This document shows, one piece after another, positions 1 through 64,000 of a stretch of DNA of 64,000 nucleotides. The translations under genes and the position numbers were made by a program. The notes beneath the pieces are model-generated. The model was not told where the DNA came from, made no database searches, and saw nothing but the letters and a program-made list of their open reading frames with translations. Location of the stretch: contig CACGUF010000003.1 in NCBI GenBank assembly GCA_902576125.1, forward strand, positions 35,311 through 99,310, given 5' to 3'. Numbering within the stretch: the first letter of the stretch is position 1; every line of letters begins with the position of its first letter. This DNA comes from an uncultured Alphaproteobacteria bacterium (GTDB lineage: Bacteria; Pseudomonadota; Alphaproteobacteria; HIMB59; GCA-002718135).

Positions 1-652
1 CTTTTTCATTTTCTGTTTCACGCAAAACTTCTTTAATTGAAGAATAAATTAAATTAGGTCCATTTGAAATTTTTTCTGCTACTTCCCAAGCTCTTTTTAA
101 TAACTCATCTTTATTAACAATTTCATTAATTAAACCCCAATGCTTAGCTTCTTTTGTATCCATCCATCTTCCAGTCATTAAAAACTCTACTGCTACGTGA
201 TAAGGAATTCTTCTTCTTAATTTTATTGTAGCAGCATCTGCAACAACTCCTACATTAATTTCAGGTAATGCAAATGTTGCATGTTCAGAAGCTATTATAA
301 TATCTGCTGAAATCATTATTTCAAAACCGCCACCACAAGCAATACCATTTATAGCGGCAATAATAGGTTTGTTCATATTTGGTAATTCTTGCAAACCACC
401 AAATCCTCCTACACCATAATCAGCATCCGCTGCTTCTCCTTCATTAACAGCCTTAAGATCCCATCCTGCTGAAAAAAATTTTTCTCCACCACCAGTAATA
501 ATAGCTACTTTAAGATTAGGGTTATCTCTAAAATCAGAAAATATATTACCTAAAATTATACTTGTCTTAGCATCAATAGCATTAGCTTTTGGTCTATCAA
601 TTGTAACTTCAAGAATTGAGTCTATAATTTTAGTTTTGATTGGTTCGCTCAT
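1..652 (-). CDS. Enoyl-CoA hydratase/isomerase (crotonase) family protein, CaiD-like; N-terminal ~217 codons only, 3' end lies beyond the window edge
   Basis: Not in the ORF track because it runs off the window. My translation of the minus strand from ATG 652..650 reads MSEPIKTKIIDSILEVTIDRPKANAIDAKTS...ITGGGEKFFSAGWDLKAVNEGEAADADYG...INGIACGGGFE...MTGRWMDTKEAKHWGLINEIV. This is a crotonase fold, and the DRPKANAIDA and EKFFSAGWDLKA blocks closely resemble carnitinyl-CoA dehydratase CaiD as I remember it. Its start overlaps the upstream stop as ATGA at 649-652. Confidence 0.85.
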   Translation of the reverse strand, partial: MSEPIKTKIIDSILEVTIDRPKANAIDAKTSIILGNIFSDFRDNPNLKVAIITGGGEKFFSAGWDLKAVNEGEAADADYGVGGFGGLQELPNMNKPIIAAINGIACGGGFEIMISADIIIASEHATFALPEINVGVVADAATIKLRRRIPYHVAVEFLMTGRWMDTKEAKHWGLINEIVNKDELLKRAWEVAEKISNGPNLIYSSIKEVLRETENEK

Positions 653-2703
653 AATTCTTCAAAATAATGTATTAGTGCATCCACTGCAAACACACCTTTA
701 TTTTTTTTACAAACTATTAGTGGATTAATTTCTATTTCATGTAATTTATTGATATTTTTTTCAGCAAATTTAGATAATGAAAGTATTACTTTAATTAAAC
801 TATTGATATCCGCTCTATCTTGATTTCTGTAACCAAATAATATCTTACCTATTTTCATATTTTTTAATTCATTTTGAATATCTTTTTTTGTTAATGGTAA
901 TAATAAAGTTTTAGTCTCTCTAATTAGTTCTGTATAAATTCCTCCGGCGCCAATTACTATTACAGGACCAAATTCATCATCAATTTTAATTCCTACTAAA
1001 ATTTCTATTAGTGAATCTTTGACCATTTTCTCTAATAAAATTTGATTTTTAAATTTTTTTGTTTTGGACACTAATTCATTAATATTTTTAATATTAGTTA
1101 TGACACCATTATGTTCAGATTTGTGAAAAATTTGGTTTGAGTGAATTTTAGCAACTAATGGAAAACCAATTTTAGTACTATCTTTTTTTAATTTAATTTT
1201 ATTTGAAATTATTCCTTTAGGGGTTTTAATTCCAATTTGTTTTAGAAATTTTTTTGACTCAAATTCAGAGTAAGTTTTAATATTTTTATTATTATTCTTT
1301 ATTTTATAGTTTTTTACAGCAGATTCATTCTTCCAAATACTTCCAATTTCTATTGCTTTTTTAATTGTGAATAAAGCCTCTTTCATTCCTTGAAGAGGTG
1401 AAATTCCATTATTAATACATTTATCTCTAATATGTTTTGGCATTGTGTCTGATAATGAAGAGATGAGGCTTCCATTTTTATATTTTTTTGCAACTTTTAT
1501 AAATTTATCAACTATTGCATCCCACTCATCAGTATCGCATTTTTCCATATTTGGAAAATCAAGCATTAGGCTAATTGAACTAAAATTATTTTTAAAAAAT
1601 ATTTTGAATGTTTTTTCAATATTATCAGGATCATTCCAGTTATATGTTTGCATATCGAAAGGATTAGAAACTATTACACCTGGATGATTTACTTTTTTTA
1701 GAGCAGTTTTAATTTGTGGTTTAATTTTTCCAAATTTTAAATTTACAGTTTCTGCAGCATCTCCTAACATTGCCATATCTCCACCTGAGGGTCCCATAAT
1801 TGATATTTGATCATTTGAAATAACTCCATGGGTATGAAAATATTTTAGTAACTCTGTAAGTTCTGATAAAGTTTCACATCTGGCAACTCCCATTCTTTTA
1901 AATAAAGCATCGTAAATACTTTCTTTGCCACTTAATGAGCCTGTATGAGTTAAAATTGTCTCAGATGCAACTTTTGATCTGCCAACTTTGACAATAGCTA
2001 TTGGGATTTTTTTTTCTTTGGAGATTTTTAAAACTCTAATTAGTTTATTTATGCTTGTGAAACCTTCAGCGTAAATACCGATTGCCGTAACTCTTTTATC
2101 TTTCAGAGCATATTCAATTGTATCCTCAATGCTTATTTTAGCCTGATTGCCCAATGATATGATGTATCCTATTGGAAGAGATCTGTGATTAAAGCTAATC
2201 GTATTTCCAATAGTTCCACTTTGACAAATAATAGCTACACCTTTGTTTGTTTGACTACCCGCAACCTGATCTGACCAAACTGAAACTTTATCGAAATAAT
2301 TAATAAATCCATAACAATTAGGGCCTAAAAAAGGAGTTTTACCTGAATTAATTATTAACTTTTTAGTTTTTTCTTTGCCCTCTGCAGTATTTAATTCTGA
2401 AAATCTTGAAGCTAAACATACAGCGCCTCCAGCACCAATTTCAGAAATATCTTTCATTAATTGAATTGTTAAATCATTTGAAACTGCAATATAAACGCAA
2501 TCAGGAATTGATGGTAAGTCAGCTAAACTTTTATAATATTTCTTTTTTTTTGAACTGCTTCTTTTAGGATTAATGTGCCAAATTTCTCCTTTAAAACCAA
2601 TCTTTATATTTTCATCATAAACAAAGTCAGCCCAATATCCTCCAATTATTGCAAGTTTTTTTGGTCTAAATAATTTACTTAAGTTCACAAAATTAAGCCC
2701 CAA
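649..2703 (-). CDS. Acyl-CoA synthetase of the ADP/NDP-forming type (CoA-binding, succinyl-CoA-synthetase-like and C-terminal ATP-grasp domains)
   Basis: 684 aa. The N-terminus (KKLAIIGG, GPNCYGFIN, ICQSGT) is typical of CoA-binding/ligase-CoA domains. The C-terminal ~220 aa (ESKKFLKQIGIKTPKG...GFPLVAKI...VGIKIDDEFGPVIVIGAGGIYTE) looks like an ATP-grasp. The start is ambiguous: TTG at 2703 (11-nt overlap with the upstream gene) or GTG at 2688. Confidence 0.8.
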   Translation of the reverse strand: MGLNFVNLSKLFRPKKLAIIGGYWADFVYDENIKIGFKGEIWHINPKRSSSKKKKYYKSLADLPSIPDCVYIAVSNDLTIQLMKDISEIGAGGAVCLASRFSELNTAEGKEKTKKLIINSGKTPFLGPNCYGFINYFDKVSVWSDQVAGSQTNKGVAIICQSGTIGNTISFNHRSLPIGYIISLGNQAKISIEDTIEYALKDKRVTAIGIYAEGFTSINKLIRVLKISKEKKIPIAIVKVGRSKVASETILTHTGSLSGKESIYDALFKRMGVARCETLSELTELLKYFHTHGVISNDQISIMGPSGGDMAMLGDAAETVNLKFGKIKPQIKTALKKVNHPGVIVSNPFDMQTYNWNDPDNIEKTFKIFFKNNFSSISLMLDFPNMEKCDTDEWDAIVDKFIKVAKKYKNGSLISSLSDTMPKHIRDKCINNGISPLQGMKEALFTIKKAIEIGSIWKNESAVKNYKIKNNNKNIKTYSEFESKKFLKQIGIKTPKGIISNKIKLKKDSTKIGFPLVAKIHSNQIFHKSEHNGVITNIKNINELVSKTKKFKNQILLEKMVKDSLIEILVGIKIDDEFGPVIVIGAGGIYTELIRETKTLLLPLTKKDIQNELKNMKIGKILFGYRNQDRADINSLIKVILSLSKFAEKNINKLHEIEINPLIVCKKNKGVFAVDALIHYFEEL

Positions 2704-3844
2704 GAGGTCTTAACAAAGATCTTGAGATAATATGCCTTTGGATTTCACTTGTGCCTTCCCAAATCCGCTCTATTCTTGCATCACGCCAGATTCTTTCTAG
2801 TGGAATGTCAGACATCAAACCCATTCCTCCACATATTTGGATTGCTTCATCTGATACTTTGCCAAGCATTTCTGTGCAGAATAATTTTGTCATTGCTGCA
2901 TCTTGTGAGGAAAGAGTTTTTTGATCAATCTTCCATGCAGACTCAAGTAGCATTAGATTTGCAGCTTTAATATTTGTGGCCATATCTGCTAATTTAAAAG
3001 AAACACCTTGAAACTTTCCAATTACTTTTCCAAATTGTTTTCTATTAGCTGACCAGTCAAGTGCAATATCAAATGCTCTTTCTGCCCTTGATACAGAAGT
3101 TGCTGCTACTGTTAATCGTGTTGCTTCTAACCACACATTCATTAATTCAAAACCTTTATCCTTTTCACCTAAAATATTTTTTCCAGGTATTCTGCAGTCA
3201 TTAAAATTGATAACATTATTTACATATCCTCTATGAGAAACACAGTCGTAGCCCTTAGCTACTTCAACACCTTTTTGATGAAGATCAACTAGAAAACATG
3301 ACAATAAATTTCTTCCTTGTTCATCAGTTCCAGTTGAGGCAAATAAAACAACAAAGTCAGAAATATGAGCATTTGATATAAAATGTTTAGTTCCATTGAT
3401 TACCCAATCATCACCATCTTTTTTTGCATTTGTTTTCATTCCTCTAAGATCAGAACCAGCTTCAGGTTCAGTCATTGCAATACAATCTTTTCTTTCACCT
3501 GTGATAGCTGGCTTTAAGTATTCATCAATTAATTCACCCTCACAGGCCATTAAGATATTTTGTGGACGCCACGCAATTTCAGCTAAGGCAAGAGATGCGA
3601 AACCTAAATGTTTTTCAACTAAAGTTAAATCAAAAGCATTTAAGCCACCTCCACCATGCTCAACCGGCATATTGCAAGCATACAAACCAGCTTCAATGCT
3701 TTTTTTCTTAATTTCATTATATAATTCTTTAGGTAAATTATTTGTTTTTTCTAATAATTCTTCGTGTTGAAGCAATTCTGCTTTTACAAATGACTTAGTA
3801 GTATCAATTAAAAGATTCTGTTCTTCTGAAAGATTAAATTCCAT
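2693..3844 (-). CDS. Acyl-CoA dehydrogenase family flavoprotein
   Basis: 383 aa. ACAD hallmarks are present: CIAMTEPEAGSDL, WVINGTKHFISNA, QFGKVIGKFQGVSFKLADMA, and the C-terminal catalytic-Glu block RIWEGTSEIQRHII. ATG at 3844. Confidence 0.9.
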   Translation of the reverse strand: MEFNLSEEQNLLIDTTKSFVKAELLQHEELLEKTNNLPKELYNEIKKKSIEAGLYACNMPVEHGGGGLNAFDLTLVEKHLGFASLALAEIAWRPQNILMACEGELIDEYLKPAITGERKDCIAMTEPEAGSDLRGMKTNAKKDGDDWVINGTKHFISNAHISDFVVLFASTGTDEQGRNLLSCFLVDLHQKGVEVAKGYDCVSHRGYVNNVINFNDCRIPGKNILGEKDKGFELMNVWLEATRLTVAATSVSRAERAFDIALDWSANRKQFGKVIGKFQGVSFKLADMATNIKAANLMLLESAWKIDQKTLSSQDAAMTKLFCTEMLGKVSDEAIQICGGMGLMSDIPLERIWRDARIERIWEGTSEIQRHIISRSLLRPLGA

Positions 3845-3850
3845 TATTCT

Positions 3851-5053
3851 TTATGTAAACGCAGGTGTTTCATTTCTTCTTGGATTGTTAAAAAATTGCT
3901 TTTTAACCACTTTACATTCAGCCCAAATTTTTCTGTAATCCAGCTCTTCTGGATGATAAATTTCAGCATAAACATTTGATCCTAATTTATAATGTTCTTT
4001 GCTAACAAATCCAATCGCAATATTAGATTTAAGGACAGGGGACCACATTGCAGCTGTCACTATACCAATTTCTTTGGCTTGATTTTTTTTACTATTATCG
4101 TAGAGTACAGAACCAACGGCAGGCTTATCTCCTTCAATATCTAATCCCACGAGTTTTTTTTCAGGACCTTTTTCTTTGTGTCTAATTAATGCCTGTTTTC
4201 CAGTAAAATACTCTTTATCTAGATTTACTAACCAGCCCAAACCTAATTCATAGGGGTTTCTCATTCTATTTGGTCTTAAAGCTTGTTCCGCAGACATAAA
4301 ATCTACATTAGGTTGGATAAAACCAGCTTCAATTCTCACCATCTCAAGTGCATTCATCCCAGCTGCTAGTACTTTATAGTCTCTATTAAATTTAAATAAA
4401 CTATCCCATACATCAATGGCTTGAGAAGGGTCACACCATATTTCATAACCTAAGTCTCCAGAAAAACCTGTTCTGGAAATTGTAACATTATGATTTTCAA
4501 GATTATAATTATTAAAATGAAATGGTTTTAGGTTTTCTATATTTTCTACTTTTAATAAATTTAATATCTTACAAGATAACGGCCCTTGAAAAGCTAAAGC
4601 GGCAATTGATGGACTTATATCCTCAACACTTGCATTAAATCCCGTAGCTGTGTCAGAAAACCAATTTAGATTTCGTTCTGCACAAAAAATTCTAAAATGA
4701 TTTTCATTAAAGCAAAATATTGTTCCATCATCAATTACCATTCCATCTTCATTGCACCATATGCCATAGGCAACTTGGTTTGATTGAATATTAGTAATAT
4801 CTTTGGTGATTAATTTATTAATAAACTTTTTAGCATCCTCACCTTTGATATCATATTTATGCATAGGAGTAATATCAATTACCCCAGCTGTATTTCTCAT
4901 TGAAGTATACTCAAGTTCTGTTGATGAGTACTCTTTAGCAACTTTATAACCAGCCCATCTATACCAATCATTTGCATAACAATGCTCAGATGTTCTTTCG
5001 TGAAAAGGTGTCTCTAAGAGAGGTTTTTTGTATGATATTTTTGATGTATTCAT
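3851..5053 (-). CDS. GcvT-family (aminomethyltransferase-fold) folate-binding protein, stand-alone
   Basis: 400 aa. The N-terminus TPFHERTSEH..WYRWAGY...EYTSMRNTAGVIDITPMHKYDIKGEDA, together with RTGFSGDLGYEIW and a C-terminal barrel domain, matches the GCV_T/GCV_T_C architecture. Its ATG (5053..5051) shares one nucleotide with the upstream TAA (TAATG). Confidence 0.85.
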   Translation of the reverse strand: MNTSKISYKKPLLETPFHERTSEHCYANDWYRWAGYKVAKEYSSTELEYTSMRNTAGVIDITPMHKYDIKGEDAKKFINKLITKDITNIQSNQVAYGIWCNEDGMVIDDGTIFCFNENHFRIFCAERNLNWFSDTATGFNASVEDISPSIAALAFQGPLSCKILNLLKVENIENLKPFHFNNYNLENHNVTISRTGFSGDLGYEIWCDPSQAIDVWDSLFKFNRDYKVLAAGMNALEMVRIEAGFIQPNVDFMSAEQALRPNRMRNPYELGLGWLVNLDKEYFTGKQALIRHKEKGPEKKLVGLDIEGDKPAVGSVLYDNSKKNQAKEIGIVTAAMWSPVLKSNIAIGFVSKEHYKLGSNVYAEIYHPEELDYRKIWAECKVVKKQFFNNPRRNETPAFT

Positions 5054-6519
5054 TATTTTAAATCCTCTATTACTTTTTTTGCAGCATTAAGACCGTTGAT
5101 ACCTGTTAATCCCCCTCCAGGATGGGTTCCTGCACCACATAAATATAAACCATTTATAGGTGTAGAATATTGAGCTGATCCATAAAAAGGTCTCATCATT
5201 AATAATTGATCTATTTCTAAATCACCGTGATGCCAATGCCCTCCTGCTATATTAAACTTTTCTTCCATTTTATTGGGAGTGATGAGTTTTTGTTTTACTA
5301 TTTTCATATCTGGAATAAATTTACTTAAAACTGAAACACATCTTTCAATTATTTCATTTTCTTGATGATTAGTATTAATTAAATACGGAACATAATAAAC
5401 ATTAGCTGATAAGGTTTTTTGATTAACGTAAAACTCAAGGCATGGATTTTCAGAATATTTGTTATATTTATTAGCATTAAATGCATGTTCTATGTACTTA
5501 ATGCCAGGAGCATAAATAAACTTTCCGTTCATTTTTTTATCAATATTATTAATGTTAATTTCATTTTCTAAAGCTAATTCAAGCTTAGCAACATTTCCTT
5601 TATTTCTAAAATTTTTAGTTCTTCTAATAAAATCAGTATCTAGGATTTCTGCACCTAATAAATTTAAATAAGTTGTTTTAGGGTCAGCATTAGACATTAC
5701 ATATTTTGATTCAAAACCCTCACCATTAGTTAATTGAACGCCAGTGACAGAGTTATTTTGAGTTAATATTTTTTTAACTTCAGAGGATTTAATGATTTCA
5801 ACAGTATTTTTATTACAGCAATCTTCTAACTGATTAATATATTCTGCAACTTCTATTTTGTTTAAATTAAAAATATTGTCATTGATAGCTTGTTTATAAA
5901 GTAAAGTTAATATTGAGCCTGGAGATCTTGGACCTAGGTTTGTTCCTAAAACAGCTTCATGGGATAATAGACCCATTAGATTATTGTTATTTAAATTATC
6001 TTCTAAGTCATCTGCGATATTTAAACCAATTACTCTTAATAGTTCACGCATATTTTTTTTACCTAATTTTCTAATTTTCCATCCCATAGAAATTAATTGA
6101 AATAAGTCAGCTCTTTTACCTGATTTAACTCTTGGTGGTTTTTGAAACATAAATGCACCAAGAGTTTTTGAAAACAATTTGTAGTTATTGATAATTGACA
6201 AGAATTTCTTTTGATCATTTTCATCAGCATTTGTTTGAACAAAAGATAATTTGCCGTTTTTATCTGACAAAATAGTATGATTTTGATTATCCTCTAGTGA
6301 TATAATATTATTTGAATGATTAATATTATTAACATTAATCCCTAATTCTTTTTTAATGATTGGTGAGATACAGTTTAGTGATTCTGCATATTCCGCTAAT
6401 CCTCCAACGTTTTCGTTTTTTTCAATTACCAAAACTTTTTTTCCTTTTTTTGATAAGTATGAAGATGCAACTAATCCATTGTGACCTCCACCAATTATTA
6501 TGACATCAAATTTTTTCAT
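5053..6519 (-). CDS. NAD(P)/FAD-dependent oxidoreductase, amine-oxidase/phytoene-desaturase fold (COG1233-like), paralog 2
   Basis: 488 aa. It has an N-terminal dinucleotide-binding motif FDVIIIGGGHNGLVASSYL..VLVIEKNENVGG and a C-terminal LYLCGAGTHPGGGLTG motif. Both are shared with the adjacent paralog. ATGA overlap at 6516-6519. Confidence 0.8.
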   Translation of the reverse strand: MKKFDVIIIGGGHNGLVASSYLSKKGKKVLVIEKNENVGGLAEYAESLNCISPIIKKELGINVNNINHSNNIISLEDNQNHTILSDKNGKLSFVQTNADENDQKKFLSIINNYKLFSKTLGAFMFQKPPRVKSGKRADLFQLISMGWKIRKLGKKNMRELLRVIGLNIADDLEDNLNNNNLMGLLSHEAVLGTNLGPRSPGSILTLLYKQAINDNIFNLNKIEVAEYINQLEDCCNKNTVEIIKSSEVKKILTQNNSVTGVQLTNGEGFESKYVMSNADPKTTYLNLLGAEILDTDFIRRTKNFRNKGNVAKLELALENEININNIDKKMNGKFIYAPGIKYIEHAFNANKYNKYSENPCLEFYVNQKTLSANVYYVPYLINTNHQENEIIERCVSVLSKFIPDMKIVKQKLITPNKMEEKFNIAGGHWHHGDLEIDQLLMMRPFYGSAQYSTPINGLYLCGAGTHPGGGLTGINGLNAAKKVIEDLK

Positions 6520-8144
6520 ATGTAATGTGTTGATATTTTCATCTTTAAATCTTTTAATATTTCTCTTGCTGCATTAGCTCCAGGTGCACCCATAACACCT
6601 CCGCCAGGATGCGTGCTTGATCCACACATATATAGATTTTTGATTGGTGTCTTATATTGAGCATAACCAGGTACTGGACGATTAAACATTAATTGGTCCA
6701 TGGTTAGTTCACCTTGGAATATATTGCCTTCAGTTAAACCAACCTCAGATTCTATTTCTTTAGGAGTTCTAATTTCTGCATGATTGATAATATCATTAAA
6801 GTTTGTCGAGTAATTGCCAATTCTATTCATTACATGTTTACCAAATTCAAGACGTTTCTCCTCAGTCCAACCTCCATTAGCTAAATTGTAGGGTACATAT
6901 TGAATAAATACAGACATATAATGTTTTCCTTGTGGTGCCATAGTTGGATCATTGATGCTTGGAATGCACATATCAACATAAGGAAATTGTGACCACTTAC
7001 CATCCTTCCAATCATCGTAAGCTCCTTCCATCTCTTCTATGTTTTGCGTTATATGCAAATCACCAGTGCCAGCAGGATCACCAACTGGAATACTCTTCCA
7101 AATAGGAAGATCATCAAGAGCAATATTTAATTTTCCTGATGAGCCTCTAATTTTAAAATTTTTGACAGCTTTATAAAAATCACTAGGTAATTCTTTTTCT
7201 TCTACAACTTTTAAAAAAGTTCTTTTTACATCAAGGTTAGAAACTATTTTATCTGCATAAATTTCATCACCATTCTCAAGAACAAGTCCATAACTTTTGT
7301 TATTTTTGATAAGAATCTGACTTACTGGTGAACCTGCTTTTATTTCACCATTGTTTGATTTTAAAGATGACGCCATAGCTTTTGTAATTGAGCCCATTCC
7401 TCCTCTGGAATACCCCCATGCTCCAACAGTCCCATCTACTTCTCCCATGTAATGATGTAATAATACATAAGCTGATCCAGGGGAATAAGGCCCAAGCGCT
7501 GTACCTATTATTGCAGATCCTGCTAAATGTACTTTTACTATATCTGATTCAAAATATTCTTCTAAATAATCTCTTACGCTCATTGTCCAAAATCTTATGG
7601 TGTCGTAAATTTCTTTTTCACCTAAACCACCAAGCTCATCTTTAGCTGCAAAGTATTTTGCAAATTCAAAAAGACCCATAATATCTTTTGGTTTAAAAGA
7701 AGTAGGGTCAGGAGGAGTCATTTTTAAAAGAGGTTTGATAATTTTGCATTGCCTCATTACATCTTTGCCAAACCTATCATAGGCTTCAGCATCTTTTTTT
7801 GAAAATTGAGCGATAGATCTGTATGTTAAATCATGATCTTGATAATGTGCATAAAATCTACCATCATTAAGCATACTCGCACTACCTTCATAAGGTATAA
7901 TTTGAAGCCCATGTTTTGATAATTCTAAATCTCTAAATATCTCAGGTCTTAATAAGCTGCAAACATATGAGCAATTAGAATAAGTCCAACCTGGATGCAA
8001 TTCTCTGCTAACAGCTGCGCCTCCAACATATTCATGTCGTTCCACAACAATGACTTTGAGACCCGCCTTAGCCAAATAACAGGCTGTGGTTAATCCATTA
8101 TGACCACCACCAATTATAGCAACATCATATTTAGTTTTGTTCAT
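6516..8144 (-). CDS. NAD(P)/FAD-dependent oxidoreductase, amine-oxidase/phytoene-desaturase fold (COG1233 / PYROXD2-like), paralog 1
   Basis: 542 aa. Motifs: YDVAIIGGGHNGLTTACYLAKAGLKVIVVERHEYVGG, GAWGYSRGGMGSITKA, LYMCGSSTHPGGGVMG. This is the first gene of the minus-strand operon. ATG at 8144. Confidence 0.8.
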   Translation of the reverse strand: MNKTKYDVAIIGGGHNGLTTACYLAKAGLKVIVVERHEYVGGAAVSRELHPGWTYSNCSYVCSLLRPEIFRDLELSKHGLQIIPYEGSASMLNDGRFYAHYQDHDLTYRSIAQFSKKDAEAYDRFGKDVMRQCKIIKPLLKMTPPDPTSFKPKDIMGLFEFAKYFAAKDELGGLGEKEIYDTIRFWTMSVRDYLEEYFESDIVKVHLAGSAIIGTALGPYSPGSAYVLLHHYMGEVDGTVGAWGYSRGGMGSITKAMASSLKSNNGEIKAGSPVSQILIKNNKSYGLVLENGDEIYADKIVSNLDVKRTFLKVVEEKELPSDFYKAVKNFKIRGSSGKLNIALDDLPIWKSIPVGDPAGTGDLHITQNIEEMEGAYDDWKDGKWSQFPYVDMCIPSINDPTMAPQGKHYMSVFIQYVPYNLANGGWTEEKRLEFGKHVMNRIGNYSTNFNDIINHAEIRTPKEIESEVGLTEGNIFQGELTMDQLMFNRPVPGYAQYKTPIKNLYMCGSSTHPGGGVMGAPGANAAREILKDLKMKISTHYI

Positions 8145-8152
8145 TGTATTTT

Positions 8153-8179
8153 CTTATATTTCTTTGAATGAGCATTCAA
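8153..8179 (-). promoter_or_regulatory. Candidate promoter of the flavoprotein operon: -35 TTGAAT (8179..8174), 15-nt spacer, -10 TATAAG (8158..8153), 8 nt before ATG 8144
   Basis: Hexamers were read directly on the minus strand. The spacer is short (15 nt), and AT-rich DNA makes -10-like hexamers common, so confidence is low. Confidence 0.3.
8164..8179. promoter_or_regulatory. 16-bp palindrome TTGAAT-gagc-ATTCAA; candidate TetR-family operator
   Basis: This is a perfect inverted repeat (it also reads as 7-bp arms TTGAATG/CATTCAA with a 2-nt spacer). It lies in the 76-91 bp divergent region between the flavoprotein operon (start 8144) and tetR (start 8221 or 8236). The same 6+4+6 core recurs at 19226..19241. 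Confidence 0.5.
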
Positions 8180-8235
8180 CCAAATTTCTTGTAAAATCAA
8201 GCTTTTTATGAAAAAATGTAGTGAATTTATTAAAT

Positions 8236-8859
8236 ATGAAACAAAGAAATCTTAGATCAGAAAATAAGAAAAATAGTAATTTAAAATTAATTTCTTCAAC
8301 AATTAAAAATTTATCAAAAAAAGGAATAAATGAATTAACTATGCAAGATGTATCGCAGGGAGCAGGCCTTTCCCAAGGTATAGTCAATTTTCATTTTAAG
8401 AGTAAGGAACTTTTATTAATAGAAACATTAAAGTATATTTCTAACGAGTATCTAGATTCATTTCAAAGAAGTATTGCGAAAAAAGGTAATGATCCAAGAA
8501 AAAAAATCATTGGAATTGTAGAAAATGATTTTAGTAAAAAAATTTGCACTAGAGAAAAAATTGCAGTGTGGTTTACTTTTTTTAGTGAAATTAAATATAA
8601 ACCCGCTTATCATCAAATTTGTAAAGAACGAGATATGTATTACCAATCTTTAACTGAAAATATATTTGATGAACTTATAAAAAAAGAAAAAGTGAAATTA
8701 TCTAAAAAAAATATTTCTAGAGGATTTCAAGCTTTGATTATGGGATTATGGTTAGATCAACTTGAAGATCCAGATACTTTTAACAGGATACAAGCAAAGA
8801 AAATATGTTTTGAGTTTATTAAATCTAATTTCCCCAAACAATTTAAGGGTATGTTTTAA
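8236..8859 (+). CDS. TetR/AcrR-family transcriptional regulator
   Basis: The N-terminal HTH is INELTMQDVSQGAGLSQGIVNFHFKSKELLL, followed by a helical ligand-binding domain. The ORF track starts at GTG 8221. I prefer ATG 8236 (MKQRNLRSE...). Confidence 0.85.
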   Translation: MKQRNLRSENKKNSNLKLISSTIKNLSKKGINELTMQDVSQGAGLSQGIVNFHFKSKELLLIETLKYISNEYLDSFQRSIAKKGNDPRKKIIGIVENDFSKKICTREKIAVWFTFFSEIKYKPAYHQICKERDMYYQSLTENIFDELIKKEKVKLSKKNISRGFQALIMGLWLDQLEDPDTFNRIQAKKICFEFIKSNFPKQFKGMF

Positions 8860-8861
8860 CA

Positions 8862-10040
8862 ATGTATAGTGGCATGACACCAAAAGCTTTGGAATGGCAA
8901 TTAAAGATAAAAAAATTTGTTAATGATGAATTAATTCCTTGGGAGGTGCATGCAGAAAAAAATGAAGGTGAGTTACCCAAGGAAATTGAAAAAAAACATC
9001 GGGAGATTGCTATTTCACTAGGTTTGCCGGGTATGGGTATTTCAAAAGAAAGCGGAGGCTTAGGATTAAATATGTTTGAACAGATGATAGTTTGGGAACA
9101 ATTAGGCCGAGTTACAAATGCATTATGCTGGTGTTTTTCAGAAGCTCAGGATTGGATGGAAAATAATTTTACTGATTATCAAAAAGAAAATTATTTTAAA
9201 CCACTTTTAAACGGTACTAAAAAAGAATGTTATGCGATTACTGAAAAAGGCGCTGGTTCAGATGTGGAAGGCTCAATTGAAACAACAGCAGAAAAAAAGG
9301 GAGATCAATATATTATTAATGGCGAAAAATGGTATGTTACAAGTGCAAATCTAGCTGATTTTTTCTTTTTACAGGCAAAAATTAAATCTGGCTCAAATAA
9401 GGGTAAGCATTCACTATTTATAATTGATAAGGATGAGAAAGGAATTGAGTTAATAGATAGCCCTAAGTTTAGTCATACATATGCTCATCATCATTCTATT
9501 TATAGGTTTGATAATGTTTCAATTTCAGATAAAAACATAATTGGGAATGAAGGTATAGGGATGGATTATACACATTCCTGGTTTAGGCATGAAAGACTAG
9601 GTATAGCTGCAAGATGCTGCGGGGCTGCTCAAAGATTAATTGATGAAGCAACAATTTTTGCAAAAGAAAGAGAATCTTTTGGTGATAAAATTTCAAACTA
9701 TCAAGCTATACAATTCATGTTAGCAGATAGTGTAAATGAATTAGCCTCAACCAGATTAATGCTTTATGAGGTTTGTAAAGCTCATGATGCAAAACAAGAC
9801 GTTAAAATTTTACATGGAAAATGTTCTATGATTAAATTACTTGCATCTGAAATGGCTAATAGAATTGCTGATCGTGCAGTGCAGATTTTTGGTGGAAGAG
9901 GATATATGAGAGAAAATGTTGCAGAACGTTATTATAGAGAATTAAGAGTGGACCGTATTTGGGAAGGAACAAGTGAAATTCATAGAATTATTATTGCAAA
10001 TTCTCTTTATAAAAGAGGTTTGAAATCTTTAATTGAATAA
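8862..10040 (+). CDS. Acyl-CoA dehydrogenase family flavoprotein (second copy)
   Basis: 392 aa. Motifs: CYAITEKGAGSDV, YIINGEKWYVTSA, SFGDKISNYQAIQFMLADS, RIWEGTSEIHRIII. It starts 2 nt after the tetR stop, so it is probably co-transcribed. Confidence 0.9.
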   Translation: MYSGMTPKALEWQLKIKKFVNDELIPWEVHAEKNEGELPKEIEKKHREIAISLGLPGMGISKESGGLGLNMFEQMIVWEQLGRVTNALCWCFSEAQDWMENNFTDYQKENYFKPLLNGTKKECYAITEKGAGSDVEGSIETTAEKKGDQYIINGEKWYVTSANLADFFFLQAKIKSGSNKGKHSLFIIDKDEKGIELIDSPKFSHTYAHHHSIYRFDNVSISDKNIIGNEGIGMDYTHSWFRHERLGIAARCCGAAQRLIDEATIFAKERESFGDKISNYQAIQFMLADSVNELASTRLMLYEVCKAHDAKQDVKILHGKCSMIKLLASEMANRIADRAVQIFGGRGYMRENVAERYYRELRVDRIWEGTSEIHRIIIANSLYKRGLKSLIE

Positions 10041-10061
10041 ATAAGGAGCTGAAAAAAAATT

Positions 10062-10946
10062 ATGATAAGTTTTTGGAGAAAAATTTATGCTAAAAATGAT
10101 AATGTTAAAGCCTATACTTTATTATCACCAGCTTTAATTTTAATTATTTTAGCTATGGTCGTACCAATGGTACTAATGTTGAGCTTTAGTATGTTTACTC
10201 AAGTTAACATGATGGAGATAGACTATACTTTTACCTTTCAAAGATATATTGATTTCTTTCAAAAAAAATTGCTTGTCACACTTCTCATAAAGTCTATTAA
10301 AATATCATTTCTTGTAACTTTAATTACTCTGATCACAGCATACCCAGTTTGTTATTACATTGCTTTTTATGTTAAAAAAAACAAAATGTTGTGGCTTGTT
10401 TTGCTTACTTTGCCTTTTTGGACATCATATTTATTAAGAGTATTTTCTTGGAAGATTATTCTTGGAACAAAAGGAGTGATAAACTCTTCATTGATCAACG
10501 CTGGAATTCTTAACGAACCTCTGACATTTCTTATGTATTCAGAAACCGCAGTTGTTATTACCCTTACTCATGCATGGGCTGCATTTGCATTACTACCTTT
10601 ATATGTTTCTTTAGAAAAAATTGACTTTTCTTTTATTGAAGCTGGAAGAGATCTTGGATTATCTCGATTTGAAGTGTTTTGGAAAATTACATTTCCATTA
10701 TCGTTACCTGGTGTAATAGGTGCAATATTAATCATATTCATTCCAACAGTAGGTGATTATGTAACTCCAGCCTTACTTGGGGGAACTGATGGTCGTATGC
10801 TTTCGAATATGATCCAAGCTTACTTTGGAAAAATAAACAATATTCCTCTCGGTGCAGCTTCAGCTACAATTATGTTAACTACTGTTGTAATCATAACAAT
10901 CATTGTATCGAATGTAACAAAAAAACTTACACAAAGGTTAACTTAA
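10062..10946 (+). CDS. ABC transporter permease, PotB-like (spermidine/putrescine-type importer)
   Basis: 294 aa with about 6 hydrophobic spans and the EAA-type loop IEAGRDLGLSRFEVFWKITFPLSLPG. An AAGGAG lies upstream of the start. Confidence 0.85.
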   Translation: MISFWRKIYAKNDNVKAYTLLSPALILIILAMVVPMVLMLSFSMFTQVNMMEIDYTFTFQRYIDFFQKKLLVTLLIKSIKISFLVTLITLITAYPVCYYIAFYVKKNKMLWLVLLTLPFWTSYLLRVFSWKIILGTKGVINSSLINAGILNEPLTFLMYSETAVVITLTHAWAAFALLPLYVSLEKIDFSFIEAGRDLGLSRFEVFWKITFPLSLPGVIGAILIIFIPTVGDYVTPALLGGTDGRMLSNMIQAYFGKINNIPLGAASATIMLTTVVIITIIVSNVTKKLTQRLT

Positions 10947-10948
10947 AA

Positions 10949-11758
10949 ATGAACGAAAAAAATAATACATTATTAATTTACACCCTTCTTTATTTTGGTT
11001 TTCTGTATGTGCCAGTTTTATTCCTACCTATATTTAGTTTTAACGATGCAAATTATATGTCATTCCCTCTTGCTGGATTTACAACGGAGCACTATGAGGA
11101 AATGTGGTCAAAAAGAAATTTACATAAGGCTCTATGGGCGAGTATAAAAGTAGGAGTTGTTGCGAGTGTCATTAGTACAACAATTGCACTTTTTGCCGCT
11201 AAGGCATTTGCTCGATATAAATTTAGAGGGGAAAAGATTTCTTATGGAGGTATAATGATGCCATTTTTGATACCAGAAATTATTTTGGCTGTAGCTATAC
11301 TTATAATTTGGATCAATCTTGGATTTAAATTGGGGCTCGTACCAGTCACAATTGGTCACACTTTATTTTGTACACCTTTTGCAATGTTAATACTTATAGC
11401 CCGTATTGAAGGCTTTGATTTTTCACTTGAAGAAGCCTCTAGAGATTTAGGAGAGAATGCGTGGGGAACATTTTTTAGAGTGTCATTTCCATTATATTTG
11501 CCTGGGATAGTCGCAGCTCTTCTTCTCAGTTTCATAATTTCTTTTGATGAATTTATTCTTGCATTTTTTTTAACTGGGAGTGACGCAACATTACCTATGT
11601 ATATGTGGGGCCAAATGAGATTTGTTCAGAAGTTACCTCATGTACTGGCATTAGGAGCAGTAATTATTGTTTTTACTACTTTTATTGTTTTATTAGCATT
11701 CTGGTTAAGAAATGTTGGACAAGGTAAAGGAAAGAAAGATATAGCTGTGAAATTATAA
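10949..11758 (+). CDS. ABC transporter permease, PotC-like
   Basis: 269 aa with the EAA loop EEASRDLGENAWGTFFRVSFPLYLPG. It begins 2 nt after the preceding gene. Confidence 0.85.
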   Translation: MNEKNNTLLIYTLLYFGFLYVPVLFLPIFSFNDANYMSFPLAGFTTEHYEEMWSKRNLHKALWASIKVGVVASVISTTIALFAAKAFARYKFRGEKISYGGIMMPFLIPEIILAVAILIIWINLGFKLGLVPVTIGHTLFCTPFAMLILIARIEGFDFSLEEASRDLGENAWGTFFRVSFPLYLPGIVAALLLSFIISFDEFILAFFLTGSDATLPMYMWGQMRFVQKLPHVLALGAVIIVFTTFIVLLAFWLRNVGQGKGKKDIAVKL

Positions 11759-11764
11759 AAAATT

Positions 11765-12847
11765 ATGAATAATTCATTTATACAGATCAATAATATTTCA
11801 AAACACTTTAAAGAAGTGAAAGCAGTTGATGATGTTTCATTTGAGATTAAAGAAGGTGAATTTTTTTCTCTTTTAGGACCCTCTGGATGTGGCAAGACAA
11901 CATTGTTGAGATTATTGGCAGGGTTTGAATACCCTACATATGGGAATTTATTAATTGATGGCACAGATATTACTGCTTTACCTCCAGACAAAAGACCTAC
12001 AAATATGGTTTTTCAAAACTATGCGATTTTTCCTCATCTTAATGTTGAAAAAAATATTCAATTTGGACTTAGAAAACTTGACTTAAGTAATGATGAGATA
12101 GGTAATAGAGTTAAAGATGTTCTTACATTAGTCAAGCTAGAGGGCTATGAAGAAAGATTTAGCAATCAGCTATCAGGTGGTCAAAGGCAACGTGTTGCTC
12201 TTGCAAGAGCTTTAGTCAGGCAACCAAAAGTGCTATTATTAGATGAACCTCTTGGTGCTTTAGATAAAAAATTAAGAGATGAAATGCAATTAGAATTAAG
12301 AACTCTTCAAAAAAATATTGGAATTACTTTTGTATTTGTCACTCACGATCAACAAGAAGCTATAAGTATGTCAGACAGAGTTGCAGTTATGAACGATGGA
12401 AAAATTCAACAGCTATCAGCACCCAATGAACTTTATAAGAATCCAAAAAATATATTTGTAAGTGATTTTATTGGTGAAACGAATTTTCTTAAAGCGGAAA
12501 CTAAATCGAGTGATGGAGAATTCATCAATGTTTCAATTGAAGAATTGGGAGAATTTAAAATTAAAAATAATTTAAATATCGCAGCAAATTCTTCGAATGT
12601 TGTTTGTAGTGTTCGCCCAGAATCTATGATGATTTCAAAAGTGAAATCTGACTGGGATATTTGTCTTGATGCTAAGATTAGACAGACTTCATATTTAGGA
12701 GAAATGACTAGATTTTATGTTGAGGTGCAAGGAATTGATAAGACTATCACTGTTTCTTCGCAACATTTTGACAATCAATCTTTTGAAAATAACGAGTGCT
12801 TTATAAGTATTAGCTTAGAAGATATTTCTTTATTGAATAAAAAATAG
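11765..12847 (+). CDS. ABC transporter ATP-binding protein, PotA-like
   Basis: Walker A GPSGCGKTT, signature LSGGQRQRVALARAL, Walker B VLLLDEPLGALD, H-loop FVTHDQ, plus a C-terminal regulatory (TOBE-like) extension. Confidence 0.9.
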   Translation: MNNSFIQINNISKHFKEVKAVDDVSFEIKEGEFFSLLGPSGCGKTTLLRLLAGFEYPTYGNLLIDGTDITALPPDKRPTNMVFQNYAIFPHLNVEKNIQFGLRKLDLSNDEIGNRVKDVLTLVKLEGYEERFSNQLSGGQRQRVALARALVRQPKVLLLDEPLGALDKKLRDEMQLELRTLQKNIGITFVFVTHDQQEAISMSDRVAVMNDGKIQQLSAPNELYKNPKNIFVSDFIGETNFLKAETKSSDGEFINVSIEELGEFKIKNNLNIAANSSNVVCSVRPESMMISKVKSDWDICLDAKIRQTSYLGEMTRFYVEVQGIDKTITVSSQHFDNQSFENNECFISISLEDISLLNKK

Positions 12848-12877
12848 CCCGCTCTCAAAAAGAGAACAGGCTATTTT
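12841..12877. terminator. Hairpin between convergent genes (candidate bidirectional terminator)
   Basis: AAAATAGCC (12841-12849) pairs with GGCTATTTT (12869-12877). An inner TCTC/GAGA stem (12853-56 with 12862-65) encloses an AAAAA loop. The A- and T-tracts form the stem ends. The hairpin overlaps the potA-like stop codon (TAG 12845-47) and lies 20 nt from the binding-protein stop (12897). Confidence 0.5.
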
Positions 12878-12896
12878 GAGATAAATTAATTTCTGA

Positions 12897-13985
12897 TCAA
12901 CCGCCAGCAACCATTTCAGCCCATTGAGCTTCCATATAGTCAGTTACCTCATCTGAAGGCATCACAGAGAACATTCCATTTGAAAGGTGTTCTGCAGGAT
13001 TAGCCGCTACTCCACGTTCCGCTAATTCATCAGCAGTAATTGTGCTAAAGCCTTTCTTGTTTGAATGACCATAACCCCACTCACTTAATAAATAAGCTGA
13101 AGTTTCAGCACTAGTAGCTCCATTAATCATTGCATATGCTTTATCAAGGTCTGCACCTTTAACAATGGCAAGCCCACAAGCCCACGTCATTGTACCATTA
13201 GCAGGTTGCATCATTTTTGCACCAGCATTCCATGCAATTTCGTTCCATCCAAGAGCTACGTCTATTTCTTCGTTACCTAGCGCCTCTACCATTGAGGAAG
13301 TGTCTCCGAAGAATGCACGTATTTGTCCGTTATCTCTCATTTCACGGAACTTATTGATACCTTTATCAATAGCAGCTTTAGTTAATTGATCTTTTTCTCT
13401 GATATCAATTCCAAGATGATGCATCATTAAAAATAATGAGTCAGCAGCTGAGTCTAATATACCAACTTTACCTTTTACTCTTGGGTCTTCCATTAGATCA
13501 AAACTTTCATTATCAGCGTTCATCCATGGAATTCGATCAGCCATGTAAAATAAAGTAGTATCACCCCAATCGATAGGTGCAAAATAATTCTGACCATCAA
13601 CAATACCACTTGGTAGGTCTCTTACTTCAGGAAACATATCATCCCAGTGATCTATTCGAGAAGTGTCCAATGGTTCAAGTACTCCAGCTCTAACCCAACG
13701 AGCTATTTCACCTTGGCATGGCCAAGCTAAATCGACTTCAAAACCAGCTTTTAATTTTTGTAAACCTTCTTCAGCATCACCGAATGTTGAATATTCAGGT
13801 GACCCATGTTCTTCTACATATGTTCCAAATAGTCCATCATCATCATATCCGCCCCATAGAAAAACACTTCCAGGCTCATCAGCAAAAACCTTTGATGTGG
13901 TAAATAATCCGGTTATAAAAACCATCAATATTGCCACCCCTAAAGTTTTTACTAAAAAATTTTTAGTTTCATAGTATTTAGGCAT
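12897..13985 (-). CDS. Periplasmic substrate-binding protein, PotD/PotF-like (ABC importer, family 1)
   Basis: The N-terminus has a signal peptide (MPKYYETKNFLVKTLGVAILMVFITGLFTTSKVFA). The mature protein is acidic, rich in Trp and Gly, and poor in Lys. The ORF track starts at TTG 13997. I prefer ATG 13985, which is preceded by GGGGGT 4 nt upstream. It is convergent with potBCA. Confidence 0.8.
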   Translation of the reverse strand: MPKYYETKNFLVKTLGVAILMVFITGLFTTSKVFADEPGSVFLWGGYDDDGLFGTYVEEHGSPEYSTFGDAEEGLQKLKAGFEVDLAWPCQGEIARWVRAGVLEPLDTSRIDHWDDMFPEVRDLPSGIVDGQNYFAPIDWGDTTLFYMADRIPWMNADNESFDLMEDPRVKGKVGILDSAADSLFLMMHHLGIDIREKDQLTKAAIDKGINKFREMRDNGQIRAFFGDTSSMVEALGNEEIDVALGWNEIAWNAGAKMMQPANGTMTWACGLAIVKGADLDKAYAMINGATSAETSAYLLSEWGYGHSNKKGFSTITADELAERGVAANPAEHLSNGMFSVMPSDEVTDYMEAQWAEMVAGG

Positions 13986-14118
13986 TTTTACCCCCAATAA
14001 ATTTTAATTAATTGCTACATGAACAATAATTTGAGAAAATTTCAATAAAAAATAACAATTTTTATAAATTAGGTTTTAATTTATTTTTTTGAAACCATGG
14101 CTCTATTTGCTCTAATTG

Positions 14119-14320
14119 ATACCCTGCTTGGAAAACGGGTATATATCATCATAGGGATTTCCAACTATTTGTACTCCTGTAAGCACACCATTCTTAGCTA
14201 TGCTTGAACAGATTAATAATACTGGTAATCAATAGGGCATATTAAAAGGGTAAAACAAAGTTCATTTATCTTTAAATTTCAACAGCTGATATATAATGCA
14301 AAACTACAGATATTGCCCTA
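14119..14320. other. Candidate structured RNA or complex regulatory element inside a 380-bp intergenic gap (strand undetermined)
   Basis: GC is locally elevated compared with the flanking AT-rich spacer. Hairpin 1: ATACCC (14119-24) with GGGTAT (14137-42), 12-nt loop. Hairpin 2: AAGCA (14181-85) with TGCTT (14201-05). Long-range helix: TAGGGCATAT (14233-42) with ATAT(T)GCCCTA (14310-20), 10 bp with one bulge. Alternative pairing: TACCCT (14120-25) with AGGGTA (14247-52). All pairs are Watson-Crick, so the strand cannot be inferred. Confidence 0.3.
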
Positions 14321-14331
14321 ATTTAATTAAA

Positions 14332-14360
14332 TAGACATTCAATTTTTTTTTACATATAAT
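14332..14360 (+). promoter_or_regulatory. Candidate sigma-70-type promoter: -35 TAGACA (14332-37), 17-nt spacer, -10 TATAAT (14355-60); ATG at 14366
   Basis: The -10 is consensus, the -35 has one mismatch and the spacing is ideal. Only 5 nt separate the -10 from the start codon, which implies a leaderless or near-leaderless mRNA. The -35 overlaps a one-mismatch copy of the palindrome (TTAAAT-agac-ATTCAA, 14327-14342). Confidence 0.45.
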
Positions 14361-14365
14361 TTTTT

Positions 14366-15751
14366 ATGACTTTTAAAAATAGCAAAGTTTTAATTGCTAC
14401 AGCTGATGAATTTAATTCTTTTAAAGAAAAAAATCCAGAAATAAAATACATAGATGCTATTTTAAGTGATTTATCAGGAGTTATTAGAGGCAAAAGATTA
14501 CCTATTAATGATGCTGAAAAACTATTTAAGTCAGGAATTCAATTTTGTTATTCAACTTTTTTATTAGATGTTACGGGTTATTGTCCTGATGCAGCAGGAA
14601 GAGGTTTTACTGATGGAGATCCAGATGCAACTTATTTTCCTGTAGCTGGAACTTTAAAAAAAATGCCATGGCATAAAGATTCTTTAGGACAAGTGTTAAT
14701 CACAATTCAAGATGATTCACGATATAGCTCCATAATAGACCCAAGAAATGTACTAGCTAGAGTTTTAGATAGAACTGAAGATTTAAATTTACAATTTAAA
14801 GTTGCTTTTGAATTAGAATTTTATCTTTTTAAAAAAAGAAAAAATATTTCTGAAAAGCCAGAACCAGCAATATCAAACGAAACTAACAAACAAAGTGAAG
14901 GAACTCAAGTTTATGGAATGAGAGAATTAGATGAATTCTATGATTTTTTGGAAGATGTTAATGAATTTTGTAAAATACAAAATATTCCTGCATCAACTGC
15001 TTCATCTGAATTTGCCCCAGGTCAATTTGAAATAAATTTAAATCATACCAATGATATTCTGAAAGCAGCAGATGACTCAGCATTATTAAGAAGAGTAATA
15101 AAAGAAACTGCTATTAAGCATGGTTATGAAGCAAGCTTTATTTCTAAACCATTTATTGAGCAAACTGGGAGTGGTATGCATGTTCATATAAGTTTGTTTA
15201 ATGAAAAAAATCAAAATATTTTTTCCGGACCTAAAGAAGAAGGAAGTGAACAATTACATTATGCAATTGGTGGTTTACAAAAAACATTATATGATAATTT
15301 TTTAATTTTTGCTTCTAATGTAAATTCTTATAGGCGTTTTGAGCCTGATCAATTTGTTCCTGTAAACAATTCGTGGGGTCCTAATAATAGATCTGTAGCT
15401 TTTAGAATACCAAGAAGTGATGAAAAATCCAAAAGAATTGAGCATAGAGTAGCAGGAGCTGAAGCTAATTCTTATTTAGTTCTTTCTGCTATTTTATCAG
15501 GAATTCATTACGGTCTTATTAATAAAATATCTCCTACAAAATTTAGAATTGATAATGCTTGCACTGACCCTGATCCTGAAATGCCCAAATCTATCGACAA
15601 GGCTATTCAATTATTTGAAAACTCAAAATTTTGTATTGATTATTATTCAAAAGAATATGTGACAATGTTTTCTGATTTAAAAAGAAAAGAAATCGAATCT
15701 TTTCGTACTGAAATTTCCGATATTGAATATAAGTGGTATCTTAATCTTTAA
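14366..15751 (+). CDS. Glutamine synthetase-family ligase (gamma-glutamyl-amine/polyamine synthetase-like, PuuA/GlnA3-type), copy 1
   Basis: 461 aa. GS catalytic-domain signatures are present: GSGMHVHISL, NSYRRFEP, RIEHRVAGAEANSYLV. The N-terminal beta-grasp domain is also present. Confidence 0.85.
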   Translation: MTFKNSKVLIATADEFNSFKEKNPEIKYIDAILSDLSGVIRGKRLPINDAEKLFKSGIQFCYSTFLLDVTGYCPDAAGRGFTDGDPDATYFPVAGTLKKMPWHKDSLGQVLITIQDDSRYSSIIDPRNVLARVLDRTEDLNLQFKVAFELEFYLFKKRKNISEKPEPAISNETNKQSEGTQVYGMRELDEFYDFLEDVNEFCKIQNIPASTASSEFAPGQFEINLNHTNDILKAADDSALLRRVIKETAIKHGYEASFISKPFIEQTGSGMHVHISLFNEKNQNIFSGPKEEGSEQLHYAIGGLQKTLYDNFLIFASNVNSYRRFEPDQFVPVNNSWGPNNRSVAFRIPRSDEKSKRIEHRVAGAEANSYLVLSAILSGIHYGLINKISPTKFRIDNACTDPDPEMPKSIDKAIQLFENSKFCIDYYSKEYVTMFSDLKRKEIESFRTEISDIEYKWYLNL

Positions 15752-16610
15752 TTTCACCGTTAAGACTAAGTATTTCTTTATAAAGCTCAGGTCTTCTATC
15801 TCTAAAAAGTCCCCAATTTCTTCTGAATAAATGATTTTCTTCAGTATCTATTTCGGCTATTATAACTTCCTCTTTGTCTTTTGAAGCTTCAGCAATTATT
15901 TTGCCAGATCTATTACAAATAAACGACCTTCCATAAAATCCATTAACTTGACCTTTTACTGACTCTGAGCCAATTCTATTTGATGCAACAACAGGCATGA
16001 TATTTGCTGCTGCGTGACCCTGCATTACAGTCTGCCATGCATCAGAGCTATCATAAGTGCTCATTATTTCATCCCCAATAGCTGTAGGATAAAATAAAAT
16101 CTCCGCTCCTTTTAAAGCCATTATTCTTGCAGCTTCAGGAAACCATTGATCCCAACAAATCCCAATACCAATTTTACCATAAGTTGTGTTCCAAATTTTA
16201 AAACCAGTATCACCTGGATTAAAATAGTACTTTTCAAGATATCCAGCGCCATCAGGTATGTGTGACTTTCTATATTTTCCTAGTATTTTACCATCAGCAT
16301 CAATAACTGCTATAGAATTAAAATATGCATTATTATCTTTTTCAAAAAAACTGATAGGCAAAACAACTTTATGTTTTTTTGCGACGTCACTCATTTGATT
16401 TATTAAGGAATTATTTTCAAAAGGTTGGGCTAATTTGAATATTTCCTCATCATATTGAATACAAAAATAAGGAGTTTGAAAGAGCTCTTGTAATAAAATT
16501 ATATTCGCTCCTTGTTCTGCAGCTTTTTCAATTAAATGGATAGATTTTTTTATATTATTTTCAATTTCCCAATCACAAGTCATTTGAGTGGCCGCTACTT
16601 TAATTTTCAT
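15741..16610 (-). CDS. aguB: N-carbamoylputrescine amidase (nitrilase superfamily)
   Basis: 289 aa. The sequence reads KVAATQMTC...ILLQELF..YRKSHIP..GIGICWDQWFPEAAR (Glu-Lys-Cys triad context). The length and motifs are typical of CPA. Confidence 0.9.
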   Translation of the reverse strand: MKIKVAATQMTCDWEIENNIKKSIHLIEKAAEQGANIILLQELFQTPYFCIQYDEEIFKLAQPFENNSLINQMSDVAKKHKVVLPISFFEKDNNAYFNSIAVIDADGKILGKYRKSHIPDGAGYLEKYYFNPGDTGFKIWNTTYGKIGIGICWDQWFPEAARIMALKGAEILFYPTAIGDEIMSTYDSSDAWQTVMQGHAAANIMPVVASNRIGSESVKGQVNGFYGRSFICNRSGKIIAEASKDKEEVIIAEIDTEENHLFRRNWGLFRDRRPELYKEILSLNGEIKD

Positions 16611-16824
16611 TTTTTATTCTCTTTTTTTCTTCTAAGTAATTATTTAAACTTATAATTTTTTTGCTTGCATTAGTTTCGAATAAACCTGGTATTAAAGAGT
16701 GAATAAATGCCATCATTGAAGCTTTAAGTAATTGAAATGATATATTTTGAGCTACAAACATATGTTGAAAATAAGTTTCATTAGCATCAATGTAGTGTTT
16801 TTTTGATTTTTTAAACAAATTCAT
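16600..16824 (-). CDS. Small conserved-looking hypothetical protein (74 aa; resembles the alphaproteobacterial DUF6356-type family as I recall it)
   Basis: The preferred start is ATG 16824 (MNLFKKSKKHYIDANETYFQHMFVAQNISFQLLKASMMAFIHSLIPGLFETNASKK...), 2 nt after the aguA stop. Its 3' end overlaps the aguB start by 11 nt. The track ORF (to 16860) would overlap aguA. Confidence 0.5.
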   Translation of the reverse strand: MNLFKKSKKHYIDANETYFQHMFVAQNISFQLLKASMMAFIHSLIPGLFETNASKKIISLNNYLEEKKRIKNEN

Positions 16825-16826
16825 TG

Positions 16827-17870
16827 CTAAATGCTTAATGGTTGTTGTTGGGTTATGCAATGAATATTTCCACCACCTAGAGAAATATCTATTCCATTAA
16901 TTGCTATAACTTTTCTTTTAGGAAAAATTGATTGAATAATATACTTAGCATTTCTATCAGCTTTTTCATCATCAAAACTGGGCATTACTATTCCATTATT
17001 CGCAATATAAAAGTTTATATAAGAGCTTGGTTCATTATCATTAGGTATGAGTCTTTTATAAGACATTTCAATTTCTATAATTTCTAATGGAAGGTTATTA
17101 GCATTTCGAGATGTTTTTAATATTTCTAAATTTTCATTTATCTTTTCATAAAAAGGATCTTGTTTATCATAACAGGATAAGGCTAAAACTTTAGATTGAT
17201 CAACAAAACATGCAATATTATCAACATGTCCATCAGTTCCTTCATCTGTACCATGTTTTAGCCAGATAATTTTTTTTATATTCAAGTATTTTTTTATGTT
17301 ATCTTCTATTTCTTCTTTTGTAAGATCAGGATTTCTATTTTTATTTAAAAGGCATTGCTCAGTTGTGATTAATGTACCTGCTCCATCAACGTGTATGGAC
17401 CCACCTTCAAGTACCATTGGTGATTTAAAATATGTTGCGGAACTTTCATTTATCATAAATTTAGCAATTTTATTATCAGAGTCATGTGGTGAAAATTTAC
17501 CCCATCCATTAAACTCCCAATCAACACCTCCTAATTTTTTTTGATCATTTAGGAGAAATGTAGCTCCAGAATCTCTAGCCCAACAATCGTCATTTTGAAA
17601 TTCATAGATATTTATTGACTCATCAAGTAATTTCTTGGCAGTTTCTATATCATGAGGATTAACAATCATTTTTACTTTTTCAAAATTTGATATTGCTTTA
17701 GCGACTTCTGCCCATTTATATCTTCCTTTTTCAAAATCAAAATGTGACCAACTTTCAATTTCTTGATATGAATTTTCATTACTAAACTCATGAGGCCACT
17801 GCATCCAACAACATTCATGAGGATACCACTCTGGAGGCATAAAAAAATTAAATTGTTGAGGATATTTCAT
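16827..17870 (-). CDS. aguA: Agmatine deiminase
   Basis: 347 aa. Motifs: FFMPPEWYPHECCWMQWP, DCWARDSG, GGSIHVDG, HVDNIACF, and the C-terminal catalytic-Cys block GGGNIHCITQQQP. Confidence 0.9.
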   Translation of the reverse strand: MKYPQQFNFFMPPEWYPHECCWMQWPHEFSNENSYQEIESWSHFDFEKGRYKWAEVAKAISNFEKVKMIVNPHDIETAKKLLDESINIYEFQNDDCWARDSGATFLLNDQKKLGGVDWEFNGWGKFSPHDSDNKIAKFMINESSATYFKSPMVLEGGSIHVDGAGTLITTEQCLLNKNRNPDLTKEEIEDNIKKYLNIKKIIWLKHGTDEGTDGHVDNIACFVDQSKVLALSCYDKQDPFYEKINENLEILKTSRNANNLPLEIIEIEMSYKRLIPNDNEPSSYINFYIANNGIVMPSFDDEKADRNAKYIIQSIFPKRKVIAINGIDISLGGGNIHCITQQQPLSI

Positions 17871-19207
17871 TAATATTTATCAATATATTTATAGTAAGCT
17901 AAGGCTAATTTTAAGTAAAATAATCTTAGTTTAGGTAGAGGAAATTTACTTGGTAAACCTTTATAAATTTTAGATATTTTTAAATCTTTACTATTCGATA
18001 CAATCAATTTTGCAAGCTCGTTACCTGACCACGGTGCTGTGTTAACTCCATTTGCCTGATAACCAAAACTATAATATATTTCATCATCATCAATTTTCCC
18101 AATTGAAGGTGAAAATTTATTTGTCACTGCAACAAGCCCTCTCCAATGAAAATCAATATTTACATTATTCCACTTAGGAAAAACCTTTTTCATTTGTTGC
18201 TCCATATTTTTAGATTTCTCTAATGAAGATTTTTCACTGCCAATCAAATCACCTCTTGCTCCAAATAAAAATCTATTATCCTTTAATAACCTATAATAAA
18301 AAAGAAGATTTCTTATATTTAGGACTGGATTGTTTGTAATAAAATTATGAGATTTAATTTCTTCACTTGTAAGTGGTCTTGTAATAATAATATTTGATAT
18401 TACTGGCAAAATCATATTATTTAGTTTTGGAAAGATATCATCTTTATAAAAACCGTTAGTTGCCATAACAATTTTATTTGCTTTTACAATGCTTCCATTT
18501 GAAATTATTTTGAACTTTCCTTTAAACTTTTCAATTTTTGTAACTTTACTTTTTTGAAAAATTTTAACTCCTGAATTATTGGCAACATTGGCAATACCTA
18601 GTAAAAATTTTAAAGGATTAATAGCAAATCCAGGTTTATAAGACATAGCTCCAAATTGCTCATTACCACCGTGACCAATTTCATTAAACTCTTCTTTAGA
18701 AAAAACTTTTGTTTCAATACCAAATTCTTTTTTGTATGTTGTAGCTTCTTCTTTTATCCCTTCAAAATAACTTGGATGAGGAGCTACTTCATAGTTACTA
18801 TCACCTGTTAAATCACAATCTATGTTGTATTCTTGAATTATATTTTTTGTAAAATTTGAACCCTCAATAGTGTTTTGAAAAAATTTTTTTGTTTCATTTT
18901 TTCCATATTTATTAAACATTTTTTTAACAGACATTTTTGCTGGAGGAATACAGCAAAATCCTGCATTTCTTCCTGAAGAACCCCAGCCAATATGACCTGC
19001 CTCAAGTAATACTACATCTTCATTATATTTTTTCGCTAATGATAATGCGCATGATAAACCAGTATATCCTCCACCAATTACAGCTACATTTGTATTAATG
19101 TCTTTATCTAAAGTTTTATATTTATCTTTTGTGTCTACTGTAGATTCCCAGTAACTATTTACAGGATTTTCAAATTTATAAATGTCATCGTGATATAAGT
19201 TAGCCAT
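17870..19207 (-). CDS. FAD-dependent oxidoreductase (DAO family), gamma-glutamylputrescine oxidase (PuuB)-like, copy 1
   Basis: 445 aa. Motifs: VAVIGGGYTGLSCALSLAKK and EAGHIGWGSSGRNAGF. There is a 1-nt overlap with the aguA start. Confidence 0.8.
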   Translation of the reverse strand: MANLYHDDIYKFENPVNSYWESTVDTKDKYKTLDKDINTNVAVIGGGYTGLSCALSLAKKYNEDVVLLEAGHIGWGSSGRNAGFCCIPPAKMSVKKMFNKYGKNETKKFFQNTIEGSNFTKNIIQEYNIDCDLTGDSNYEVAPHPSYFEGIKEEATTYKKEFGIETKVFSKEEFNEIGHGGNEQFGAMSYKPGFAINPLKFLLGIANVANNSGVKIFQKSKVTKIEKFKGKFKIISNGSIVKANKIVMATNGFYKDDIFPKLNNMILPVISNIIITRPLTSEEIKSHNFITNNPVLNIRNLLFYYRLLKDNRFLFGARGDLIGSEKSSLEKSKNMEQQMKKVFPKWNNVNIDFHWRGLVAVTNKFSPSIGKIDDDEIYYSFGYQANGVNTAPWSGNELAKLIVSNSKDLKISKIYKGLPSKFPLPKLRLFYLKLALAYYKYIDKY

Positions 19208-19212
19208 AAGTT

Positions 19213-19241
19213 AGTATAAATTTCATTGAATGCTTATTCAA
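19213..19241 (-). promoter_or_regulatory. Candidate promoter for the puuB-like/aguA operon: -35 TTGAAT (19241..19236), 17-nt spacer, -10 TATACT (19218..19213), 5 nt before ATG 19207
   Basis: Read directly on the minus strand. The geometry matches the 14332-14360 promoter. The -35 hexamer is the right half of the palindrome. Confidence 0.4.
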
Positions 19242-19242
19242 T
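19225..19242. promoter_or_regulatory. 18-bp palindrome ATTGAAT-gctt-ATTCAAT; candidate TetR-family operator (core TTGAAT-N4-ATTCAA, 19226-19241)
   Basis: This is a perfect 7-bp inverted repeat with a 4-nt spacer. It lies in the 53-bp divergent region between the puuB-like gene (start 19207) and the Rieske oxygenase gene (start 19261). A TATAAT at 19251-56 lies 4 nt before ATG 19261. Confidence 0.5.
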
Positions 19243-19260
19243 CAATATTATATAATAGAT

Positions 19261-20493
19261 ATGAATAATACTGATCTAAAAAACTTAATTCACAAGCAAA
19301 AACTTAATTTTTCTCTAGACCAGGAATTTTATGTAAATCAGGATATTTTTGATTTAGATATTAAAAATATTTTTTCTAAACAATGGGTTTTTGTCGGTCA
19401 TATTTCAAGGATACCAAATCTTGGTGATTACTTTCTTTTTAATATTGGAAAAGAATCAATAATTATTATTCGTGATAATGATGATTCAATACATGCTCAC
19501 TACAATGTGTGCCGTCATCGTGGCTCTCAAATATGTTTAGAAAACGAAGGTAATGCAAAAGTTCTAACTTGCCCTTATCATGCTTGGTCATACAATTTAG
19601 ATGGGTCTTTAAGAGGTGCTAGACTCATGGAAAAAGGTTTTAATAAAGATGAATGGCATTTACATAAATGTCATTCAAAAATATTTGAAGGTTTAATATT
19701 TATTAATTTATCTGAAAACCCAAATGATTTTGAGGAATTTATTGCTCCAACTAAAAAATTTATACAATTTCATGGACTTTCAGATGCCAAAATTGCTCAC
19801 AGACAGTATTATCCTACAAATGGGAATTGGAAACTTACTCTCGATAATTTTCATGAATGCTATCATTGTCAGCCATCTCACCCAGAATACTGCCAAGTAC
19901 ATGATAAAGATTATATTATAGCTTATGGTGCGGGAAGTAATACGGGACCTTCATCTGATAAATTTGATAAGATTTTAAATGACTGGAATAAAAAAGTAGA
20001 AAAAATGGGTCATCTTACTGGTGAATATACAGAGAGAGAATTTAATGATTATTCTAGAAGTGCTGAAAGAACACCATTGAAAGAAGGTATGTTTACAGAA
20101 ACAAAATCAGGAAAACCTGCTTCTATCTTAATGGGTAATTTTACAGATTATGATTGTGGTTATACATCTGTTGGAACTTCTCCATTTAATAGTCTTCTTA
20201 TGTGTAATGATTTTGCTACTCTCTTTACATTTATTCCGGTGAACCCATTATATACTCAGGTAGAATTAATGTGGTTGGTTCATAAAGATGCTGAGGAAGG
20301 AAAAGATTATAATCTTGAAGAAATGAAGTGGATGTGGGATGTAACTACAATTGCAGATAAAAGAATTATAGAAAATAATCAAAAAGGTGTTCTATCAGAT
20401 AAATATGTACCTGGACCTTTATCTCAAATGGAAAAAGGATTAGAGAAATTTAAATCTTGGTATTTAAGACACTTAGAAAATAGTATTAGTTAA
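19261..20493 (+). CDS. Rieske [2Fe-2S] non-heme-iron oxygenase, alpha (catalytic) subunit
   Basis: 410 aa. The Rieske motif is CRHRGSQIC-x11-CPYHAWSY (CxH-x17-CxxH). The catalytic-domain iron motif is LDNFHECYHCQPSHPEY. No beta subunit, ferredoxin or reductase gene lies nearby. Confidence 0.85.
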   Translation: MNNTDLKNLIHKQKLNFSLDQEFYVNQDIFDLDIKNIFSKQWVFVGHISRIPNLGDYFLFNIGKESIIIIRDNDDSIHAHYNVCRHRGSQICLENEGNAKVLTCPYHAWSYNLDGSLRGARLMEKGFNKDEWHLHKCHSKIFEGLIFINLSENPNDFEEFIAPTKKFIQFHGLSDAKIAHRQYYPTNGNWKLTLDNFHECYHCQPSHPEYCQVHDKDYIIAYGAGSNTGPSSDKFDKILNDWNKKVEKMGHLTGEYTEREFNDYSRSAERTPLKEGMFTETKSGKPASILMGNFTDYDCGYTSVGTSPFNSLLMCNDFATLFTFIPVNPLYTQVELMWLVHKDAEEGKDYNLEEMKWMWDVTTIADKRIIENNQKGVLSDKYVPGPLSQMEKGLEKFKSWYLRHLENSIS

Positions 20494-21854
20494 ACATTTA
20501 GAAGTAGATATTCTCTTTCCCATGAACTAATTACCTTTAAGTATGCTTGATTTTCAACTCTTCTAATTGCTGCTATTGTTCTAATAAATTTTTGATTAAA
20601 TACTTCATTAATTTGTTCATCATTTTCAAAGAACGAAATTGCTTCTTCAACATTTTTAGGTAACGTACTTTTATCTTTGCCAAAGACACTTTTTTTTGTT
20701 TCAGGGGTTGGTTTAAGTTTATTTTTTATACCAAGATAACCAGCAGCTAAATTAGCTGCAAAAACTAAATAAGGATTTGTATCTGCTCCTGATATTCTAT
20801 TTTCGATCCTCATACTATGTTCTTCATTAGAAGGAATTCTAAAACCACATGATCTGTTAGCTAGTCCCCAATTTGTATTTCGTGGAGCATCCCAAGTTGC
20901 AAATAATCTTCTGTAGGAATTGATATTAGGCGCATGTATTGGCATAAGATTTGGCGTGTAAGTTTGAAGTCCAGCAATATAGTTTTTCATTAAATTTGAA
21001 ATTGTGCTTGTTTGACTAAAAAAAACATTTTTTTTATTTTTTTTTCTAAGTAATGATTGATGTAAATGTAAAGAACTTCCTGGTTGATTTTCCATAGGTT
21101 TTGCCATGAAAGTTGCATAGAGTTTATGTTTTATAGCAGCTTGTCTTAGTGTTCTTTTAAATAAAAATACTTGATCTGCTAATTCAAGAGGGTCACCATG
21201 TTGAAAATTGATTTCCATTTGAGCTGAACCACTTTCATGATTAATTGTATCAATTTCTATATTTTGATTTTCACAGAAATTATAAACATCCTCAAATAAA
21301 TTATCGAATTCATTTACTGCGTCGATCCCAAATGCTTGTTTGCCTGTTTCTTCTCTTCCTGATTGCCCAATCGGCACCTCTAACGGATAGTCAGAGTCTG
21401 GATTTGGCTTAACTAAATAAAATTCTACTTCTGGTGAGACAATAGGTTGAAAACCTAATTCATCGAAAAGCTTTAAAATTTTTTTAAGTACTGATCTACT
21501 TGAGTTTATAACATAAGTACCATTGAGATTTACAGCATCACAAATTACTTGAGCTGTTGGATCTTCATACCAGGGTACACTTCGGATTGTATTAAAATCA
21601 GGCCTTAAAATTACGTCAATATCTGTAGGATTGTAGACATCTATTGGTAATTCTTCATCTTCAGTAGCATATCCTCCAGAGATAGTTTGAATAAAAACTG
21701 ATTGAGGTAACCTATGACTATCGTTTTCCAAACCTTGAATAAACTTCTTAGTAGGCAGGATTTTTCCTCTTGCGATACCCCCTAAATCAGGAACTAAACA
21801 TTCTACTTCAGTAATTGAGTTATCACTAAGCCATTTTTCAAAGTTTTCTTTCAT
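20490..21854 (-). CDS. Glutamine synthetase-family ligase (gamma-glutamyl-amine synthetase-like), copy 2
   Basis: 454 aa. Motifs: GSSLHLHQSL, NSYRRLFATWDAP, RIENRISGADTNPYLV. It has a 4-nt convergent overlap with the Rieske gene. Confidence 0.85.
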   Translation of the reverse strand: MKENFEKWLSDNSITEVECLVPDLGGIARGKILPTKKFIQGLENDSHRLPQSVFIQTISGGYATEDEELPIDVYNPTDIDVILRPDFNTIRSVPWYEDPTAQVICDAVNLNGTYVINSSRSVLKKILKLFDELGFQPIVSPEVEFYLVKPNPDSDYPLEVPIGQSGREETGKQAFGIDAVNEFDNLFEDVYNFCENQNIEIDTINHESGSAQMEINFQHGDPLELADQVFLFKRTLRQAAIKHKLYATFMAKPMENQPGSSLHLHQSLLRKKNKKNVFFSQTSTISNLMKNYIAGLQTYTPNLMPIHAPNINSYRRLFATWDAPRNTNWGLANRSCGFRIPSNEEHSMRIENRISGADTNPYLVFAANLAAGYLGIKNKLKPTPETKKSVFGKDKSTLPKNVEEAISFFENDEQINEVFNQKFIRTIAAIRRVENQAYLKVISSWEREYLLLNV

Positions 21855-21921
21855 AGGATATATAAAATTAGAGTTATTCTTGTTTAGAGGAATAAATTAG
21901 ATAAAGACATATATATTTTTT

Positions 21922-23238
21922 ATGTTTAACAAAAATAGAACCTATGAACAACATGATAATGAAAAAATTAGTTTTTATAAGAGTTCCGTTGAAGATTTAA
22001 ACTCTCAAGATCAATTAACTTCTGACATAGATGCAGACATATGTATTATTGGGGGAGGATTAACTGGGATTTCAAGTGCCATTAATCTAAGTAAAAAAGG
22101 ATATTCCGTTATATTATGTGAAGCTAGAAAAATAGGGTGGGGAGCCTCTGGAAGAAATGGAGGACAGCTAGGTATTGGTATGAGAAAAGACCAATATACA
22201 ATCGAAAAAAAATTAGGGCTTAGACATGCGAAGGAACTTTGGAATTTAGGACTTGAAGCTGTTGATGATGTTAAAAATCTTATTAGAGAAAATGAAATTA
22301 ATTGTCACCTAATAAATGGAGTATTATCCGCGGCATGTTTTGAAAAAGATATTGAGGAATACAAATTTGAAATCGAGCATATGTCTAAGTATTATAATTT
22401 CGAAGGATATAGGTTTTATGATAAGTTGGAGATTAGAAAAGAAATAAATTCAAAAATGTATCTTGCTGGTATGCTTAATTCAGGAAGCTATCATTTAAAT
22501 CCTCTCAAGTTAACAATTGGCTTAGCCAAAATTGCAAAAAACAAAAATGTTAAAATTTTTGAAAATACACCTATAGAAAAAATATATGAAAAAAGTGATA
22601 GAGTTCACGTTGTATCTAAAAAAGGGTTGATTAGAGCTAATAAAGTTGTGGTTGCTTGTAATGGTTATTTAGATTCTATTTTAGGTTCTAAGAAAAATAA
22701 ATTTATACCAATTAATAATTACGTTGTTGCTACTGAACCTTTAGGTGAAAAGGAAGCTAGAGAAATAATAAAAAATAATTATGCAGTTTGTGATACTAGA
22801 TTTATTATTGATTATTATAGATTTTCTGAAGATTGGAGAATGATTTTTGGTGGAGGAGAGACATTTACATCTAATTTCGTAAAAAATGCGAAATCATTTG
22901 CCTCTAACAGAATGGTAAAAGTTTTTCCTCAACTGAAAAATATTAAAATTGATTATTCTTGGGGTGGAACTCTAGCAATTACTGTTAATAGATTGCCTCA
23001 TTTTGGAACACTAATGAACAATAAAGTTTCTTATGCTTTTGGATATTCTGGGCATGGATTAGCCTTAAGTGTACTTGCAGGTAAATTAATTGCAGAAAAT
23101 ATCAATGGGCATCCTGAAAGGTTCAAATTTTTTAGTGATATTAATCATATGTCAATTCCTTTTGGAAGCATATTTAGACGACCAATTTATTCTAGTGCAA
23201 TTTTATATTATAAAATTAGAGATTATTTAAATAGCTAA
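21922..23238 (+). CDS. FAD-dependent oxidoreductase (DAO family), PuuB-like, copy 2
   Basis: 438 aa. The sequence DICIIGGGLTGISSAINLSKKGYSVILCEARKIGWGASGRNGGQLG closely follows the E. coli PuuB N-terminal pattern as I remember it. Confidence 0.8.
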   Translation: MFNKNRTYEQHDNEKISFYKSSVEDLNSQDQLTSDIDADICIIGGGLTGISSAINLSKKGYSVILCEARKIGWGASGRNGGQLGIGMRKDQYTIEKKLGLRHAKELWNLGLEAVDDVKNLIRENEINCHLINGVLSAACFEKDIEEYKFEIEHMSKYYNFEGYRFYDKLEIRKEINSKMYLAGMLNSGSYHLNPLKLTIGLAKIAKNKNVKIFENTPIEKIYEKSDRVHVVSKKGLIRANKVVVACNGYLDSILGSKKNKFIPINNYVVATEPLGEKEAREIIKNNYAVCDTRFIIDYYRFSEDWRMIFGGGETFTSNFVKNAKSFASNRMVKVFPQLKNIKIDYSWGGTLAITVNRLPHFGTLMNNKVSYAFGYSGHGLALSVLAGKLIAENINGHPERFKFFSDINHMSIPFGSIFRRPIYSSAILYYKIRDYLNS

Positions 23239-23239
23239 T

Positions 23240-24652
23240 TTAAGCATCAAAAATTTTTCCCGGATTAAGAATATTTTTTGGATCAAAAACTTTTTTTAAC
23301 TTTTTCATTATATCAATTTCATTTTTTGATTTAAATTTTATTAAACTATTTTTTTTAATTTGACCTATGCCGTGTTCAGCACTAAAACTTCCTCCAAATT
23401 TTTCAACTAATTCATTTACATAAGAATAAATTTTTTTTCTTAATATTAAGTAGGTGTCATGTGAAACATCTTTTGGTAAAATCATGTTATAATGAATATT
23501 TCCATCGCCAATATGCCCAAAAGGGTGTAATTTAATTTTTGAATTCATTTTTTTTATATTTTTTTCTGCAATATTAAAAAAATCTATCATTTTATCTAGA
23601 GGGACAGAGATATCATTAGTAACAATTTTTCCTTGCATTTTATAAGCTTCTACTAAATCATCTCTAAATTTCCAAATTTTGTTTTCTTGATTAATGGAAT
23701 TAGGAATTAAGATTTCAATTATATTTTTATCTATTAGTTTAAAATTTTTTTCAAAAATATCTTGAAATGAAGCTTTATCTTCATAAAGATTTAATCGATA
23801 AATAACATACCAAGGCAATTGTTTTTCAAAAAAGTGTTTTTTTAAAAAATTATTTTTAATACATACTTCAAAAGATAAATTTGGAATTAATTCAGAACTT
23901 TCAAGTTTATCATAATAAAGTTCTCTAATTTGATTAAATGATTTTATACACGTTTTAAGATTTTTATATGAGACAAAAAAAGTAAAATTATTTTGAGGTT
24001 TTGGAAATATTTTAAGCAATACTTTAGTTATCAAACCAAGAGTTCCTTCAGAATTACAAATAATAGATTTTAAATCATAACCTGTATTATTTTTTTTCAT
24101 TTTAGATAATGATGATATAACTGATCCATCACCGGTTACAATCTCAAGGCCAATAATATTCTCTTTCATGCTACCATACTTTAGAGCATTAATACCTCCT
24201 GCATTTGTAGCAATATTACCACCAATCATACATGATCCTGAAGAAGATAAATCAATTGGAAAATAATAATTTTCCTTACCCAGATATTCTTTTATATCAG
24301 CTAATATTGAGCCTGACTCAACTAGTATTGTTAAGTTACTTTTATCAATTTCTAATATTTTATTAAGTTTTGAAAAATTAATTATAATCTCTTTATTATT
24401 GTAAGTTGGTACTGATGCCCCGGTTAAACTTGTATTACCCCCTTGAGGAACAATTTTAATATTTTTTTTATAACAATATTTTACAATTTTTTTTATTATA
24501 TTCAGGTTATCAGGGAATAGCACACATAAACTCTTATTATTATAAAAACCTCTCCAATCATTATTATATTTTGTTAAATCTTCAGTATTAGTGATTATAT
24601 TTTTTTTGCCAACTATTTTTGTTAAATCATTAAATAATTGATTAGTCTTCAT
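23240..24652 (-). CDS. FAD-linked oxidase (GlcD / D-lactate or D-2-hydroxyacid dehydrogenase-like)
   Basis: 470 aa. It has an FAD_binding_4-type N-terminal half (PQGGNTSLTGASVP, NAGGINALKYGSM) and a C-terminal FAD-oxidase domain (HIGDGNIHYN, SAEHGIG). Confidence 0.8.
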   Translation of the reverse strand: MKTNQLFNDLTKIVGKKNIITNTEDLTKYNNDWRGFYNNKSLCVLFPDNLNIIKKIVKYCYKKNIKIVPQGGNTSLTGASVPTYNNKEIIINFSKLNKILEIDKSNLTILVESGSILADIKEYLGKENYYFPIDLSSSGSCMIGGNIATNAGGINALKYGSMKENIIGLEIVTGDGSVISSLSKMKKNNTGYDLKSIICNSEGTLGLITKVLLKIFPKPQNNFTFFVSYKNLKTCIKSFNQIRELYYDKLESSELIPNLSFEVCIKNNFLKKHFFEKQLPWYVIYRLNLYEDKASFQDIFEKNFKLIDKNIIEILIPNSINQENKIWKFRDDLVEAYKMQGKIVTNDISVPLDKMIDFFNIAEKNIKKMNSKIKLHPFGHIGDGNIHYNMILPKDVSHDTYLILRKKIYSYVNELVEKFGGSFSAEHGIGQIKKNSLIKFKSKNEIDIMKKLKKVFDPKNILNPGKIFDA

Positions 24653-25565
24653 ATGCAGCTCTTTTAAGTCTATCGTTTATAGTTTTACCTAAACCATCAT
24701 TGGGAATTGGAGCAACTGCAATTCCATCACACATACTTTTATCTAATATATTAAGAAAATGATAAAAATTATAACTTGCTTCAATTAAATTCCCATTTAT
24801 GCTCAAATTAAGATTATGAATATTTGAATTTAATTTATTTTTTCCAAAATTTAGTAAAGATTCATTATCAAATACATTTTTGACATTTATTCTAATAGCT
24901 TTATTTGGTGAATAATGTTTGAATTGATTTCCTGGTGATAATTTTGACTCTATTGTTTCAATTTTGTAATCATTAAACTTATTTTTGATTTCTTCAATTG
25001 TTAGACTACCTAACCTTAATATTTTGCATCCTAAATTTGTTGTTTGAATAACTGTAGACTCTAATCCGAGGACTGAAGATCCACCATCAATATAAAAGAT
25101 ATTTTTAAGTTGATTATCTAGGTCATTTATTGAAGTTATGGATGTTTTTGTTGCAATGTTAGCACTTGGAGCAGCTATTGGAAAATCTAATTTTGTCAAA
25201 AGATCTAATGCTATTTTGTTATTAGGTATTCTACAACCTACAAGATTTTTATTATTAGACAACAATGTCGTAATGTTGGATTCTTTTTTTTTCTCTAAAA
25301 TGAGTGTCAGGGGGCCTGGCCAAAAAGTTTTGGCTAATTCGTAATCTTTTTCTTTTAATACAAAATTTTTTTCAATTTCTTTAATATTTGGAAAATGACA
25401 TATTAAAGGATTATTATAGGGTCTTTTTTTTACATCATAAATTAATCTAACTGCATTTTCATTTTTTGCATTTGCCCCAATCCCATATACAGTTTCTGTG
25501 GGAAAAATAACAAGTAGACCCTCAAAAAGTCGTTTTTTTGCTTCATCTATAGTTTTTTGATGCAT
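24642..25565 (-). CDS. tsaC: L-threonylcarbamoyladenylate synthase (Sua5/YwlC type, with C-terminal Sua5 domain)
   Basis: 307 aa. Motifs: FPTETVYGIGANA, RPYNNPLICH, SANIATKTS. Confidence 0.85.
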   Translation of the reverse strand: MHQKTIDEAKKRLFEGLLVIFPTETVYGIGANAKNENAVRLIYDVKKRPYNNPLICHFPNIKEIEKNFVLKEKDYELAKTFWPGPLTLILEKKKESNITTLLSNNKNLVGCRIPNNKIALDLLTKLDFPIAAPSANIATKTSITSINDLDNQLKNIFYIDGGSSVLGLESTVIQTTNLGCKILRLGSLTIEEIKNKFNDYKIETIESKLSPGNQFKHYSPNKAIRINVKNVFDNESLLNFGKNKLNSNIHNLNLSINGNLIEASYNFYHFLNILDKSMCDGIAVAPIPNDGLGKTINDRLKRAAYED

Positions 25566-25627
25566 TTTTTTTTAAAATTTGTTTCATATAGTACTAAAAT
25601 TGTTATTATCTTAGTAAAAATTTTATC

Positions 25628-26260
25628 ATGGGAAAAGTAATAGCATTTTCTAATCAAAAAGGAGGGTCAGGTAAATCAACCCTTTCAGCTAATATTGCTG
25701 TATTGTGGAGTAATAGCGGATATAAAGTTGCTGTAATTGATGCAGATCCTCAAAAAAGCTTAACTTATTGGCTTTCAGAAAGAAAGAGATATTATGGAGA
25801 AAATGATATCGGTATTGATACATACCAATTTGATATCAGGAATCTTCCAGACGAAATTAAGAAAATAAAAAGAAAATACGATTTTATTATCATAGATAGC
25901 CCGCCATCAATTACTTTTGAAACCATTCAAATTATAAAGGCATCAAATGGTATTTTTGTTCCAGTTCAACCAAGTCCACTAGATTTAATGGCAACCTTGC
26001 CATTTTTGCAAATTGCAAGAGATGAAAAAAAGAAACCTATTATTATTTTAAACAGAGTAATGCCAAGAGCCCGCCTTACTGATGCTATGGTTTTAAGATT
26101 AAGATATTCTGGAGCTAAAATTGCAAGATCTAGAATATCGAGCAAAGTTATATTCGCAGAAACATTTGCAGTTGGTAGAGGTGTAATTGATATTAATGTA
26201 ACATCTGATGCTTCGAGAGAAATTATAAATGTTGGTAATGAGATTTTAAGAAATCTCTAA
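25628..26260 (+). CDS. ParA/MinD-superfamily P-loop ATPase, small (type Ib-like) orphan
   Basis: 210 aa with the deviant Walker A FSNQKGGSGKSTLS and Walker B FIIIDSPP. It has no N-terminal HTH, and no partner gene follows because glmU starts 4 nt downstream. Confidence 0.8.
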   Translation: MGKVIAFSNQKGGSGKSTLSANIAVLWSNSGYKVAVIDADPQKSLTYWLSERKRYYGENDIGIDTYQFDIRNLPDEIKKIKRKYDFIIIDSPPSITFETIQIIKASNGIFVPVQPSPLDLMATLPFLQIARDEKKKPIIILNRVMPRARLTDAMVLRLRYSGAKIARSRISSKVIFAETFAVGRGVIDINVTSDASREIINVGNEILRNL

Positions 26261-26264
26261 GTGA

Positions 26265-27542
26265 ATGAAAAATATTACAACTGTTATTTTAGCCGCAGGT
26301 AAGAGCACACGCTTTATATCTAATAATTCTAAACTAACTCATCATTTAGCTGGTCTGCCTATAGTCTGTCATGTTTATAATACTGCAAAAAAGATATCAG
26401 GAAAAAATATTGTTGTAGTGTGCAATAAAGAAAATCACTCAGAATTAAAATCTCTCTTGAGAGGTTGTAAGTTAGTTATTCAAAAATTGCAAATGGGTAC
26501 GGCTGATGCAATTAAAGCAGCAAGACCACATATTAAAACAGAAAACTTTTTAATATTATTTGGTGATGTGCCTCTTGTAACAGAAAGATCTCTAAAAAAA
26601 TTAATCCAAAATTTTGAAAAAAACAAAAAAGGAAGTATGATTTCATTTAAATCTTCTAACCCTTATGGTTATGGAAGAGTTATTTTGGAAAAAAATAAAG
26701 TTGTAAAAGTTGTAGAAGAAATTCATGCAAATACATCTGATAAATTAATCAATTTATGTAATTCAGGTATTATGCTTGTAAACAAATTTATTTTTTTTAA
26801 AAATGTTAAACTTATTAAATTTAGTAAAATAAAAAAAGAGAAGTATTTAACAGATCTTTTTGATATATATTATAAAAAAAATATCCCATTTTCTTTCTCC
26901 ATTTCTTCAGAAGAAGAGATGACAGGTATTAATAATTTATTTGATTTTAATAAAGCAGATGATTTTTTACAAAAAAAATTAATTAATAAATTCATTAAAA
27001 AGGGTGTATTAATTAAAAAACCAGAAAGTTGTTATTTTAGTTATGATACTAAAATAGACAAGAAGGTTGTTATTGAACCTAATGTAAATATCCGCACAAA
27101 TGTTAATATTAAATCTGGAACAATAATAAAAAGTTTCTCTGATTTAGAAGGAGTATTAGTTAATGAAAATTGTTCCATTGGTCCCCACGCACGAATTAGA
27201 AAATTTTCAAAAATTGCAAAAAATTGTAAAATTGGAAATTATGTAGAAATCAAAAATTCAATAATTGGCGCTAAAACATCTATAAGTCATTTATCTTATG
27301 TAGGCGATAGTAAAGTTGGAAATGAAGTTAATATTGGAGCAGGTTGCATAACTTGTAATTATGACGGATATAAAAAAAATAAAACTTTTATTGGGAATAA
27401 ATCATTTATAGGATCAAATACTTCAATAATTGCACCAATAAAAATAGGAAATAACGTTAAAATTGGCGCAGGCAGTGTGATAAATAAGGATATTCCTAAT
27501 AATAAGCTTGCTTTGAGACGTTCTAATCTTAAAATTTACTAA
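26265..27542 (+). CDS. glmU: Bifunctional UDP-N-acetylglucosamine pyrophosphorylase / glucosamine-1-phosphate N-acetyltransferase
   Basis: 425 aa. The N-terminal nucleotidyltransferase domain reads VILAAGKSTRF. The C-terminus carries left-handed beta-helix hexapeptide repeats. Confidence 0.8.
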   Translation: MKNITTVILAAGKSTRFISNNSKLTHHLAGLPIVCHVYNTAKKISGKNIVVVCNKENHSELKSLLRGCKLVIQKLQMGTADAIKAARPHIKTENFLILFGDVPLVTERSLKKLIQNFEKNKKGSMISFKSSNPYGYGRVILEKNKVVKVVEEIHANTSDKLINLCNSGIMLVNKFIFFKNVKLIKFSKIKKEKYLTDLFDIYYKKNIPFSFSISSEEEMTGINNLFDFNKADDFLQKKLINKFIKKGVLIKKPESCYFSYDTKIDKKVVIEPNVNIRTNVNIKSGTIIKSFSDLEGVLVNENCSIGPHARIRKFSKIAKNCKIGNYVEIKNSIIGAKTSISHLSYVGDSKVGNEVNIGAGCITCNYDGYKKNKTFIGNKSFIGSNTSIIAPIKIGNNVKIGAGSVINKDIPNNKLALRRSNLKIY

Positions 27543-27610
27543 TTTCTATGTTTTTAAGCTTATATTAAACTTGTTTAGAAATTCTATAGAGTTTAATAGC
27601 CTAATTTAAT

Positions 27611-28984
27611 ATGAAATCTCAATGGTCACCAAGTTCTTGGCGTTCAAAGCCAGCAAAACATCTTCCTATTTATAAGGATCAAAATCAATTAACAAATGCT
27701 TTAGAGGAAATAAAAAAATTTCCTCCCTTAGTATTTGCTGGTGAAGCTAGATCTTTAAAATCTAAACTTGCAAATGTATCAAATGGAAAAGCTTTTTTAT
27801 TACAGGGTGGTGATTGCGCAGAGAGTTTTGTAGATTTTCATCCTGATAATATAAAAAATAGTTTCAAGGTAATTCTTCAAATGGCAGTGGTGTTAACATT
27901 TGGAGCTTCTTGCCCAATTGTAAAAGTTGGAAGAATAGCAGGACAATTTGCCAAACCTAGATCATCTGATAAAGAAACTGTAGATGGTATTGAGCTAGAG
28001 TCTTACAAAGGTGACATAATAAATGGTATTGAATTTACTAAGGAGGATAGAATTCCAGATCCCAAAAGGCTTATTCAAGCATATAATCAATCTGCCTCTA
28101 CATTAAATTTGTTAAGAGCTTTTTCTCAAGGAGGATATGCAAATTTAAATAAAATACATCAATGGAATATAAACTTTGTTGAAGAAGAAAATGCTAATAA
28201 ATTTATAGAAATTGCTGATAGAATAGATGAATGTCTTGCTTTTATGAAAGCGTGTGGCATCAATGGTGATAATGTTCGCCAAATTTATGAAACAGAATTT
28301 TTTACAAGTCATGAAGCTTTGTTACTTGATTATGAGGAAGCATTAACAAGAATTGATAGTACTTCGGGTAAATGGTATGATGTTTCAGCTCATATGCTTT
28401 GGGTTGGTGACAGGACAAGACAACTTGATGGAGCACATATTGAGTTTGTAAGAGGTATTGAAAACCCTATAGGAATTAAAGTTGGACCTACTTCAGATCC
28501 AGATGAGTTGTTGAAAATTCTTGATATTGTCAACTCTGATAATGAGCCAGGAAAAGTCACTCTAATTTGCCGTATGGGTGCTGATAAAATTGATAGTCAT
28601 TTACCGAATATAATTAAAAAGGTTCATACTGAAGGTAAAGCTGTAGTTTGGGCATGTGACCCAATGCATGGAAATACAATAAAATCTAAAACTGGCTTCA
28701 AAACTAGGCCAGTAAATAATATTTTTTCTGAAATTCAGAAATTTTTTGCAATTCATAAAACTCTTGGCACTTATCCTGGTGGAGTTCATTTAGAAATGAC
28801 GGGAGCAGATGTCACAGAATGTATGGGTGGTTTGCAGCAAATTACTGAAGAAGATCTTAAAAACAGATATCATACTTTTTGTGATCCAAGATTGAATGCC
28901 TCTCAGTCGTTAGAAATAGCTTTTTTAATTTCTGAATATTTAAAAGATGAAAAATTTTTATCTTTAAAGTCTTCTCAAATTTAA
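27611..28984 (+). CDS. 3-deoxy-7-phosphoheptulonate (DAHP) synthase, class II
   Basis: 457 aa. The N-terminal WSPSSWRSKPAKHLPIY...PPLVFAGEAR...AFLLQGGDCAESF is characteristic of class II DAHPS. Confidence 0.9.
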   Translation: MKSQWSPSSWRSKPAKHLPIYKDQNQLTNALEEIKKFPPLVFAGEARSLKSKLANVSNGKAFLLQGGDCAESFVDFHPDNIKNSFKVILQMAVVLTFGASCPIVKVGRIAGQFAKPRSSDKETVDGIELESYKGDIINGIEFTKEDRIPDPKRLIQAYNQSASTLNLLRAFSQGGYANLNKIHQWNINFVEEENANKFIEIADRIDECLAFMKACGINGDNVRQIYETEFFTSHEALLLDYEEALTRIDSTSGKWYDVSAHMLWVGDRTRQLDGAHIEFVRGIENPIGIKVGPTSDPDELLKILDIVNSDNEPGKVTLICRMGADKIDSHLPNIIKKVHTEGKAVVWACDPMHGNTIKSKTGFKTRPVNNIFSEIQKFFAIHKTLGTYPGGVHLEMTGADVTECMGGLQQITEEDLKNRYHTFCDPRLNASQSLEIAFLISEYLKDEKFLSLKSSQI

Positions 28985-29005
28985 TTTTAGATATAAATTA
29001 TAATT

Positions 29006-29746
29006 ATGAATTCAAAACAACAAATTGAATATATATCAAATTGGATCAAGGAATATGCTGGCTCTCTTCGCTTTAAACCACCATGCCTAGTTATTGGAGT
29101 CTCGGGTGGAATTGATTCTGCTGTAACTAGTACTTTATGCTGTAAAACAGGTATAAAAACTATTGCAGTTTCAATGCCAATAAGACAAAATTTCTCTCAG
29201 CATGACTTAAGCTTAAAGCATTTAGATTGGTTAAATGCTAATTTTGATAATGTAGATACAATGATCTTGGAACTTGATGAAGTTTTTAAATCTTTTGAAA
29301 AAACAATGTTTAATTTTGATAACAAATTAGCATTTGCCAATTCAAGATCAAGATTAAGAATGGTTACTCTATATCAAATTGCTCAAGCAAATAATGGAAT
29401 AGTTGTTGGGACAGGAAATAAAGTCGAAGATTTTGGAGTAGGATTTTATACAAAATATGGTGATGGTGGAGTAGATATTTCACCAATTGCAGATTGTACT
29501 AAGACTGATGTTTGGAATATTGGAAAAACTTTAGAAGTAATAGAAGAAATTATAGAAGCCGCTCCAACAGACGGCCTTTGGGATGATAGTAGAAATGACC
29601 AATCTCAATTAGGCTTAACTTACAACCAAATTGAAGAGGCTATGAATGATCCTAATAGCAAATATTTTGAAAAATATAATAAAATCAGAGAACCAAATTT
29701 ACATAAAATGAAACCAATACCTGTGTGTATTCTTCCAAAAGATTAA
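29006..29746 (+). CDS. nadE: NH3-dependent NAD+ synthetase
   Basis: 246 aa with the PP-loop VIGVSGGIDSAV and the motif GTGNKVEDFGVGFYTKYGDGG. Confidence 0.85.
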   Translation: MNSKQQIEYISNWIKEYAGSLRFKPPCLVIGVSGGIDSAVTSTLCCKTGIKTIAVSMPIRQNFSQHDLSLKHLDWLNANFDNVDTMILELDEVFKSFEKTMFNFDNKLAFANSRSRLRMVTLYQIAQANNGIVVGTGNKVEDFGVGFYTKYGDGGVDISPIADCTKTDVWNIGKTLEVIEEIIEAAPTDGLWDDSRNDQSQLGLTYNQIEEAMNDPNSKYFEKYNKIREPNLHKMKPIPVCILPKD

Positions 29747-29747
29747 T

Positions 29748-31082
29748 ATGAAATGTAGATTTGCCCCTAGTCCAACTGGCTTATTGCATGTTGGAAATGC
29801 AAGGTCTGCAGTATTAAATTGGGCTTATTGCAAAAAAAATAAGGGAGAGTTTATATTAAGAATAGATGATACTGATGAATCAAGATCAACAAAAGAGTTT
29901 GAAAATAAAATAAAAGAAAATCTAAACTGGTTAGGTCTTAATTGGGATAAGACTTTTAATCAATCTGATAGAATTGAAAATTATAGTATAAAAATAGAAA
30001 AGTTAAAAAAAGATGGCCGTCTATATCCTTGTTTTGAAACTGCAGATGAGTTAGCTCTTAAAAAGAAATCACTTCTTTCATCTGGGAAACCTCCTATTTA
30101 TGATAGATCAGCATTATTATTAAGTGAAGAACAGATTAAAGAAAAAATTAATTCTGGTCTAAAACCTCATTGGAGATTCAAGCTAGACACAAAAATAATC
30201 AAATGGAATGATTTAATTAAGGGTGAGGTTAAGTTTGACTCAAAAAACTTAAGTGACCCAATTTTAATAAGAGAAGATGGATCACTTCTTTATCATTTAC
30301 CGTCAGTTATTGATGATATTGAAGAAAAAATTTCACATATAATAAGGGGAGAAGATCACATTTCAAATACAGCATTCCATATTCAGTTATTTAATGCTTT
30401 AGATGCATCTAGTCCTGAGTTTGCTCATCACCCTTTTTTAACTGATCAAGAAGGTAAAGGTTTTGGGAAAAGATTAGGCAGCCTTTCAATTGATAATTTA
30501 AAAAATGAAGGTTATGAAAATATTTCTATTATTAATTACCTGATTAATATTGGTTCCAGTGAAGATATAAAACCTGAAACTATTTTAAGCAATGTTTTAG
30601 AAAATTTTGACATAAAGAATATATCAAAATCATCAGCTAAATTTTCAGAAACAGTTATGAAATCTTTAAACTCAGATGTATTAAAAAATTATAATTTTGA
30701 ACAAGTTAATAAAAAAATAAATATAGAAAATACAAAAGTAGATTTAGAGAAGTTATGGAGATTTTCAAAAAATAATATCACTTTTTTAGATGAAATTAAT
30801 ATTTGGTATAAAGCAATTAATATTACTATTGATATTGAAAAGCATAAAATTCCAATTAATCTAATTCAATCTGCAATTGAGCATATTCCAGATTCTCCAT
30901 TTACATATGAAACTTGGGATATTTGGACAAAATTAATAAGCAAAAATACAGGTTTGAAAGGAAGAGATCTTTATATGCCTTTAAGGCTTATATTAACTGG
31001 TAAAGACAAAGGTCCAGAACTTAAGAATTTCCTTCCTTTGTTCAACAAGCAGACATTACTTAGAAAATTTGGAAAAACCTAG
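29748..31082 (+). CDS. gltX: Glutamyl-tRNA synthetase
   Basis: 444 aa. The class I motifs are RFAPSPTGLLHVGNARSA (HIGH type) and IIRGEDHISNT. Confidence 0.9.
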   Translation: MKCRFAPSPTGLLHVGNARSAVLNWAYCKKNKGEFILRIDDTDESRSTKEFENKIKENLNWLGLNWDKTFNQSDRIENYSIKIEKLKKDGRLYPCFETADELALKKKSLLSSGKPPIYDRSALLLSEEQIKEKINSGLKPHWRFKLDTKIIKWNDLIKGEVKFDSKNLSDPILIREDGSLLYHLPSVIDDIEEKISHIIRGEDHISNTAFHIQLFNALDASSPEFAHHPFLTDQEGKGFGKRLGSLSIDNLKNEGYENISIINYLINIGSSEDIKPETILSNVLENFDIKNISKSSAKFSETVMKSLNSDVLKNYNFEQVNKKINIENTKVDLEKLWRFSKNNITFLDEINIWYKAINITIDIEKHKIPINLIQSAIEHIPDSPFTYETWDIWTKLISKNTGLKGRDLYMPLRLILTGKDKGPELKNFLPLFNKQTLLRKFGKT

Positions 31083-31119
31083 AAAAAAATATTTTATTCT
31101 CTAAGAGCTAATTTTAAAT

Positions 31120-32706
31120 ATGAATGAAGACAATAAAATTTATTTATTTGACACTACTTTAAGAGATGGTCAACAAACTACAGGTGTAAATTTTTCTGTT
31201 AGTGACAAAATGACTATAGCTAAAAGTCTTGATGAGTTAGGTGTTGATTATATTGAAGGAGGGTGGCCTGGCGCTAACCCTACTGATAATGATTTTTTTT
31301 CACGTGATTTAAATTTTACCAAATCAAAATTTACTGCTTTTGGAATGACAAGAAGACCTGGAAGAAGTGCTGAAAATGATCCAGGATTGAATTCTCTTAT
31401 TAATAGTAACGCTTCTACAATATGTCTAGTAGGTAAATCCTCATCATTTCAAGTAAAGAATGCGCTAGGAATAACTGAAGATGAAAATCTTTCGATGTTA
31501 AATGATAGTTTTAATTATTTGCACATTAAAAATAAGGAAGCTATCTATGATGCAGAACACTTTTTTGATGGTTTTAAACAAAATAAAGACTATGCATTAA
31601 AATGTTTGAGTACAGCTTTAAATGCTAATGTAAGGTGGGTTGTATTATGTGATACAAATGGCGGAACTCTTCCAAATGAAATATCCAAAATAATTCAAGA
31701 AGTTATGAAAACTATTCCAGCAAATAAATTAGGAATACATGCTCATAATGATACCGAAAATGGTGTAGCTAATGCTCTAACAGCAATAAATACTGGTGTA
31801 AGACATGTTCAGGGAACAATCAATGGGCTTGGAGAAAGATGCGGAAATACAAATCTTGCGTCTTTAATACCTTCATTGGTCTTAAAAACAAATTTTCATA
31901 CCAATATTAATGAGCAAAATTTAAAATTATTAACTAAAATTTCTCATACTTTAAATGATATTTTAAATGAGCCAAAATCAAAAAATGCTCCTTATGTTGG
32001 TGAGAATGCATTTTCACACAAAGGCGGACTACACGCTTCAGCTGTTGCAAAAAATCCATCTACTTATGAGCATATTGATCCAGAATTAGTCGGAAACTCT
32101 AGAAATGTAGTTATTTCAGATCAGGCAGGTAAAGCAAATTTATTGAGTCAAATAAAAAAACTATCAATTAACATAGATAATGAGCAAGTTACCCAACTAC
32201 TCGAGTTGATAAAACAAAAAGAAGCTGAAGGATTTTCTTATGATATTGCATTAGCTAGTTTTGAATTATTGGTGAGAAAACATACCGGTCAATTTAAGGA
32301 ATATTTTAACCTTAATAAATTTAGAGTTACTGATGAAAGAAGATGGAATGCAAAAGGAAAACTTGTCACAGACTCTGAGGCAACTGTTCATTTAGAAGTT
32401 AAAAATCAAGAAAAAATGACAGTGGGTGTAGGTAATGGTCCAGTTAATGCAATTGATAGCGCACTAAGACAGGCATTAATTGATTTCTATCCAACTTTAA
32501 ACGATTTAAAACTTACAGATTATAAGGTTATGATTTTATCATCAGACAAAGGTACTGGTGCAATAACAAGAGTTCATATAGAGTCTACAGATAGTAACAA
32601 GCAACATTGGACTACAGTCGGTGTATCAGCTAATATTATAGATGCCTCTTATAATGCTATTTATGATAGTATAAGCTATAAATTATTTAAAGATTTGAAT
32701 AATTAA
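31120..32706 (+). CDS. cimA: Citramalate synthase / 2-isopropylmalate synthase family (long CimA-type with C-terminal LeuA dimerisation domain)
   Basis: 528 aa. Motifs: LFDTTLRDGQQ, HAHNDTENGVANAL, NGLGERCGN. Confidence 0.8.
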   Translation: MNEDNKIYLFDTTLRDGQQTTGVNFSVSDKMTIAKSLDELGVDYIEGGWPGANPTDNDFFSRDLNFTKSKFTAFGMTRRPGRSAENDPGLNSLINSNASTICLVGKSSSFQVKNALGITEDENLSMLNDSFNYLHIKNKEAIYDAEHFFDGFKQNKDYALKCLSTALNANVRWVVLCDTNGGTLPNEISKIIQEVMKTIPANKLGIHAHNDTENGVANALTAINTGVRHVQGTINGLGERCGNTNLASLIPSLVLKTNFHTNINEQNLKLLTKISHTLNDILNEPKSKNAPYVGENAFSHKGGLHASAVAKNPSTYEHIDPELVGNSRNVVISDQAGKANLLSQIKKLSINIDNEQVTQLLELIKQKEAEGFSYDIALASFELLVRKHTGQFKEYFNLNKFRVTDERRWNAKGKLVTDSEATVHLEVKNQEKMTVGVGNGPVNAIDSALRQALIDFYPTLNDLKLTDYKVMILSSDKGTGAITRVHIESTDSNKQHWTTVGVSANIIDASYNAIYDSISYKLFKDLNN

Positions 32707-32707
32707 A

Positions 32708-33424
32708 TTGAAACTAATTAATCCAACAATTATTTTAGTAAGACCTCAGCTTTCAGAAAATATAGGCATGACTGCCAGAGCAATGGATAATTTTGGTTTA
32801 TCAAAATTATTTATTGTTAATCCAAGAGCTGAATGGCCTAGTAAATTAGCAGAAAATTCAGCTAAGCAGGGAATAAATATTATTAAAAAAGTAAAAATTT
32901 TTACTAGTTTGCAGGACGCTGTTTCAAAATTTAAAGTTGTTATTGCTACAACAAATAGAAAACGTTTTATAACGAAACAAATATTTAATAACTTTTATGA
33001 TTTAAATAAAAAAATTAGTGATTTTAAAAATACTGCAATTTTATTTGGTCCTGAAAATTCTGGATTATCTAATCAAGATCTTAGATTAGCAAATTATATT
33101 TATACAATAAAAACAGCAAGCATCAATAAATCACTTAATTTATCTCATGCAGTTTCTTTAATATCTTATGAGTTATTTAATTCTAAAAAAATGACTAATA
33201 TTTTAGAAGAAAATAATCAACAAGTCACTAAACTAGATTTATTGAATTTTTTAAATTCACTTATTAATGATCTTGACTCAATGAATTTTTTTAAGCCAAT
33301 AGAAAAAAAAGAAAGTATGATTGATAATATCTTCGCAATTTACAATAAAATGAATTTGACCAAAAAAGAACTTAGAATGTTGTGGGGAATGCATAAAAAG
33401 CTCAAAAATCAGCCAAAAATTTAA
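32708..33424 (+). CDS. SpoU/TrmH-family RNA 2'-O-methyltransferase (TrmJ-like)
   Basis: 238 aa with a TTG start. Motifs: SENIGMTARAMDNFG, LFGPENSGLSNQDL, NLSHAV. Confidence 0.7.
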   Translation: MKLINPTIILVRPQLSENIGMTARAMDNFGLSKLFIVNPRAEWPSKLAENSAKQGINIIKKVKIFTSLQDAVSKFKVVIATTNRKRFITKQIFNNFYDLNKKISDFKNTAILFGPENSGLSNQDLRLANYIYTIKTASINKSLNLSHAVSLISYELFNSKKMTNILEENNQQVTKLDLLNFLNSLINDLDSMNFFKPIEKKESMIDNIFAIYNKMNLTKKELRMLWGMHKKLKNQPKI

Positions 33425-33434
33425 AATTATGGAT

Positions 33435-33462
33435 TTGACATCAATAAATTAATCACTATATA
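33435..33462 (+). promoter_or_regulatory. Candidate sigma-70-type promoter for rpsD: -35 TTGACA (33435-40), 16-nt spacer, -10 TATATA (33457-62)
   Basis: The -35 is consensus and sits at a plausible spacing. The -10 ends 12 nt upstream of ATG 33475. Confidence 0.4.
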
Positions 33463-33474
33463 CGCCATTAATTA

Positions 33475-34095
33475 ATGACAAAAAGAATATCTGCAAAATA
33501 CAAAATTGATAGAAGATTAGGTTGTAACCTCTGGGGCAGGCCTAAAAGTCCTTTTAATAAAAGAAATACTAAACCCGGCCAACATGGCGCTATGGGTCTA
33601 AGAAAAAAACTTTCAGATTATGGCAATCAGCTTTTTGCTAAGCAGAAACTAAAGTTTTATTATGGTGATTTAACAGAAAAACAATTCAGAAGAATTTACA
33701 CTAAAGCTTCAAATACTAAGGGAGATACAAGTCAAATTTTAATTGAACTTTTAGAAAGAAGATTAGACGCTATTGTTTATAGAATGAAATTTGTTCCTAC
33801 TATTTTTGCTGCTAGGCAATTAGTTAATCATGGCCATGTTAAAGTAAATGGAAAAAGAGTTAATATACCTTCATATTCAGTTAAAGATGGTGATGAAATA
33901 TCACTTAAAGATGGGAGCAAAGAAATTAACATTGTTCAAGAATCAATCGTTTCTCAAGAAAGAGAAATTCCTGAGTACATTGAAGTAGATGTTAAAGAGT
34001 TTAAAGGTAAATTTTTGAGAGCTCCTTTAATTCATGATGTGCCCTACCCAGTAACTATGGAACCAAATCTAGTTATTGAGTATTATTCAAGATAG
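33475..34095 (+). CDS. rpsD: 30S ribosomal protein S4
   Basis: 206 aa. Motifs: [27 protein letters not shown], and the S4 RNA-binding domain [39 protein letters not shown]. Confidence 0.95.
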
Positions 34096-34973
34096 TCCTT
34101 TTGCTTTATTGCATCAAAAATAAAAATTCCTACACCTATCCAAATTATTATAAACGCCAAAATTTTGTTAAATTCCATATATTCACCAAGTACAAACACA
34201 GAAGTAATAAAATGAAAGCTTGGGGCAATATAAAATAGAACTCCAGCTAGCCCTAAAGGCACATGTTTAAGACCTAGATTAAAAAAAAATAATGGAAAAA
34301 TTGTAACAGCACCAGTTAATAGCAACATTATGGTATTGAAACTAAATGTTAAACTAATGTATCCAATGTTTAAAAAACTTAGATAAATTAAATAGGGAAG
34401 TGCCAGTATAGTAATTAATCCAGATTCAAATAATAGTCCTATAGCAGGTGAAACTTGAATTTGTTTTCTTAGTAAACCATAAACAGCCCAAGTGGTTCCG
34501 ATTAGCACAGCAATCAAAGGAAAACTACCTAGACTTAGAAATAATATTAAACAAGCAACAAGCATTAAAAAGACTGAAATACCTTTACTGATGTTAAGTT
34601 TTTCATTTAAAAAAATGAAACCCAAAACTATGCTAATCATAGGTGTTAAAAAATAACCTAATGATGCATCCTGAACTTGCTGAATACTTACAGAGTAAAT
34701 AAATCCAGTCCAATTTACAGCTATTAAAATTCCAGTAATTGATAGAATTATAATATTTTTTGATAATTTAAAAATAGCTAAAAACTTTTTTATTTCATTT
34801 GAAAACAACAGTAAAATAAATAGCAAAACAAAAGACCAAAGCCCTCTGTGCATAGCAATCTCTATTGGTGGTATATATTTTATTTGATCAAAAAAAAGAG
34901 GCTGAGGCATTCCCCAAAATAGTGAGGCTAAACAAGTATAAAATATACCTCTAAAAAAAATATTATTTTTCAA
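34083..34973 (-). CDS. EamA/RarD-family (DMT superfamily) membrane transporter
   Basis: 296 aa with about 10 hydrophobic helices in two EamA-like halves. It has a 13-nt convergent overlap with rpsD. Confidence 0.7.
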
Positions 34974-34974
34974 A

Positions 34975-35322
34975 TTATGATGGTTTTACGTCAATCCCTC
35001 TGCTGTTAAATAATTCAATAAGTTCTCCAGACTCATACATTTCTTTAACAATGTCACAGCCACCGATGAATTCTTCTTTTACATATAACTGTGGTATAGT
35101 AGGCCAATTAGAGAATTTTTTTATTCCTTCTCTTATTTCATCACTATCTAACACGTTAACTGTATTAAACTTTACACCTATATTTGATAATACTTCAACA
35201 ACTGCAGCAGAAAAACCACATTGAGGGAAAACTGGTGTCCCTTTCATAAATAAAACTACATCACTTGATTTAATTTCGTTTTTAATGTTTTCTGAAACAT
35301 CTATCATTTTATTTTCTTCCAT
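34975..35322 (-). CDS. grxD: Monothiol glutaredoxin (Grx4 family)
   Basis: 115 aa. Motifs: VVLFMKGTPVFPQCGFS (CGFS active site) and WPTIPQLYVKEEFIGGCDI. Confidence 0.9.
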   Translation of the reverse strand: MEENKMIDVSENIKNEIKSSDVVLFMKGTPVFPQCGFSAAVVEVLSNIGVKFNTVNVLDSDEIREGIKKFSNWPTIPQLYVKEEFIGGCDIVKEMYESGELIELFNSRGIDVKPS

Positions 35323-35325
35323 TTA

Positions 35326-35556
35326 TTACTCCGTTTTTGTTTTAAGCATCAAAGCATGTAATTCATTACCCATTTTCCCTTTTAATGAGTCATATACCAT
35401 TTTATGCTGTTCTATTTTAGTTTTTCCTTCAAATAATTTTGAAATAACAGTTGCACTATAATGATCACCGTCACCTTTTAAATCCTCAATGATTATTTTT
35501 GAGTTTGGAATACTTTCTTTAATGTGTTTTTCTAACTCTTCTTTTGATAAAGGCAT
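35326..35556 (-). CDS. BolA-family protein
   Basis: 76 aa with GDGDHYSATVISKLFEGKTKIEQHKMVY..L....HAL. The adjacent grxD-bolA pairing is classic. Confidence 0.85.
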   Translation of the reverse strand: MPLSKEELEKHIKESIPNSKIIIEDLKGDGDHYSATVISKLFEGKTKIEQHKMVYDSLKGKMGNELHALMLKTKTE

Positions 35557-35593
35557 TTTATTTAAATAGTTTATAAAATTGAAAAAATAAAGA

Positions 35594-36886
35594 CTATTTA
35601 ATTTTATTTTTAAATATCCAATCTATTTTATTATTTTTTCTTTTAATCTGTAAAATTTCTCTTAATTCTTGAATAGATATGTACTTTAATAATTTTCTAT
35701 CTTGTTTTAAAACATCAAAAAAACTTCTTTTATTATTCCAAGCATTCATTGCATTTTTTTGAACTATGGAATAGGCTAATTGTCTAGATAAGCCCAATTT
35801 TGTAAGTTTGAGGAGTAATTTTTGACTATTTTGAAGTTCACCAATTAAATTTAGATTTTTTTTCATGTTTTCAGGATAAACATTCATCTTTATAATAATT
35901 TCATTAAGTCTATGCAGTGAAAAATCCAAAGCAATACTAATATCTGGGGCAAAAATTCTTTCAACGCTTGAATGACTAATGTCTCTTTCATGCCATAAAA
36001 CAATATTTTCCATGGAAGGAATTACTGCACTTCTTATATATCTTGCTAAACCAGTTAAATTTTCACTTAAGATTGGATTTCTTTTATGAGGCATTGCAGA
36101 TGATCCTTTTTGTTTTGGATTAAAACTTTCTTCAACCTCTAATACTTCAGTTCTTTGTAAGTGTCTAATTTCTACAGCAAGACGTTCTATTGAGCTGCCT
36201 ATGATACCAAGTATAGAAAAAAAGAAAGCATGTCTATCTCTTGGAATGATTTGAGTTGAAATATCTTCGCATTTAAGATTTAGTTTTTTTGCAACATATT
36301 TTTCTACTCTTGGATCTATACTGTCATATGTTCCAACAGGTCCTGAAATTGAACATATACTTATTTCTTCAATTGCCAACTCAAGTCTTTTAAGATTTCT
36401 TTTAAATTCATTATAAAAAGATCCTAATTTTAATCCAAAAGTTATTGGTTCTGCATGAATTCCATGGCTTCTACCAATCATTAATGTATTTTTATATTTT
36501 ATAGATTTATTTTTTAAATTTTTGATTAAAGTATTTAATTCTTTATGAATTATTTCACCTGTTTGTTTAAGTTGAATTGAAAAACCAGTATCAATTATAT
36601 CGCTCGATGTAACACCATGATGAAAGTACTTTGATTGTTTGCCTATATATTTACTTACATTATCTATGTATGCATTAACATCATGTTTTGTTTCTTTTTC
36701 TAATTTATTTATTTCTTTTACATTAAATTTTGCTTTTTTTCTAATTTCTCTTGCGGCAGGCTTAGGTATTTCTCCAATATCAGCTAATTTTTCAGCAATT
36801 AAAACTTCTATTTCTGTCCAAATTTTAAACTTGTTATCTAGTGTCCATATCTTTTCTATTTTTGGTCTGTTATATCTTGGTATCAT
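35594..36886 (-). CDS. purB: Adenylosuccinate lyase
   Basis: 430 aa. Motifs: MIPRYNRPKIEKIW, HHGVTSSDI, and the signature loop GSSAMPHKRNP. Confidence 0.9.
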   Translation of the reverse strand: MIPRYNRPKIEKIWTLDNKFKIWTEIEVLIAEKLADIGEIPKPAAREIRKKAKFNVKEINKLEKETKHDVNAYIDNVSKYIGKQSKYFHHGVTSSDIIDTGFSIQLKQTGEIIHKELNTLIKNLKNKSIKYKNTLMIGRSHGIHAEPITFGLKLGSFYNEFKRNLKRLELAIEEISICSISGPVGTYDSIDPRVEKYVAKKLNLKCEDISTQIIPRDRHAFFFSILGIIGSSIERLAVEIRHLQRTEVLEVEESFNPKQKGSSAMPHKRNPILSENLTGLARYIRSAVIPSMENIVLWHERDISHSSVERIFAPDISIALDFSLHRLNEIIIKMNVYPENMKKNLNLIGELQNSQKLLLKLTKLGLSRQLAYSIVQKNAMNAWNNKRSFFDVLKQDRKLLKYISIQELREILQIKRKNNKIDWIFKNKIK

Positions 36887-36894
36887 ATATTTTT

Positions 36895-37689
36895 TTATAA
36901 ATCATTTATTGGAAAATCTGTATTGTTTTCTGATAATGTAAAAATTTCATTTCCATCTTCTGTAATACCAATTGTATGCTCAAACTGAGCAGATAAAGAC
37001 TTATCTTTAGTTACAGCTGTCCAACCATCATTTAGTATTTTTACTTTCCAATCACCTAAGTTAATCATAGGCTCTATTGTAAAAAACATACCAGGTTTAA
37101 GTTCAGGACCTTCTCCGATGCTACCATAATGAAGTACACTAGGCGGGGTATGGAATTGTCTTCCAATACCATGGCCACAGAAATCTCTTACAACTGAATA
37201 ATTTTTAGATTCTGCGTATTTTTGAATTTTATAACCGATATCTCCAAAAGTTTTTCCTGGTTTAGCTTCTTTAATTCCAATAAAAAGACATTCATAAGTT
37301 GTTTTTAATAAATCTAAATTTTTTTTATTTGTTTTACCTGCAACAAACATTCTAGAAGTATCACCATACCAGCCATCTAAAATAACCGTAATATCAATAT
37401 TTATTATATCACCAATATTTAACAATTTTTTTTCATTTGGAATACCATGACAGACAACATGATTTACTGATGTGCAAATTGATTTCGGAAATCCTTTATA
37501 ATTTAGTGGAGCAGGTATTGCATTATTTTTAATTATTAAATCGTGACAAAAATCATTAATTTCTAAAGTAGAAATTCCTGGTTTTATTAATTCATACAAT
37601 TGATCTAAGATATGAGCTGCCAATCTACCTGCGTTACGCATTTTTTCAAAATCATTTTTATGGTAAATTGGAATATTATTAGATTGCAT
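36895..37689 (-). CDS. map: Methionine aminopeptidase, type I
   Basis: 264 aa. Motifs: VCHGIP, DITVILDGWYGD, GHGIGRQFH, FTIEPM, QFEHT. Confidence 0.95.
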   Translation of the reverse strand: MQSNNIPIYHKNDFEKMRNAGRLAAHILDQLYELIKPGISTLEINDFCHDLIIKNNAIPAPLNYKGFPKSICTSVNHVVCHGIPNEKKLLNIGDIINIDITVILDGWYGDTSRMFVAGKTNKKNLDLLKTTYECLFIGIKEAKPGKTFGDIGYKIQKYAESKNYSVVRDFCGHGIGRQFHTPPSVLHYGSIGEGPELKPGMFFTIEPMINLGDWKVKILNDGWTAVTKDKSLSAQFEHTIGITEDGNEIFTLSENNTDFPINDL

Positions 37690-37753
37690 TTAATTATTCT
37701 TTTTAATATTTTTATTTACTAAATAACAGTATAATTATAAAAAAATATACCTT

Positions 37754-38500
37754 ATGACAATTTTTACAGCTGGAATTTTGATAATTGGTGATGAGATATT
37801 ATCTGGAAGAACTCAAGATACAAATGCAAATTTTATAGCTAAACAATTAACATCATCTGGAATAAAACTTGAAGAAATCAAAGTCATTAAGGATCAAACA
37901 AAAATTATTGTAGAATCAGTGAGATCTTTTAGCCAGAAATATAGTTATGTTTTTACTACTGGTGGAATAGGGCCAACACACGATGACATTACTTCAGAGA
38001 GTATAGCTGCAGCATTTGATAAAGAGTATGAAATAAATAGAGAGGCTTTTAATATTCTAGAAAAATATTATCCTGATGGAGAGTTTAATAAAAGTCGACA
38101 AAGAATGGCAAAGATGCCAGCTGATGTACATTTAATTTATAATCCTTTGACTGCAGCACCTGGTTTTGTTTTAAATAATGTTTATGTCCTTCCTGGAGTC
38201 CCAAAAATAATGGAAGTAATGTTTATTAATGTTTTAAAAAATTTAAAAAAAGGCAAACCAAAAAAAATAACAACTATAAATACGAATTTATATGAAAGTA
38301 AAATAGCCTCCTTTTTAAAAGATACACAGGAGAAATATAAAGAATGTTCTATTGGTAGTTACCCTTATTTTAATTTTCTATCTAAGACCGGAGGAGTTAA
38401 TATATCAGTCTCCTCTTGGACGATGAGTTCTCTTGATGATGTGGAAAAAGAAATAATTGAGATGATAAAATTAAATGGTGGAAATTACTCTATTGTCTGA
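37754..38500 (+). CDS. Molybdopterin-binding (MoCF-biosynthesis/CinA N-terminal-like) domain protein
   Basis: 248 aa. Motifs: IIGDEILSGRTQDTNANFIAKQL and TTGGIGPTHDDIT. Confidence 0.75.
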   Translation: MTIFTAGILIIGDEILSGRTQDTNANFIAKQLTSSGIKLEEIKVIKDQTKIIVESVRSFSQKYSYVFTTGGIGPTHDDITSESIAAAFDKEYEINREAFNILEKYYPDGEFNKSRQRMAKMPADVHLIYNPLTAAPGFVLNNVYVLPGVPKIMEVMFINVLKNLKKGKPKKITTINTNLYESKIASFLKDTQEKYKECSIGSYPYFNFLSKTGGVNISVSSWTMSSLDDVEKEIIEMIKLNGGNYSIV

Positions 38501-38518
38501 TAATACAATTTTTAGATT

Positions 38519-38603
38519 GGCCTCGTGGTGGAATGGTAGACACAAAGGACTTAAAATCCTTGCCCTTTTGGGAGTGCCGGTTCAAGTCCGGCCGAGGCTA
38601 CCA
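38519..38603 (+). tRNA. tRNA-Leu (anticodon UAA), class II with long variable arm, CCA encoded
   Basis: Hand-folded. Acceptor GGCCTCG pairs with CGAGGCT (G1-U72 wobble). D-arm GTGGAATGGTAGACAC. Anticodon stem AAGGA/TCCTT with loop CTTAAAA (anticodon TAA). The variable arm is long. T-arm GCCGG-TTCAAGT-CCGGC, then A-CCA. Confidence 0.9.
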
Positions 38604-38616
38604 ACTTTGATAAAAT

Positions 38617-38991
38617 ATGTTTAGTTTTGTAACATTAGGAACAAATAACTTAAAAAAAAGTAAACTTTTTTATGATAAACTTCTTGCCTCAATAGATATA
38701 GTCAAATCAGAAGAAGAAAATAGTTATGTTGGCTATGCAAAAAAAAATAATTTAAAAAAAATTCAATTTTATTTAATGACGCCTCATAATAAAAAAGATG
38801 CCACTTTTGGAAACGGCACTATGATTACTTTTACAGCTGAGTCCAAAGAGAGCGTAATCAATTTCTATAACTTAGCTTTAAAATTAGGTGGCACAGATGA
38901 GGGCTCTCCTGGACCAAGACATGAAGAGCATTTTTATGCATATTTTAGGGATCTTGATGGAAATAAAATATGTATATTTTGTTCAGATTAA
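38617..38991 (+). CDS. VOC (glyoxalase/bleomycin-resistance/dioxygenase) family protein
   Basis: 124 aa with a C-terminal FYAYFRDLDGNKI motif typical of the VOC fold. Confidence 0.7.
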   Translation: MFSFVTLGTNNLKKSKLFYDKLLASIDIVKSEEENSYVGYAKKNNLKKIQFYLMTPHNKKDATFGNGTMITFTAESKESVINFYNLALKLGGTDEGSPGPRHEEHFYAYFRDLDGNKICIFCSD

Positions 38992-38994
38992 AAT

Positions 38995-39756
38995 TTAATA
39001 TTCAAATTGTTCATTTAAAATTTTATCTTCTATAGAATGGTTTTTATCAAATAAAATTTTACATACTTTATCTTTTGATGACTCAATATGCACCTCTTTG
39101 ATATTTCTAAATTCTATATTGTCTGCAGTAACACTTACTTGTCTTTCTTTAAAATTTAATACATTAATTTTAATTTTATTATTCTCTGAGAGTAGGGCAC
39201 CTCTCCATCTTCTGGGCCTAAAAGCACTAATAGGTGTTAAGGCTAACAATTTGGAATCCAAAGGTAATATGCTTCCATGAGCTGATAAATTATAAGCAGT
39301 GCTTCCAGCTGATGTTGATACTAATACTCCATCACATATTAATTCATTCATTCTTTTAACGTTATTAATTTTAATTTCGAATTTAGAGGCCTGATGACTT
39401 TGTCTCATTAGCGAAACTTCATTATATGCAATTGACTCATAAATTTTATCACTATCATCTTTTGCAATCATTTTAAGAGGTCTCAGTTCTGTTGATTTAG
39501 AGTTTTTTATAAGATTTTCCAAATTATTACCTTTAAAAGAATTCATTAAAAAACCAATAGATCCATAATTGATTCCAAAAAAAGATTTATTAAGATTATT
39601 AAAGTCATGCAGGGATTTTAAAAGAATTCCATCTCCACCTATTGGAACAATTATATCAGCTTCTTTTGGGTCGCTTTGTGAATAGGATTTTATAAAATCC
39701 TCTTTTGCATTTTTAGATTCTTTTGAATTTGAAGATGTAAAATGAAATTTCATCAT
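38995..39756 (-). CDS. nadK: NAD+ kinase
   Basis: 253 aa. Motifs: IIVPIGGDGILL, NYGSIGFL, STSAGSTAYNLSAHG. Confidence 0.85.
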   Translation of the reverse strand: MMKFHFTSSNSKESKNAKEDFIKSYSQSDPKEADIIVPIGGDGILLKSLHDFNNLNKSFFGINYGSIGFLMNSFKGNNLENLIKNSKSTELRPLKMIAKDDSDKIYESIAYNEVSLMRQSHQASKFEIKINNVKRMNELICDGVLVSTSAGSTAYNLSAHGSILPLDSKLLALTPISAFRPRRWRGALLSENNKIKINVLNFKERQVSVTADNIEFRNIKEVHIESSKDKVCKILFDKNHSIEDKILNEQFEY

Positions 39757-40745
39757 CCCCCAGTTTCATTCATGTGCCTATTAATGTAAGGCTTAACTTC
39801 ATTATTAATAATAAAATCATGTTTTTTTGGTTTTATACTCAAAGCAAATCTAATTTTTTCTTTGATGTATTCATCACCTCTATCAGTTCTTAAAATTTCT
39901 CTAAAATCTACAAATTCATTTTGTCCCAAACACATATATAGTCTTCCAGTGCTTGATAATCTTACTCTATTACAGGTAGCACAAAAATTATTTGATAAAG
40001 GTGTTATAAAACCAATTTTTATATTTAAATTACTGCTTGTAAAATAATTTGATGGGCCACCAGTTTTGTAACTAGAATTTTCTAAACTATATATAGTTTT
40101 TAACTTTTTAAATGTATTATCAAGACTCACAAACTGCATATGTCTCGGCATATCAGTATCACTCATAGGCATTACCTCTATGAAAGTTATATCAATTAAT
40201 TTTTTGTTAGCCCAATTAATTAGATCAGAAAGATGATCTTCATTAAAATTTTTAAAAACTACAGTATTAATTTTAATTTTAATATTATTTTTTTTTGCTT
40301 CTTCTATACCATCAATAACATTATCTAAATTTCCAAATCTGGTGATTTCTTTATATTTTTCTTTTATATTCGTATCTAAAGAAACATTAATTCTATTTAT
40401 TCCATTATTTTTTAAATCTTTTGCAAATTTTTTTAATAAACTTCCATTAGTGGTTAATGTAATTTCTTTTAAATTACTGCTAGATTTTTTTTTATTTAAA
40501 TTTTCAATTAAATGGAGAATATTCTTTCTTACTAACGGCTCACCACCAGTTAGTCTAATTTTTTCTACACCTAATTCAATAAAGTTATCACACAACCTTT
40601 CAATTTCTTCTAAACTTAAGATTTCATTTTTTGGAAGAAAATTCATTTTTTCTTTCATGCAATAAACACATCTTAAATCACATCTGTCAGTAACAGATAC
40701 TCTCAAATAATTTACTTTTCTTAAAAATTGATCAACTATTTGCAT
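39753..40745 (-). CDS. moaA: GTP 3',8-cyclase (molybdenum cofactor biosynthesis protein A, radical SAM)
   Basis: 330 aa. It has the CDLRCVYC radical-SAM cluster, LTGGEPL, and the C-terminal cluster motif CATCNRVRLSSTGRLYMCL. It ends in the GG tail. Confidence 0.9.
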   Translation of the reverse strand: MQIVDQFLRKVNYLRVSVTDRCDLRCVYCMKEKMNFLPKNEILSLEEIERLCDNFIELGVEKIRLTGGEPLVRKNILHLIENLNKKKSSSNLKEITLTTNGSLLKKFAKDLKNNGINRINVSLDTNIKEKYKEITRFGNLDNVIDGIEEAKKNNIKIKINTVVFKNFNEDHLSDLINWANKKLIDITFIEVMPMSDTDMPRHMQFVSLDNTFKKLKTIYSLENSSYKTGGPSNYFTSSNLNIKIGFITPLSNNFCATCNRVRLSSTGRLYMCLGQNEFVDFREILRTDRGDEYIKEKIRFALSIKPKKHDFIINNEVKPYINRHMNETGG

Positions 40746-40929
40746 TTATATTTATTATTTCTAAATTGACTTCATTAAGATTAATTGTTTTTTTACCCAC
40801 ATTTTCAAAATTAATTGTAATAAAATTATTGATTGATGATTGAATTTGACCAATACCCCATTCAATTTTCTTATCATTATTAATAACATATATTCCAGGC
40901 GTAAAAAGGCTAGAGTAATTCTTCATCAT
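40732..40929 (-). CDS. Small hypothetical protein (resembles the alphaproteobacterial DUF3553 family as I recall it)
   Basis: 65 aa with PGIYVINNDKKIEWGIGQIQSSINNFITINFENVGKKTIN. It has a 14-nt overlap with the moaA start. Confidence 0.5.
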   Translation of the reverse strand: MMKNYSSLFTPGIYVINNDKKIEWGIGQIQSSINNFITINFENVGKKTINLNEVNLEIININANS

Positions 40930-40953
40930 AATTAAACTTATATATTATTTAGA

Positions 40954-41361
40954 TTAATTTAATCTTTTTTCAGCCTTTTCATGCATTTCTTGTGCCTCAA
41001 TGCTTAAGGTTGCAACCGGACGAGCTTCAAGTCTTTTTAAGCCTATAGGTTCTCCAGTTTCCTCACAATATCCATAAGTACCATCTTCGATTCTTCTTAA
41101 TGCCGCATCTATTTTATTAATTAATTTTCTTTCTCTATCTCTTGTTCTAAGTTCAAATGTTCTGTCAATTTCCTCAGAAGCTCTATCAGTCATATCAGGT
41201 TTCGCTTCATTTTCAGATTGAAGGTTATTGAGCGTTTGTGATGACTCTTTTAACAGTTCACCTTTCCATCTCTCAAGTTTTTGCCTAAAATATTCTTTCA
41301 TTTTAGCATTCATAAACTTTTCTTTTTGAGTAGGTTTGTATGTTTTTGAAATTTTTGCCAT
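40954..41361 (-). CDS. dksA: RNA polymerase-binding transcription factor DksA (Cys-poor zinc-finger variant)
   Basis: 135 aa. The coiled-coil tip reads DMTDRASEE (DxxDxA). The C-terminal YGYCEETGEPIGLKRLEARPVATLSIEAQE aligns with E. coli [29 protein letters not shown]. Confidence 0.9.
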   Translation of the reverse strand: MAKISKTYKPTQKEKFMNAKMKEYFRQKLERWKGELLKESSQTLNNLQSENEAKPDMTDRASEEIDRTFELRTRDRERKLINKIDAALRRIEDGTYGYCEETGEPIGLKRLEARPVATLSIEAQEMHEKAEKRLN

Positions 41362-41466
41362 ATTTTAAAACTCGAATGGATTTATCAAAAGAATATGATA
41401 ATTCAAGATTATTATTGTTAAAAAAAAATCTATATATTTCAATATATTAAATGATTTTTATTAAAA

Positions 41467-41507
41467 GAACAAAAATAGAACTTTCAAAATTAGAACAAAA
41501 CGTGTAC
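41467..41507. promoter_or_regulatory. Candidate alphaproteobacterial-type SOS (LexA) boxes upstream of recA: GAAC-N7-GAAC (41467-41481) and GAAC-N7-GTAC (41493-41507)
   Basis: The direct-repeat motif was read directly. It lies 47-87 nt upstream of the recA start, in a 192-bp divergent gap. It matches the published GAAC-N7-GAAC (GTTC-N7-GTTC) LexA site of Rhizobiales and Rhodobacterales. Confidence 0.5.
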
Positions 41508-41553
41508 AAAAAAATCATGATTTGCAAGAATCACAATAAAAAACTACCAAATA

Positions 41554-42663
41554 ATGGAGAAAACAATGTCTCAAGCTAAATTAAAAGTAATAGAGAATAA
41601 TAATACAATGGATAAAGAAAATAGAACTAAATCTTTAGAGGCTGCTGTAAGTCTAATTGAAAAAAATTATGGAAAAGGTTCAATCATGAAACTTGGTTCA
41701 AAAACTAATGTTGATATTGAGGCTATTCCCACAGGTTCTTTAGGTTTAGATATTGCTCTAGGTATAGGGGGCGTTCCTAAGGGTAGAATAATAGAAATTT
41801 ATGGCCCAGAAAGCTCGGGTAAAACTACATTAGCTACACACATAGTTGCTGAGTCTCAAAAACAAGGTGGGAATTGTGCATTTATTGATGCTGAACACGC
41901 TCTTGACCCTGCATATGCTAAAAAACTTGGTGTTAATTTAGAAGAATTATTAATATCACAACCAGATACTGGTGAGCAAGGCTTAGAGATAGCCGACTCG
42001 CTTATAAAATCTGGAGGAATAGATGTGCTTGTTATCGATTCTGTTGCTGCGCTAGTTCCAAGAGCTGAGTTAGAGGGCGATATGGGTGATTCTTTGCCTG
42101 GATTACAAGCTAGATTAATGAGCCAAGCCTTGAGAAAATTAACAAGTTCTATAGCTCAGTCTAATACATTAGTTGTTTTCATTAATCAGTTAAGAATGAA
42201 AATAGGTGTTATGTTTGGAAGTCCTGAGACTACAACAGGTGGAAATGCTCTTAAATTTTACTCTTCTGTTCGAATGGATATCAGACGAATAGGGGCAATT
42301 AAAGATAAAGATGAAATTATAGGCAATCAAACAAGAGTAAAAATTGTTAAAAATAAGGTTGCCCCACCTTTCAAAGTTGTTGAATTTGACATTATGTATG
42401 GAGAGGGTATTTCTAAGCTCGGTGAGCTTGTTGACCTTGGTGTTAAAGCTGAAATTATTGATAAAGCAGGATCTTGGTTTGCTTATAAAGATCAAAAAAT
42501 TGGCCAAGGTAGAGAAAATGTTAAAAATTTCTTAAAAGATAATCCTGATATAGCAAAAGAAATTGAAAATAAAATTCTTGAAAATGCTGGAATAGTTGAG
42601 AAGGCTATGATGGAAGGTGAAATTGAGTCTAAAAAGTCTAAAGAAGAAAAGACTGAAGAGTAA
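41554..42663 (+). CDS. recA: Recombinase A
   Basis: 369 aa. Motifs: GKGSIMKLG, Walker [51 protein letters not shown]. Alternative starts are at Met5 and Met19. Confidence 0.97.
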
Positions 42664-42690
42664 ATCTTACATAAGAATTAATTTAAAAAT

Positions 42691-42717
42691 AGGGGGTGAT
42701 TTAACCCCCTTTTTTTT
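42691..42717 (+). terminator. Rho-independent terminator after recA
   Basis: The stem AGGGGGT (42691-97) pairs with ACCCCCT (42704-10) around a 6-nt loop GATTTA. A T7 tract follows (42711-17). It begins 28 nt after the recA stop. Confidence 0.8.
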
Positions 42718-42756
42718 GTGTTAGACATAATAAAATTGACGCTATAATACGTGATC

Positions 42757-45429
42757 ATGAATTCTAGTGAAATTAGATCTACTTTTTTGAACTATTTTAA
42801 AAAAAATGGTCATGAAATAGTCCATTCAAGTCCTTTAGTTCCACATAATGATCCAACGCTAATGTTTGCAAATTCAGGAATGGTTCAATTTAAAAATATT
42901 TTTACTGGAAAAGAAAAAAGAAATTATAATCGTGCAGTTACTTCGCAAAAATGTGTGAGGGCAGGAGGTAAACACAACGATTTAGAAAATGTAGGTTACA
43001 CTGCAAGACACCATACTTTTTTTGAAATGTTAGGTAATTTTTCTTTTGGTGATTACTTCAAGGATCAGGCAATAGAATTCGCATGGAATTTAATTACTAA
43101 GGAATTTAAAATAGAAAAAGAAAAGTTATTAGTCACTGTATTTAGCGAAGATGAAGAAGCATATAATTTTTGGAAGAAAATTGCAGGTCTAAGTTATGAC
43201 AAAATAATTAAAATAAGCACATCTGATAATTTTTGGTCGATGGGAGATACGGGACCATGTGGACCATGTTCAGAAATCTTTTATGATCACGGTGATAAAT
43301 ATCCAGGTGGACCCCCAGGAAGTCCAGATGAAGATGGAGATAGATTTATTGAAATTTGGAACCTAGTATTTATGCAGTTTGAGCAAATTTCATCTTCTGA
43401 AAGAATCAACCTCCCGAAACCTTCTATTGATACTGGAATGGGTTTAGAGAGAATTTCAGCTTTAATAAATAACACTAATGATAATTATAATACTGATTTG
43501 TTTATTCCTTTAATTGATAATTCTAGAAATTTATTAAATGATGAAAGCCAATTAAACAGTCCTAGCCATAGAGTTATAGCTGATCATTTAAGATCTTCAT
43601 CGTTTCTCATTGCTGATGGTGTCACACCGTCTAATGAAGGCAGAGGTTATGTTTTAAGAAGAATAATGAGAAGAGGAATGAGGCATGCTCATACGTTAGG
43701 AAATAAAGATACGGTATTTGATAAAATTTTTCCAACGTTATTGGATATTTTTAAAACTTCATATCCTGAATTAATAAGAGCTAAAGATTTAATAATTAAT
43801 ACTTTTATTAACGAGGAAACTAAATTCAAGGAGACAGTAGAAAAAGGTCTAAAAATTTTAGAGGATGAAATCTCTGAATCATCAAATAAACTAGATGGTA
43901 AAATTGCATTTAAATTATATGATACATATGGCTTTCCATTAGATTTAACACAAGATTATCTCAAATCAAAAAATGTGGAAGTTGATGTTGAGAATTTCAA
44001 TCAAATGATGAAAGAGCAAAAAGAAAGAGCTCGAAATAATTGGAAAGGTACAGGTGATCAAGAGGATCAAAAAAACTGGTTTAAAATTACTGAGAATTTA
44101 AGCTCGACAGAATTTTTAGGCTATGATCAAACTGAGTCTGAAAGTGAAATTACCTCTATAGTTAAGAGTGATAACAAAACTGATCAGCTAAATGAAGGTG
44201 AAAATGGAATTATCATTTTAAACCAGACACCATTTTATGGTGAAAGTGGGGGTCAAGTCGGTGATATAGGTACTATAGTGTTTGAGCACAATACTTTTGA
44301 AGTAAATGATACGACTAAATTATTTGGATTATTTTATTTGCACCATGGTAAAGTAAAAAAAGGAAAATTTAAAATTGGAGATAGTGTAACAGCTACAATT
44401 GATTCATATATACGGCAATTAATAAAATGTAATCATTCTTCAACTCATCTGCTACACGCTTCACTTAGAAAAATTCTTGGAAATCATGTTTCACAAAAAG
44501 GTTCATTGGTTAATAGTGAAAAATTAAGGTTTGATTTTAGTCATAATGAACCAATAACATCAGATAATATTATAAAAATTGAAAATTTTGTGAAGAAAGA
44601 AATAACAGCTAATTCGCAAATAGAAATTAAGACTATTGATCATCAAAAAGCATTAGATGAGGGAGCAACTGCACTTTTTGGAGAAAAATATGGTGATGAG
44701 GTTCGTGTAGTGTCAATGGGTACAGTTGAAGACAATAAAATATTTTCAAAAGAACTGTGTGGGGGTACACATGTTGCTCAAACTGGTGATATTTTGAATT
44801 TTAAAATAATTAATCAAACTAATGTAGCCTCAGGAATAAGAAGAATAGAGGCACTAACAAATATTGCAGTTGACAAATATAATAAGCAAAAAATTCAACT
44901 TGATAATAAAACATCAAAAGAAAACCTAGATAAAATTTCAATACTTATAAGTGGGATAAAAGAGTATGATAATAATTTTGATTATAGTTATGATCAAAAT
45001 AGTGATTTAACAAATAATTTAAAGGAATTAAAAAAATTATTGGATCAAAAAAAACAAAATAAAAATAAAGAAACATCATTACAAAATATCGTTATTGAAA
45101 AAATTAATGATATTAATTTCGTGTATTTACTAACTGAAAATTATCCATCGAAAATACTAAAACAGTTTGTAGATGATCAAAAAAACAAATATCAAAATAA
45201 ATGTGCGTCTCTAATAATTTCAAAAAATGGTGATAAATTATCTATTGTTTTAGGTGTTACAGAAGATTTAACATCTAATTTTGACTCCGCAAAAGTTATT
45301 CAAGATGTATCTAAGATTTTAGGTGGTAAAGGAGGAGGGGGTCGTAAAGATATGGCACAAGCAGGTGGTATTAGTCTAGAAAATATTGATCAAGCTATGG
45401 ATAGGATTAAAACTAATTTAAGATCTTAA
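42757..45429 (+). CDS. alaS: Alanyl-tRNA synthetase
   Basis: Motifs: [27 protein letters not shown], the editing-domain HSSTHLL, CGGTHV, and a C-terminal GGGG DHHA1 tail. The track starts at GTG 42751. I prefer ATG 42757 (MNSSEIR...). Confidence 0.95.
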
Positions 45430-46635
45430 TTTTTTTTCCAAATTATCCTTTAGAGTATTTAAAAAATCTTGAGTGTTTAACCACTTTTGGTTTTCACTAA
45501 TTAAAATCGCCAGATCTTTTGTCATTTTTCCAGTTTCAACAGTTTCGATGCAAGTCTCTTCAAGTTTTTTTGAAAAATTCATTAAATTTTGATTATCATC
45601 AAATTTTCCCCTAAAATACAAACCTCTTGACCATGCAAAAATAGAAGCAATTGGATTTGTGGATGTTTCTAGACCCTGTTGATGATTTCTAAAGTGTCTA
45701 GTAACGGTTCCATGCGCTGCTTCAGCTTCTACAGTTTTTCCATCAGGAGTCATTAAAACACTTGTCATTAATCCAAGAGAACCATAACCCTGGGCGACGG
45801 AGTCAGATTGAACATCACCATCATAATTTTTACATGCCCATATAAAATTACCTTCCCACTTTAGAGCAGTAGCAACCATATCATCTATCAATCTATGTTC
45901 GTAAACAATATTTTTGTCATTAAATTTTTCTGCAAACTCTTCCTTGAAAACATTCTCAAATAAATCTTTAAATCTTCCATCGTAAACTTTTAAAATAGTA
46001 TTTTTAGTAGATAAATAGACAGGCCACCCAAGATTTAGACCATAATTAAAACAAGCTCTTGCAAAATCAATTATTGATTGATCTAGGTTATACATTGATA
46101 GAGCTATACCTTCTTTTTCAAAATTAAATACTTCTTTTACAAATCCTTCGCTCCCGTCTGTTGGTTCAAAAACCATTTTTAATTTTCCTGGTTTTGAAAT
46201 TAGTGTATCTGTTGCTCTATATTGATCACCAAATGCATGCCTTGCGACAACTATTGGTTTGTTCCAATTAGTAACAATTCTAGGAACATTTTTACAAATA
46301 ATAGGTTGCCTAAAAATAGTTCCACCTAAAATATTTCTAATTGTTCCATTTGGAGAACGCCACATTTTTTTTAAATTAAATTCAGTAACTCTATCTTCAT
46401 CTGGAGTAATTGTTGCGCATTTGATCCCAACACCATATTTTTTAACTGCTTCTGCTGCATCAATAGTAATCTGATCTTCAGTATTATCCCTACTTTTAAC
46501 TCCTAAATCATAATATTTTATATCAATATCAATATATGGAAGAATTAGTTTATCTTTGATAAACTCCCAAATAATTCTTGTCATTTCATCCCCATCCATT
46601 TCAACGACAGGTTTGTTTACTTTAATTTTTTCCAT
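45418..46635 (-). CDS. icd: Isocitrate dehydrogenase (NADP+), eukaryote-like homodimeric type
   Basis: 405 aa. Motifs: [46 protein letters not shown]. Confidence 0.95.
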
Positions 46636-46700
46636 AAGTTAATATTTCCTTTTTTTGAATTTTTTATCAATTGAAATTGACATACATAGACCTGTCATAG

Positions 46701-47252
46701 TTATTTTGTCCATAATTTTATTATATTTTCCAATTCTTTGGGTTTCTTTATTACTTGATATTGGTTTTGTAAATTTTTATTTCCAAATTTATTTTTTATA
46801 ATTTTATCAAATTGTTTAATTAAAGGTGTCCAATAATTATCAAAATTTAAAAAAATTATTGGTTTGTTATGTAATTTAAGAATTTTCCATGATAGGACTT
46901 CTGTTACTTCCTCTAAAGTTCCTGTACCGCCTGGTAAAATTAAAAAAGCATCACCCATTTTAAATAACTCATTTTTACGTTTGGTCATATTATTAACCAC
47001 TTTTAAATTTTTTATCTTTAAATTTAATTTTTCTTTATTTATTATAAATTTTGGAATTATTCCTATAATCTCCCTATCTAAGTCAACTAAAGTATTTGCA
47101 ATTTCCCCCATAAGTCCTACATTTCCACCACCATAAATGACTCTAATTTTATAATTTGAAATTATTCTTGCTGTTTCCTTAGCTAATTTGAAGAATTTTT
47201 TATCTATTTTTTGTGATGCTGAGCAGTAGATTGTTAGAGATTTTATTTTCAT
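46701..47252 (-). CDS. LOG-family protein (cytokinin riboside 5'-monophosphate phosphoribohydrolase-like / TIGR00730)
   Basis: 183 aa. Motifs: YGGGNVGLMG and LPGGTGTLEE (PGGxGTxxE). Confidence 0.85.
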   Translation of the reverse strand: MKIKSLTIYCSASQKIDKKFFKLAKETARIISNYKIRVIYGGGNVGLMGEIANTLVDLDREIIGIIPKFIINKEKLNLKIKNLKVVNNMTKRKNELFKMGDAFLILPGGTGTLEEVTEVLSWKILKLHNKPIIFLNFDNYWTPLIKQFDKIIKNKFGNKNLQNQYQVIKKPKELENIIKLWTK

Positions 47253-47276
47253 TATTATGTATTAGCTCCTTTTTAT

Positions 47277-47945
47277 ATGCAATTAAGAATTCATAATGAA
47301 GGTTGGGTTTATCTTGTTATAAGTTGTTTAATAACGATTATAGTTATACCTTTCCACACAATTTTAGGTATTTTTTTAGCTATTATATCAGCATATGTTT
47401 TTTATTTTTTTAGAGATCCTATAAGAGCTATCCCAATCGATGAAGTTGTTGTTTCACCAGCTGATGGAGTTGTAACATATATTGGCAGTAAAAAAAATCC
47501 CCTTGAAAATGAAAAAGATCAAAATACTTATACGAAGGTTAGTATTTTCTTAAGTGTGTTTGATGTACATGTTAATAGAATGCCTATCCAGGGTTCTATA
47601 TCCTCAATAAATTATATTCCTGGAAAATTTCTTAATGCTACTTTTGATAAATCAAGTAAAGAAAATGAAAGAAATATAATTTCTGTTAAAAGCAATAATG
47701 ATAATTTTTATATTGTGCAAATAGCTGGATTAATTGCTAGACGCATTGTTTGTAATTTAAAAGTCAGTCAAGAAGTTGCCAAAGGAGATAGAATTGGAAT
47801 TATAAAGTTTGGAAGTAGAGTAGATTTATTTCTTCCAGAAAGTTATGATATATTGATTGCTAAAGGTCAAAGAGTAATAGGGGGTGAAACAATTATTTCT
47901 AATCCCAAAAATATACTTAAAATTAATAATTCTAAATTAATATGA
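47277..47945 (+). CDS. psd: Phosphatidylserine decarboxylase proenzyme (short form)
   Basis: 222 aa. Motifs: VSPADGVV and FLSVFDVHVNRMP, with the self-cleavage site context KFGSRVDLFLP. Confidence 0.85.
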   Translation: MQLRIHNEGWVYLVISCLITIIVIPFHTILGIFLAIISAYVFYFFRDPIRAIPIDEVVVSPADGVVTYIGSKKNPLENEKDQNTYTKVSIFLSVFDVHVNRMPIQGSISSINYIPGKFLNATFDKSSKENERNIISVKSNNDNFYIVQIAGLIARRIVCNLKVSQEVAKGDRIGIIKFGSRVDLFLPESYDILIAKGQRVIGGETIISNPKNILKINNSKLI

Positions 47946-48667
47946 GTGATCAAAATATAATAAGCAAATATGTTCCAAATTTTATTACGCTTCTCTCATT
48001 AAGTAGTGGGTTCACATCAATTAGATTTTCATTAAAAGGAGAGTGGGAGATTGCAATATATTTAATCTTATTAGCTACAATATTTGATTTTTTTGATGGC
48101 TGGTTTGCTAGAAAACTAAAAAGTGGATCAAATTTTGGTGCTGAACTTGATTCTTTAAGTGATTTTGTATCTTTTGGTGTTGCGCCAAGTTTTCTTATTT
48201 ATTTATGGTCAACTAATACTCTAGGTTCTCTTGGTTGGGGCGCAACACTATTTTTTGTAATATGTAGTGCACTTAGGTTGGCAAGATTTACTGCTGATAT
48301 TTATATAACAAATAAACCTATAGATAATAATGAGTATTTTACAGGGGTGCCCTCACCTGCTGCAGCTGGATTAATACTTCTCCCTCTTTTTGTATTTTTT
48401 GAGTTTCATCTATCTTTTCTTAAAAATGAATATTTTAATTTAATTACTACAATTTTAATAGGTTTTATGATGATTAGCAAAATACCAACTATTTCATTAA
48501 AAAAATTAAATATAAATCCAAAATATAAAACATGGATTTTTTTAATTTTTGTATTAATTTGTGTTGCCTTGATTTCTAAAATTTGGATTACTTTAATTAT
48601 AGTTTTTGGTAGTTATTTAATATCAGTATTTTATACAATTATAAAAAGCAGAAATATTAAGAATTAA
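47942..48667 (+). CDS. pssA: CDP-diacylglycerol--serine O-phosphatidyltransferase
   Basis: 241 aa. The CDP-alcohol phosphatidyltransferase motif is DFFDGWFARKLKSGSNFGAELDSLSD. ATGA overlap with psd. Confidence 0.85.
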   Translation: MSDQNIISKYVPNFITLLSLSSGFTSIRFSLKGEWEIAIYLILLATIFDFFDGWFARKLKSGSNFGAELDSLSDFVSFGVAPSFLIYLWSTNTLGSLGWGATLFFVICSALRLARFTADIYITNKPIDNNEYFTGVPSPAAAGLILLPLFVFFEFHLSFLKNEYFNLITTILIGFMMISKIPTISLKKLNINPKYKTWIFLIFVLICVALISKIWITLIIVFGSYLISVFYTIIKSRNIKN

Positions 48668-51600
48668 CTTTTTTTCTATACCAATTTACAACATTTTCTT
48701 TCAACATTAATGCTGATGGTGTTACAACTAAAGTTAAGATAGTTGCAAAAATTAGACCAAAAACAATTGCCGTAGATAACTGTACCCACCATTGTGTATC
48801 TGGAGATCCTCTAGTTACTTCTCTTGTTACAAAATCAATATTAGTCATAGTTACCATCGGGAGTAAACCAAGCACAGTTGTAGTTGTTGTAAGTAAAACA
48901 GGTCTTAGTCTTTGTGCTCCAGTTTTTATTATAGCTTCTCTAATATTTGATGTTTTTGTTTTTAAAAAATTAAAAGTATCAATAAGTATGATATTATTAT
49001 TAACAACTATTCCGGCTAGAGCAATTACACCAACTCCAGACATCACTATTCCAAAAGGCTGAGAAGTAACCATTAAACCAATAAAAACACCTGCTGTAGA
49101 CATAACTACTGCAAATAGTATTAAAAATGCACTATAAAAACTGTTAAATTGTAAAAGTAAAATCATTAACATTAAAAAAAGAGCCACTCCGAATGCTTTG
49201 GTTAAAAATTCCTGAGCTTGTTTTTGATCTTCATTTTCACCAATTAGTTCTACAATAATTTTATTATCTAATTCATAACGTGGTAAATCTAATGTCCTAC
49301 CTCTCCATGATGGAGCAATATCAGTTATTCCTAAAACATATTCCAGTTCTTTAACTTTACCATCTGGATAAACTCCAGGTTCAACATCGGCTTGAATATT
49401 GATTGCATTTTTAGAATCCACTCTAATAATATTTCCAGTTCTGTTATTAGGAACAATATCTACAAAATTTGATATTGGTACTAATCCATTGGAAGTAGAT
49501 ACTCTTAAATTATCAATTCTATCTAATGTTCTTCCTTCATTGGGATATCGTAAATATAATGGAATACTCTGATTACTATCATCTGGTCTGTATTCACCTA
49601 GTTTAAGACCATTCGTTGCAAGCTTAATTACATTTCCTATCGATGTAATGTTTGCTCCAAACTTCGATGCTTGTTTTCTGTCTACATTTATTTCCCATTC
49701 TATACCTGGTGCGGGAAGATTATCTTCAACATTCATCAATTTAGGGTAACTATCCATAAATTTTTTAAGTTTAATTCCCTCTTCAACTAAAAGCTTTTTA
49801 TTATCACTTGTTAATTTAATATTAATTGGCTTCCCATCACCTGGACCACCTTGTTGTTCTCTTGACTCAACTTTGATACCATTAATACTTTTTGTTGCAT
49901 TTAAAATTTCTGCAAGAATAATTTTTGATTTTCTTCTTTTATCCCAATCTGTATATTCTAAACTAATTGAGCCAATAAAATCTTCAGAAGCTTCTGATTG
50001 CTCACTTACATTTCCACTTAATGAATAAATATTTTTAAATTCTTTTTTTTCAGACTGAATTTTCAAAATAATATTTTCAACCCTTGCTACATAGTCTTTT
50101 TTTTCTTCAACAGAAAGATTTCCTCTTGCAAATACAACAATTTTAGCAAGGTCTGGCTCAACGTCAGGAAAGAATTCAACGCCTTCTCCAACTTTTGTAT
50201 AAGTATAGTTAACTGCAACTAAAATTAATAAGGCACTAATAATTACTTTTAAAGGATGATATAGTAAATAATTTAATATTTTAGCGTAAATACCAACAAA
50301 ACCAGTTACATTTAAAACAGGTTCATTTGATTCTGAAGATAGTATTTTAGCATTACCTGAAACTAATTTACCAGTTGAATTTATATTTTCAGAAATTTTA
50401 TAAACTCTTGGAATAATTTTAATAAAAACAAAAATAAATAAAGCAAAGCTTACTAAATATTTTCCAATTGTTACAAAAAAACTTAAATTTTGTATATTCA
50501 ACTTGCCAAGTCCAAATGTTAAAATATTAAAAAAGATTAACAATGCTAACAGTGGTATAATAAATTGAAGTAAAACTCTTGAAACAGTATTAAGAATTGA
50601 TCCTAAAACAGGCACAAATAACAAAGCCATAAATAAAGAAGAAATTAGAACACAAATTAGAGTAATTGGTAAATATTTCATAAATTCACCTGCTATACCA
50701 GGCCAAAATATAAGTGGAAGAAAGGCTGCTAGCGTTGTAGCGGTTGATGATATGATCGGTAATGACATTTTTTTTGAAGCATTGGCAAATGCATCTTTTA
50801 CACTTAATCCTTCTTTCATTTTTCTATCAGCATATTCAACTACTACTATAGCTCCATCAACGAGGAGACCAACAGATAGTATCAATGCAAAAAGTACAAC
50901 TATATTGATTGTAAAGCCCATGATGGAAAGAGCCAATAATCCTGATAAAAAGGAGCCAGGTATAGAGACTCCAACTAGTAAACCTGACCTCACACCAAGA
51001 GCACCAAGTATAATAATTAAAACAAGTATGATCGCTGCTATAACATTGTTCTGAAGACTATTTAACATAGTTTTAATTCCCTTTGACTGATCACTTCCAA
51101 AAGAAATTTCAACGTTGTCTGGAAAACTTTTTGAACTTATTGAGGTTACTCTTTTTACTTCCTCAATAGTGTTAATTATATTTTCCCCAATTCTCTTTGA
51201 AACATCAATTGTAATTGAATTAGAACCATTAACATTCGCATAAGATTGCCTATCTTCAAATGTTCTTTTGACTTCAGCTATATCTCTAAATGTAATAACA
51301 GAATCACCATCAGTTTTTACGGGAGTATTTAAAATATCTTCAATTGTTTCATAAAGACCTGGCACTTTAATGTCAAAACTACCATCACCGGTATCTTGAC
51401 CTCCGGCAGAAACCATCTTATTATTTTCTCTTACTATATTTATTAGGCTTTCAAGATTAATGCCATAGCTTTCAACGGCTGTGGGATTAATTAATATGTC
51501 AACCTGTTCATTTCTTTTACCTCCAATTTTAGCTTCTAATACACTGGGAATTGTTTCAATATCATTTTGTAATTTATCAGCTAAATCCTGAAGTGTTCTA

Positions 51601-52052
51601 TTTGGAACATCACCACTTAATGAAATTTGAATTATAGGAAATGTACTAATATTAACTTCATTTACTGTCGGCTCATCTGCTTCGCTTGGCAAATCTCCTT
51701 TAGCTCTATCTACTTTATCTCTTATGTCTATCATTGCTTGATCTGAGTCAAACCCAGCATCAAATTCTAATATAACATTTCCGCCCCCAGAGTAAGCAGT
51801 AGATCTTACTTCCTTAACACCTTCAATTGTTTTTACTTCATCCTCTATTGGTTTTACTAAGAGTCTCTCAGAGTCTTGAGCAGATATACCATTCTGATGA
51901 AGTGAAATATAAACTATAGGTATACTAACATCAGGGGTAGACTCTTTAGGTATTGTTAGGTAAGTAGATGCACCAGAAAAAATAATAAATAGCAGTATAC
52001 CCATGAAAACTCGGGAATGACTTATTGCATAATCTATAATATTAATTTTCAT
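48657..52052 (-). CDS. RND efflux transporter, inner-membrane permease (AcrB/HAE1-like) with an enlarged TM6-TM7 linker
   Basis: 1131 aa with the two-fold repeat architecture of TM1, a large periplasmic loop and TM2-6. The conserved TM4 reads ILSVGLLVDGAIVVVE. An extra hydrophobic segment lies at about aa 488-598. Confidence 0.9.
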   Translation of the reverse strand: MKINIIDYAISHSRVFMGILLFIIFSGASTYLTIPKESTPDVSIPIVYISLHQNGISAQDSERLLVKPIEDEVKTIEGVKEVRSTAYSGGGNVILEFDAGFDSDQAMIDIRDKVDRAKGDLPSEADEPTVNEVNISTFPIIQISLSGDVPNRTLQDLADKLQNDIETIPSVLEAKIGGKRNEQVDILINPTAVESYGINLESLINIVRENNKMVSAGGQDTGDGSFDIKVPGLYETIEDILNTPVKTDGDSVITFRDIAEVKRTFEDRQSYANVNGSNSITIDVSKRIGENIINTIEEVKRVTSISSKSFPDNVEISFGSDQSKGIKTMLNSLQNNVIAAIILVLIIILGALGVRSGLLVGVSIPGSFLSGLLALSIMGFTINIVVLFALILSVGLLVDGAIVVVEYADRKMKEGLSVKDAFANASKKMSLPIISSTATTLAAFLPLIFWPGIAGEFMKYLPITLICVLISSLFMALLFVPVLGSILNTVSRVLLQFIIPLLALLIFFNILTFGLGKLNIQNLSFFVTIGKYLVSFALFIFVFIKIIPRVYKISENINSTGKLVSGNAKILSSESNEPVLNVTGFVGIYAKILNYLLYHPLKVIISALLILVAVNYTYTKVGEGVEFFPDVEPDLAKIVVFARGNLSVEEKKDYVARVENIILKIQSEKKEFKNIYSLSGNVSEQSEASEDFIGSISLEYTDWDKRRKSKIILAEILNATKSINGIKVESREQQGGPGDGKPINIKLTSDNKKLLVEEGIKLKKFMDSYPKLMNVEDNLPAPGIEWEINVDRKQASKFGANITSIGNVIKLATNGLKLGEYRPDDSNQSIPLYLRYPNEGRTLDRIDNLRVSTSNGLVPISNFVDIVPNNRTGNIIRVDSKNAINIQADVEPGVYPDGKVKELEYVLGITDIAPSWRGRTLDLPRYELDNKIIVELIGENEDQKQAQEFLTKAFGVALFLMLMILLLQFNSFYSAFLILFAVVMSTAGVFIGLMVTSQPFGIVMSGVGVIALAGIVVNNNIILIDTFNFLKTKTSNIREAIIKTGAQRLRPVLLTTTTTVLGLLPMVTMTNIDFVTREVTRGSPDTQWWVQLSTAIVFGLIFATILTLVVTPSALMLKENVVNWYRKKVNS

Positions 52053-52058
52053 TTAAAA

Positions 52059-53300
52059 TTAATTTACTATGTCACCAATACTTATATATTCTTGACCGCT
52101 TACGATTAAGTTTACTTTTTCAGGAAGTCCAGAAACCCACATTCCATCAATAGTATCTTTTATTGTTTTAGTGGGATAAAAAGCAACCTTATTCTCATTA
52201 TTGACTGCTTTGACACCCACAGTGCCATCATCTAATAATGTTAAAATAGAAGGAGGTATTTTATGAGCTTTAAGTTCTGAACCTTTAATAATAATTTTTG
52301 TAGTTATTCCGCTTTTATATGAAAGATCTTTATTATCTGCCTCAATAGTTATTTCAAATGTTCTAGTACTAGTTTCAGCAGAGGGAGAAATAAAAGAAAT
52401 TATACCATTTTTTTTTATACCATTACTATCTTCAATTATTGCTTTTGTGCCAACGCTAACTTTGTTTACATCGAATTCAGATAAATAACCTTCAATTTTT
52501 ATTGGATCTAAATCAATTATAGTAAATAAGGGAGTACCAACTGAAATGAATTCAGTTTCCTCAACCATTTTTTCAGAAATAATTCCATCAAATGGTGCTT
52601 TGATACTTGTTTTATCTATATCCAATTTTATATTTTTTAATACTGACTTTACATTTGAAATTTGAGCTTCAAGATTTGCTAATGTTGATTCAAACTTTAT
52701 TTTAATATCCTCTTTATCTGCTTTAGCATTCGCAAGATTAAAAGACGCTAAGCTTAATTTTGATTTTGAACTTAAACCTTTATCAATTAGTTGTTTAGCT
52801 GATGCATATTCTATTTCATATAATTCTATTCTTTCTACATTTTGTCTTAATAAATTATCTCTATTTTTTTCATTTAAGATAATTTCTTTAGATAGCCTTT
52901 CTAGGTCTTTTTTTGCACTTAATAATTTTTCATTTCTGTCTTCTAATGAAATTGTTATCATTTCTGAACTCTCAGATACCTTATCACCTCGTGAAAATTC
53001 TATACTATCGATATTTCCAGATGTTTCAGATTTAACATCAATCTTTTTATTGTGAATTGTTTGTCCCTGTAATTCAATGGATTGATCAATAAGACTTGAA
53101 GTAAAGACTTTTGTTTCAACTGAAAATATAAATTCTTCACTTTCATTATTTTTAGTTTCTTCAGAGTATGAAGTTTCTGTCTCAGTAACTGCAACAGAGT
53201 TCTCATCTTGTGCTATAACCTTATTTGAGAATTGACCAGATCCAATCCAACCGACAACTAATAAAAGAATAAAAGAAGCTATAAAAATTGATTTTTTCAT
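52059..53300 (-). CDS. RND efflux periplasmic adaptor (membrane fusion protein, HlyD/AcrA family)
   Basis: 413 aa. It has an N-terminal anchor (MKKSIFIASFILLLVVGWIGSG), a central coiled-coil hairpin, and lipoyl and beta-barrel motifs (APFDGIISE). It lies 6 nt upstream of the permease gene. Confidence 0.8.
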   Translation of the reverse strand: MKKSIFIASFILLLVVGWIGSGQFSNKVIAQDENSVAVTETETSYSEETKNNESEEFIFSVETKVFTSSLIDQSIELQGQTIHNKKIDVKSETSGNIDSIEFSRGDKVSESSEMITISLEDRNEKLLSAKKDLERLSKEIILNEKNRDNLLRQNVERIELYEIEYASAKQLIDKGLSSKSKLSLASFNLANAKADKEDIKIKFESTLANLEAQISNVKSVLKNIKLDIDKTSIKAPFDGIISEKMVEETEFISVGTPLFTIIDLDPIKIEGYLSEFDVNKVSVGTKAIIEDSNGIKKNGIISFISPSAETSTRTFEITIEADNKDLSYKSGITTKIIIKGSELKAHKIPPSILTLLDDGTVGVKAVNNENKVAFYPTKTIKDTIDGMWVSGLPEKVNLIVSGQEYISIGDIVN

Positions 53301-53369
53301 ATTAATATTTCAAGTGATTATATAAGAGTTTACTTAGAAAAAACAATAGTCATTAAATGGAATGCGTAT

Positions 53370-53957
53370 ATGAAATCGAAGGATTGGTTAAATAGACAAA
53401 AAAGAGATTTTTATGTAAAAAAGGCTAAGAAGCAAGGATATTTGAGTAGAGCTGCTTATAAACTTGTTGAAATTGACAACAAATTTAAAATTATAAAAAA
53501 ATCAAGCAATGTATTTGAATTTGGAGCTTCCCCTGGAGGTTGGAGTCAGGTAGCAATAGAAATAAATCCAAAAATTCAAATTACAGCAATAGATTTATTG
53601 GAATTAAAAATAAATCATCCTCAAATAAAATTTTATAAAGAAGATTATTTAAATTTTAATTATAATAAAATTGAAAAAAATTTTGATTTAATTTTATCTG
53701 ATATAGCACCAAATACAACTGGTCATCAATCAACTGATCATTTAAGAATAAGTATGATGTTATTTGATATAATAGATCTTCTAGACAAACTAATGATAAA
53801 GAGAGGTGTATTTGTTACAAAAATTTGGAAAGGTAGTGAAGAAAAATCTTTAATTAAAGAGCTAAAAAAAAAATTTAATGAAGTATCATATTTTAAACCA
53901 AACGCTTCTAGAAAAGACTCTGTTGAAATTTTTATTATAGCTAAAGATTTTTTATAA
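53370..53957 (+). CDS. rlmE: 23S rRNA (uridine2552-2'-O)-methyltransferase (FtsJ/RlmE)
   Basis: 195 aa. Motifs: WLNRQKRDFYVKKAKKQGYLSRAAYKL, GASPGGWSQV, LSDIAPN. Confidence 0.9.
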   Translation: MKSKDWLNRQKRDFYVKKAKKQGYLSRAAYKLVEIDNKFKIIKKSSNVFEFGASPGGWSQVAIEINPKIQITAIDLLELKINHPQIKFYKEDYLNFNYNKIEKNFDLILSDIAPNTTGHQSTDHLRISMMLFDIIDLLDKLMIKRGVFVTKIWKGSEEKSLIKELKKKFNEVSYFKPNASRKDSVEIFIIAKDFL

Positions 53958-53959
53958 TA

Positions 53960-55510
53960 ATGAATATAAGTAATGATAAAATATTGGTAATTGATTATGG
54001 TTCACAATACACTCAATTAATTGCAAGAAAAATAAGAGAGCAACAAATATATTGTTTGGTATATCCGTATAACAAAATAGATAATAAAATTTTAGAAGAT
54101 ATAACTATATTGGGAATAATTCTTTCAGGAGGACCTAATTCTGTTAGAGATAAATCATCACCTAATTTAGATAAAAAAATATTGAGTCTTAATATTCCTA
54201 TTTTAGGTATATGTTATGGTCTTCAATTAATCTGCAAAGAATTTAATGGTAAGATTGGTGAAACAACTTCAAGAGAATATGGTCACGCAATTATTTCTAT
54301 TAAAAAGAAATCTTTATTATTTGATAAATTAAAAAAAATAAATCAAGTTTGGATGTCTCACGGTGATCATATTGAGAGAGAGCCTGAAAACTTTATTATA
54401 ACATCATTATCAAATAATAAAGTTATTTCCTCTATTGAAAATAATGATAGAAAAATTTTTGGATTACAATTTCACCCTGAAGTTTATCATACTATTCAAG
54501 GAAAAAAAATATTATCAAATTTTCTTTTTAAAATTTGTAAAATTAAGAAAAAATTTAAAATTGAGGATTTTCTAAATTTAAAAATAAAAACTTTAAAAAA
54601 TGAATTAAAAAATCAAAAAGTTATTTGCGGATTATCAGGAGGTGTTGACTCAACAGTTACTTCTTTTTTATTACATAAAGTTATAAAAAAAAACTTATAT
54701 TGTATTTTCATTGATCATGGTTTGTTAAGATTAAATGAAACTAAAGAGGTTGAAAAATTTTTCTCAAAAAAATTTGGTAAAAATTTTATCAAAATAGATG
54801 CCTCTAAAATATTTTTAACTAAATTAAAAAAAATAAAAGATCCAGAGCAAAAAAGAAAAATAATTGGAGAAACTTTTATTAGAGTTTTTGAAAAAGAAGC
54901 AAGAAAAATAAAAGGTGTTAAATATCTTGCTCAAGGGACTCTCTATCCAGATATCATTGAGAGTGTGCCATTTTTTGGAGGCCCAACAGCAAAAATTAAA
55001 AGTCACCACAACGTTGGTGGTTTACCCAAAAAAATGAAACTTAAAATTGTTGAACCATTAAAAGAATTATTTAAAGATGAAGTTCGAAATTTAGGAAAAA
55101 AACTAAAAATCAATTCTAACTTATTAAATAGACACCCTTTCCCTGGCCCAGGCCTTGCAATTCGCATTCCTGGCGAATTAGACAATAAAAAAATCGATAT
55201 TCTGAAAAGAGTAGATAATATTTACATTAAGTATTTAAAAGAAAATTCAATTTATAATAATATTTGGCAAGCTTTCGCAGTTTTACTTCCTGTAAAATCA
55301 GTGGGTGTGATGGGAGATGAAAGAACTTATAATTATACTGTATCTTTAAGGGCAGTAACATCAGTTGATGGTATGACTGCTGATTTTTATATGTTTAATA
55401 AAAATGATTTAACAGAAATTTCTAAAAAAATTATAAGTGAAGTAAAAGAAGTTAACAGGGTTTTATATGATTTTACATCAAAGCCACCAGGTACTATTGA
55501 GTGGGAGTAG
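53960..55510 (+). CDS. guaA: GMP synthase (glutamine-hydrolysing)
   Basis: 516 aa. The GATase domain reads GICYGLQL and QFHPE. The ATP-PPase PP-loop is GLSGGVDSTV. The protein ends in the canonical PPGTIEWE. Confidence 0.95.
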   Translation: MNISNDKILVIDYGSQYTQLIARKIREQQIYCLVYPYNKIDNKILEDITILGIILSGGPNSVRDKSSPNLDKKILSLNIPILGICYGLQLICKEFNGKIGETTSREYGHAIISIKKKSLLFDKLKKINQVWMSHGDHIEREPENFIITSLSNNKVISSIENNDRKIFGLQFHPEVYHTIQGKKILSNFLFKICKIKKKFKIEDFLNLKIKTLKNELKNQKVICGLSGGVDSTVTSFLLHKVIKKNLYCIFIDHGLLRLNETKEVEKFFSKKFGKNFIKIDASKIFLTKLKKIKDPEQKRKIIGETFIRVFEKEARKIKGVKYLAQGTLYPDIIESVPFFGGPTAKIKSHHNVGGLPKKMKLKIVEPLKELFKDEVRNLGKKLKINSNLLNRHPFPGPGLAIRIPGELDNKKIDILKRVDNIYIKYLKENSIYNNIWQAFAVLLPVKSVGVMGDERTYNYTVSLRAVTSVDGMTADFYMFNKNDLTEISKKIISEVKEVNRVLYDFTSKPPGTIEWE

Positions 55511-55515
55511 TTTTA

Positions 55516-56412
55516 ATGAAAGCTTTATTTTCAATCTTTAGATTTATCCTTTTTCACCCTTTAAGTAAAGGAAGACAATTAAATGCTTTATTAAGATTTA
55601 TTATTTGGCAATTACGTTCAACATTTATAAAAAAAAAATTAATTGTAAATTGGGTTAATAGTTCAAAATTTATATTAAGCAAAGGGGAGACTGGATTAAG
55701 TGGAAATTATTATTGTGGATTTATGGAGCTTGAAGAAATGTCATTTCTTTTACACTATATTAGAAGTTCTGATGATTTGTATGATATCGGTTCCAATGTA
55801 GGCGCTTATTCAATTCTTGCATCCGCGGTTCGAGGTTCTAAGTCGTATGCTTTTGAGCCACTTCCAGACACATATGAGCGTTTGGTTAATCAAATTAAAA
55901 TAAATAAAATTGAACATTTAGTTTCAGCAAAAAATTGTGGTGTTGGAGCAAATTCAGAAATACTTGAGTTTACAAACTCTCTTAATTGTATGAATAAAGT
56001 AAATACCATCAAAAATAATAGTAACGTTACTAAGGTTCCTGTTGTTACATTAGATTCAAAATTCCAGCCAATAAATTCTTCTATTGTTAAAATCGACGTT
56101 GAGGGATATGAAAAATTTGTAATTGATGGCGGTATAAATTTTTTTAACAATGATAATGTAAAAGCATTAATAATTGAGTTAAATGGGAGTGGAGTCGATT
56201 TTGGTGTATCAGATAAAGAATTAGATGCTGAAATTCGTAAATTTGGTTTTGTGTCAGTTAATTACAATCCTTTTGATCGTTCAATTCAAATTATTGAAGG
56301 TTTCAATAATGGAGGAAACACTATATATTTAAAAGATATTTCCGATGCAAAAAAAAGATGCAATTTATCTGAAAACTTTATTATTCATACTGCAGGCTCA
56401 AAGATACTCTAA
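55516..56412 (+). CDS. FkbM-family SAM-dependent methyltransferase
   Basis: Motifs: LYDIGSNVGAYS and VKIDVEGYEKFVIDG. The track starts at GTG 55501, which overlaps guaA. I prefer ATG 55516 (MKALFS...). Confidence 0.75.
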   Translation: MKALFSIFRFILFHPLSKGRQLNALLRFIIWQLRSTFIKKKLIVNWVNSSKFILSKGETGLSGNYYCGFMELEEMSFLLHYIRSSDDLYDIGSNVGAYSILASAVRGSKSYAFEPLPDTYERLVNQIKINKIEHLVSAKNCGVGANSEILEFTNSLNCMNKVNTIKNNSNVTKVPVVTLDSKFQPINSSIVKIDVEGYEKFVIDGGINFFNNDNVKALIIELNGSGVDFGVSDKELDAEIRKFGFVSVNYNPFDRSIQIIEGFNNGGNTIYLKDISDAKKRCNLSENFIIHTAGSKIL

Positions 56413-56495
56413 GATCAAAAGACAATATTAGTCATTTTAAAAACTATCAAATTTATAAGGATAACAGGTTTATTATTAAAAAAATGACTCTAAGT

Positions 56496-56825
56496 CTAGA
56501 CAATAGATAATTGATACCTTTTAATTGTTGTAATCAATTGATCAATATCTTCATATTTACTATTTTTTTTGTTGCTAATATTAAGTTGATAAAAAGTTCT
56601 TTTTTTCTTTTTTTCTCTCAATTTTTTTAAAATACACTCTGGTGAAGCTAATGTATGCTTATAAAAGGAAAAAATTGCCTCATTTGTATTAAAATTAAGA
56701 GAGTAATCTTTCCAATTTCCATTTGAAACTCCGATTGAGTAGCAAGTTAGAATTTTAGTTAATTCTAGTTTTGAAAAATACAATTTATGATTGTTTGGAA
56801 TAGAAGTAGATGATACTGAACCCAT
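56496..56825 (-). CDS. Hypothetical protein (resembles the alphaproteobacterial DUF2794 family as I recall it)
   Basis: 109 aa with YFSKLELTKILTCYSIGVSNGNWKDYSLNF..EAIFSFYKH. Confidence 0.5.
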   Translation of the reverse strand: MGSVSSTSIPNNHKLYFSKLELTKILTCYSIGVSNGNWKDYSLNFNTNEAIFSFYKHTLASPECILKKLREKKKKRTFYQLNISNKKNSKYEDIDQLITTIKRYQLSIV

Positions 56826-56847
56826 AATTTAATATATCAAAAAAAAA

Positions 56848-57405
56848 ATGCCTGTAAATGCTACAAACGAAAAATTAGGATGGTCAGCTCCTAGTTTTAA
56901 ACTCAAAGACATAAGTGGATCTTTTATGTCTTTGGATGATTTAAAAGGTGAAAATGGCACTGTAATTGCGTTTATATGTAATCATTGCCCTTACGTTATT
57001 GCAATAGCAGAAAGATTGAGCTTTGAAGCTAAAGAATTGGAGAAATTATCAATTAATACAATCGCAATAATGTCAAATGATGTTAACAAATATCCGCAGG
57101 ACTCTTTTGAAAACATGAAAATTTTTTCAAAAAAGTATAAATTTAGTTTCTGTTATCTTTATGATGAAACTCAACAAGTTGCTAAAAATTATGGAGCTGT
57201 ATGTACACCTGATCTATTTGGGTTTAATAGCTCTCTTAAACTTATGTATCGTGGAAGAATTGACTCTGGAGTCATGAATTCTAATGACTCAGAAATATAT
57301 AGAGAATTATATAATGCAATGATACTGATTAAAAATAATGGAGTTGGACCTAAAGAACAGTTTAATAGTTTTGGTTGTTCAATTAAATGGAAAAGTGATG
57401 AATAA
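56848..57405 (+). CDS. Thioredoxin-fold protein (AhpC/TSA-redoxin-like, CxxC)
   Basis: 185 aa with GTVIAFICNHCPYV (CNHC active site) in a redoxin-like context. Confidence 0.75.
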   Translation: MPVNATNEKLGWSAPSFKLKDISGSFMSLDDLKGENGTVIAFICNHCPYVIAIAERLSFEAKELEKLSINTIAIMSNDVNKYPQDSFENMKIFSKKYKFSFCYLYDETQQVAKNYGAVCTPDLFGFNSSLKLMYRGRIDSGVMNSNDSEIYRELYNAMILIKNNGVGPKEQFNSFGCSIKWKSDE

Positions 57406-58069
57406 TAAAGATCAAAATAAAAAAAGTTTCCTAAATTCGATTTCAAATCTTATTAAAGAAAATTTAAAATATTTAATAATTTTATTTGCAGCTATTTTTT
57501 TATTCTTTTTAGCTTATCAGAGCTACTCATATTATAAAATAAATAAAATAAATAAACTAAGTATTTCATATTTTACAAATAAAAATTTAGATGATGAAAT
57601 TTTTAAATATTCTGAAATAACTAAATTAACTAATGAAAAAGGTTTTTACTCAATTTTATCTAAGTTAGAATTAATTCAAAATAATATGAATAATGGTGAT
57701 TTTGATTTATCCTTAGAATTATATGATGATATTTTAAACTCAAAAAGTATGGACAATAAATATGTTTCATTAGTTGCAATTAATGCAGCTTATAATTTTA
57801 TTAACATTGCATTTAAAAATAAAAATAATAAATACATTGAAAATATAAACCGGTTTATTTCTCTAATTGATGATAAATTAGATAATTTTATTGGGAATAA
57901 AAATGAACTGTTGTATTTAGTCTCCATTTTATCTCTTAACAATGACTCTGATTATAAGAATAACTCTGAGTTATTGAATTTATATGATAATATGATGAGT
58001 GATAATAATATATCATCTTCAATCAAAGAAAGAGTTAAAAAAATTCATGAATATTATATTTTTATTTAA
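57398..58069 (+). CDS. Membrane-anchored TPR-like protein (YfgM-like by position)
   Basis: The preferred start is ATG 57398 (MNNKDQNKKSF...), which overlaps the upstream stop by 8 nt. One N-terminal TM helix (YLIILFAAIFLFFLAY) precedes a helical domain. The yfgM-bamB-der order is conserved in proteobacteria. Confidence 0.45.
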   Translation: MNNKDQNKKSFLNSISNLIKENLKYLIILFAAIFLFFLAYQSYSYYKINKINKLSISYFTNKNLDDEIFKYSEITKLTNEKGFYSILSKLELIQNNMNNGDFDLSLELYDDILNSKSMDNKYVSLVAINAAYNFINIAFKNKNNKYIENINRFISLIDDKLDNFIGNKNELLYLVSILSLNNDSDYKNNSELLNLYDNMMSDNNISSSIKERVKKIHEYYIFI

Positions 58070-59231
58070 GAATCTTTTTTTATTTTTAATTTTATTTGTT
58101 ATTTCATGCAAATCTGTAGAAAAAATTATAGATGAAAATTTTAAAAAACAGGTAATCATACCTGAAATTAAAAGTTTAGAAAATGATGAAAAAATTTTAA
58201 TTAGTTCAGCTTATATTGAAACTGATTTTAGCAAAAAATTTTATCTTCAAAAAATTAAAAATTCCAAAAATAGTCAATCCAAACTAGAAACTTTCATTTA
58301 TAATAATGAACTATATACTTTTAATTCAAAATCAGAAATTTTTATTCATAACTTCAATAATGGAAAATTAATAAAAAGTTATCAATTTCTTGAAGAAGAT
58401 AAAAATGATAATTTAATTGCAAATTATTTTAAAAATAATTATTTAATTTTAGCTTATAACTCAGGCAAGATTATTAAAACTGACTTAAATGGAAATATAA
58501 TTTGGGAATTTGAAAATAGTAAAATTTTTAATTCTTTAATATATGAGTTCAATGACACAATTATAATAATGTATGGTGATGAAATAGTTGGTTTAAATTT
58601 TGATAATGGAAGAAAACTATGGTCAGAAAAATATGAAAACTTACCAATAATACAGGCTAAAGGTGGAAAAATTAGAAATTTTTTTAATTATATTTATTTT
58701 GTTCTTCCAAATGGTAGATTAGGTTCAGTTGATTTATATCTTGGATCTAAAAATAATAATCAATTTGTTAATTTAGAATTACAAAGCTCTATCAACAATG
58801 CAAAAGACAAAATATATTTATTTAAAAACTTTTTAGTATATTTGGATGAAGGTGAATTCATGTATACCTATGACATATTAAATGATGAATTCTTATTATA
58901 TAATTATAAAATTAATCCCTCTGACTCAAATTATTTTTATAATAATGCGCTAATAATAAAAAATGATAATTATTTAGAAGCTTTAAATATTTTAAATGGA
59001 AAATCATTTTGGTTAATAGATGGTGAAATAAGTAAAAAATCAAAAATCTTGAATATAACTAATCGCAATAAAAATTTGGCAATTTTTTTAAATAATGGAA
59101 AAATTATAATAATAGAAAATAATGAAATAATAGAATCATTGGATACAAAATTAAATAAAATAAATTCTTTTGTTTTTTTAAAAGATAAAATTGTAGCTAA
59201 GCTAGAAAATGGTAAAATTGGAATTTTCTAA
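58047..59231 (+). CDS. Outer-membrane lipoprotein, BamB-like beta-propeller (by lipobox, repeats and synteny)
   Basis: The preferred start is ATG 58047 (MNIIFLFKNLFLFLILFVISCKS), with lipobox VIS-C. Repeated WxF/W-containing blades are present. It lies directly upstream of der. Confidence 0.55.
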   Translation: MNIIFLFKNLFLFLILFVISCKSVEKIIDENFKKQVIIPEIKSLENDEKILISSAYIETDFSKKFYLQKIKNSKNSQSKLETFIYNNELYTFNSKSEIFIHNFNNGKLIKSYQFLEEDKNDNLIANYFKNNYLILAYNSGKIIKTDLNGNIIWEFENSKIFNSLIYEFNDTIIIMYGDEIVGLNFDNGRKLWSEKYENLPIIQAKGGKIRNFFNYIYFVLPNGRLGSVDLYLGSKNNNQFVNLELQSSINNAKDKIYLFKNFLVYLDEGEFMYTYDILNDEFLLYNYKINPSDSNYFYNNALIIKNDNYLEALNILNGKSFWLIDGEISKKSKILNITNRNKNLAIFLNNGKIIIIENNEIIESLDTKLNKINSFVFLKDKIVAKLENGKIGIF

Positions 59232-59233
59232 AA

Positions 59234-60520
59234 ATGAAATATTTATTAATTGGCAAACCTAATGTAGGGAAAACTTCAATCTATAATAAATTGACTGTTT
59301 CAGAAAATATTATCCATAAAGAAAAAGGAACTACAAGAGACTGGCATAAGAGTAAGATTAAAGGTTTAAAAAATTCAACTATTTATGACTCTCCAGGAGT
59401 TATGATTAAAACTAATAAATCTAATGAATTAATTTTTTCTCAATTATTAAAAAAAATTGATATTTTCTTTTATGTAGTTGATTATAGAAACAAAAATAAT
59501 GATTATGATAAAGAATCTATAAATGAATTAAGAAAATTTAATAAAACAATAAATATAATTATTAATAAAGATGATAATTTTCAAGAAAACTATGTTTTCT
59601 CTAAAATAGGATTTAATAGATTATTTTATATTTCATGTTCACATAACTTAGGTTTTGATCAATTATATACATATTTAGAACGAAATGATCGAGGTTTTAA
59701 AAATGAATATCATTATGATTATTCAATTGCAATATATGGAAAACCAAATGCAGGTAAAAGTACACTGGCAAACTCACTTTTAGGATTTAATAGAATTGTT
59801 ACTAGCAGTTCAGCAGGAACTACATCAGATATAGTAGAAGATATTTATAAATATAAAAATAAAATATTTAAAATTATCGATACTGCAGGTATTTTTAAAA
59901 AAAGAAAAATTAATAGTAATTCTATTAATTTTGAAGCAATTAGAAAATCTTTAAATTTAAAAACTCAAATAGATTTAAGTATAATACTCATTGATTGTAA
60001 TGAAGGATTTGATACACAAATTAAAAAGATTTTAAATATTCTAATCAATCAATCTAAAAATATTATTATAGTTTTTAATAAATTAGATACAATTAAAAAT
60101 AAAAGTAAATTTTCAAAAAATATTAAAATATTTATTAATGAAACTTTCTCTCAAATTAACAATATTACTACTTTATTTATCTCAGCAAAAAATAAAAAAA
60201 ATGTTAGCAGATTAAAAAATTTAATATTTGAAAAATCAATTCAAAATGATTTCATCATAACAACTAGTAAGTTAAATTCATGGTTAAAAAGATCTTCCAT
60301 TGAGTATCCTCATCCTTTGATAAAAGGAAAAGTTGTGAACTTTAAGTATGCTGTTCAAGTTTCATCTTCTCCTATAACAATTAAAATTTTTTCTAACTTT
60401 AACAAAGAAATAAAAAAAAATTATAAAAATTATCTTATCAATAATATTATTAAAACTTTTAATATTAATGACTCAAAAGTTAAACTAATATTTTCTTCTT
60501 CAAAAAATCCATTTAAGTAA
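59234..60520 (+). CDS. der: Ribosome-associated GTPase Der (EngA), tandem GTPase domains plus KH-like domain
   Basis: 428 aa. The G1 motifs are GKPNVGKTS and GKPNAGKSTLAN. The remaining motifs are DSPG/DTAG and NKDD/NKLD. Confidence 0.9.
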   Translation: MKYLLIGKPNVGKTSIYNKLTVSENIIHKEKGTTRDWHKSKIKGLKNSTIYDSPGVMIKTNKSNELIFSQLLKKIDIFFYVVDYRNKNNDYDKESINELRKFNKTINIIINKDDNFQENYVFSKIGFNRLFYISCSHNLGFDQLYTYLERNDRGFKNEYHYDYSIAIYGKPNAGKSTLANSLLGFNRIVTSSSAGTTSDIVEDIYKYKNKIFKIIDTAGIFKKRKINSNSINFEAIRKSLNLKTQIDLSIILIDCNEGFDTQIKKILNILINQSKNIIIVFNKLDTIKNKSKFSKNIKIFINETFSQINNITTLFISAKNKKNVSRLKNLIFEKSIQNDFIITTSKLNSWLKRSSIEYPHPLIKGKVVNFKYAVQVSSSPITIKIFSNFNKEIKKNYKNYLINNIIKTFNINDSKVKLIFSSSKNPFK

Positions 60521-61058
60521 CATCCAATTTATCACTAAAAAACAAATCATTTATTAAATTTTGATTAAATTTATCTAATTCTAGAAGTATATAGGAATTT
60601 TCATATAAAAAAAATTTTATAAGATTTAAAAAATCAAAATTATTTAAAGTATAAATTATTGTACTAAAAATAATATAATTAAAAATAAATCCAAATATTA
60701 ATCCAAATACTTTATCTATTATTTTTCCAAATATTTGACTATCTAAATCTGATGAAATGATTTTTCTAAATTTTTTTAGTACAAATAAAGTAAAAAGAAA
60801 AATAATGGGTATTGCTAGTATAATTGAAATTAAATTTGTTATTTGTTCATAATTTTTTAATATTTCTAAGTTTAATAATTGTTTATTAAAAAAATCAGAT
60901 AAAATTTTATAAAAATAAATAGTAATTAATATAGAGCCTACCCATGTTAGCACACCTAATATTGAATTAATTATACCTTTCCAAAAACAAAATATGATAA
61001 TAATAATTGCAATTGTTAATATTATGTAATCAATAGGAAAAATTAAATTTTCAATCAT
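60513..61058 (-). CDS. CvpA-family integral membrane protein
   Basis: 181 aa with about 4 TM helices. The size and topology are typical of CvpA. The assignment is tentative. Confidence 0.55.
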   Translation of the reverse strand: MIENLIFPIDYIILTIAIIIIIFCFWKGIINSILGVLTWVGSILITIYFYKILSDFFNKQLLNLEILKNYEQITNLISIILAIPIIFLFTLFVLKKFRKIISSDLDSQIFGKIIDKVFGLIFGFIFNYIIFSTIIYTLNNFDFLNLIKFFLYENSYILLELDKFNQNLINDLFFSDKLDVT

Positions 61059-63426
61059 ATTTCGATATTATTAAAAGTGATGGGATTAAAATCATAACTC
61101 CCAACATAGCAAATATCATTGCTAATGAAGTGAATATACCGAATAAAACTGTTGGAATAAAATTTGAAAAAGATAATACTGAAAATCCTAAAGCAATAGT
61201 AATTGAAGTAGTTAAAACGGCTAAACCAGCTGAAGAATTTGTAAGCTTAATTGAGTCCATTAACTTGTTTTCATTTTTAAATTCTTTAAAACGATACAAA
61301 TAATGAATAGTGTTGTCTACAGCAATACCTATAGTAATCGCAGCAATTGTGATTGTCATTATATCTAAAGGTATTGATAAATAGCCAATTATACCCAATA
61401 TAAAAGATGAAGCTAATATATTAGGAATAATGCCAATAATACTTAATTTTATTGATTTAAATAGTATTACAAACATAATTAAAATTAAAATAATTACAAA
61501 TCCAAGTGATTTGATTTGTGATTCAAATAAAGAATCTAACATATTATTATATAAAACTAATAATCCATTAACCTTAAAATTTTTAACTGAAGAATTATTT
61601 TTATTTTCTAAGTAATTTTTAATATCATTTATTAAATTTTCTCTGCTTATATTTTCTGAGTCCTTAACCCTTGCAGTTATTTTGGCCATATTTTGGTCTA
61701 TAAGCAGAAATGGGTATATTAAGTTTTCTTTATATTCTTCAGGTATTTCATTGTAAAGTATTGATAATTCGAAAATCTCTAGAGGTTTTTTATTAATTAA
61801 ATTTGCCATTTCTACTAATGATACAATTGATTGAACCTTACCAATTTCTTCTCTTGAATTTAAAAAATAATGAATATCTGAAATAATTTCTAATTTCTCA
61901 TTAGTAAACCAGGTATTTGTCTCATCGTTTAAAAATATTTCATCATCAAAAATATCTTCATCAATTATTAAATCATCTTCATTTATTATGTCATCTCCAA
62001 CGTTTGATAAATCATCAGTTTCATTAAAATTAATAATTATATCTAGAGGTGTAGTACCACCTAATTCTTTGTCAATTAGTTTCATACCTTTATAAATTTC
62101 AGTATTTTTTTTAAAATAATTTACAAAACTATTTTCTACATTAAGTTTTAAAATACCTCCAATAGATATAATAAAAAATATTATTGAAATTATTGTAATA
62201 GTTTTAAAAAAATTTTTAGTTAAAGATGATAATAAATCTTTTAATATAAAAATATTATGATTACTATTTTTGCTATTTGGAAACAAATAAAGTAATAGTG
62301 GAAGTATTGAAAAAGAACATATAAAAGAAACTATTAGTGAAATTATCATAATAATTCCAAAGTCTATAATTGGTTTAATATCTGTTACAATTAATGATCC
62401 AAATGCAACAATTGTTGTTAATGTAGTGTAAAAACATGGCCAAAACATTTTATTAATAGTAATTTGTAGTTTATTTTTTGGATCAATATCTAATAATCTA
62501 TAATAATTAATAATATGTATATTCATGGAAATTGATAAAATGAAAATTAATGCAGAAAAGTTTGAAGATATTGCTGTTACTTCAATTTGAAAAAAACTAA
62601 TAATTCCAAAAATTACAAACACTGAATAAATTGAACTTATTAAACTTATCAATACAAATTTTATTTCCTTAAAAATCAAAAATAAAACTAATATTATAAT
62701 TAAAACCACAGATAAACTAAAAATAATTATATCTTTTTTGACAAAATTAATAACATCACTTGTAATCATTTCAACGCCACCTAAAAAATATTCATTATTG
62801 TCATCTACTTTATTTATTATTTGTCTTATTTCTTTGATAAGAGAATTTCTTTGAGCATCATTATTTTTTTTAAATTGTAAATATTGGTCTCTAGAAATTT
62901 TCAAGTTGTTATAATTATCTCTTGCTTTCTCTATTTCTAAATTTTTATGTAAATAAATTATTAATGAAAAAACATTTGAGTCAGAATTAATTATTTGATC
63001 TCTATATATAGGATTATTTGATAATTCTTTTATAACGTCATCTAAATTATAGTTAGAATTTTTGATTGTTTCAATATTCTCTGCATTTAAAGAATTTAGT
63101 GAAGAATTATTTAAAAAAAGAATAGGAGCATCAATAAAGCTAAATACTCTTTTAACATTTTTTATTTTTAATATTTCTTGTGATAAAAAATCAATTTTTT
63201 CTATAAATTTATTATCAATTTCACCGTTATTTTTGACTGCCAATACTAAAAAATTTTCTGTTGTAAATAATTTATTATAATTATTAAAATACAGAAAATC
63301 CTTATCATTTTTTGCAACTAAAGTGTCTGATGAAGCATCAATCCTAAAATTTTTAATGTAAATAGATGAAAAAATTATCAACATTACAGAAAAAACAAAT
63401 AAAAAACTTATTTTTAGTCTTGACAA
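61051..63426 (-). CDS. RND-superfamily exporter of the MMPL/HpnN-like (COG1033) type
   Basis: 791 aa. Two blocks of about 6 TM helices are each preceded by a periplasmic domain. The start is TTG 63426, with GGAGG (63437..63433) 6 nt upstream. It has an 8-nt overlap with the cvpA-like start. Confidence 0.75.
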   Translation of the reverse strand: MSRLKISFLFVFSVMLIIFSSIYIKNFRIDASSDTLVAKNDKDFLYFNNYNKLFTTENFLVLAVKNNGEIDNKFIEKIDFLSQEILKIKNVKRVFSFIDAPILFLNNSSLNSLNAENIETIKNSNYNLDDVIKELSNNPIYRDQIINSDSNVFSLIIYLHKNLEIEKARDNYNNLKISRDQYLQFKKNNDAQRNSLIKEIRQIINKVDDNNEYFLGGVEMITSDVINFVKKDIIIFSLSVVLIIILVLFLIFKEIKFVLISLISSIYSVFVIFGIISFFQIEVTAISSNFSALIFILSISMNIHIINYYRLLDIDPKNKLQITINKMFWPCFYTTLTTIVAFGSLIVTDIKPIIDFGIIMIISLIVSFICSFSILPLLLYLFPNSKNSNHNIFILKDLLSSLTKNFFKTITIISIIFFIISIGGILKLNVENSFVNYFKKNTEIYKGMKLIDKELGGTTPLDIIINFNETDDLSNVGDDIINEDDLIIDEDIFDDEIFLNDETNTWFTNEKLEIISDIHYFLNSREEIGKVQSIVSLVEMANLINKKPLEIFELSILYNEIPEEYKENLIYPFLLIDQNMAKITARVKDSENISRENLINDIKNYLENKNNSSVKNFKVNGLLVLYNNMLDSLFESQIKSLGFVIILILIMFVILFKSIKLSIIGIIPNILASSFILGIIGYLSIPLDIMTITIAAITIGIAVDNTIHYLYRFKEFKNENKLMDSIKLTNSSAGLAVLTTSITIALGFSVLSFSNFIPTVLFGIFTSLAMIFAMLGVMILIPSLLIISKYD

Positions 63427-63574
63427 ATTTCGCCTCCATTTTCCTGCATTTAGAATGCTAGAATTTCATGACCTAATATTTTTTACAAATAACTTAAAAA
63501 AAAACAATTTCATATTTTAATTATTAAAAAATTAATATTTAATTTTATTATTTTTTAAATTTAAAAATTATTGA

Positions 63575-64000
63575 TCACTCAATTATATTATCATAATCTT
63601 TAACTGTTAAATCACTAAATTTAGTGAAATTAGGATCAAAGTGTGCTTTTATTGTTCCAATTGGCCCATGTCTTTGCTTAGCAATAATAATTTCAGCAGT
63701 GTTATGAGATTTTTCACATAAATCACGCCATCTATTATGTCTTTCATCATATTTGTCTTCAGATTCTTCAGGCTTTTTGATAGGTTCCATTCTCTCCAAA
63801 TAGTAGCTTTCACGAAAGATAAACATAACTACATCTGAATCCTGCTCAATAGTTCCACTTTCTCTTAAATCAGCTAATTGTGGTCTTTTATCTTCTCTTT
63901 GCTCTACTTGTCTAGATAATTGCGAAAGAGCAATTATAGGAATATTTAATTCTTTAGCTATTGCTTTTAAACCTCTTGTTATTTCTGATATCTCTTGAAC
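63575..64000 (-). CDS. dnaB: Replicative DNA helicase DnaB, C-terminal part (5' end beyond the window edge)
   Basis: My translation of the frame, open through position 64000, reads ...[67 protein letters not shown]...[12 protein letters not shown]. The track lists only the part from an internal Met (63575..63826). Confidence 0.9.

Follow-up and report, generated by a model that had tools for sequence, protein, structure and literature searches.

The gamma-butyrobetaine cluster of S. meliloti and R. etli, reportedly described by Bazire et al. in 2019, comprises BKACE, a carnitine dehydrogenase-thioesterase, BcoC, BcoA/B, and BcoD. On R. etli p42c, the order is BKACE, carnitine 3-dehydrogenase, acyl-CoA dehydrogenase (ACAD), a member of the acetate-CoA ligase family, and carnitinyl-CoA dehydratase; this order recurs in S. 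meliloti, where an ACD-type gene lies between those for the ACAD and CaiD. S. meliloti BcoAB converts gamma-butyrobetaine to gamma-butyrobetainyl-CoA with ATP and CoA (PMC8364193). Here, we compare such systems with a 64,000-nucleotide stretch of DNA from an uncultured alphaproteobacterium (the window). Its ACAD, synthetase, and CaiD-type genes are probably the SAR11-type copy of this known and widespread CoA cassette leading from gamma-butyrobetaine to carnitine.

Six reverse-strand genes extend to the left edge of the window, and their junctions, read directly from the sequence, bear out the gene placement and translational coupling given in an earlier note on this DNA. The first gene of the operon encodes the uncharacterized CrtI-like FAD protein A (6516 to 8144; Pfam domains Amino_oxidase and DAO), followed by the likewise uncharacterized CrtI-like FAD protein B (5053 to 6519; Amino_oxidase and NAD_binding_8) and a GcvT-family folate-binding protein (3851 to 5053; GCV_T, 7e-56), which belongs to this upstream module. 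A 6-nt gap (AGAATA, 3845 to 3850) separates the GcvT stop codon from the ATG of the BcoC-like ACAD (2693 to 3844; 383 residues). The next gene encodes a fused alpha-beta, ACD-type (NDP-forming) acyl-CoA synthetase (ACS; 649 to 2688), designated BcoA/B-like from its Pfam domains, its PDB homologues, and its 34 to 37% identity to cassette synthetases. Its start is either TTG at 2703 (649 to 2703, 684 residues) or GTG at 2688 (679 residues), the latter being more likely because the shorter form matches metagenomic homologues in length. With the ACAD stop codon at 2693 to 2695, the two genes overlap by 11 nt if translation of the ACS begins at TTG and are 4 nt apart if it begins at GTG. An ATGA stop/start overlap (649 to 652) joins the ACS gene to the crotonase gene (1 to 652), whose product is a predicted CaiD-type crotonobetainyl-CoA hydratase/carnitinyl-CoA dehydratase (BcoD-like); the N-terminal 217 of its ∼258 residues are encoded in the window, and the C terminus lies beyond the edge.

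The assignment of the crotonase (ECH_1, 3e-53) as CaiD-like rather than as a generic fatty-acid hydratase was upheld. The protein shares 52% identity with E. coli CaiD and 62% with CaiD of the R. etli cluster. Among NCBIfam models, crotonobetainyl-CoA hydratase scores highest (271 bits; the runner-up reaches 176), although matches to this equivalog (271 to 291 bits) fall below its cutoff of 500 bits. Of the sequence blocks previously singled out, DRPKANAIDAKTS is identical in E. coli CaiD, and GEKFFSAGWDLKA..EGEA.DAD(Y/F)G matches it at all specified positions except Y/F. Both catalytic Glu residues (in GGGFE and ALPE) and the acidic EGEAxDAD loop are kept. The ACAD contains three ACAD domains (Pfam; 1e-47, 5e-24, and 2e-10) and the catalytic Glu, within WEGTSEI. 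It is 54 to 59% identical to synthetase-adjoining ACADs of R. etli, S. meliloti, Kiloniella, and others but only 30% identical to E. coli CaiA, and its score is 451 bits against the cassette ACAD but 219 bits against the best ACAD in the PDB. By sequence, it is an orthologue of the cassette ACAD and thus a predicted BcoC-like gamma-butyrobetainyl-CoA dehydrogenase.

The ACS carries ATP-grasp_5 (9e-43), Succ_CoA_lig (2e-32), and CoA_binding_2 (1e-06) domains, and its residues H248 and H522 are conserved in 82/82 aligned sequences. Like those of the crotonase and the ACAD, its Pfam matches are far stronger than chance would give. Its best full-length solved relative is the Nitrosopumilus 4-hydroxybutyrate-CoA ligase [ADP-forming] (Nmar_0206, PDB 8wzu; 231 bits), which is collinear over residues 4 to 671 and also acts on a C4 omega-substituted acid. 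Nmar_0206 differs in having a neutral substrate, lacking ACAD and CaiD partners, and serving an archaeal carbon fixation cycle. The ACS is only 32 to 38% identical to cassette synthetases outside its own lineage (R. etli, 34%, 451 bits). In all lineages, the synthetase is the fastest-evolving cassette member (40 to 55% identity in non-SAR11 pairs versus 58 to 75% for the ACAD), and SAR11-type lineages hold three deeply divergent alleles (95, 68, and 60%) next to neighbors at 82 to 98%. Given this divergence, the specificity of the ACS could have shifted.

Among the 80 top-ranking genome loci that encode an ACS relative, 71 have genes for both an ACAD and a CaiD within 3 kb of it, and 61 contain BKACE or carnitine dehydrogenase (CDH) genes. 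Since the rhizobial route uses the same synthetase family in the same ACAD-ACS-CaiD order, what had been noted as a different activation enzyme is the known one. Identities to the R. etli p42c enzymes are 62% (CaiD), 55% (ACAD), and 34% (ACS), with orthologues of BKACE (54%) and CDH (40%) nearby in close relatives of the window; a Pot-annotated ABC transporter also adjoins the S. meliloti cluster. The SAR11-type loci differ in several respects. Their regulator is a BetI-type TetR protein instead of a GlxA-family protein, their thioesterase has its own gene instead of being fused to the dehydrogenase, and their carnitine genes are found on the downstream side, beyond an aminotransferase-MFS-GNAT-HD block, instead of directly upstream. 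They also have a much more divergent synthetase, a second ACAD, and a cassette cotranscribed with two CrtI-like flavoproteins and GcvT. The suggestion that the locus is possibly undescribed is right about the SAR11 context and the flavoprotein module but not about the CoA route. Compared with E. coli caiTABCDE, the hydratase with its motifs and the intermediates (crotonobetainyl-, gamma-butyrobetainyl-, and carnitinyl-CoA) are shared, but neither positions 1 to 27542 of the window nor the related loci showed a CaiB transferase, CaiC AMP-forming ligase, CaiT antiporter, or FixABCX. The expected direction here is oxidative, from butyrobetaine to carnitine, whereas the cai system runs reductively in anaerobic carnitine respiration.

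The expectation that the operon continues past position 1 was borne out in part. In relatives at 86 to 87% DNA identity, same-strand genes do follow the crotonase gene (an aminotransferase-MFS-GNAT-HD unit), but a ∼56-nt gap with an operator-like palindrome intervenes, so a separately regulated unit may start there. Six SAR11-type contigs (L001 to L003, L013, L014, and L016, the last 100% identical to the window across the crotonase fragment) go on with genes for a thioesterase, BKACE, and a 3HCDH protein; two others, L012 and L015, which form one sub-lineage, have the thioesterase and BKACE but lack CDH. Among NCBIfam models, L-carnitine dehydrogenase fits the 3HCDH protein best (355 bits; cutoff, 414), and the thioesterase matches the equivalent domain in the model for the fused carnitine 3-dehydrogenase. 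In L013 and L014, a gene for a BHMT-type methyltransferase is part of the cluster or adjoins it, which fits glycine betaine as an end product. A class III aminotransferase, which has no role in the known route, recurs beside the cassette in SAR11 loci and in L083.

The island that holds the cassette is under TetR control and is marked out by a conserved palindrome. A perfect copy, TTGAATGAGCATTCAA (8164 to 8179), lies between tetR and crtI-A and is a candidate TetR operator. The box occurs at the same place without mismatch in L001, L003, L006, L009, L010, L012, L014, L015, and L016 and with one mismatch in L007. A second copy in the window, TTGAATGCTTATTCAA (19226 to 19241; one mismatch), separates a reverse-strand gene for a DAO-family oxidase (17870 to 19207) from a forward-strand gene for a Rieske oxygenase (19261 to 20493), whose best match is glycine betaine monooxygenase GbcA (330 bits versus a cutoff of 670). 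The repressor gene (8221 to 8859, forward strand, divergent to the operon; TetR_N and TetR_C_6) has BetI models as its best NCBIfam matches (106 and 102 bits, below their cutoffs). The cationic acyl-CoA chemistry proposed earlier is supported, and a quaternary-amine substrate is consistent with this BetI-type regulator and the downstream carnitine genes. Following tetR is, as previously placed, the second acyl-CoA dehydrogenase gene (ACAD2; 8862 to 10040, forward strand), identified from its reading frame and ACAD domains. ACAD2 shares 31% identity with the cassette ACAD of R. etli, contains WEGTSEI, and is found in SAR11-type loci L001, L003, L009, L012, and L014 to L016; at its position, L006 has no ACAD and L007 only an unrelated one (25 to 27% identical). 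Forward-strand genes for PotB/PotC/PotA-type ABC permeases and ATPase follow (10062 to 12847; BPD_transp_1 and ABC_tran on orthologues), and then a reverse-strand gene for a PotF/PotD-family solute-binding protein (12897 to 13997; SBP_bac_8, 2e-19) from a narrow family (43 proteins at E ≤ 1e-30).

The CrtI-like/GcvT module resembles characterized proteins at a distance. Protein A scores 284 bits to the CrtO model (cutoff, 1000) and 69 bits to phytoene desaturase 4dgk and is very abundant in marine metagenomes; protein B scores only 39 bits to 4dgk and, in related loci, is always paired with protein A and GcvT. The GcvT protein has as its best NCBIfam matches the C-terminal domain of trimethylamine N-oxide (TMAO) demethylase (251 bits) and GcvT (228 bits), with aminomethyltransferase and Tdm as PDB matches. 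An analogy to Dmd did not stand up, as this protein scores 166 bits against a DmdA cutoff of 410 and no DmdB-type ligase is present. In the combined demethylation and CoA route of the earlier note, taken further here, the flavoprotein/GcvT demethylase and the cassette would work in series on one N-methylated omega-amino acid that is not gamma-butyrobetaine (for example, 4-dimethylaminobutyrate or delta-valerobetaine), and the aminotransferase would remove the nitrogen last. Translational coupling does make the six genes one operon; the palindromes before this operon, before the aminotransferase unit of relatives, and between the Rieske and DAO genes suggest one regulon; and, within the island, the ACS and CrtI-B genes stand out as the two hypervariable ones. 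Moreover, L017, an unrelated gammaproteobacterial MAG, has the module next to the cassette, and L083 joins aminotransferase, TetR, and Pot genes to the cassette. We nevertheless consider action on one substrate unlikely, as the module occurs without the cassette in L006 and L007, the cassette occurs without the module in 77/80 best loci, and two reverse-strand genes separate them in L009 and L010. A quaternary nitrogen is not oxidizable by a flavin amine dehydrogenase, and the CaiD acidic loop, kept as in E. coli, suggests that the cassette substrate retains its trimethylammonium group.

SAR11 is a major DMSP consumer, which counts toward a chiefly lytic, DddX-like ACS that would ligate DMSP or another onium-propionate (beta-alanine betaine) to CoA; the thioester would eliminate DMS or trimethylamine, leaving acryloyl-CoA for hydration by the crotonase or reduction by the neighboring MDR-type reductase. 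DddX (Psychrobacter, PDB 7cm9, 170 bits; PMC8163506) and the Roseobacter DddX-like enzymes share the ACD superfamily and alpha-then-beta order of the ACS and act on a cationic carboxylate with ATP, CoA, and Mg. The Roseobacter enzymes cleave DMSP both in vitro and in vivo and rely, as mutation showed, on His251, Thr351, Trp354, and Trp392 (PMC13543886). These residues occur at exactly those numbers in Paracoccaceae cassette synthetases (L035, L050, and L065) and align with H248, T348, W351, and W389 of the ACS (columns conserved in 82, 82, 81, and 75 of 82 sequences). However, a Km of 1.43 mM and a kcat of 0.42 s-1 for the Roseobacter enzyme (PMC13543886) suggest a side activity. The ACS, at ∼37% identity to the Paracoccaceae synthetases, lies outside the >60% DddX-like clade as defined in that study, and the DddX columns Glu432 (catalytic; Thr386 in the ACS) and Trp391 are not conserved. 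An NADPH enone-reductase-type gene does follow the CDH gene in L003, L013, and L014, but its product is CurA-like (328 bits) rather than AcuI-like (45 bits). The ACS gene has carnitine genes as neighbors rather than ddd or acu genes; its partners are specifically CaiD-like and BcoC-like and are linked to CDH and BKACE, two enzymes with no role in DMSP breakdown, and the ACAD would be left without a substrate, making this reading quite improbable. The best solved relatives of the ACAD (short-chain ACADs) and the ACS (hydroxy-acid CoA ligases) would agree with an ordinary gene set for activation and beta-oxidation of short-chain fatty acids, unconnected to cationic substrates. We give this last reading hardly any credence in view of the identity of the crotonase to E. 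coli CaiD, the deficit of nearly 100 bits for generic hydratase models, the ACAD scores given above, and the constant linkage to carnitine genes in the best 80 loci.

The best explanation of positions 1 to 3844 is that they probably encode a SAR11-lineage version of the S. meliloti bcoC-bcoA/B-bcoD cassette. Homology, gene order, co-location with carnitine genes, catalytic residues, and shared operator-like boxes are the observations behind it; from them, we infer the substrate, nucleotide product, direction of flux, and role of the flavoprotein/GcvT module. The fused ACS would use ATP, via a phosphohistidine, to ligate gamma-butyrobetaine (4-trimethylammoniobutyrate) to CoA, presumably releasing ADP and Pi, as judged from the family membership of BcoA/B. 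The ACAD would desaturate gamma-butyrobetainyl-CoA to crotonobetainyl-CoA, which the CaiD-type hydratase would convert with water to L-carnitinyl-CoA. Beyond the window edge, the genes of close SAR11-type relatives would complete a route to glycine betaine: the 4HBT thioesterase would release L-carnitine, carnitine dehydrogenase would oxidize it to 3-dehydrocarnitine, and BKACE would convert this and acetyl-CoA to acetoacetate and betainyl-CoA, whose hydrolysis would yield glycine betaine. In the SAR11-type lineage, the cassette has probably been inserted between the GcvT and aminotransferase genes of an older TetR-controlled module consisting of the Pot-type importer, two CrtI-like flavoproteins, GcvT, class III aminotransferase, GNAT, and an MFS protein. 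The wiring of the cassette to this uncharacterized, folate-linked flavoprotein module is the less ordinary part of its context.

The cassette is part of a tight gene string on the minus strand of the window. Upstream of it, the string encodes CrtI-like flavoproteins A (6516-8144) and B (5053-6519) and a GcvT-family protein (3851-5053), together referred to here as the module. The cassette itself consists of an acyl-CoA dehydrogenase with the usual three ACAD domains and catalytic Glu (ACAD1, 2693-3844), an acyl-CoA synthetase with CoA_binding_2, Succ_CoA_lig, and ATP-grasp_5 domains (649-2688 or 649-2703; 679 or 684 aa), and a crotonase whose gene begins at 652 and is cut off by the window edge at position 1, leaving a 217-residue fragment. 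The junctions were as the earlier note gave them: ACAD1 and the synthetase either overlap by 11 nt or lie 4 nt apart, the synthetase and crotonase share an ATGA at 649-652, and 6 nt (3845-3850) separate GcvT from ACAD1. Because synthetase homologs are 678 to 681 aa long and begin with MNLSKLF, we favor the GTG start at 2688. Genes for a BetI-type TetR regulator, a second ACAD (ACAD2), and a PotB/C/A-type transporter are divergent from this operon. The G+C content of the window is ∼30%, and its nearest relatives are uncultured Pelagibacteraceae or marine Alphaproteobacteria. Exact-sequence look-ups of the synthetase and ACAD returned no match, and close homologs were used instead. In DNA this rich in AT, a promoter/terminator scan carried no information (49 sites versus 49 expected), and Rfam and tRNA scans retrieved one tRNA-Leu and nothing else.

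A PotF-like binding protein is encoded at 12897-13997, on the opposite strand to the Pot-type transporter genes. Its gene is distinctly richer in G+C than its surroundings (0.385 versus ∼0.30), and the protein has a small family of 43 members at E<=1e-30, with 90%-identity clusters of ∼1,000 metagenomic sequences each. Identification with the osmolyte binder SAR11_1336 (Clifton et al. 2024) was dropped, as no named Pelagibacter ubique protein occurs among these 43. To the right lies a nitrogen-compound island (14366-23238) with two glutamine-synthetase-like genes of the gamma-glutamylpolyamine synthetase type, an N-carbamoylputrescine-amidase-type CN hydrolase, an agmatine-deiminase-type PAD_porph protein, two DAO-family oxidases, and a GbcA-like Rieske oxygenase (330 bits against a cutoff of 670).

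As the earlier note had proposed, the crotonase is of the CaiD type rather than a generic hydratase. The NCBIfam crotonobetainyl-CoA hydratase model scored 271 bits, versus 176 for the next model. Both the 217-residue fragment (271 bits) and the full-length ortholog in the related SAR11-type contig L003 (291 bits) missed the 500-bit cutoff of the CaiD equivalog NF002936; despite these scores, CaiD was the top NCBIfam model for both by 85 to 95 bits. The fragment is 52% identical to Escherichia coli CaiD and, like it, keeps both catalytic Glu residues (GGGFE and ALPE) and the acidic loop AGWDLKA..EGEAxDAD.

Judged by sequence, the synthetase is a fused enzyme of the ACD type (NDP-forming). Its sequence is collinear with that of the Nitrosopumilus ADP-forming 4-hydroxybutyrate-CoA ligase, and the dimethylsulfoniopropionate (DMSP) lyase DddX is a more distant relative. 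The catalytic histidines H248 and H522 are kept in all cassette synthetases aligned (82/82), and H248 occupies the column of DddX His292. Identities to the partner enzymes of other cassettes were 54 to 59% for ACAD1 and 44 to 62% for CaiD. In every lineage, the synthetase evolves faster than the other cassette members (40 to 55% between non-SAR11 pairs, versus 58 to 75% for ACAD); thus, its 32 to 38% identity to outsiders is consistent with orthology. Displacement of the synthetase in situ by a paralog was considered and rejected, because its divergence exceeds that of the other cassette members in all lineages.

The closest characterized counterpart is rhizobial. A tblastn search of plasmid records located a cluster on Rhizobium etli p42c that encodes a GlxA regulator, BKACE, carnitine 3-dehydrogenase, an ACAD, a 684-aa "acetate-CoA ligase family protein," carnitinyl-CoA dehydratase, and an ABC transporter. 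Its proteins match those of the window or L003 at 62% (CaiD), 55% (ACAD), 34% (synthetase, 451 bits), 54% (BKACE), and 40% (carnitine dehydrogenase) identity. The same cluster is present in a Sinorhizobium meliloti record, where an ACD-type gene occupies the 2.2-kb space between ACAD and caiD, and the order ACAD-synthetase-CaiD is common to all three, as it is to 71 of the 80 best genome loci of the survey below. A stepwise route from gamma-butyrobetaine to carnitine was reportedly characterized in S. meliloti by Bazire and colleagues in 2019. The S. meliloti BcoAB protein has been used with ATP and CoA as a gamma-butyrobetaine:CoA ligase (PMC8364193), and it is the only enzyme of this set for which formation of the CoA ester from gamma-butyrobetaine is documented. 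Because the ACD-type gene is the only one between BcoC (the ACAD) and BcoD (the CaiD-type hydratase), we take BcoA/B to be the ACD-type enzyme. This removes the earlier suggestion that the CoA route has a different activation enzyme, as an ACD-type synthetase is already part of the R. etli and S. meliloti clusters in the same position.

The S. meliloti record, L095 (CP090106.1, strain Ak57), is titled plasmid pSymB yet measures 3.72 Mb and is probably a mislabeled chromosome. No CDS is listed for its synthetase region (7786-10048), where the match is split in two, which may indicate a frameshift or a pseudogene copy in this strain. This carnitine cluster, too, has a "spermidine/putrescine" ABC transporter immediately upstream.

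E. coli Cai, whose operon served for comparison, uses the CoA-transferase CaiB, the AMP-forming ligase CaiC, the antiporter CaiT, and FixABCX, none of which was found among the genes of window positions 1-27542 or the related loci. The analogy with DMSP demethylation drawn in the earlier note failed: the DmdA model scored 166 bits against a cutoff of 410, the GcvT and Tdm models scored higher, and the sole ligase is ACD-type, with no AMP-forming ligase of the DmdB type.

Beyond the window edge, the gene order was read in relatives. Contigs L001 to L003 and the single-cell genome AG-447-C07 (L016) have synthetases 93 to 96% identical to that of the window and DNA 83 to 87% identical over positions 1-12700; L016 is 95 to 100% identical on the crotonase side, and its crotonase matches the fragment at 100%. 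In these four, the crotonase is followed, after a gap of ∼56 nt, by same-strand genes for a class III aminotransferase, an MFS transporter, a GNAT protein, and an HD-domain protein, and then by genes for a 4HBT thioesterase (on the opposite strand), BKACE, and a 3-hydroxyacyl-CoA-dehydrogenase-family protein. The best model for the last is L-carnitine dehydrogenase (355 bits versus a cutoff of 414), and the thioesterase aligns with the corresponding domain of the fused carnitine 3-dehydrogenase model. Thioesterase and BKACE lie 4 to 6 kb downstream, outside the window, in 8/8 related SAR11-type contigs, and carnitine dehydrogenase is present in 6/8 (L001 to L003, L013, L014, and L016). The same downstream arrangement recurs in lineages whose synthetases are 60 to 68% identical (L012 to L015).

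Some variation was seen in this region. In L012 and L015 (68% synthetase allele), BKACE is followed directly by an MDR-type (CurA-like) reductase, without a carnitine dehydrogenase gene (16964-18868). In two lineages (L013, 6223-7221; L014, 21643-22058), a BHMT-type homocysteine S-methyltransferase gene falls within the cluster or at its edge, which fits glycine betaine as the pathway product. The HD-domain protein (185 to 189 aa) weakly resembles PhnZ/TmpB-type oxygenases. Homologs 48 to 53% identical to the L003 copy (15878-16447) lie between BKACE and carnitine dehydrogenase in Mesorhizobium-type clusters of Mesorhizobium and relatives (L057, L070, L084, L090, and L094, near 7000-7100; L092, ∼4500), and the protein appears to be an unrecognized conserved member of carnitine clusters.

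What was observed is homology, synteny, catalytic residues, and a shared candidate operator; for the route proposed here, we infer the substrate, nucleotide product, and direction of flux. With enzymes encoded in the window, the synthetase would ligate gamma-butyrobetaine to CoA, using ATP via a phosphohistidine and presumably releasing ADP; ACAD1 would then yield crotonobetainyl-CoA, and the CaiD-type enzyme L-carnitinyl-CoA. With enzymes encoded just beyond the window in close relatives, a thioesterase would free carnitine, carnitine dehydrogenase and BKACE would convert it to acetoacetate and betainyl-CoA, and hydrolysis of the latter would give glycine betaine.

The synthetase was also compared with DMSP lyases. 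For DddX, the marks sought were His292, Trp391, catalytic Glu432, and >30% identity; of the three residues, the window synthetase keeps the His. In the HMMER alignment (170 bits), Glu432 falls on Thr386 and Trp391 on Gln347 or the adjacent Thr348; judged on these columns, the enzyme is not a DddX. Glu388, which is invariant and adjoins Trp389, is a possible candidate base. A DddX-like DMSP-cleaving enzyme is reported from the Roseobacter Neptunicoccus. Mutation showed His251, Thr351, Trp354, and Trp392 of that enzyme to be important, and the paper makes no mention of gene context or butyrobetaine (PMC13543886). H248, T348, W351, and W389 of the window synthetase stand in these columns, which are conserved in 82, 82, 81, and 75 of the 82 cassette synthetases, respectively. 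In three Paracoccaceae loci (L035, L050, and L065; 10001-12050 of each), H251, T351, W354, and W392 occur at exactly the published numbers. We infer that DddX-like enzymes are BcoA/B orthologs. With a reported Km for DMSP of 1.43 mM (PMC13543886), they may in that case be butyrobetaine ligases that cleave DMSP as a side reaction. The dddX-like genes were counted in Tara data with loose HMM cutoffs (PMC13543886); these counts probably include butyrobetaine cassette synthetases, and therefore DMSP-lyase potential may be overestimated.

Marine metagenomes contain very many homologs of CrtI-like protein A. Locus L006 has a TetR, Pot, CrtI-A, CrtI-B, GcvT, aminotransferase, DAO, and GNAT set without the cassette, L007 and L008 have a similar set with a GbcA-like Rieske oxygenase, and in L009 and L010 two reverse-strand genes lie between GcvT and the cassette. 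From these arrangements, we conclude that the cassette was inserted between the GcvT and aminotransferase genes of an older module. Module and cassette also occur together in an unrelated gammaproteobacterial MAG (L017), and L083 carries the cassette joined to a TetR-Pot-aminotransferase set.

Between tetR and crtI-A, at 8164-8179, stands a perfect palindrome, TTGAATGAGCATTCAA. Ten related loci, among them the distant L006 and L007, have the same box (TTGAATGnnCATTCAA) at this position upstream of crtI-A. A further copy lies between crotonase and aminotransferase in 8/8 related SAR11-type loci covering that junction (near 12835 in L001, L003, and L016; 12840 in L012 and L015; 12870 in L014; 3172 in L013; 21311 in L009). 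Two imperfect copies occur in the window itself: one with a single mismatch (19226-19241) separates the genes for a DAO-family oxidase and the GbcA-like Rieske oxygenase, and one with two mismatches (14327-14342) lies upstream of a glutamine-synthetase-like gene. The palindrome TTGAATGnnCATTCAA is likely the TetR operator and would define a regulon. As it is shared by crtI-A, the crotonase-aminotransferase junction, and the DAO/Rieske genes, cassette and module are probably coregulated.

Comparison of window positions 1-12847 with L001, L003, L012, L014, L015, and L016 showed an allele mosaic. Crotonase, synthetase, and ACAD1 are of the L003/L016 type (95 to 100%), and GcvT, CrtI-B, and TetR are of the L012/L015 type (87 to 95%, versus 60 to 76% to L016), with a breakpoint near the GcvT/ACAD1 junction (∼3845). 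This pattern suggests recombination. Alleles are deeply divergent for the synthetase (95/68/60%) and CrtI-B (87/60/48%), and their neighbors ACAD1 and CrtI-A are 85 to 98% identical. The synthetase and CrtI-B, the two substrate-facing proteins, are possibly under diversifying selection.

Searches of solved structures gave no functional lead for the CrtI-like proteins (best relative, phytoene desaturase, 69 bits), and nothing useful was found in literature linking phytoene-type proteins with aminomethyltransferases. The most economical guess is that the CrtI-like/GcvT set acts as a folate-linked N-methyl dehydrogenase on a tertiary or secondary amine. A joint reading goes further, and we consider it improbable as a whole: BcoA/B and DddX-like enzymes would be one family, the SAR11 enzyme a broad onium-carboxylate CoA ligase, the TetR regulon a demethylating system, and the heteromeric CrtI-like/GcvT set a new class of folate-linked N-methyl dehydrogenase. 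If true, divergent synthetase alleles would be tuned to gamma-butyrobetaine, DMSP, or other betaines. The regulon (GbcA-like Rieske oxygenase, DAO-family oxidase, two CrtI-like flavoproteins plus GcvT, and aminotransferase) would strip a trimethylammonium compound to the primary amine, its methyl groups being salvaged as methylene-tetrahydrofolate.

To survey the cassette, one genome per species was scanned with an alignment of synthetases. Among the 80 best synthetase loci listed, ACAD lay within 3 kb in 74, CaiD in 76, and both in 71; three of the nine loci without both were contig ends. BKACE or carnitine dehydrogenase was present in 61/80 of these loci. Carriers among the matches listed include Rhizobium, Mesorhizobium, Kiloniella, Paracoccaceae (including HIMB11), Rhodoferax, Thioglobus, Novosphingobium, and Streptomyces; only two of the 80 best loci listed come from SAR11-like genomes. 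As many as 308 metagenomic sequences fall into a single 90%-identity protein cluster of the synthetase. The CoA route is thus of a known, widespread kind, and as far as the searchable literature shows, it has not been noted in SAR11. For gamma-butyrobetaine and carnitine routes in SAR11, that literature contained only the butyrobetaine genes of Arctic isolates, a BBOX-based island (PMC12421898) from which the cassette route differs. The earlier description of the locus as possibly undescribed accordingly falls for the CoA route and stands for its SAR11 occurrence and its embedding with TetR and the flavoprotein/GcvT module.

By contrast with the known CoA route, the flavoprotein/GcvT module is the truly uncharacterized part of the locus. 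The points of note are the TetR regulon with this uncharacterized module and the putative identity of the synthetase with DddX-like lyases. Ocean plankton contains measurable pools of gamma-butyrobetaine and carnitine, whose turnover has been termed an unexplored pathway (PMC9321204). The cassette and its downstream genes would enable a very abundant, uncultured SAR11-type lineage to convert gamma-butyrobetaine all the way to glycine betaine. For glycine-dependent SAR11-type cells, this route would add a source of glycine betaine and hence of methyl groups and glycine.

Follow-up and report, generated by a model that had tools for sequence, protein, structure and literature searches.

Two paralogous flavoproteins encoded directly ahead of a free-standing folate protein raise the question of what the three accomplish together. 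They lie in a 64,000-nucleotide stretch of contig CACGUF010000003.1 from an uncultured alphaproteobacterium (HIMB59 lineage), hereafter the window. The original prediction was an oxidative demethylase linked to tetrahydrofolate (THF) and assembled from separate subunits.

Gene organization and conservation of the trio

Three consecutive minus-strand reading frames with start/stop overlaps were re-found in the window:
6516..8144, minus strand: FlvA, PYROXD2-type CrtI-fold FAD flavoprotein, 542 aa, proposed catalytic amine-oxidizing subunit
5053..6519, minus strand: FlvB, diverged FlvA paralog with FAD motifs kept, 488 aa, proposed partner subunit
3851..5053, minus strand: GcvT-like, stand-alone GcvT-fold protein with predicted THF binding, 400 aa, proposed C1 acceptor subunit

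On the minus strand, ATGA (6519-6516) sets the FlvB start over the FlvA stop, and TAATG (5055-5051) sets the GcvT-like start over the FlvB stop. The proposed paralogy of the flavoproteins was borne out by a full-length alignment with 29% identity (E = 5e-56), and both share an N-terminal IIGGGHNGL and a related C-terminal motif (CGSSTHPGGG in FlvA, CGAGTHPGGG in FlvB). Pfam searches gave the expected Amino_oxidase and NAD_binding_8 matches in both flavoproteins, with an additional DAO match in FlvA. The 400-aa protein matched GCV_T (190 bits) and GCV_T_C (42 bits) only, in agreement with the claim that it carries no flavin domain of its own.

As anticipated, the three genes occur together in Alpha-, Beta-, and Gammaproteobacteria, with their order and tight coupling preserved. 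About 70 of 80 loci from related genomes have the order FlvA, FlvB, GcvT-like (FlvB in 74, GcvT-like in 69), and essentially all of the 80 show the trio wherever they are long enough to reveal it. At these loci, FlvA and FlvB overlap by 4 nt in 45 of 74 cases, and the FlvB-GcvT-like junction mostly lies between −4 and +3 nt. Order and junctions this consistent across three classes show the grouping to be more than chance. A culturable carrier is Aestuariispira insulae CECT 8488 (locus L071). In Pelagibacteraceae, FlvA, FlvB, GcvT-like, AT, Rieske, DAO, and PotBCA are strung together in one direction, with 0-40 nt between neighbors. Judged by sequence, the trio is a previously uncharacterized module that is kept in marine SAR11-type cells and soil bacteria alike; a literature search found no publication on this system.

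Fusions of FlvA or FlvB with a GcvT protein were not found among the homologs searched. P0103, an apparent fusion of this kind, was rejected as a frameshift artefact, and unusually long GcvT-like representatives turned out to be tandem GcvT proteins, Tdm, or HTH fusions. Neither a fusion protein nor a structure supporting a complex of the trio proteins was found, which counts against a split demethylase.

The flavoproteins and their relation to PYROXD2

FlvA and FlvB are amine-oxidase/CrtI-superfamily flavoproteins. The link to PYROXD2 drawn in the original prediction was confirmed: FlvA and mouse PYROXD2 align over their entire length with 38% identity (382 bits) and have motifs in common. 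By sequence, FlvA belongs to the PYROXD2 subfamily and is the bacterial counterpart of this human orphan enzyme. Across 80 FlvA orthologs, 222 alignment columns reach a conservation of at least 95%. The predicted FlvA structure was of low confidence (pLDDT 62), which counts against the proposed function. FlvB is more distant from PYROXD2 (24% identity) and conserves GxGHN..E, GGHWHH, and C..HPGG in 70 orthologs, of which GGHWHH is its own. The FlvB of the window lineage has lost segments that other FlvBs retain, a further point against the proposed function.

No defined reaction for PYROXD2 was found in the literature, where it is described solely through metabolite quantitative trait loci (mQTLs) for TMA/DMA, N6,N6-dimethyllysine, and N-methylpipecolate. 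Human variants alter TMA/DMA, N2-acetyl-N6,N6-dimethyllysine, and the dimethyllysine:N-methylpipecolate ratio, a pattern as expected of a tertiary ω-N-methylamine demethylase.

The folate protein

The GcvT-like protein stays under every NCBIfam equivalog cutoff, including those for GcvT, DmdA, Tdm, and SoxA. With 166 bits against a DmdA cutoff of 410, and 187 vs. 236 and 228 vs. 300 bits for GcvT, it belongs to neither of these clades. The folate-contact residues are retained: M64, Y96, D109, E204, and R240 align with folate-site residues of Thermotoga maritima GcvT, and each reaches a conservation of 95% or more across 67 orthologs. An N-terminus closer to SoxA and DMGDH than to GcvT, as first suggested, is at odds with the whole-protein scores (Tdm C-terminal domain 251 bits, GcvT 228, SoxA 157). 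The option of S-demethylation found no support either, as sulfonium demethylation of the DmdA type works without a flavoprotein.

The surrounding catabolic island

The trio was expected to act as a unit. It is indeed a conserved coupled core, but not a self-contained one: it is the core of a catabolic island that spans more than 11 genes, and the other members (Rieske protein, ω-transaminase, ALDH, Pot-type ABC transporter, BetI-like TetR regulator) constrain the chemistry. In the window, the following features accompany it:
2..652, minus strand: CaiD-like enoyl-CoA hydratase, truncated where the window begins (89% identical to the L002 ortholog over 217 aa by tblastn)
649..2703, minus strand: ADP-forming acyl-CoA ligase, 684 aa (CoA_binding_2, Succ_CoA_lig, ATP-grasp_5), overlapping the ACAD1 gene
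2693..3844, minus strand: acyl-CoA dehydrogenase 1 (ACAD1; Acyl-CoA_dh N, M, and C-terminal domains), 6 nt past the GcvT-like stop
8164..8179, no strand: palindrome TTGAATGAGCATTCAA in the divergent promoter of FlvA and TetR, candidate operator of the TetR/BetI type
8221..8859, plus strand: BetI-like TetR-family regulator (TetR_N, TetR_C_6), divergent from FlvA
8862..10040, plus strand: acyl-CoA dehydrogenase 2, 34% identical to ACAD1
10062..12847, plus strand: Pot-type ABC transporter (permeases 10062-10946 and 10949-11758, ATPase 11765-12847)
12897..13997, minus strand: divergent Pot-family periplasmic substrate-binding protein (SBP; SBP_bac_8)
17870..19207, minus strand: DAO-family FAD oxidoreductase, candidate secondary-amine oxidase, 43% identical to an operon member of locus L006
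19261..20493, plus strand: Rieske non-haem-iron oxygenase, betaine N-demethylase type (Stc2/GbcA-like)

The operon extends past position 3851 into the ACAD, CoA ligase, and CaiD-like genes through 6-nt and overlapping junctions. All three stay under their best model cutoffs: ACAD1 reached 269 bits for acryloyl-CoA reductase and 190 bits for crotonobetainyl-CoA dehydrogenase, the ligase 250 bits (full length) for 4-hydroxybutyrate--CoA ligase, and the L002 CaiD-like ortholog 291 of 500 bits for crotonobetainyl-CoA hydratase. In several distant loci, too, a ligase gene comes next after GcvT-like.

Among the 50 loci with full flanks, a class-III ω-transaminase was present in 49 (from two different, displaced subfamilies), TetR in 45, PotABC in 43-46, and PotA in 46; ALDH was found in 24-29 loci. 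Of the 80 loci, 54 have a Rieske ortholog beside the trio. In the window, the Rieske protein lies nearest to the solved betaine N-demethylase Stc2 (PDB 3VCA/4QUP, 263 bits) compared with 138 bits for CntA, and the DAO-family protein, whose gene shares an operon with the trio in Pelagibacteraceae, is pipecolate-oxidase-like (160 bits). BKACE, CaiD-like ECH, ACAD, and ligase are frequent neighbors, and a neighboring carnitine 3-dehydrogenase exceeded its equivalog cutoff (603 > 592). An electron acceptor (ETF or ferredoxin) was not found encoded near the trio, which counts against the proposed function.

The transporter is of the Pot type (PotB 187 bits, PotC 169, PotA 386; potA subfamily 369, above its cutoff of 356). 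The window SBP reached 44 bits for the PotF model and 66 bits for its best PDB match, compared with 388 bits for the PotF-like SBP of soil clusters. The Pot family is classically specific for polyamines, which without methylation have no C1 unit to offer; this counts against a demethylase. As the window also carries agmatine and γ-glutamylation genes, part of the co-location may be due to a general amine island.

The TetR protein scored 106 and 102 bits against BetI models, under their cutoff, and exact copies of TTGAATGAGCATTCAA stand upstream of FlvA in seven close relatives and at the gammaproteobacterial locus L064. Operator-like palindromes occur at the FlvA|TetR, SBP|GS-like, and DAO|Rieske promoters, the last at 19226-19241 within the divergent promoter.

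Proposed function and alternative readings

Overall, the reading frames, folate residues, co-occurrence, and PYROXD2 link of the original prediction stood, while the self-contained unit, the SoxA/DMGDH-like N-terminus, and the S-demethylase option found no support. From the observed domains, homologies, conservation, synteny, and retained motifs, we infer complex formation, chemistry, step order, and substrate as follows. Somewhat better than even, in our judgment, are the chances that the trio is a three-component THF-linked oxidative N-demethylase for tertiary/secondary ω-N-methylamines, acting between a Rieske step and transamination. The cationic substrate would be imported by the Pot-family transporter, and the first methyl of a quaternary nitrogen would be taken off by the Stc2/GbcA-like Rieske monooxygenase. 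FlvA, in a heteromer with FlvB, would then oxidize the N-CH3 of the tertiary (possibly secondary) amine to an iminium, and the GcvT-fold protein would capture the C1 unit on THF as 5,10-methylene-THF. In marine versions, the secondary-to-primary step may fall to the co-operonic DAO-family flavoprotein. The primary amine would be deaminated by the neighboring ω-amine:pyruvate transaminase and the aldehyde oxidized by the neighboring ALDH, with the BetI-like repressor presumably controlling the genes via a TTGAATG-N2-CATTCAA operator. As for the substrate, our guess is a γ-butyrobetaine-type ω-trimethylammonio acid, degraded via the dimethyl and methyl forms to aminobutyrate, which would explain the frequent CaiD-like, ACAD, CoA-ligase, carnitine-dehydrogenase, and BKACE neighbors. 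N-methylated diamines, which may rank beside it, or lysine derivatives are the alternatives.

An unlikely reading, although the best placed of the competitors, puts the trio at the end of a funnel from carnitine/choline over glycine betaine to glycine, as a dimethylglycine and/or sarcosine demethylase functionally replacing DgcAB, DMGDH, or SoxBDAG. Carnitine dehydrogenase, BKACE, and a thioesterase would yield glycine betaine, the GbcA-like Rieske protein dimethylglycine, and FlvAB/GcvT-like (with DAO) glycine. The same islands do hold carnitine 3-dehydrogenase (equivalog passed), BKACE, and a 4HBT thioesterase, the regulators are BetI-like, and ALDH scored 484 bits against BADH; the carnitine-type genes are nevertheless accessory (19 and 10 of 50 loci). 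GbcA is the best NCBIfam model of the Rieske protein, yet at only 295-330 bits (330 in the window) against a cutoff of 670. The SAR11 Pot-type SBP SAR11_1336 binds glycine betaine and DMSP by experiment (PMC11485210), which speaks for this reading, but our comparison did not establish the window SBP as its ortholog. Moreover, this route leaves the ω-amine:pyruvate transaminase (49 of 50 loci, interleaved in the Pelagibacteraceae operon) without use, and mammals own DMGDH and SARDH, yet PYROXD2 mQTLs indicate other amines.

We regard it as very unlikely that FlvAB is a C-N oxidase/dehydrogenase of spermidine, norspermidine, or diamines, comparable to polyamine oxidase or SpdH, with the GcvT-like protein serving other than methyl-derived C1 capture. 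The Pot-type transporter and soil PotF-like SBP, a transaminase resembling SpuC/polyamine:pyruvate transaminase, PuuC-like ALDH, nearby PuuA-like GS homologs, PuuD-like hydrolase and AguA/AguB, and flavin amine oxidases as structural neighbors, putrescine and spermine oxidases among them, all fit. However, substrates devoid of a C1 unit do not account for a strictly conserved folate site in a protein translationally coupled to FlvB, the Rieske partner resembles quaternary-amine N-demethylases, and the regulators are BetI-like.

More doubtful still is C-C redox chemistry of the CrtI type (desaturation, saturation, or allylic hydroxylation, as in CrtI/CrtO or CtmAB) on a pathway intermediate, for instance a CoA ester, with GcvT-like as no more than a neighbor serving another step. 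PDB and Foldseek searches rank CrtI and CrtD first, carotenoid enzymes are the best-scoring characterized families, acyl-CoA genes share the operon in the window, and the two-paralog limonene dehydrogenase CtmAB is presumably a precedent for paired COG1233 paralogs forming one enzyme. Against this, FlvA missed all carotenoid-family cutoffs widely, CrtO and CrtI included (284 bits for CrtO vs. 1000; 108 vs. 238), isoprenoid genes were not found nearby, PYROXD2 genetics indicates N-methylamines, and acyl-CoA genes are missing from most trio loci, whereas GcvT-like invariably adjoins FlvB with overlapping stop/start codons.

Finally, N-methylated 2-aminoethylphosphonate (tri-, di-, or monomethyl-AEP) as the substrate class, converted by the trio to 2-AEP and mineralized by AT, ALDH, and phosphonatase-like or HD enzymes, is the remotest proposal: AT plus ALDH parallels the PhnW/PhnY steps, PotA scored 380 bits against PhnT2, the DAO proteins match a 'putative aminophosphonate oxidoreductase' model (148-180 bits), an HD-domain protein in 22-28 loci matches PhnZ/TmpB types (37-43 bits), and an alkaline-phosphatase-superfamily match adjoins PotA in soil clusters, but the latter two are weak and far under cutoffs, PhnS, PhnA, and PhnX matches were not found, the SBPs match PotF/PotD models only, and the carnitine-type genes are left without explanation.

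Comparison with known systems

CrtI, CrtD, and CrtO, the characterized FlvA relatives, perform C-C and not C-N chemistry, which counts against amine demethylation by FlvA. As a whole, the GcvT-like protein scores higher against GcvT and the C-terminal domain of Tdm than against the folate domains of SoxA or DMGDH. In DMGDH, SoxA, and Tdm, GcvT-fold domains capture the C1 unit on THF, and this is the model proposed here for the stand-alone GcvT-like protein.

Conserved order and coupling of the trio

The trio consists of three minus-strand open reading frames, as had been claimed from the sequence, and the operon extends 3′ past them with three further genes of acyl-CoA metabolism:

6516-8144, minus strand: FlvA, 542 aa, PYROXD2-type CrtI-fold flavoprotein
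5053-6519, minus strand: FlvB, 488 aa, diverged FlvA paralog
3851-5053, minus strand: GcvT-like protein, 400 aa, stand-alone GcvT fold
2693-3844: acyl-CoA dehydrogenase (ACAD), starting 6 nt past the GcvT-like stop
649-2703: ADP-forming acyl-CoA ligase, overlapping the ACAD gene
2-652: CaiD-like enoyl-CoA hydratase, cut by the window start

Both predicted overlaps are present: the FlvB start overlaps the FlvA stop in an ATGA (coding-strand junction ACATATGAAAAAA), and the GcvT-like start overlaps the FlvB stop in a TAATG (coding-strand junction AAATAATGAAT). An alignment scan with FlvA, restricted to one genome per species, yielded 541 relatives, the best 80 of which (61-100% identity) were taken with 10-kb flanks. 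Their sources are uncultured marine alphaproteobacterial SAGs and MAGs (closest, AG-404-D18), Pelagibacteraceae/Pelagibacterales, Rhodovibrionaceae, Aestuariispira insulae CECT 8488, Hyphomicrobiales, Comamonadaceae/Burkholderiaceae, many soil and peat Steroidobacteraceae, Woeseia and Pseudomonadales. Among these best 80 of 541, all sufficiently long loci show FlvA, an FlvB-type paralog and the GcvT-like gene in succession, with FlvB recovered in 74 and the GcvT-like gene in 69. The 4-nt overlap of FlvA stop and FlvB start is found in frame in 45 of 74 loci, and the FlvB/GcvT-like junction measures -4 to +3 nt in most of 68 loci, an estimate that takes the nearest start codon and is therefore somewhat generous. 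The co-occurrence expected by the original prediction was thus found in the same order and with tight coupling over three proteobacterial classes, which is far beyond chance and constitutes the main evidence for the trio working together. On the basis of the conserved order and the overlapping junctions, we propose that FlvA, FlvB and the GcvT-like protein could form a physical complex carrying out THF-dependent C1 transfer.

An exhaustive search of 1.84 billion representatives returned 579 relatives of the GcvT-like protein at E ≤ 1e-30, nearly all of them stand-alone proteins of about 400 aa. Those of greater length proved to be tandem GcvT proteins, Tdm or a fusion with an HTH domain. Neither among these 579 relatives nor among the flavoprotein matches examined was a natural FlvA-FlvB or flavoprotein-GcvT fusion found. 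A 904-aa database protein (P0103) was considered as an FlvA-FlvB fusion and rejected, as it results from a frameshift at the ATGA junction (HPGGGVMG becomes HPRRRGDGC) and its FlvA part is truncated; such artefacts call for caution when databases are mined for fusions.

In marine metagenomes, close homologs number in the thousands, single clusters at 90% identity reaching 750 members or more; on land, the module is common in soil Steroidobacteraceae. Cultured SAR11 strains do not appear by name among the homolog cluster members, and the public names of the homologs are limited to "phytoene dehydrogenase-like", "NAD(P)/FAD-dependent oxidoreductase" and "aminomethyltransferase". FlvA/FlvB fragments 73% (L010) and 64% (L021) identical to those of the window also occur on short contigs binned to Bacteroidota MAGs; L021 is a Salibacteraceae locus, and L010, whose record is labelled Bacteroidetes, looks like a mis-binned SAR11-type contig. 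The window FlvA is 100% identical at the protein level to that of SAG AG-404-D18 (L001). Since an intergenic region (13998-14365) is only 89% identical there and carries an indel, and since the window ligase scores higher against locus L004 than against L001, the window represents a close relative or a mosaic and not the exact AG-404-D18 genome.

FlvA and FlvB as relatives of PYROXD2

The two flavoproteins are paralogs, as the original prediction had it: both begin with IIGGGHNGL, they end in CGSSTHPGGG (FlvA) and CGAGTHPGGG (FlvB), and they share 29% identity over the full length (183 bits, E = 5e-56). Pfam assigned Amino_oxidase, NAD_binding_8 and DAO-type Rossmann domains to them, in line with expectation; the PF01593 scores were 59.4 bits for FlvA and 37.3 bits for FlvB against a cutoff of 19.8, and the N-terminal GxGxxG...E motif is conserved. 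Within FlvA, 222 columns are at least 95% identical over 80 sequences. Among solved structures, CrtI comes nearest to FlvA, with no more than 69 bits, and both proteins stay below the cutoffs of the CrtO model (284 and 142 bits for FlvA and FlvB, respectively, cutoff 1000) and the crtI_fam model (108 and 73 bits, cutoff 238). No carotenoid genes were found in the trio neighbourhood. An AF2 model of FlvA from a 10-sequence alignment was of low confidence (pLDDT 62) and served for the fold family only; its structural matches were CrtD and CrtI first, followed by NicA2, MAO, putrescine oxidase and spermine oxidase.

The homology to PYROXD2, named in the original prediction, proved real. A query with the human sequence retrieved primate entries annotated as PYROXD2 (98% identity), and a database entry was used for the comparisons. 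FlvA aligns with mouse PYROXD2 (P0344) over the full length at 38% identity (382 bits, E = 7e-131), whereas FlvB reaches 24% identity and 148 bits. FlvA and PYROXD2 have the segments GGAAV..E..PG.K.S..SY..SLLRP.I..DLEL.KHGL, YVLLHH.MG...GAW.Y..GGMG and GGNIF.G in common, none of which is shared by FlvB, and FlvA belongs to the PYROXD2 subfamily by full-length homology as well as by these motifs. Every FlvB carries GGHWHHG in place of the FlvA-specific motifs. As it retains the FAD fingerprint (G10, G12, H13, N14, E33, G39, G40) and the C-terminal C..HPGG, FlvB looks like a functional partner and not like a decaying copy. Compared with L006:11629-13158 and L013:11605-13167, the FlvB of the window lineage lacks a PGFKVS-type segment of about 12-14 aa, and it also lacks an IPS..DP..AP.G.H segment (about 11 aa) and the GGMG motif, which other FlvB orthologs keep; this looks like a lineage-specific reduction of the partner subunit.

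PYROXD2 is a mammalian mitochondrial orphan flavoprotein. In humans its gene is a disease gene and ranks with the strongest metabolite-QTL loci, and for more than a decade it has had no known reaction. It is not known to have an FlvB-like or a dedicated GcvT-like partner. That no reaction is assigned to it, as the original prediction stated, still applies to the openly accessible literature searched up to July 2026. The PYROXD2 locus controls the levels of TMA and DMA (PMC3169529), N2-acetyl-N6,N6-dimethyllysine (PMC13352909) and the ratio of N6,N6-dimethyllysine to N-methylpipecolate (PMC11953310). We infer that N-methylpipecolate arises only from a mono-methyl amine, so that this ratio would act as one of substrate to downstream product for a demethylase converting dimethyl to monomethyl omega-amines. 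The human genetics of PYROXD2 thus fits the reading as an omega-N-methylamine demethylase.

The GcvT-like protein and its folate site

According to Pfam, the 400-aa protein consists of GCV_T (189.7 bits) and GCV_T_C (41.6 bits) alone, again as predicted, and has no DUF1989 domain. It was classified by curated HMM cutoffs and by ranking scores against PDB entries. The Tdm model scored highest (250.6 bits, cutoff 1100) and matched at model positions 387-754 only, which is the C-terminal half; it was followed by the GcvT models PRK00389 (228.1 bits, cutoff 300) and TIGR00528 (187.3 bits, cutoff 235.85), DmdA NF009133 (165.8 bits, cutoff 410) and SoxA TIGR01372 (157 bits, cutoff 1164). With every curated cutoff missed, the protein belongs to none of the characterised families, and its predicted position outside GcvT and DmdA is borne out by the scores below TIGR00528, PRK00389 and NF009133. 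Against solved structures, the GcvT proteins of T. maritima (163 bits) and B. subtilis (152 bits) rank top, ahead of Tdm (144), DmdA (3TFH, 101), SoxA (81) and DMGDH/DMGO (72-73). The suggestion that the protein is nearer to the folate domains of SoxA and DMGDH than to GcvT therefore did not hold at the whole-protein level. Neither gcvH nor gcvP was seen among the neighbours annotated within 10 kb, in the window as in L006, L015, L081 and L085.

For the folate site, M51, Y83, D96, E195 and R227 of T. maritima GcvT were used, which we take from the 1WOO-series structures to be the folate-site residues. In the alignment, the first four correspond to M64, Y96, D109 and E204 and are all identical, while R227 is replaced by L236, the same L-for-R exchange as in Tdm. 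Across 67 GcvT-like orthologs, M64, Y96, D108/D109, E204 and R240 are at least 95% conserved. Loss of folate-binding residues, which would have spoken against the original prediction, was thus not found, and the conservation indicates that the GcvT-like protein is very probably a functional folate-dependent C1 acceptor.

Gene neighbourhood and candidate operator

Around the trio as its core extends a larger island, whose further members in the window are:

8221-8859: BetI-like TetR regulator, divergent
8862-10040: second ACAD
10062-12847: PotB/PotC/PotA-type ABC transporter genes
12897-13997: very divergent Pot-family periplasmic substrate-binding protein (SBP)
14366-15751 and 20490-21854: two PuuA/PauA-like glutamine synthetase (GS) homologs
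15741-17870: AguB and AguA, AguB above its equivalog cutoff (441 > 410)
17870-19207 and 21922-23238: two DAO-family flavoproteins, PuuB/pipecolate-oxidase-like
19261-20493: Rieske oxygenase

The agmatine/polyamine module (14366-23238) adjoins the transporter of the trio. For the window SBP, no close PDB entry was found, and in all Pelagibacteraceae loci the SBP is cut off. For SAR11_1336, a Pot-type SBP, binding of glycine betaine and DMSP has been shown experimentally (PMC11485210), which makes a Pot-type transporter compatible with quaternary amines.

Between FlvA and TetR lies a perfect palindrome, TTGAATGAGCATTCAA (8164-8179), which we take to resemble known BetI boxes. Near-copies are located between the DAO and Rieske genes (19226-19241, 1 mismatch) and between the SBP and GS-like genes (14327-14342, 2 mismatches), and the window contains 4 matches against 1.4 expected. 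Seven close relatives carry the exact palindrome a short distance upstream of FlvA, as does a gammaproteobacterial MAG (L064) with an FlvA of only 61% identity. The copies across the island and upstream of FlvA in relatives suggest a candidate BetI-type operator that would place the trio in one regulon with the transporter region and the Rieske/DAO pair. The SBP/GS-like intergenic region itself (13998-14365) is unusually long (368 nt) and relatively GC-rich. It is 78-89% conserved in the SAG loci L001-L003, where it is split by about 1.2 kb of extra sequence, and an Rfam scan up to E ≤ 1 yielded nothing. The region may hold a small RNA that has escaped annotation, may act as a leader or may be what is left of a gene. 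At 58000-64000 of the window, the GC content falls to about 20% from about 29% elsewhere; a 410-aa ORF without Pfam match (57999-59231) is followed there by the genes for a GTPase of the Der/EngA type (59234-60520) and a membrane protein resembling MMPL (61051-63426).

In Pelagibacteraceae, the genes form one co-directional string, FlvA-FlvB-GcvT-like-aminotransferase-Rieske-DAO-PotB-PotC-PotA, preceded upstream by TetR, an MFS transporter, GNAT, a second aminotransferase, ACAD and a PuuD-like hydrolase. In the window lineage, the operon continues beyond the window start with genes for an omega-aminotransferase, MFS, GNAT, an HD-domain protein, a 4HBT thioesterase, BKACE, a 3HCDH similar to carnitine dehydrogenase, and Zn-ADH. 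Soil Steroidobacteraceae show the order PotF-like SBP (388 bits), HD protein, PotC/PotB, TetR, ALDH, Rieske, aminotransferase, trio and PotA; next come a fusion of carnitine 3-dehydrogenase with a thioesterase, which scores above the equivalog cutoff (603 > 592), then another TetR and ACAD.

Table. Gene families accompanying the trio in related loci
Class-III aminotransferase: 49/50 full-flank loci
PotA: 46/50 full-flank loci
TetR: 45/50 full-flank loci
Rieske oxygenase: 54/80 loci
ALDH: 24/50 full-flank loci (29/80 loci)
HD-domain protein: 22/50 full-flank loci (28/80 loci)
ACAD: at least 21/50 full-flank loci
Carnitine dehydrogenase: 19/50 full-flank loci
CoA ligase: 14/50 full-flank loci
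BKACE: 10/50 full-flank loci
Enoyl-CoA hydratase: 10/50 full-flank loci

The aminotransferase belongs to two subfamilies, the SpuC/GABA-T/polyamine:pyruvate type in 14 loci (best PDB entries 3I5T, 5KR6, 9J4Z and 6HX9) and a GntE/HemL-like type in 36 loci. This non-orthologous displacement shows that transamination of a primary amine is a requirement of the pathway as such. The nearest solved protein of the Rieske oxygenase is the quaternary-amine N-demethylase Stc2 (3VCA/4QUP, 263 bits), whereas the carnitine-cleaving CntA matches over the Rieske domain only, with 138 bits; the enzyme is GbcA-like yet below the model cutoff (330 vs 670 bits). The HD-domain protein (about 190-205 aa; L060:3271-3858, L015:1564-2181, L081:16910-17479) has no Pfam match and matches PhnZ/TmpB-type HD oxygenase models across the HD motif only (37-43 bits). 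Between PotA and the carnitine dehydrogenase, the soil clusters have a 383-aa ORF (L015:15483-16634), an uncertain call owing to high GC, with weak alkaline-phosphatase-superfamily matches (Metalloenzyme 22 bits, Phosphodiest 20 bits) and no NCBIfam match.

Proposed reaction and alternatives

The conserved core comprises a Pot-type importer, TetR, FlvA/FlvB, the GcvT-like protein and an omega-transaminase, usually joined by the Rieske N-demethylase and often by ALDH. The coupling of a flavin to a GcvT fold is established for DMGDH, SARDH, DMGO, SoxABDG and MABO, and in Tdm a metal centre replaces the flavin. In the pathway that we propose, the Rieske enzyme would convert R-N+(CH3)3 to R-N(CH3)2, from which FlvAB, together with the GcvT-like protein and THF, would form R-NHCH3. 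The step to R-NH2 would be carried out by FlvAB again or by a DAO flavoprotein, and the omega-aminotransferase and ALDH would lead on to R-CHO and R-COOH, respectively. With regards to the general mechanism, THF-linked oxidative N-demethylation by the trio, we lean slightly towards accepting it. The S-demethylase alternative raised by the original prediction found no support.

Other explanations fare worse. It is unlikely that the trio is a dimethylglycine/sarcosine demethylase at the end of a funnel from carnitine via glycine betaine to glycine, as the near-universal omega-transaminase would be left without a role. That FlvAB oxidises unmethylated polyamines is less probable again, since the conserved folate protein and the Rieske N-demethylase would then have no function. 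Marginally below this we place CrtI-type C-C chemistry of FlvAB, which is contradicted both by the invariant coupling to the GcvT-like gene and by the lack of acyl-CoA genes in most loci. A methyl-aminophosphonate route is the most improbable of all, its sole support being the weak HD and alkaline-phosphatase-superfamily matches, while no Phn-specific model, including PhnS and PhnA, was matched.

For the THF-linked N-demethylase, any one substrate is at best a doubtful assignment, and the candidates are listed in rough order of fit. Gamma-butyrobetaine-type omega-trimethylammonio acids come first, as they best account for the CaiD-like hydratase, the ACADs, the CoA ligase, carnitine dehydrogenase, BKACE and thioesterase; such a route would finish via GABA and succinate semialdehyde to succinate. 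N-methylated diamines are the second candidate and fit the PotF-like SBP and the polyamine genes, and trimethyl-/dimethyllysine is the third, which fits the PYROXD2 genetics. In its broadest form, our proposal is that the trio represents an unrecognised class of THF-dependent amine N-demethylases with a PYROXD2/CrtI fold, abundant in SAR11-type ocean bacteria and soil Proteobacteria, and that its bacterial gene context would reveal the reaction of human PYROXD2 as the oxidative demethylation of tertiary omega-N-methylamines (N6,N6-dimethyllysine, dimethylamino acids). We put this forward tentatively, as a possibility somewhat short of an even chance. No publication on the trio system was found in the openly accessible literature searched; the carnitine island described for Arctic SAR11 (PMC12421898) lies at another locus and does not contain the trio.

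Significance and comparison with known systems

Besides being widespread and abundant, the module provides, through the bacterial context of the trio, a concrete and directly testable biochemical hypothesis for PYROXD2. As the module is very common in marine metagenomes, the proposal, if true, would mean that the C1 and nitrogen fluxes which SAR11-type cells draw from methylated osmolytes and amines have to be assigned differently. It would also provide a third, non-homologous solution for post-quaternary demethylation, besides the DAO-type fused or heteromeric enzymes and DgcAB/StcD.

Among the closest parallels are SoxBDAG and MgdABCD, in which a flavoprotein oxidises the N-methyl group, a separate GcvT-fold polypeptide hands the C1 unit to THF and the genes are adjacent. 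However, SoxB is a DAO-family protein and the GcvT fold lies inside the approximately 1000-aa SoxA, whereas the trio has two CrtI/PYROXD2-type paralogs and a bare 400-aa GcvT-fold protein, and its coupled partners are not of the DAO type. DMGDH, SARDH, dimethylglycine oxidase (DMGO) and gamma-N-methylaminobutyrate oxidase (MABO) likewise combine flavin-dependent oxidative N-demethylation with THF capture by a GcvT fold, and the MABO substrate is an omega-N-methylamino acid, the kind proposed for the trio. In these enzymes, a DAO-type flavin domain is fused to GcvT in a single polypeptide, while the trio is split and uses an unrelated flavoprotein family. The C-terminal GcvT-fold domain of Tdm gives the best-scoring NCBIfam model for the GcvT-like protein, but Tdm works without a flavoprotein and carries a DUF1989 metal domain at its N-terminus. 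The logic of the island is shared with the GbcAB-DgcAB-Sox and Stc2-StcD routes, where a Rieske enzyme removes the first methyl group from the quaternary nitrogen and flavoproteins the later ones; the second stage there is OYE-like/Fe-S or DAO-type, with no counterpart to the PYROXD2-type pair and its separate GcvT protein. Two side-by-side paralogous COG1233 flavoproteins also make up one enzyme in limonene dehydrogenase CtmAB, which, unlike the trio, hydroxylates a terpene allylic methyl group and has no folate partner. Flavin-dependent N-methyl oxidation with THF capture by a GcvT fold is therefore known, and what is new is the flavoprotein family, with two PYROXD2/CrtI-type paralogs, and the split architecture with a free GcvT-fold subunit.

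Follow-up and report, generated by a model that had tools for sequence, protein, structure and literature searches.

A conserved palindrome is the predicted operator of a BetI-like TetR regulator of a nutrient-import and amine-breakdown block in a HIMB59-type marine alphaproteobacterium

A palindrome, TTGAAT-N4-ATTCAA, recurs at divergent junctions in a 64-kb stretch of DNA (the window) from an uncultured alphaproteobacterium. Comparison with related and distant loci makes it very likely that the palindrome is the operator of a BetI-like TetR encoded at 8236–8859, present in three copies; it would act by ligand-released repression, with binding predicted from sequence. On this prediction, some 16 genes for nutrient import and amine breakdown in a streamlined marine bacterium very probably form one switchable unit. 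The mode of control is ordinary for bacteria; the particular regulator is without earlier description.

Positions 8164–8179 read TTGAATGAGCATTCAA (TTGAAT-GAGC-ATTCAA) and positions 19226–19241 read TTGAATGCTTATTCAA (TTGAAT-GCTT-ATTCAA). Both are perfect palindromes by direct reading, and the arms of the second lengthen to 7 bp at 19225–19242, as an earlier note on this DNA had described. Sequence and gene coordinates agree that each lies in a short divergent spacer, and a pattern search of the 64-kb window returned perfect copies at 8164 and 19226 only, matching the manual scan in that note. One-mismatch copies were found at 14327, 1604 and 61511; the first two had been reported and the third overlooked. 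The copy at 14327–14342 reads TTAAAT-AGAC-ATTCAA.

The tetR product matches TetR_N (PF00440; 35.1 bits, cut-off 24, residues 19–63) and the BetI-type C-terminal ligand domain TetR_C_6 (PF13977; 47.3 bits, cut-off 27) in Pfam. Its best NCBIfam match is BetI, under both equivalog cut-offs (TIGR03384, 106.2 vs 201.3 bits; NF001978, 101.9 vs 118 bits). It is the only regulator in view, as had been claimed; a scan of 50 window ORFs turned up no further DNA-binding regulator. The 16-bp perfect palindrome between tetR and the flavoprotein operon has the size expected of a TetR-family operator (~15–17 bp).

Features of the block are listed in Table 1. The GS-like product scores 171 bits against NCBIfam gamma-glutamylputrescine synthetase, below cut-off, and the Rieske product 330 bits against glycine betaine monooxygenase (cut-off 670). 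The pairing of tetR with an acyl-CoA dehydrogenase gene is kept in most distant loci. In a near-identical relative (L003), site 3 lies inside a 58-bp divergent spacer between an amidase gene and the GS-like gene, and the solute-binding protein gene follows the amidase gene by 72 nt on the same strand. The solute-binding protein gene of the window is possibly under site 3 as well, through the promoter of a lost amidase gene. The "polyamine" label for the importer is doubtful, since glycine betaine and DMSP were shown to be ligands of a SAR11 "PotD" protein (PMC11485210). Co-regulation of the "polyamine/Rieske" locus with tetR, as first proposed, is supported; its polyamine reading is uncertain.

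Table 1. Predicted operators and genes of the 649–20493 block (window coordinates)
Feature	Positions	Strand	Basis or remark
Candidate operator site 1	8164–8179		Perfect palindrome; 91-bp spacer between flavoprotein operon (minus, ATG 8144) and tetR (8236)
Candidate operator site 2	19226–19241		Perfect palindrome; 53-bp spacer between DAO-type flavoprotein gene (minus, ATG 19207) and Rieske gene (19261)
Candidate operator site 3	14327–14342		One mismatch; 24 nt upstream of GS-like gene
Promoter/operator block around site 1	8147–8200		54 bp, invariant in 11-sequence alignment; neighbouring codons vary
tetR, BetI-like TetR-family regulator, proposed binder	8236–8859	+	Pfam TetR_N and TetR_C_6
Predicted target operon A	649–8144	-	Pfam and NCBIfam; oriented divergently to tetR in all lineages examined
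CrtI/amine-oxidase-like flavoproteins (operon A)	6516–8144, 5053–6519	-	Pfam/NCBIfam
GcvT-family folate-dependent aminomethyltransferase (operon A)	3851–5053	-	Pfam/NCBIfam
Acyl-CoA dehydrogenase (operon A)	2693–3844	-	Pfam/NCBIfam
ADP-forming acyl-CoA synthetase (operon A)	649–2703	-	Pfam/NCBIfam
Predicted target operon B, downstream of tetR	8862–12847	+	Pfam
Acyl-CoA dehydrogenase (operon B)	8862–10040	+	Pfam
Two ABC permeases (operon B)	10062–11758	+	Pfam
ABC ATPase (operon B)	11765–12847	+	Pfam
PotD/PotF-type solute-binding protein of importer	12897–13985	-	Pfam SBP_bac_8
GS-like gene (gamma-glutamyl-amine synthetase type), predicted site 3 target	14366–15751	+	Pfam Gln-synt_C
Predicted site 2 minus-strand target unit	15741–19207	-	Pfam
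DAO-type FAD oxidoreductase	17870–19207	-	Pfam
Agmatine-deiminase-like gene	16827–17870	-	Pfam
Carbon-nitrogen hydrolase, 216-nt gap from agmatine-deiminase-like gene	15741–16610	-	Pfam
Rieske oxygenase alpha subunit (GbcA-like), predicted site 2 plus-strand target	19261–20493	+	Pfam Rieske and Ring_hydroxyl_A

Four comparative tests, independent of one another, speak for the proposal that this TetR controls both divergent regions through the palindrome: conservation at orthologous positions, the core beside distant TetRs, a weight matrix (PWM) of foreign sites, and Pelagibacterales operon(s) holding Rieske/DAO genes. The single-regulon idea is thereby supported in a widened form, with three predicted operators over 649–20493. 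Computation shows the sites themselves, their conservation, their overlap with promoters and the strict way in which they accompany the regulator family.

The earlier note pointed to Pelagibacterales for relatives, but the nearest genomes are HIMB59/AEGEAN-169-type rather than Pelagibacteraceae. Close comparison used 10 genome loci (TetR 70–100% identity) and 29 further metagenome loci. The two perfect sites recur at orthologous positions, where the arms stay the same and the spacers differ. At site 1 this pattern of fixed arms and changing spacer bases covers the 10 genome loci plus 23 close loci from metagenomes. Site 2 is kept in 6/6 syntenic loci that span it, with GCTT or GGAT as spacer. 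Of 10 syntenic genome loci, 9 keep site 3 with its spacer also unchanged; the site is likewise kept in a group with 77%-identity TetR, despite different flanks. Adjacent codons and outer intergenic DNA vary while the site arms do not. Because the whole block around site 1 is invariant in close relatives, only distant comparisons single out the palindrome there.

The distant test spans other orders and GC-rich genomes in which the surrounding DNA is unalignable. TetR orthologues at 32–40% identity retain the recognition helix and the operator; the core TGAAY-N4-RTTCA adjoins the gene in Pelagibacterales and in GC-rich Alpha- and Gammaproteobacteria, as well as in loci L063–L077 and L158–L160. 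The operator consensus is wTGAAY-N4-RTTCAw, which takes the form TTGAAT-N4-ATTCAA in this genome. In Pelagibacterales, a divergent gene encoding TetR_N and TetR_C_6 was predicted and then found just past the fetched flank, and the TetR spacer holds ATTGAATAATCATTCAAT, TTGAACATTCATTCAA or TTGAATATTCATTCAA. Where the internal aminotransferase-Rieske-DAO-ABC genes have an intergenic gap in front of them, a further copy, TTGAACAGCTGTTCAA, is present there; without such a gap it is missing. The Rieske gene lies in one operon block with flavoprotein and GcvT genes in Pelagibacterales, where Rieske and DAO genes sit inside operon(s) headed by the same operator; in the window they are 11 kb from tetR. 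These shared operon(s) tie the Rieske/DAO genes functionally to the tetR locus, independently of the window. GC-rich relatives (Aestuariispira, a Rhodospirillaceae MAG, a Woeseiaceae MAG and others) have the AT-rich core in the same spacer, usually as the sole match within 13–21 kb. Every flavoprotein/GcvT cluster examined carries the TetR, so that none of them could serve as a control in which regulator and site are lost together.

A census was made of 80 loci picked by TetR protein similarity alone, and upstream counts cover 78 of these (23 close, 55 distant). Between -260 and +40 of tetR, 72 of 78 loci (23/23 close, 49/55 distant) have a perfect core, against a composition-based expectation of 0.06 per set and 0.12 in all; many of the 72 are closely related, so that independent lineages number nearer 10–25. 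Just 3 core matches occur in the other 331 kb. The motif follows the tetR gene over 24–70% GC and several orders, ~60–240 nt from the gene start. A PWM built from 12 non-HIMB59 sites only ranked 19226 (18.4 bits), 14327 (15.3 bits) and 8164 (12.1 bits) as the top three of ~64,000 window positions; all three are intergenic. The 14327 copy had been put down to chance expectation, which its conservation and second rank contradict; both mark it as a third real site.

The palindrome could be a real operator bound by another factor encoded elsewhere, such as a global regulator, with the TetR binding some other sequence. The view is limited to 64 kb of the genome, and several regulator families use half-sites like TTGA-N-TCAA. 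However, the loci in which the motif tracks tetR were selected by TetR similarity only, and operator subtype changes together with the recognition helix of the HTH: GLSQGIVNFHFKSKE occurs with a single inverted repeat and GLSQGIINLHFQSKD with a 20-bp double inverted repeat. An alignment of 11 tetR spacers contains no second conserved palindrome, and a structurally characterised TetR-family protein binds exactly such a site (PMC5397183). Binding by another factor is considered unlikely.

The sites overlap -35 boxes, as repression would predict. At site 2, the promoter scan reproduced the minus-strand promoter TTGAAT/17 nt/TATACT (19241–19213) given in the earlier note, and TTGAAT/17/TATATA was read on the plus strand. 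The reported overlap of site 3 with the promoter of the GS-like gene was likewise recovered (TAGACA/17/TATAAT, 14332–14360, 11/12 matches). The strict scan called no promoter at site 1, so overlap there is read from weaker hexamers: candidate -10 elements are TAAAAT for tetR (8192–8197) and TATAAG for the flavoprotein operon (minus strand, 8158–8153), both from our own sequence reading.

This overlap bears on the alternative offered in the earlier note, that the arms are only -35 hexamers (TTGAAT, near TTGACA) of back-to-back promoters and the palindrome a by-product to which no regulator binds. Some arms do double as -35 elements: both site 2 arms are in register, and the left arm in Pelagibacterales is in register with TATAAT or TATACT. 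However, the left arm of site 1 is 22 nt from the sole plausible tetR -10, and the -35 of site 3 sits mid-palindrome, outside the arms. The internal Pelagibacterales site has no divergent gene, yet its second arm is kept in >30 loci. In GC-rich relatives the outer base is A (ATGAAT...ATTCAT), which departs from TTGACA, while the inner core and exact 4-bp spacing are unchanged. The remaining 22 intergenic regions of the window contain no palindrome copy. Out-of-register arms and GC-rich conservation are unexplained by promoters alone, and that reading is very improbable.

Chance recurrence of two copies in AT-rich intergenic DNA was also weighed. Recurrence in itself is not rare, as the window holds 83 recurring palindromes with 6-bp arms (spacer 0–10), 10 of them with G or C in the arm. 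Dinucleotide shuffles gave 0.09 expected perfect copies and at least two copies in 1 of 100 shuffles, a test that takes as given a pattern picked post hoc. Within the intergenic DNA of the window (3.5 kb), TTGAAT-N4 is the sole recurring palindrome containing G/C, and any such recurrence appeared in 5 of 300 Markov simulations (p ~0.017). Significance within the window is modest (p ~0.02) after correction for the free choice of pattern. By window statistics alone the perfect pair is moderately improbable by chance; the earlier note was right to call it unexpected, though to a modest degree, and its view of near-matches as unremarkable fails for 14327. Once relatives are counted in, with the palindrome kept at orthologous positions and in distant taxa, comparison indicates that it is overwhelmingly non-random, and the comparative data effectively refute chance, whose probability we put close to nil. 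A nucleic-acid hairpin (terminator, attenuator or RNA element) in place of a protein site is exceedingly unlikely: a 6–7 bp stem with a 4-nt loop is possible, but folding is weak (-2.6 and -3.9 kcal/mol, none at site 3), there is no T-run, terminator call or Rfam family, and the sites are upstream of predicted transcription starts.

In the preferred reading, a TetR homodimer would bind at 8164, 14327 and 19226, one site per divergent junction of the 20-kb block. Each copy lies over -35 elements, so bound repressor would compete with RNA polymerase. This would silence the repressor's own operon (tetR with the acyl-CoA dehydrogenase and ABC importer genes) and the flavoprotein/GcvT/acyl-CoA operon divergent from it. 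The GS-like gene, the DAO/agmatine-deiminase unit and the Rieske oxygenase gene would be shut off likewise, as perhaps would the gene for the binding protein. Release of the repressor would come from a small-molecule ligand, probably the methylated amine or osmolyte that is taken up, or else an intermediate of the pathway; a CoA thioester is possible. Physical binding, repression as the sign of regulation and the identity of the inducer are the steps that we infer.

The proposed system resembles the TetR/QacR paradigm in its HTH TetR_N domain, in a gene 91 nt from a divergently transcribed target operon, and in a 16-bp palindromic operator in the divergent spacer, which implies autoregulation. 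It differs in its three predicted operators over 11 kb, with six transcription units in place of a single adjacent target, and in the nature of the targets: genes for catabolism and import instead of an efflux pump. Likeness to choline-responsive BetI includes the best family match and common BetI-type C-terminal domain, targets in quaternary/methylated amine metabolism, and predicted autoregulation from a divergent spacer, with a palindrome over -35 boxes and TTGA/TCAA-type half-site ends (PMC12442346). However, the window TetR falls below both BetI equivalog cut-offs, and its neighbourhood lacks betA, betB and betT; no GMC oxidoreductase, betaine-aldehyde dehydrogenase or BCCT transporter was found among the neighbouring genes. 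The Ruegeria BetI1 box, ATTGACG*CGTCAAT, is said to match the E. coli/Pseudomonas/Sinorhizobium consensus, and TTGA and TCAA are 4 nt apart in the betI box (PMC12442346) vs 8 nt in the window sites.

The Bacillus halodurans fadR operator in the crystal structure is GATGAATGAAT*ACTCATTCAT, in which two 16-bp inverted repeats overlap, shifted by 4 bp from each other, and to which a dimer of dimers binds (PMC5397183). Its inner repeat, ATGAAT-ACTC-ATTCAT, shares the TGAAT-N4-ATTCA core and spacing with the window sites. The site in locus L075, GAATGAATACTCATTCATTT, contains this inner repeat exactly, and the GC-rich relatives have the same 20-bp arms, ATGAATGA-N4-TCATTCAT. Acyl-CoA dehydrogenases and an acyl-CoA synthetase are among the window targets, with enoyl-CoA hydratase in relatives. 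FadR/YsiA differs in its ligand domain, that of the window TetR being BetI-type (PF13977); NCBIfam Bacillus FadR NF053878 scores 29 bits vs a cut-off of 200, over the DNA-binding domain only, and similarity of that domain to B. subtilis FadR is just E = 0.004. The window sites are single inverted repeats, for which one dimer is expected, whereas the FadR box is double. The predicted regulon is amine/osmolyte import and demethylation, whereas that of FadR is acyl-CoA-responsive fatty-acid beta-oxidation. In its core, the predicted window operator agrees with the Bacillus FadR box and departs from the BetI box.

A pattern search of the 64-kb window found two perfect copies of the palindrome TTGAAT-N4-ATTCAA (sites 1 and 2) and no others. 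Copies with one mismatch were found at 1604, 14327 (site 3) and 61511. An earlier note, made from the sequence alone, had placed the two perfect copies in divergent spacers, which was confirmed by the pattern search, ORF listing and Pfam/NCBIfam scans; it had also listed the one-mismatch copies at 1604 and 14327 and overlooked that at 61511. Sites 1–3 occupy all three divergent junctions of one gene block, and each transcription unit in the block faces one of these putative operators (see table). The units run from 649 to 8144, 8236 to 12847, 12897 to 13985, 14366 to 15751, 15741 to 19207 and 19261 to 20493. The next divergent spacer contains no copy, even allowing two mismatches, and the regulon appears to end at about 20.5 kb, though genes further on are paralogues of its members. 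The one-mismatch copies at 1604 and 61511 both lie within coding sequence and are probably due to chance. No second DNA-binding regulator was found among 50 ORFs scanned. The sole other transcription-related protein is a homologue of DksA, an RNA polymerase binder, and the sole RNA gene found is a tRNA-Leu(TAA).

Positions of the palindrome copies and associated features in the window (GS, glutamine synthetase)
Feature	Position	Sequence	Setting
Gene block	649-20493		Sites 1-3 at its divergent junctions
One-mismatch copy	1604-1619		Acyl-CoA synthetase gene
Site 1	8164-8179	TTGAATGAGCATTCAA	91-bp spacer between minus-strand operon (two CrtI/amine-oxidase-like flavoproteins, GcvT-family protein, acyl-CoA dehydrogenase, ADP-forming acyl-CoA synthetase) and plus-strand operon (TetR_N+TetR_C_6 regulator first, then acyl-CoA dehydrogenase, ABC importer genes); ORF listing, Pfam/NCBIfam
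tetR -10	8192-8197	TAAAAT	Sole plausible tetR -10
tetR	8236-8859 (+)		BetI-like TetR-family gene; 207-aa product
ABC importer genes	10062-13985		Two permeases, ATPase, binding protein
Amidase remnant	~14261-14305		~45 nt of 5' end, start codon mutated
Site 3	14327-14342	TTAAATAGACATTCAA	24 nt upstream of GS-like gene
-10 and start, GS-like gene	14355-14368
-10 and start, DAO-type gene	19205-19218
Site 2	19226-19241	TTGAATGCTTATTCAA	53-bp spacer between DAO-type flavoprotein/agmatine-deiminase unit and GbcA-like Rieske oxygenase gene
-10 and start, Rieske gene	19249-19263
Next divergent spacer	21855-21921		Second GS-like gene/second DAO-type gene
tRNA-Leu(TAA)	38519-38603
DksA homologue	40954-41361
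One-mismatch copy	61511-61526		ORF 61051-63426

A scan of a genome collection, with the binding-protein gene as its centre, yielded 56 loci, 10 of which were syntenic HIMB59-type genomes with TetR identities of 70–100%. The sites were at unchanged, orthologous positions in all syntenic loci covering them. The arms are invariant. The spacer reads GAGC or GACC at site 1 and GCTT or GGAT at site 2, and adjoining codons and outer intergenic DNA are variable as well. Site 3 is also conserved, including in a group with 77%-identity TetRs and differing flanks, which contradicts the earlier dismissal of this one-mismatch copy as a chance expectation. In L003, a near-identical relative, site 3 lies within the 58 bp that separate the GS-like gene from a divergent amidase gene. 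The amidase gene (491 aa; L003 8453-9928) lies between the binding-protein and GS-like genes in near-identical relatives, with the binding-protein gene downstream on the same strand, and has been lost in the window, where a remnant is present.

Some arms double as -35 hexamers, the only role given them in an alternative reading offered with the palindromes. At site 2, a promoter scan gave TTGAAT/17/TATACT on the minus strand, and TTGAAT/17/TATATA was read by eye on the plus strand. At site 3, the scan gave TAGACA/17/TATAAT (11/12 matches), with the -35 at the palindrome centre. A strict promoter scan found no promoter at site 1; its right arm is usable by the flavoprotein operon, 15 nt from TATAAG, and its left arm lies 22 nt from the tetR -10. 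Inspection of the individual hexamers, together with the promoter scan, shows the -35-only reading to be insufficient: other arms are out of register and cannot serve as -35 elements, and conservation does not differ between the two kinds of arm. Start codons of the Rieske, DAO-type and GS-like genes lie 5–8 nt past their best -10 hexamers, as does that of the Pelagibacterales aminotransferase gene (e.g., L017 ~17965-18005), which suggests that these mRNAs are leaderless or almost so.

Shuffles gave an expectation of 0.09 perfect copies; this test was fixed on one pattern and the earlier note was free to notice any palindrome, so the significance is overstated. Recurring palindromes with 6-bp arms and spacers of 0–10 nt number 83 in the window, 10 of them with G or C in the arm. 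TTGAAT-N4 is the sole recurring G/C-containing palindrome in the 3.5 kb of intergenic DNA of the window, and intergenic recurrence of this kind arose in 5 of 300 first-order Markov simulations (p ~0.017). The pair, earlier called unexpected, is rare by the intergenic measure, although recurring palindromes are common window-wide. Palindrome recurrence by itself, without relatives, is suggestive, not conclusive. These window statistics are modest, and the case was therefore rested on comparative data.

The remaining loci of the binding-protein-centred scan were Pelagibacteraceae. No TetR was seen within 10 kb in these loci. Each contains exactly one TTGAAC-AGCT-GTTCAA, 19 nt upstream of an aminotransferase gene at the head of a series of Rieske, DAO and ABC genes. 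A TetR was predicted beyond the fetched flank and was borne out via homologues of the second flavoprotein: in Pelagibacterales, a divergent TetR_N+TetR_C_6 gene adjoins the first flavoprotein gene, and the spacer contains ATTGAATAATCATTCAAT, TTGAACATTCATTCAA or TTGAATATTCATTCAA. The internal operator copy is missing where only 5 nt separate the Pelagibacterales GcvT and aminotransferase genes. The divergent cluster also occurs in GC-rich bacteria (Aestuariispira insulae, a 2.7-Mb contig, a Rhodospirillaceae MAG, a Woeseiaceae MAG and a 748-kb contig), and there too the corresponding spacer has retained the AT-rich core. TetRs of distant relatives are 32–40% identical to the window protein, with a conserved recognition helix. 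No flavoprotein/GcvT cluster without a TetR was found as a negative control, with a TetR in 10/10 lineages looked up.

Two further operator arrangements were observed. Ahead of the internal Pelagibacterales operator TTGAACAGCTGTTCAA (L017 17960-18010; equivalents in L009-L053) stands another conserved half-site, AATTCAAT-TA-; the second inverted repeat formed in this way overlaps the first and recalls double-dimer FadR-type sites. Another AT-rich lineage (L159 14656, L160 11973) has a second core copy, TGAATGCATATTCA, downstream of the cluster, in the spacer that precedes an aminotransferase-MFS-acetyltransferase unit; operator copies before aminotransferase genes thus recur in several lineages.

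A census was made by metagenome scan with a TetR alignment, and its 80 loci were chosen on protein motifs alone. Loci that had 100 nt or more of upstream sequence were scored for a perfect TGAAY-N4-RTTCA between -260 and +40 of the gene. The core was present in 23/23 close and 49/55 distant loci with GC contents of 24%–70%, against a composition expectation of 0.06 matches per set; many positives are mutually close, and independent lineages number perhaps 10–25. Only three core matches occur elsewhere, in the remaining 331 kb of census loci. The six exceptions include two with a one-mismatch copy and two in which the TetR gene closes an ABC operon. A weight matrix built from 12 sites, all from outside the HIMB59 group, ranked 19226 (18.4 bits), 14327 (15.3) and 8164 (12.1) as the top three matches in the window; the next, 1604, scored 10.3 bits and all others <9. 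More than 526 metagenomic stretches, from Alpha- and Gammaproteobacteria, encode a relative of the regulator. The comparative data support the single TetR regulon proposed in the earlier note and extend it to three putative operators in a 20-kb, 16-gene block. Pure chance is countered by the intergenic simulation and, mainly, by these data. A hairpin or RNA element was rejected on weak stems, the lack of a fold at site 3 and no Rfam match.

Putative functions of the regulon were considered from family matches. The Rieske protein best matches glycine betaine monooxygenase GbcA (330 bits, below cut-off). The GcvT protein best matches the TMAO demethylase folate domain and DMSP demethylase, and the acyl-CoA dehydrogenase beside tetR best matches acryloyl-CoA reductase and crotonobetainyl-CoA dehydrogenase, all below cut-offs. 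Extra cluster genes in relatives encode a DgcA-like FMN enzyme, aldehyde dehydrogenase, class III aminotransferase and enoyl-CoA hydratase. The window binding protein belongs to the PotD/PotF type. SAR11 strains have one potABCD system each (PMC8437039), and the ligands of the sole PotD of Ca. P. ubique, SAR11_1336, are osmolytes, including glycine betaine (Kd 2 nM) and DMSP, not polyamines (PMC11485210). Cluster names and a homologue search give the window protein generic "spermidine/putrescine-binding" labels; its orthology to SAR11_1336 is unproven by sequence, and no solved structure was found for the comparison. Given the below-cut-off matches and the SAR11_1336 ligands, a pathway that demethylates a methylated amine or osmolyte step by step and breaks it down through CoA-dependent reactions would fit no less well than polyamine catabolism. 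A polyamine-type nitrogen route for the agmatine deiminase, carbon-nitrogen hydrolase and GS-like genes is left open. The importer genes are 83–97% identical at the protein level between the window and Pelagibacteraceae (L009-L033); the adjacent catabolic genes are only 35–56% identical, and binding-protein types within Pelagibacterales differ by ~30%. The importer thus looks to have been transferred laterally and recently between the two orders.

The surface ocean is dominated by SAR11 and its HIMB59/AEGEAN-169 neighbours, in which the "PotD" importer is one of the most expressed proteins. A broader reading is possible but unlikely: the operator would mark an undescribed, widespread TetR regulon that switches on an uncharacterised methylated-amine or betaine/DMSP-type osmolyte pathway (Rieske demethylase, two CrtI-like flavoproteins plus GcvT, aminotransferase, CoA-dependent steps) together with this abundant importer, with a CoA-thioester inducer hinted at. 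These bacteria are widely said to have little transcriptional regulation (discussion, PMC12992908). If true, this would count as one of a very small number of transcription-factor circuits that respond to substrate in streamlined bacterioplankton, a group supposed to be only weakly regulated. A conserved, putative repressor-operator pair joining the importer to a 16-gene catabolic block is a concrete, testable circuit and provides a guilt-by-association handle on pathway and substrate. The organisms are genetically intractable, and the compact operator and repressor are testable in vitro or in a surrogate host. Importance is moderate and lies mainly in the organisms and importer involved.

By the classical and most economical mechanism, a TetR dimer would sit over and block the -35 regions, shutting off six units, including that of tetR itself, until a ligand frees it from the operators. 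BetI is the best family match of the window TetR, yet scores below both equivalog cut-offs. Canonical BetI was rejected on score, gene context (no bet genes near tetR) and operator spacing, as the half-sites of the betI box, ATTGACG*CGTCAAT, are spaced unlike those of the window operator. The operator does match the box of the Bacillus TetR-type FadR, though the two proteins are only weakly similar. The crystallised B. halodurans FadR operator, GATGAATGAAT*ACTCATTCAT, includes ATGAAT-ACTC-ATTCAT, with the core and spacing of the window sites. GC-rich relatives have the full 20-bp FadR-like form, ATGAATGA-N4-TCATTCAT, which implies two overlapping dimers and is paired with a slightly altered recognition helix (GLSQGIINLHFQSKD instead of GLSQGIVNFHFKSKE). 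By analogy with FadR, the inducer may be a CoA-thioester intermediate and not the substrate itself. No match to the operator strings was found in the literature, where work on SAR11 regulators and polyamines offered only background. The window TetR is predicted to work like a FadR- or BetI-type repressor while falling outside both families; the circuit itself is new and uncharacterised, and its class, an ordinary TetR regulon, is familiar.
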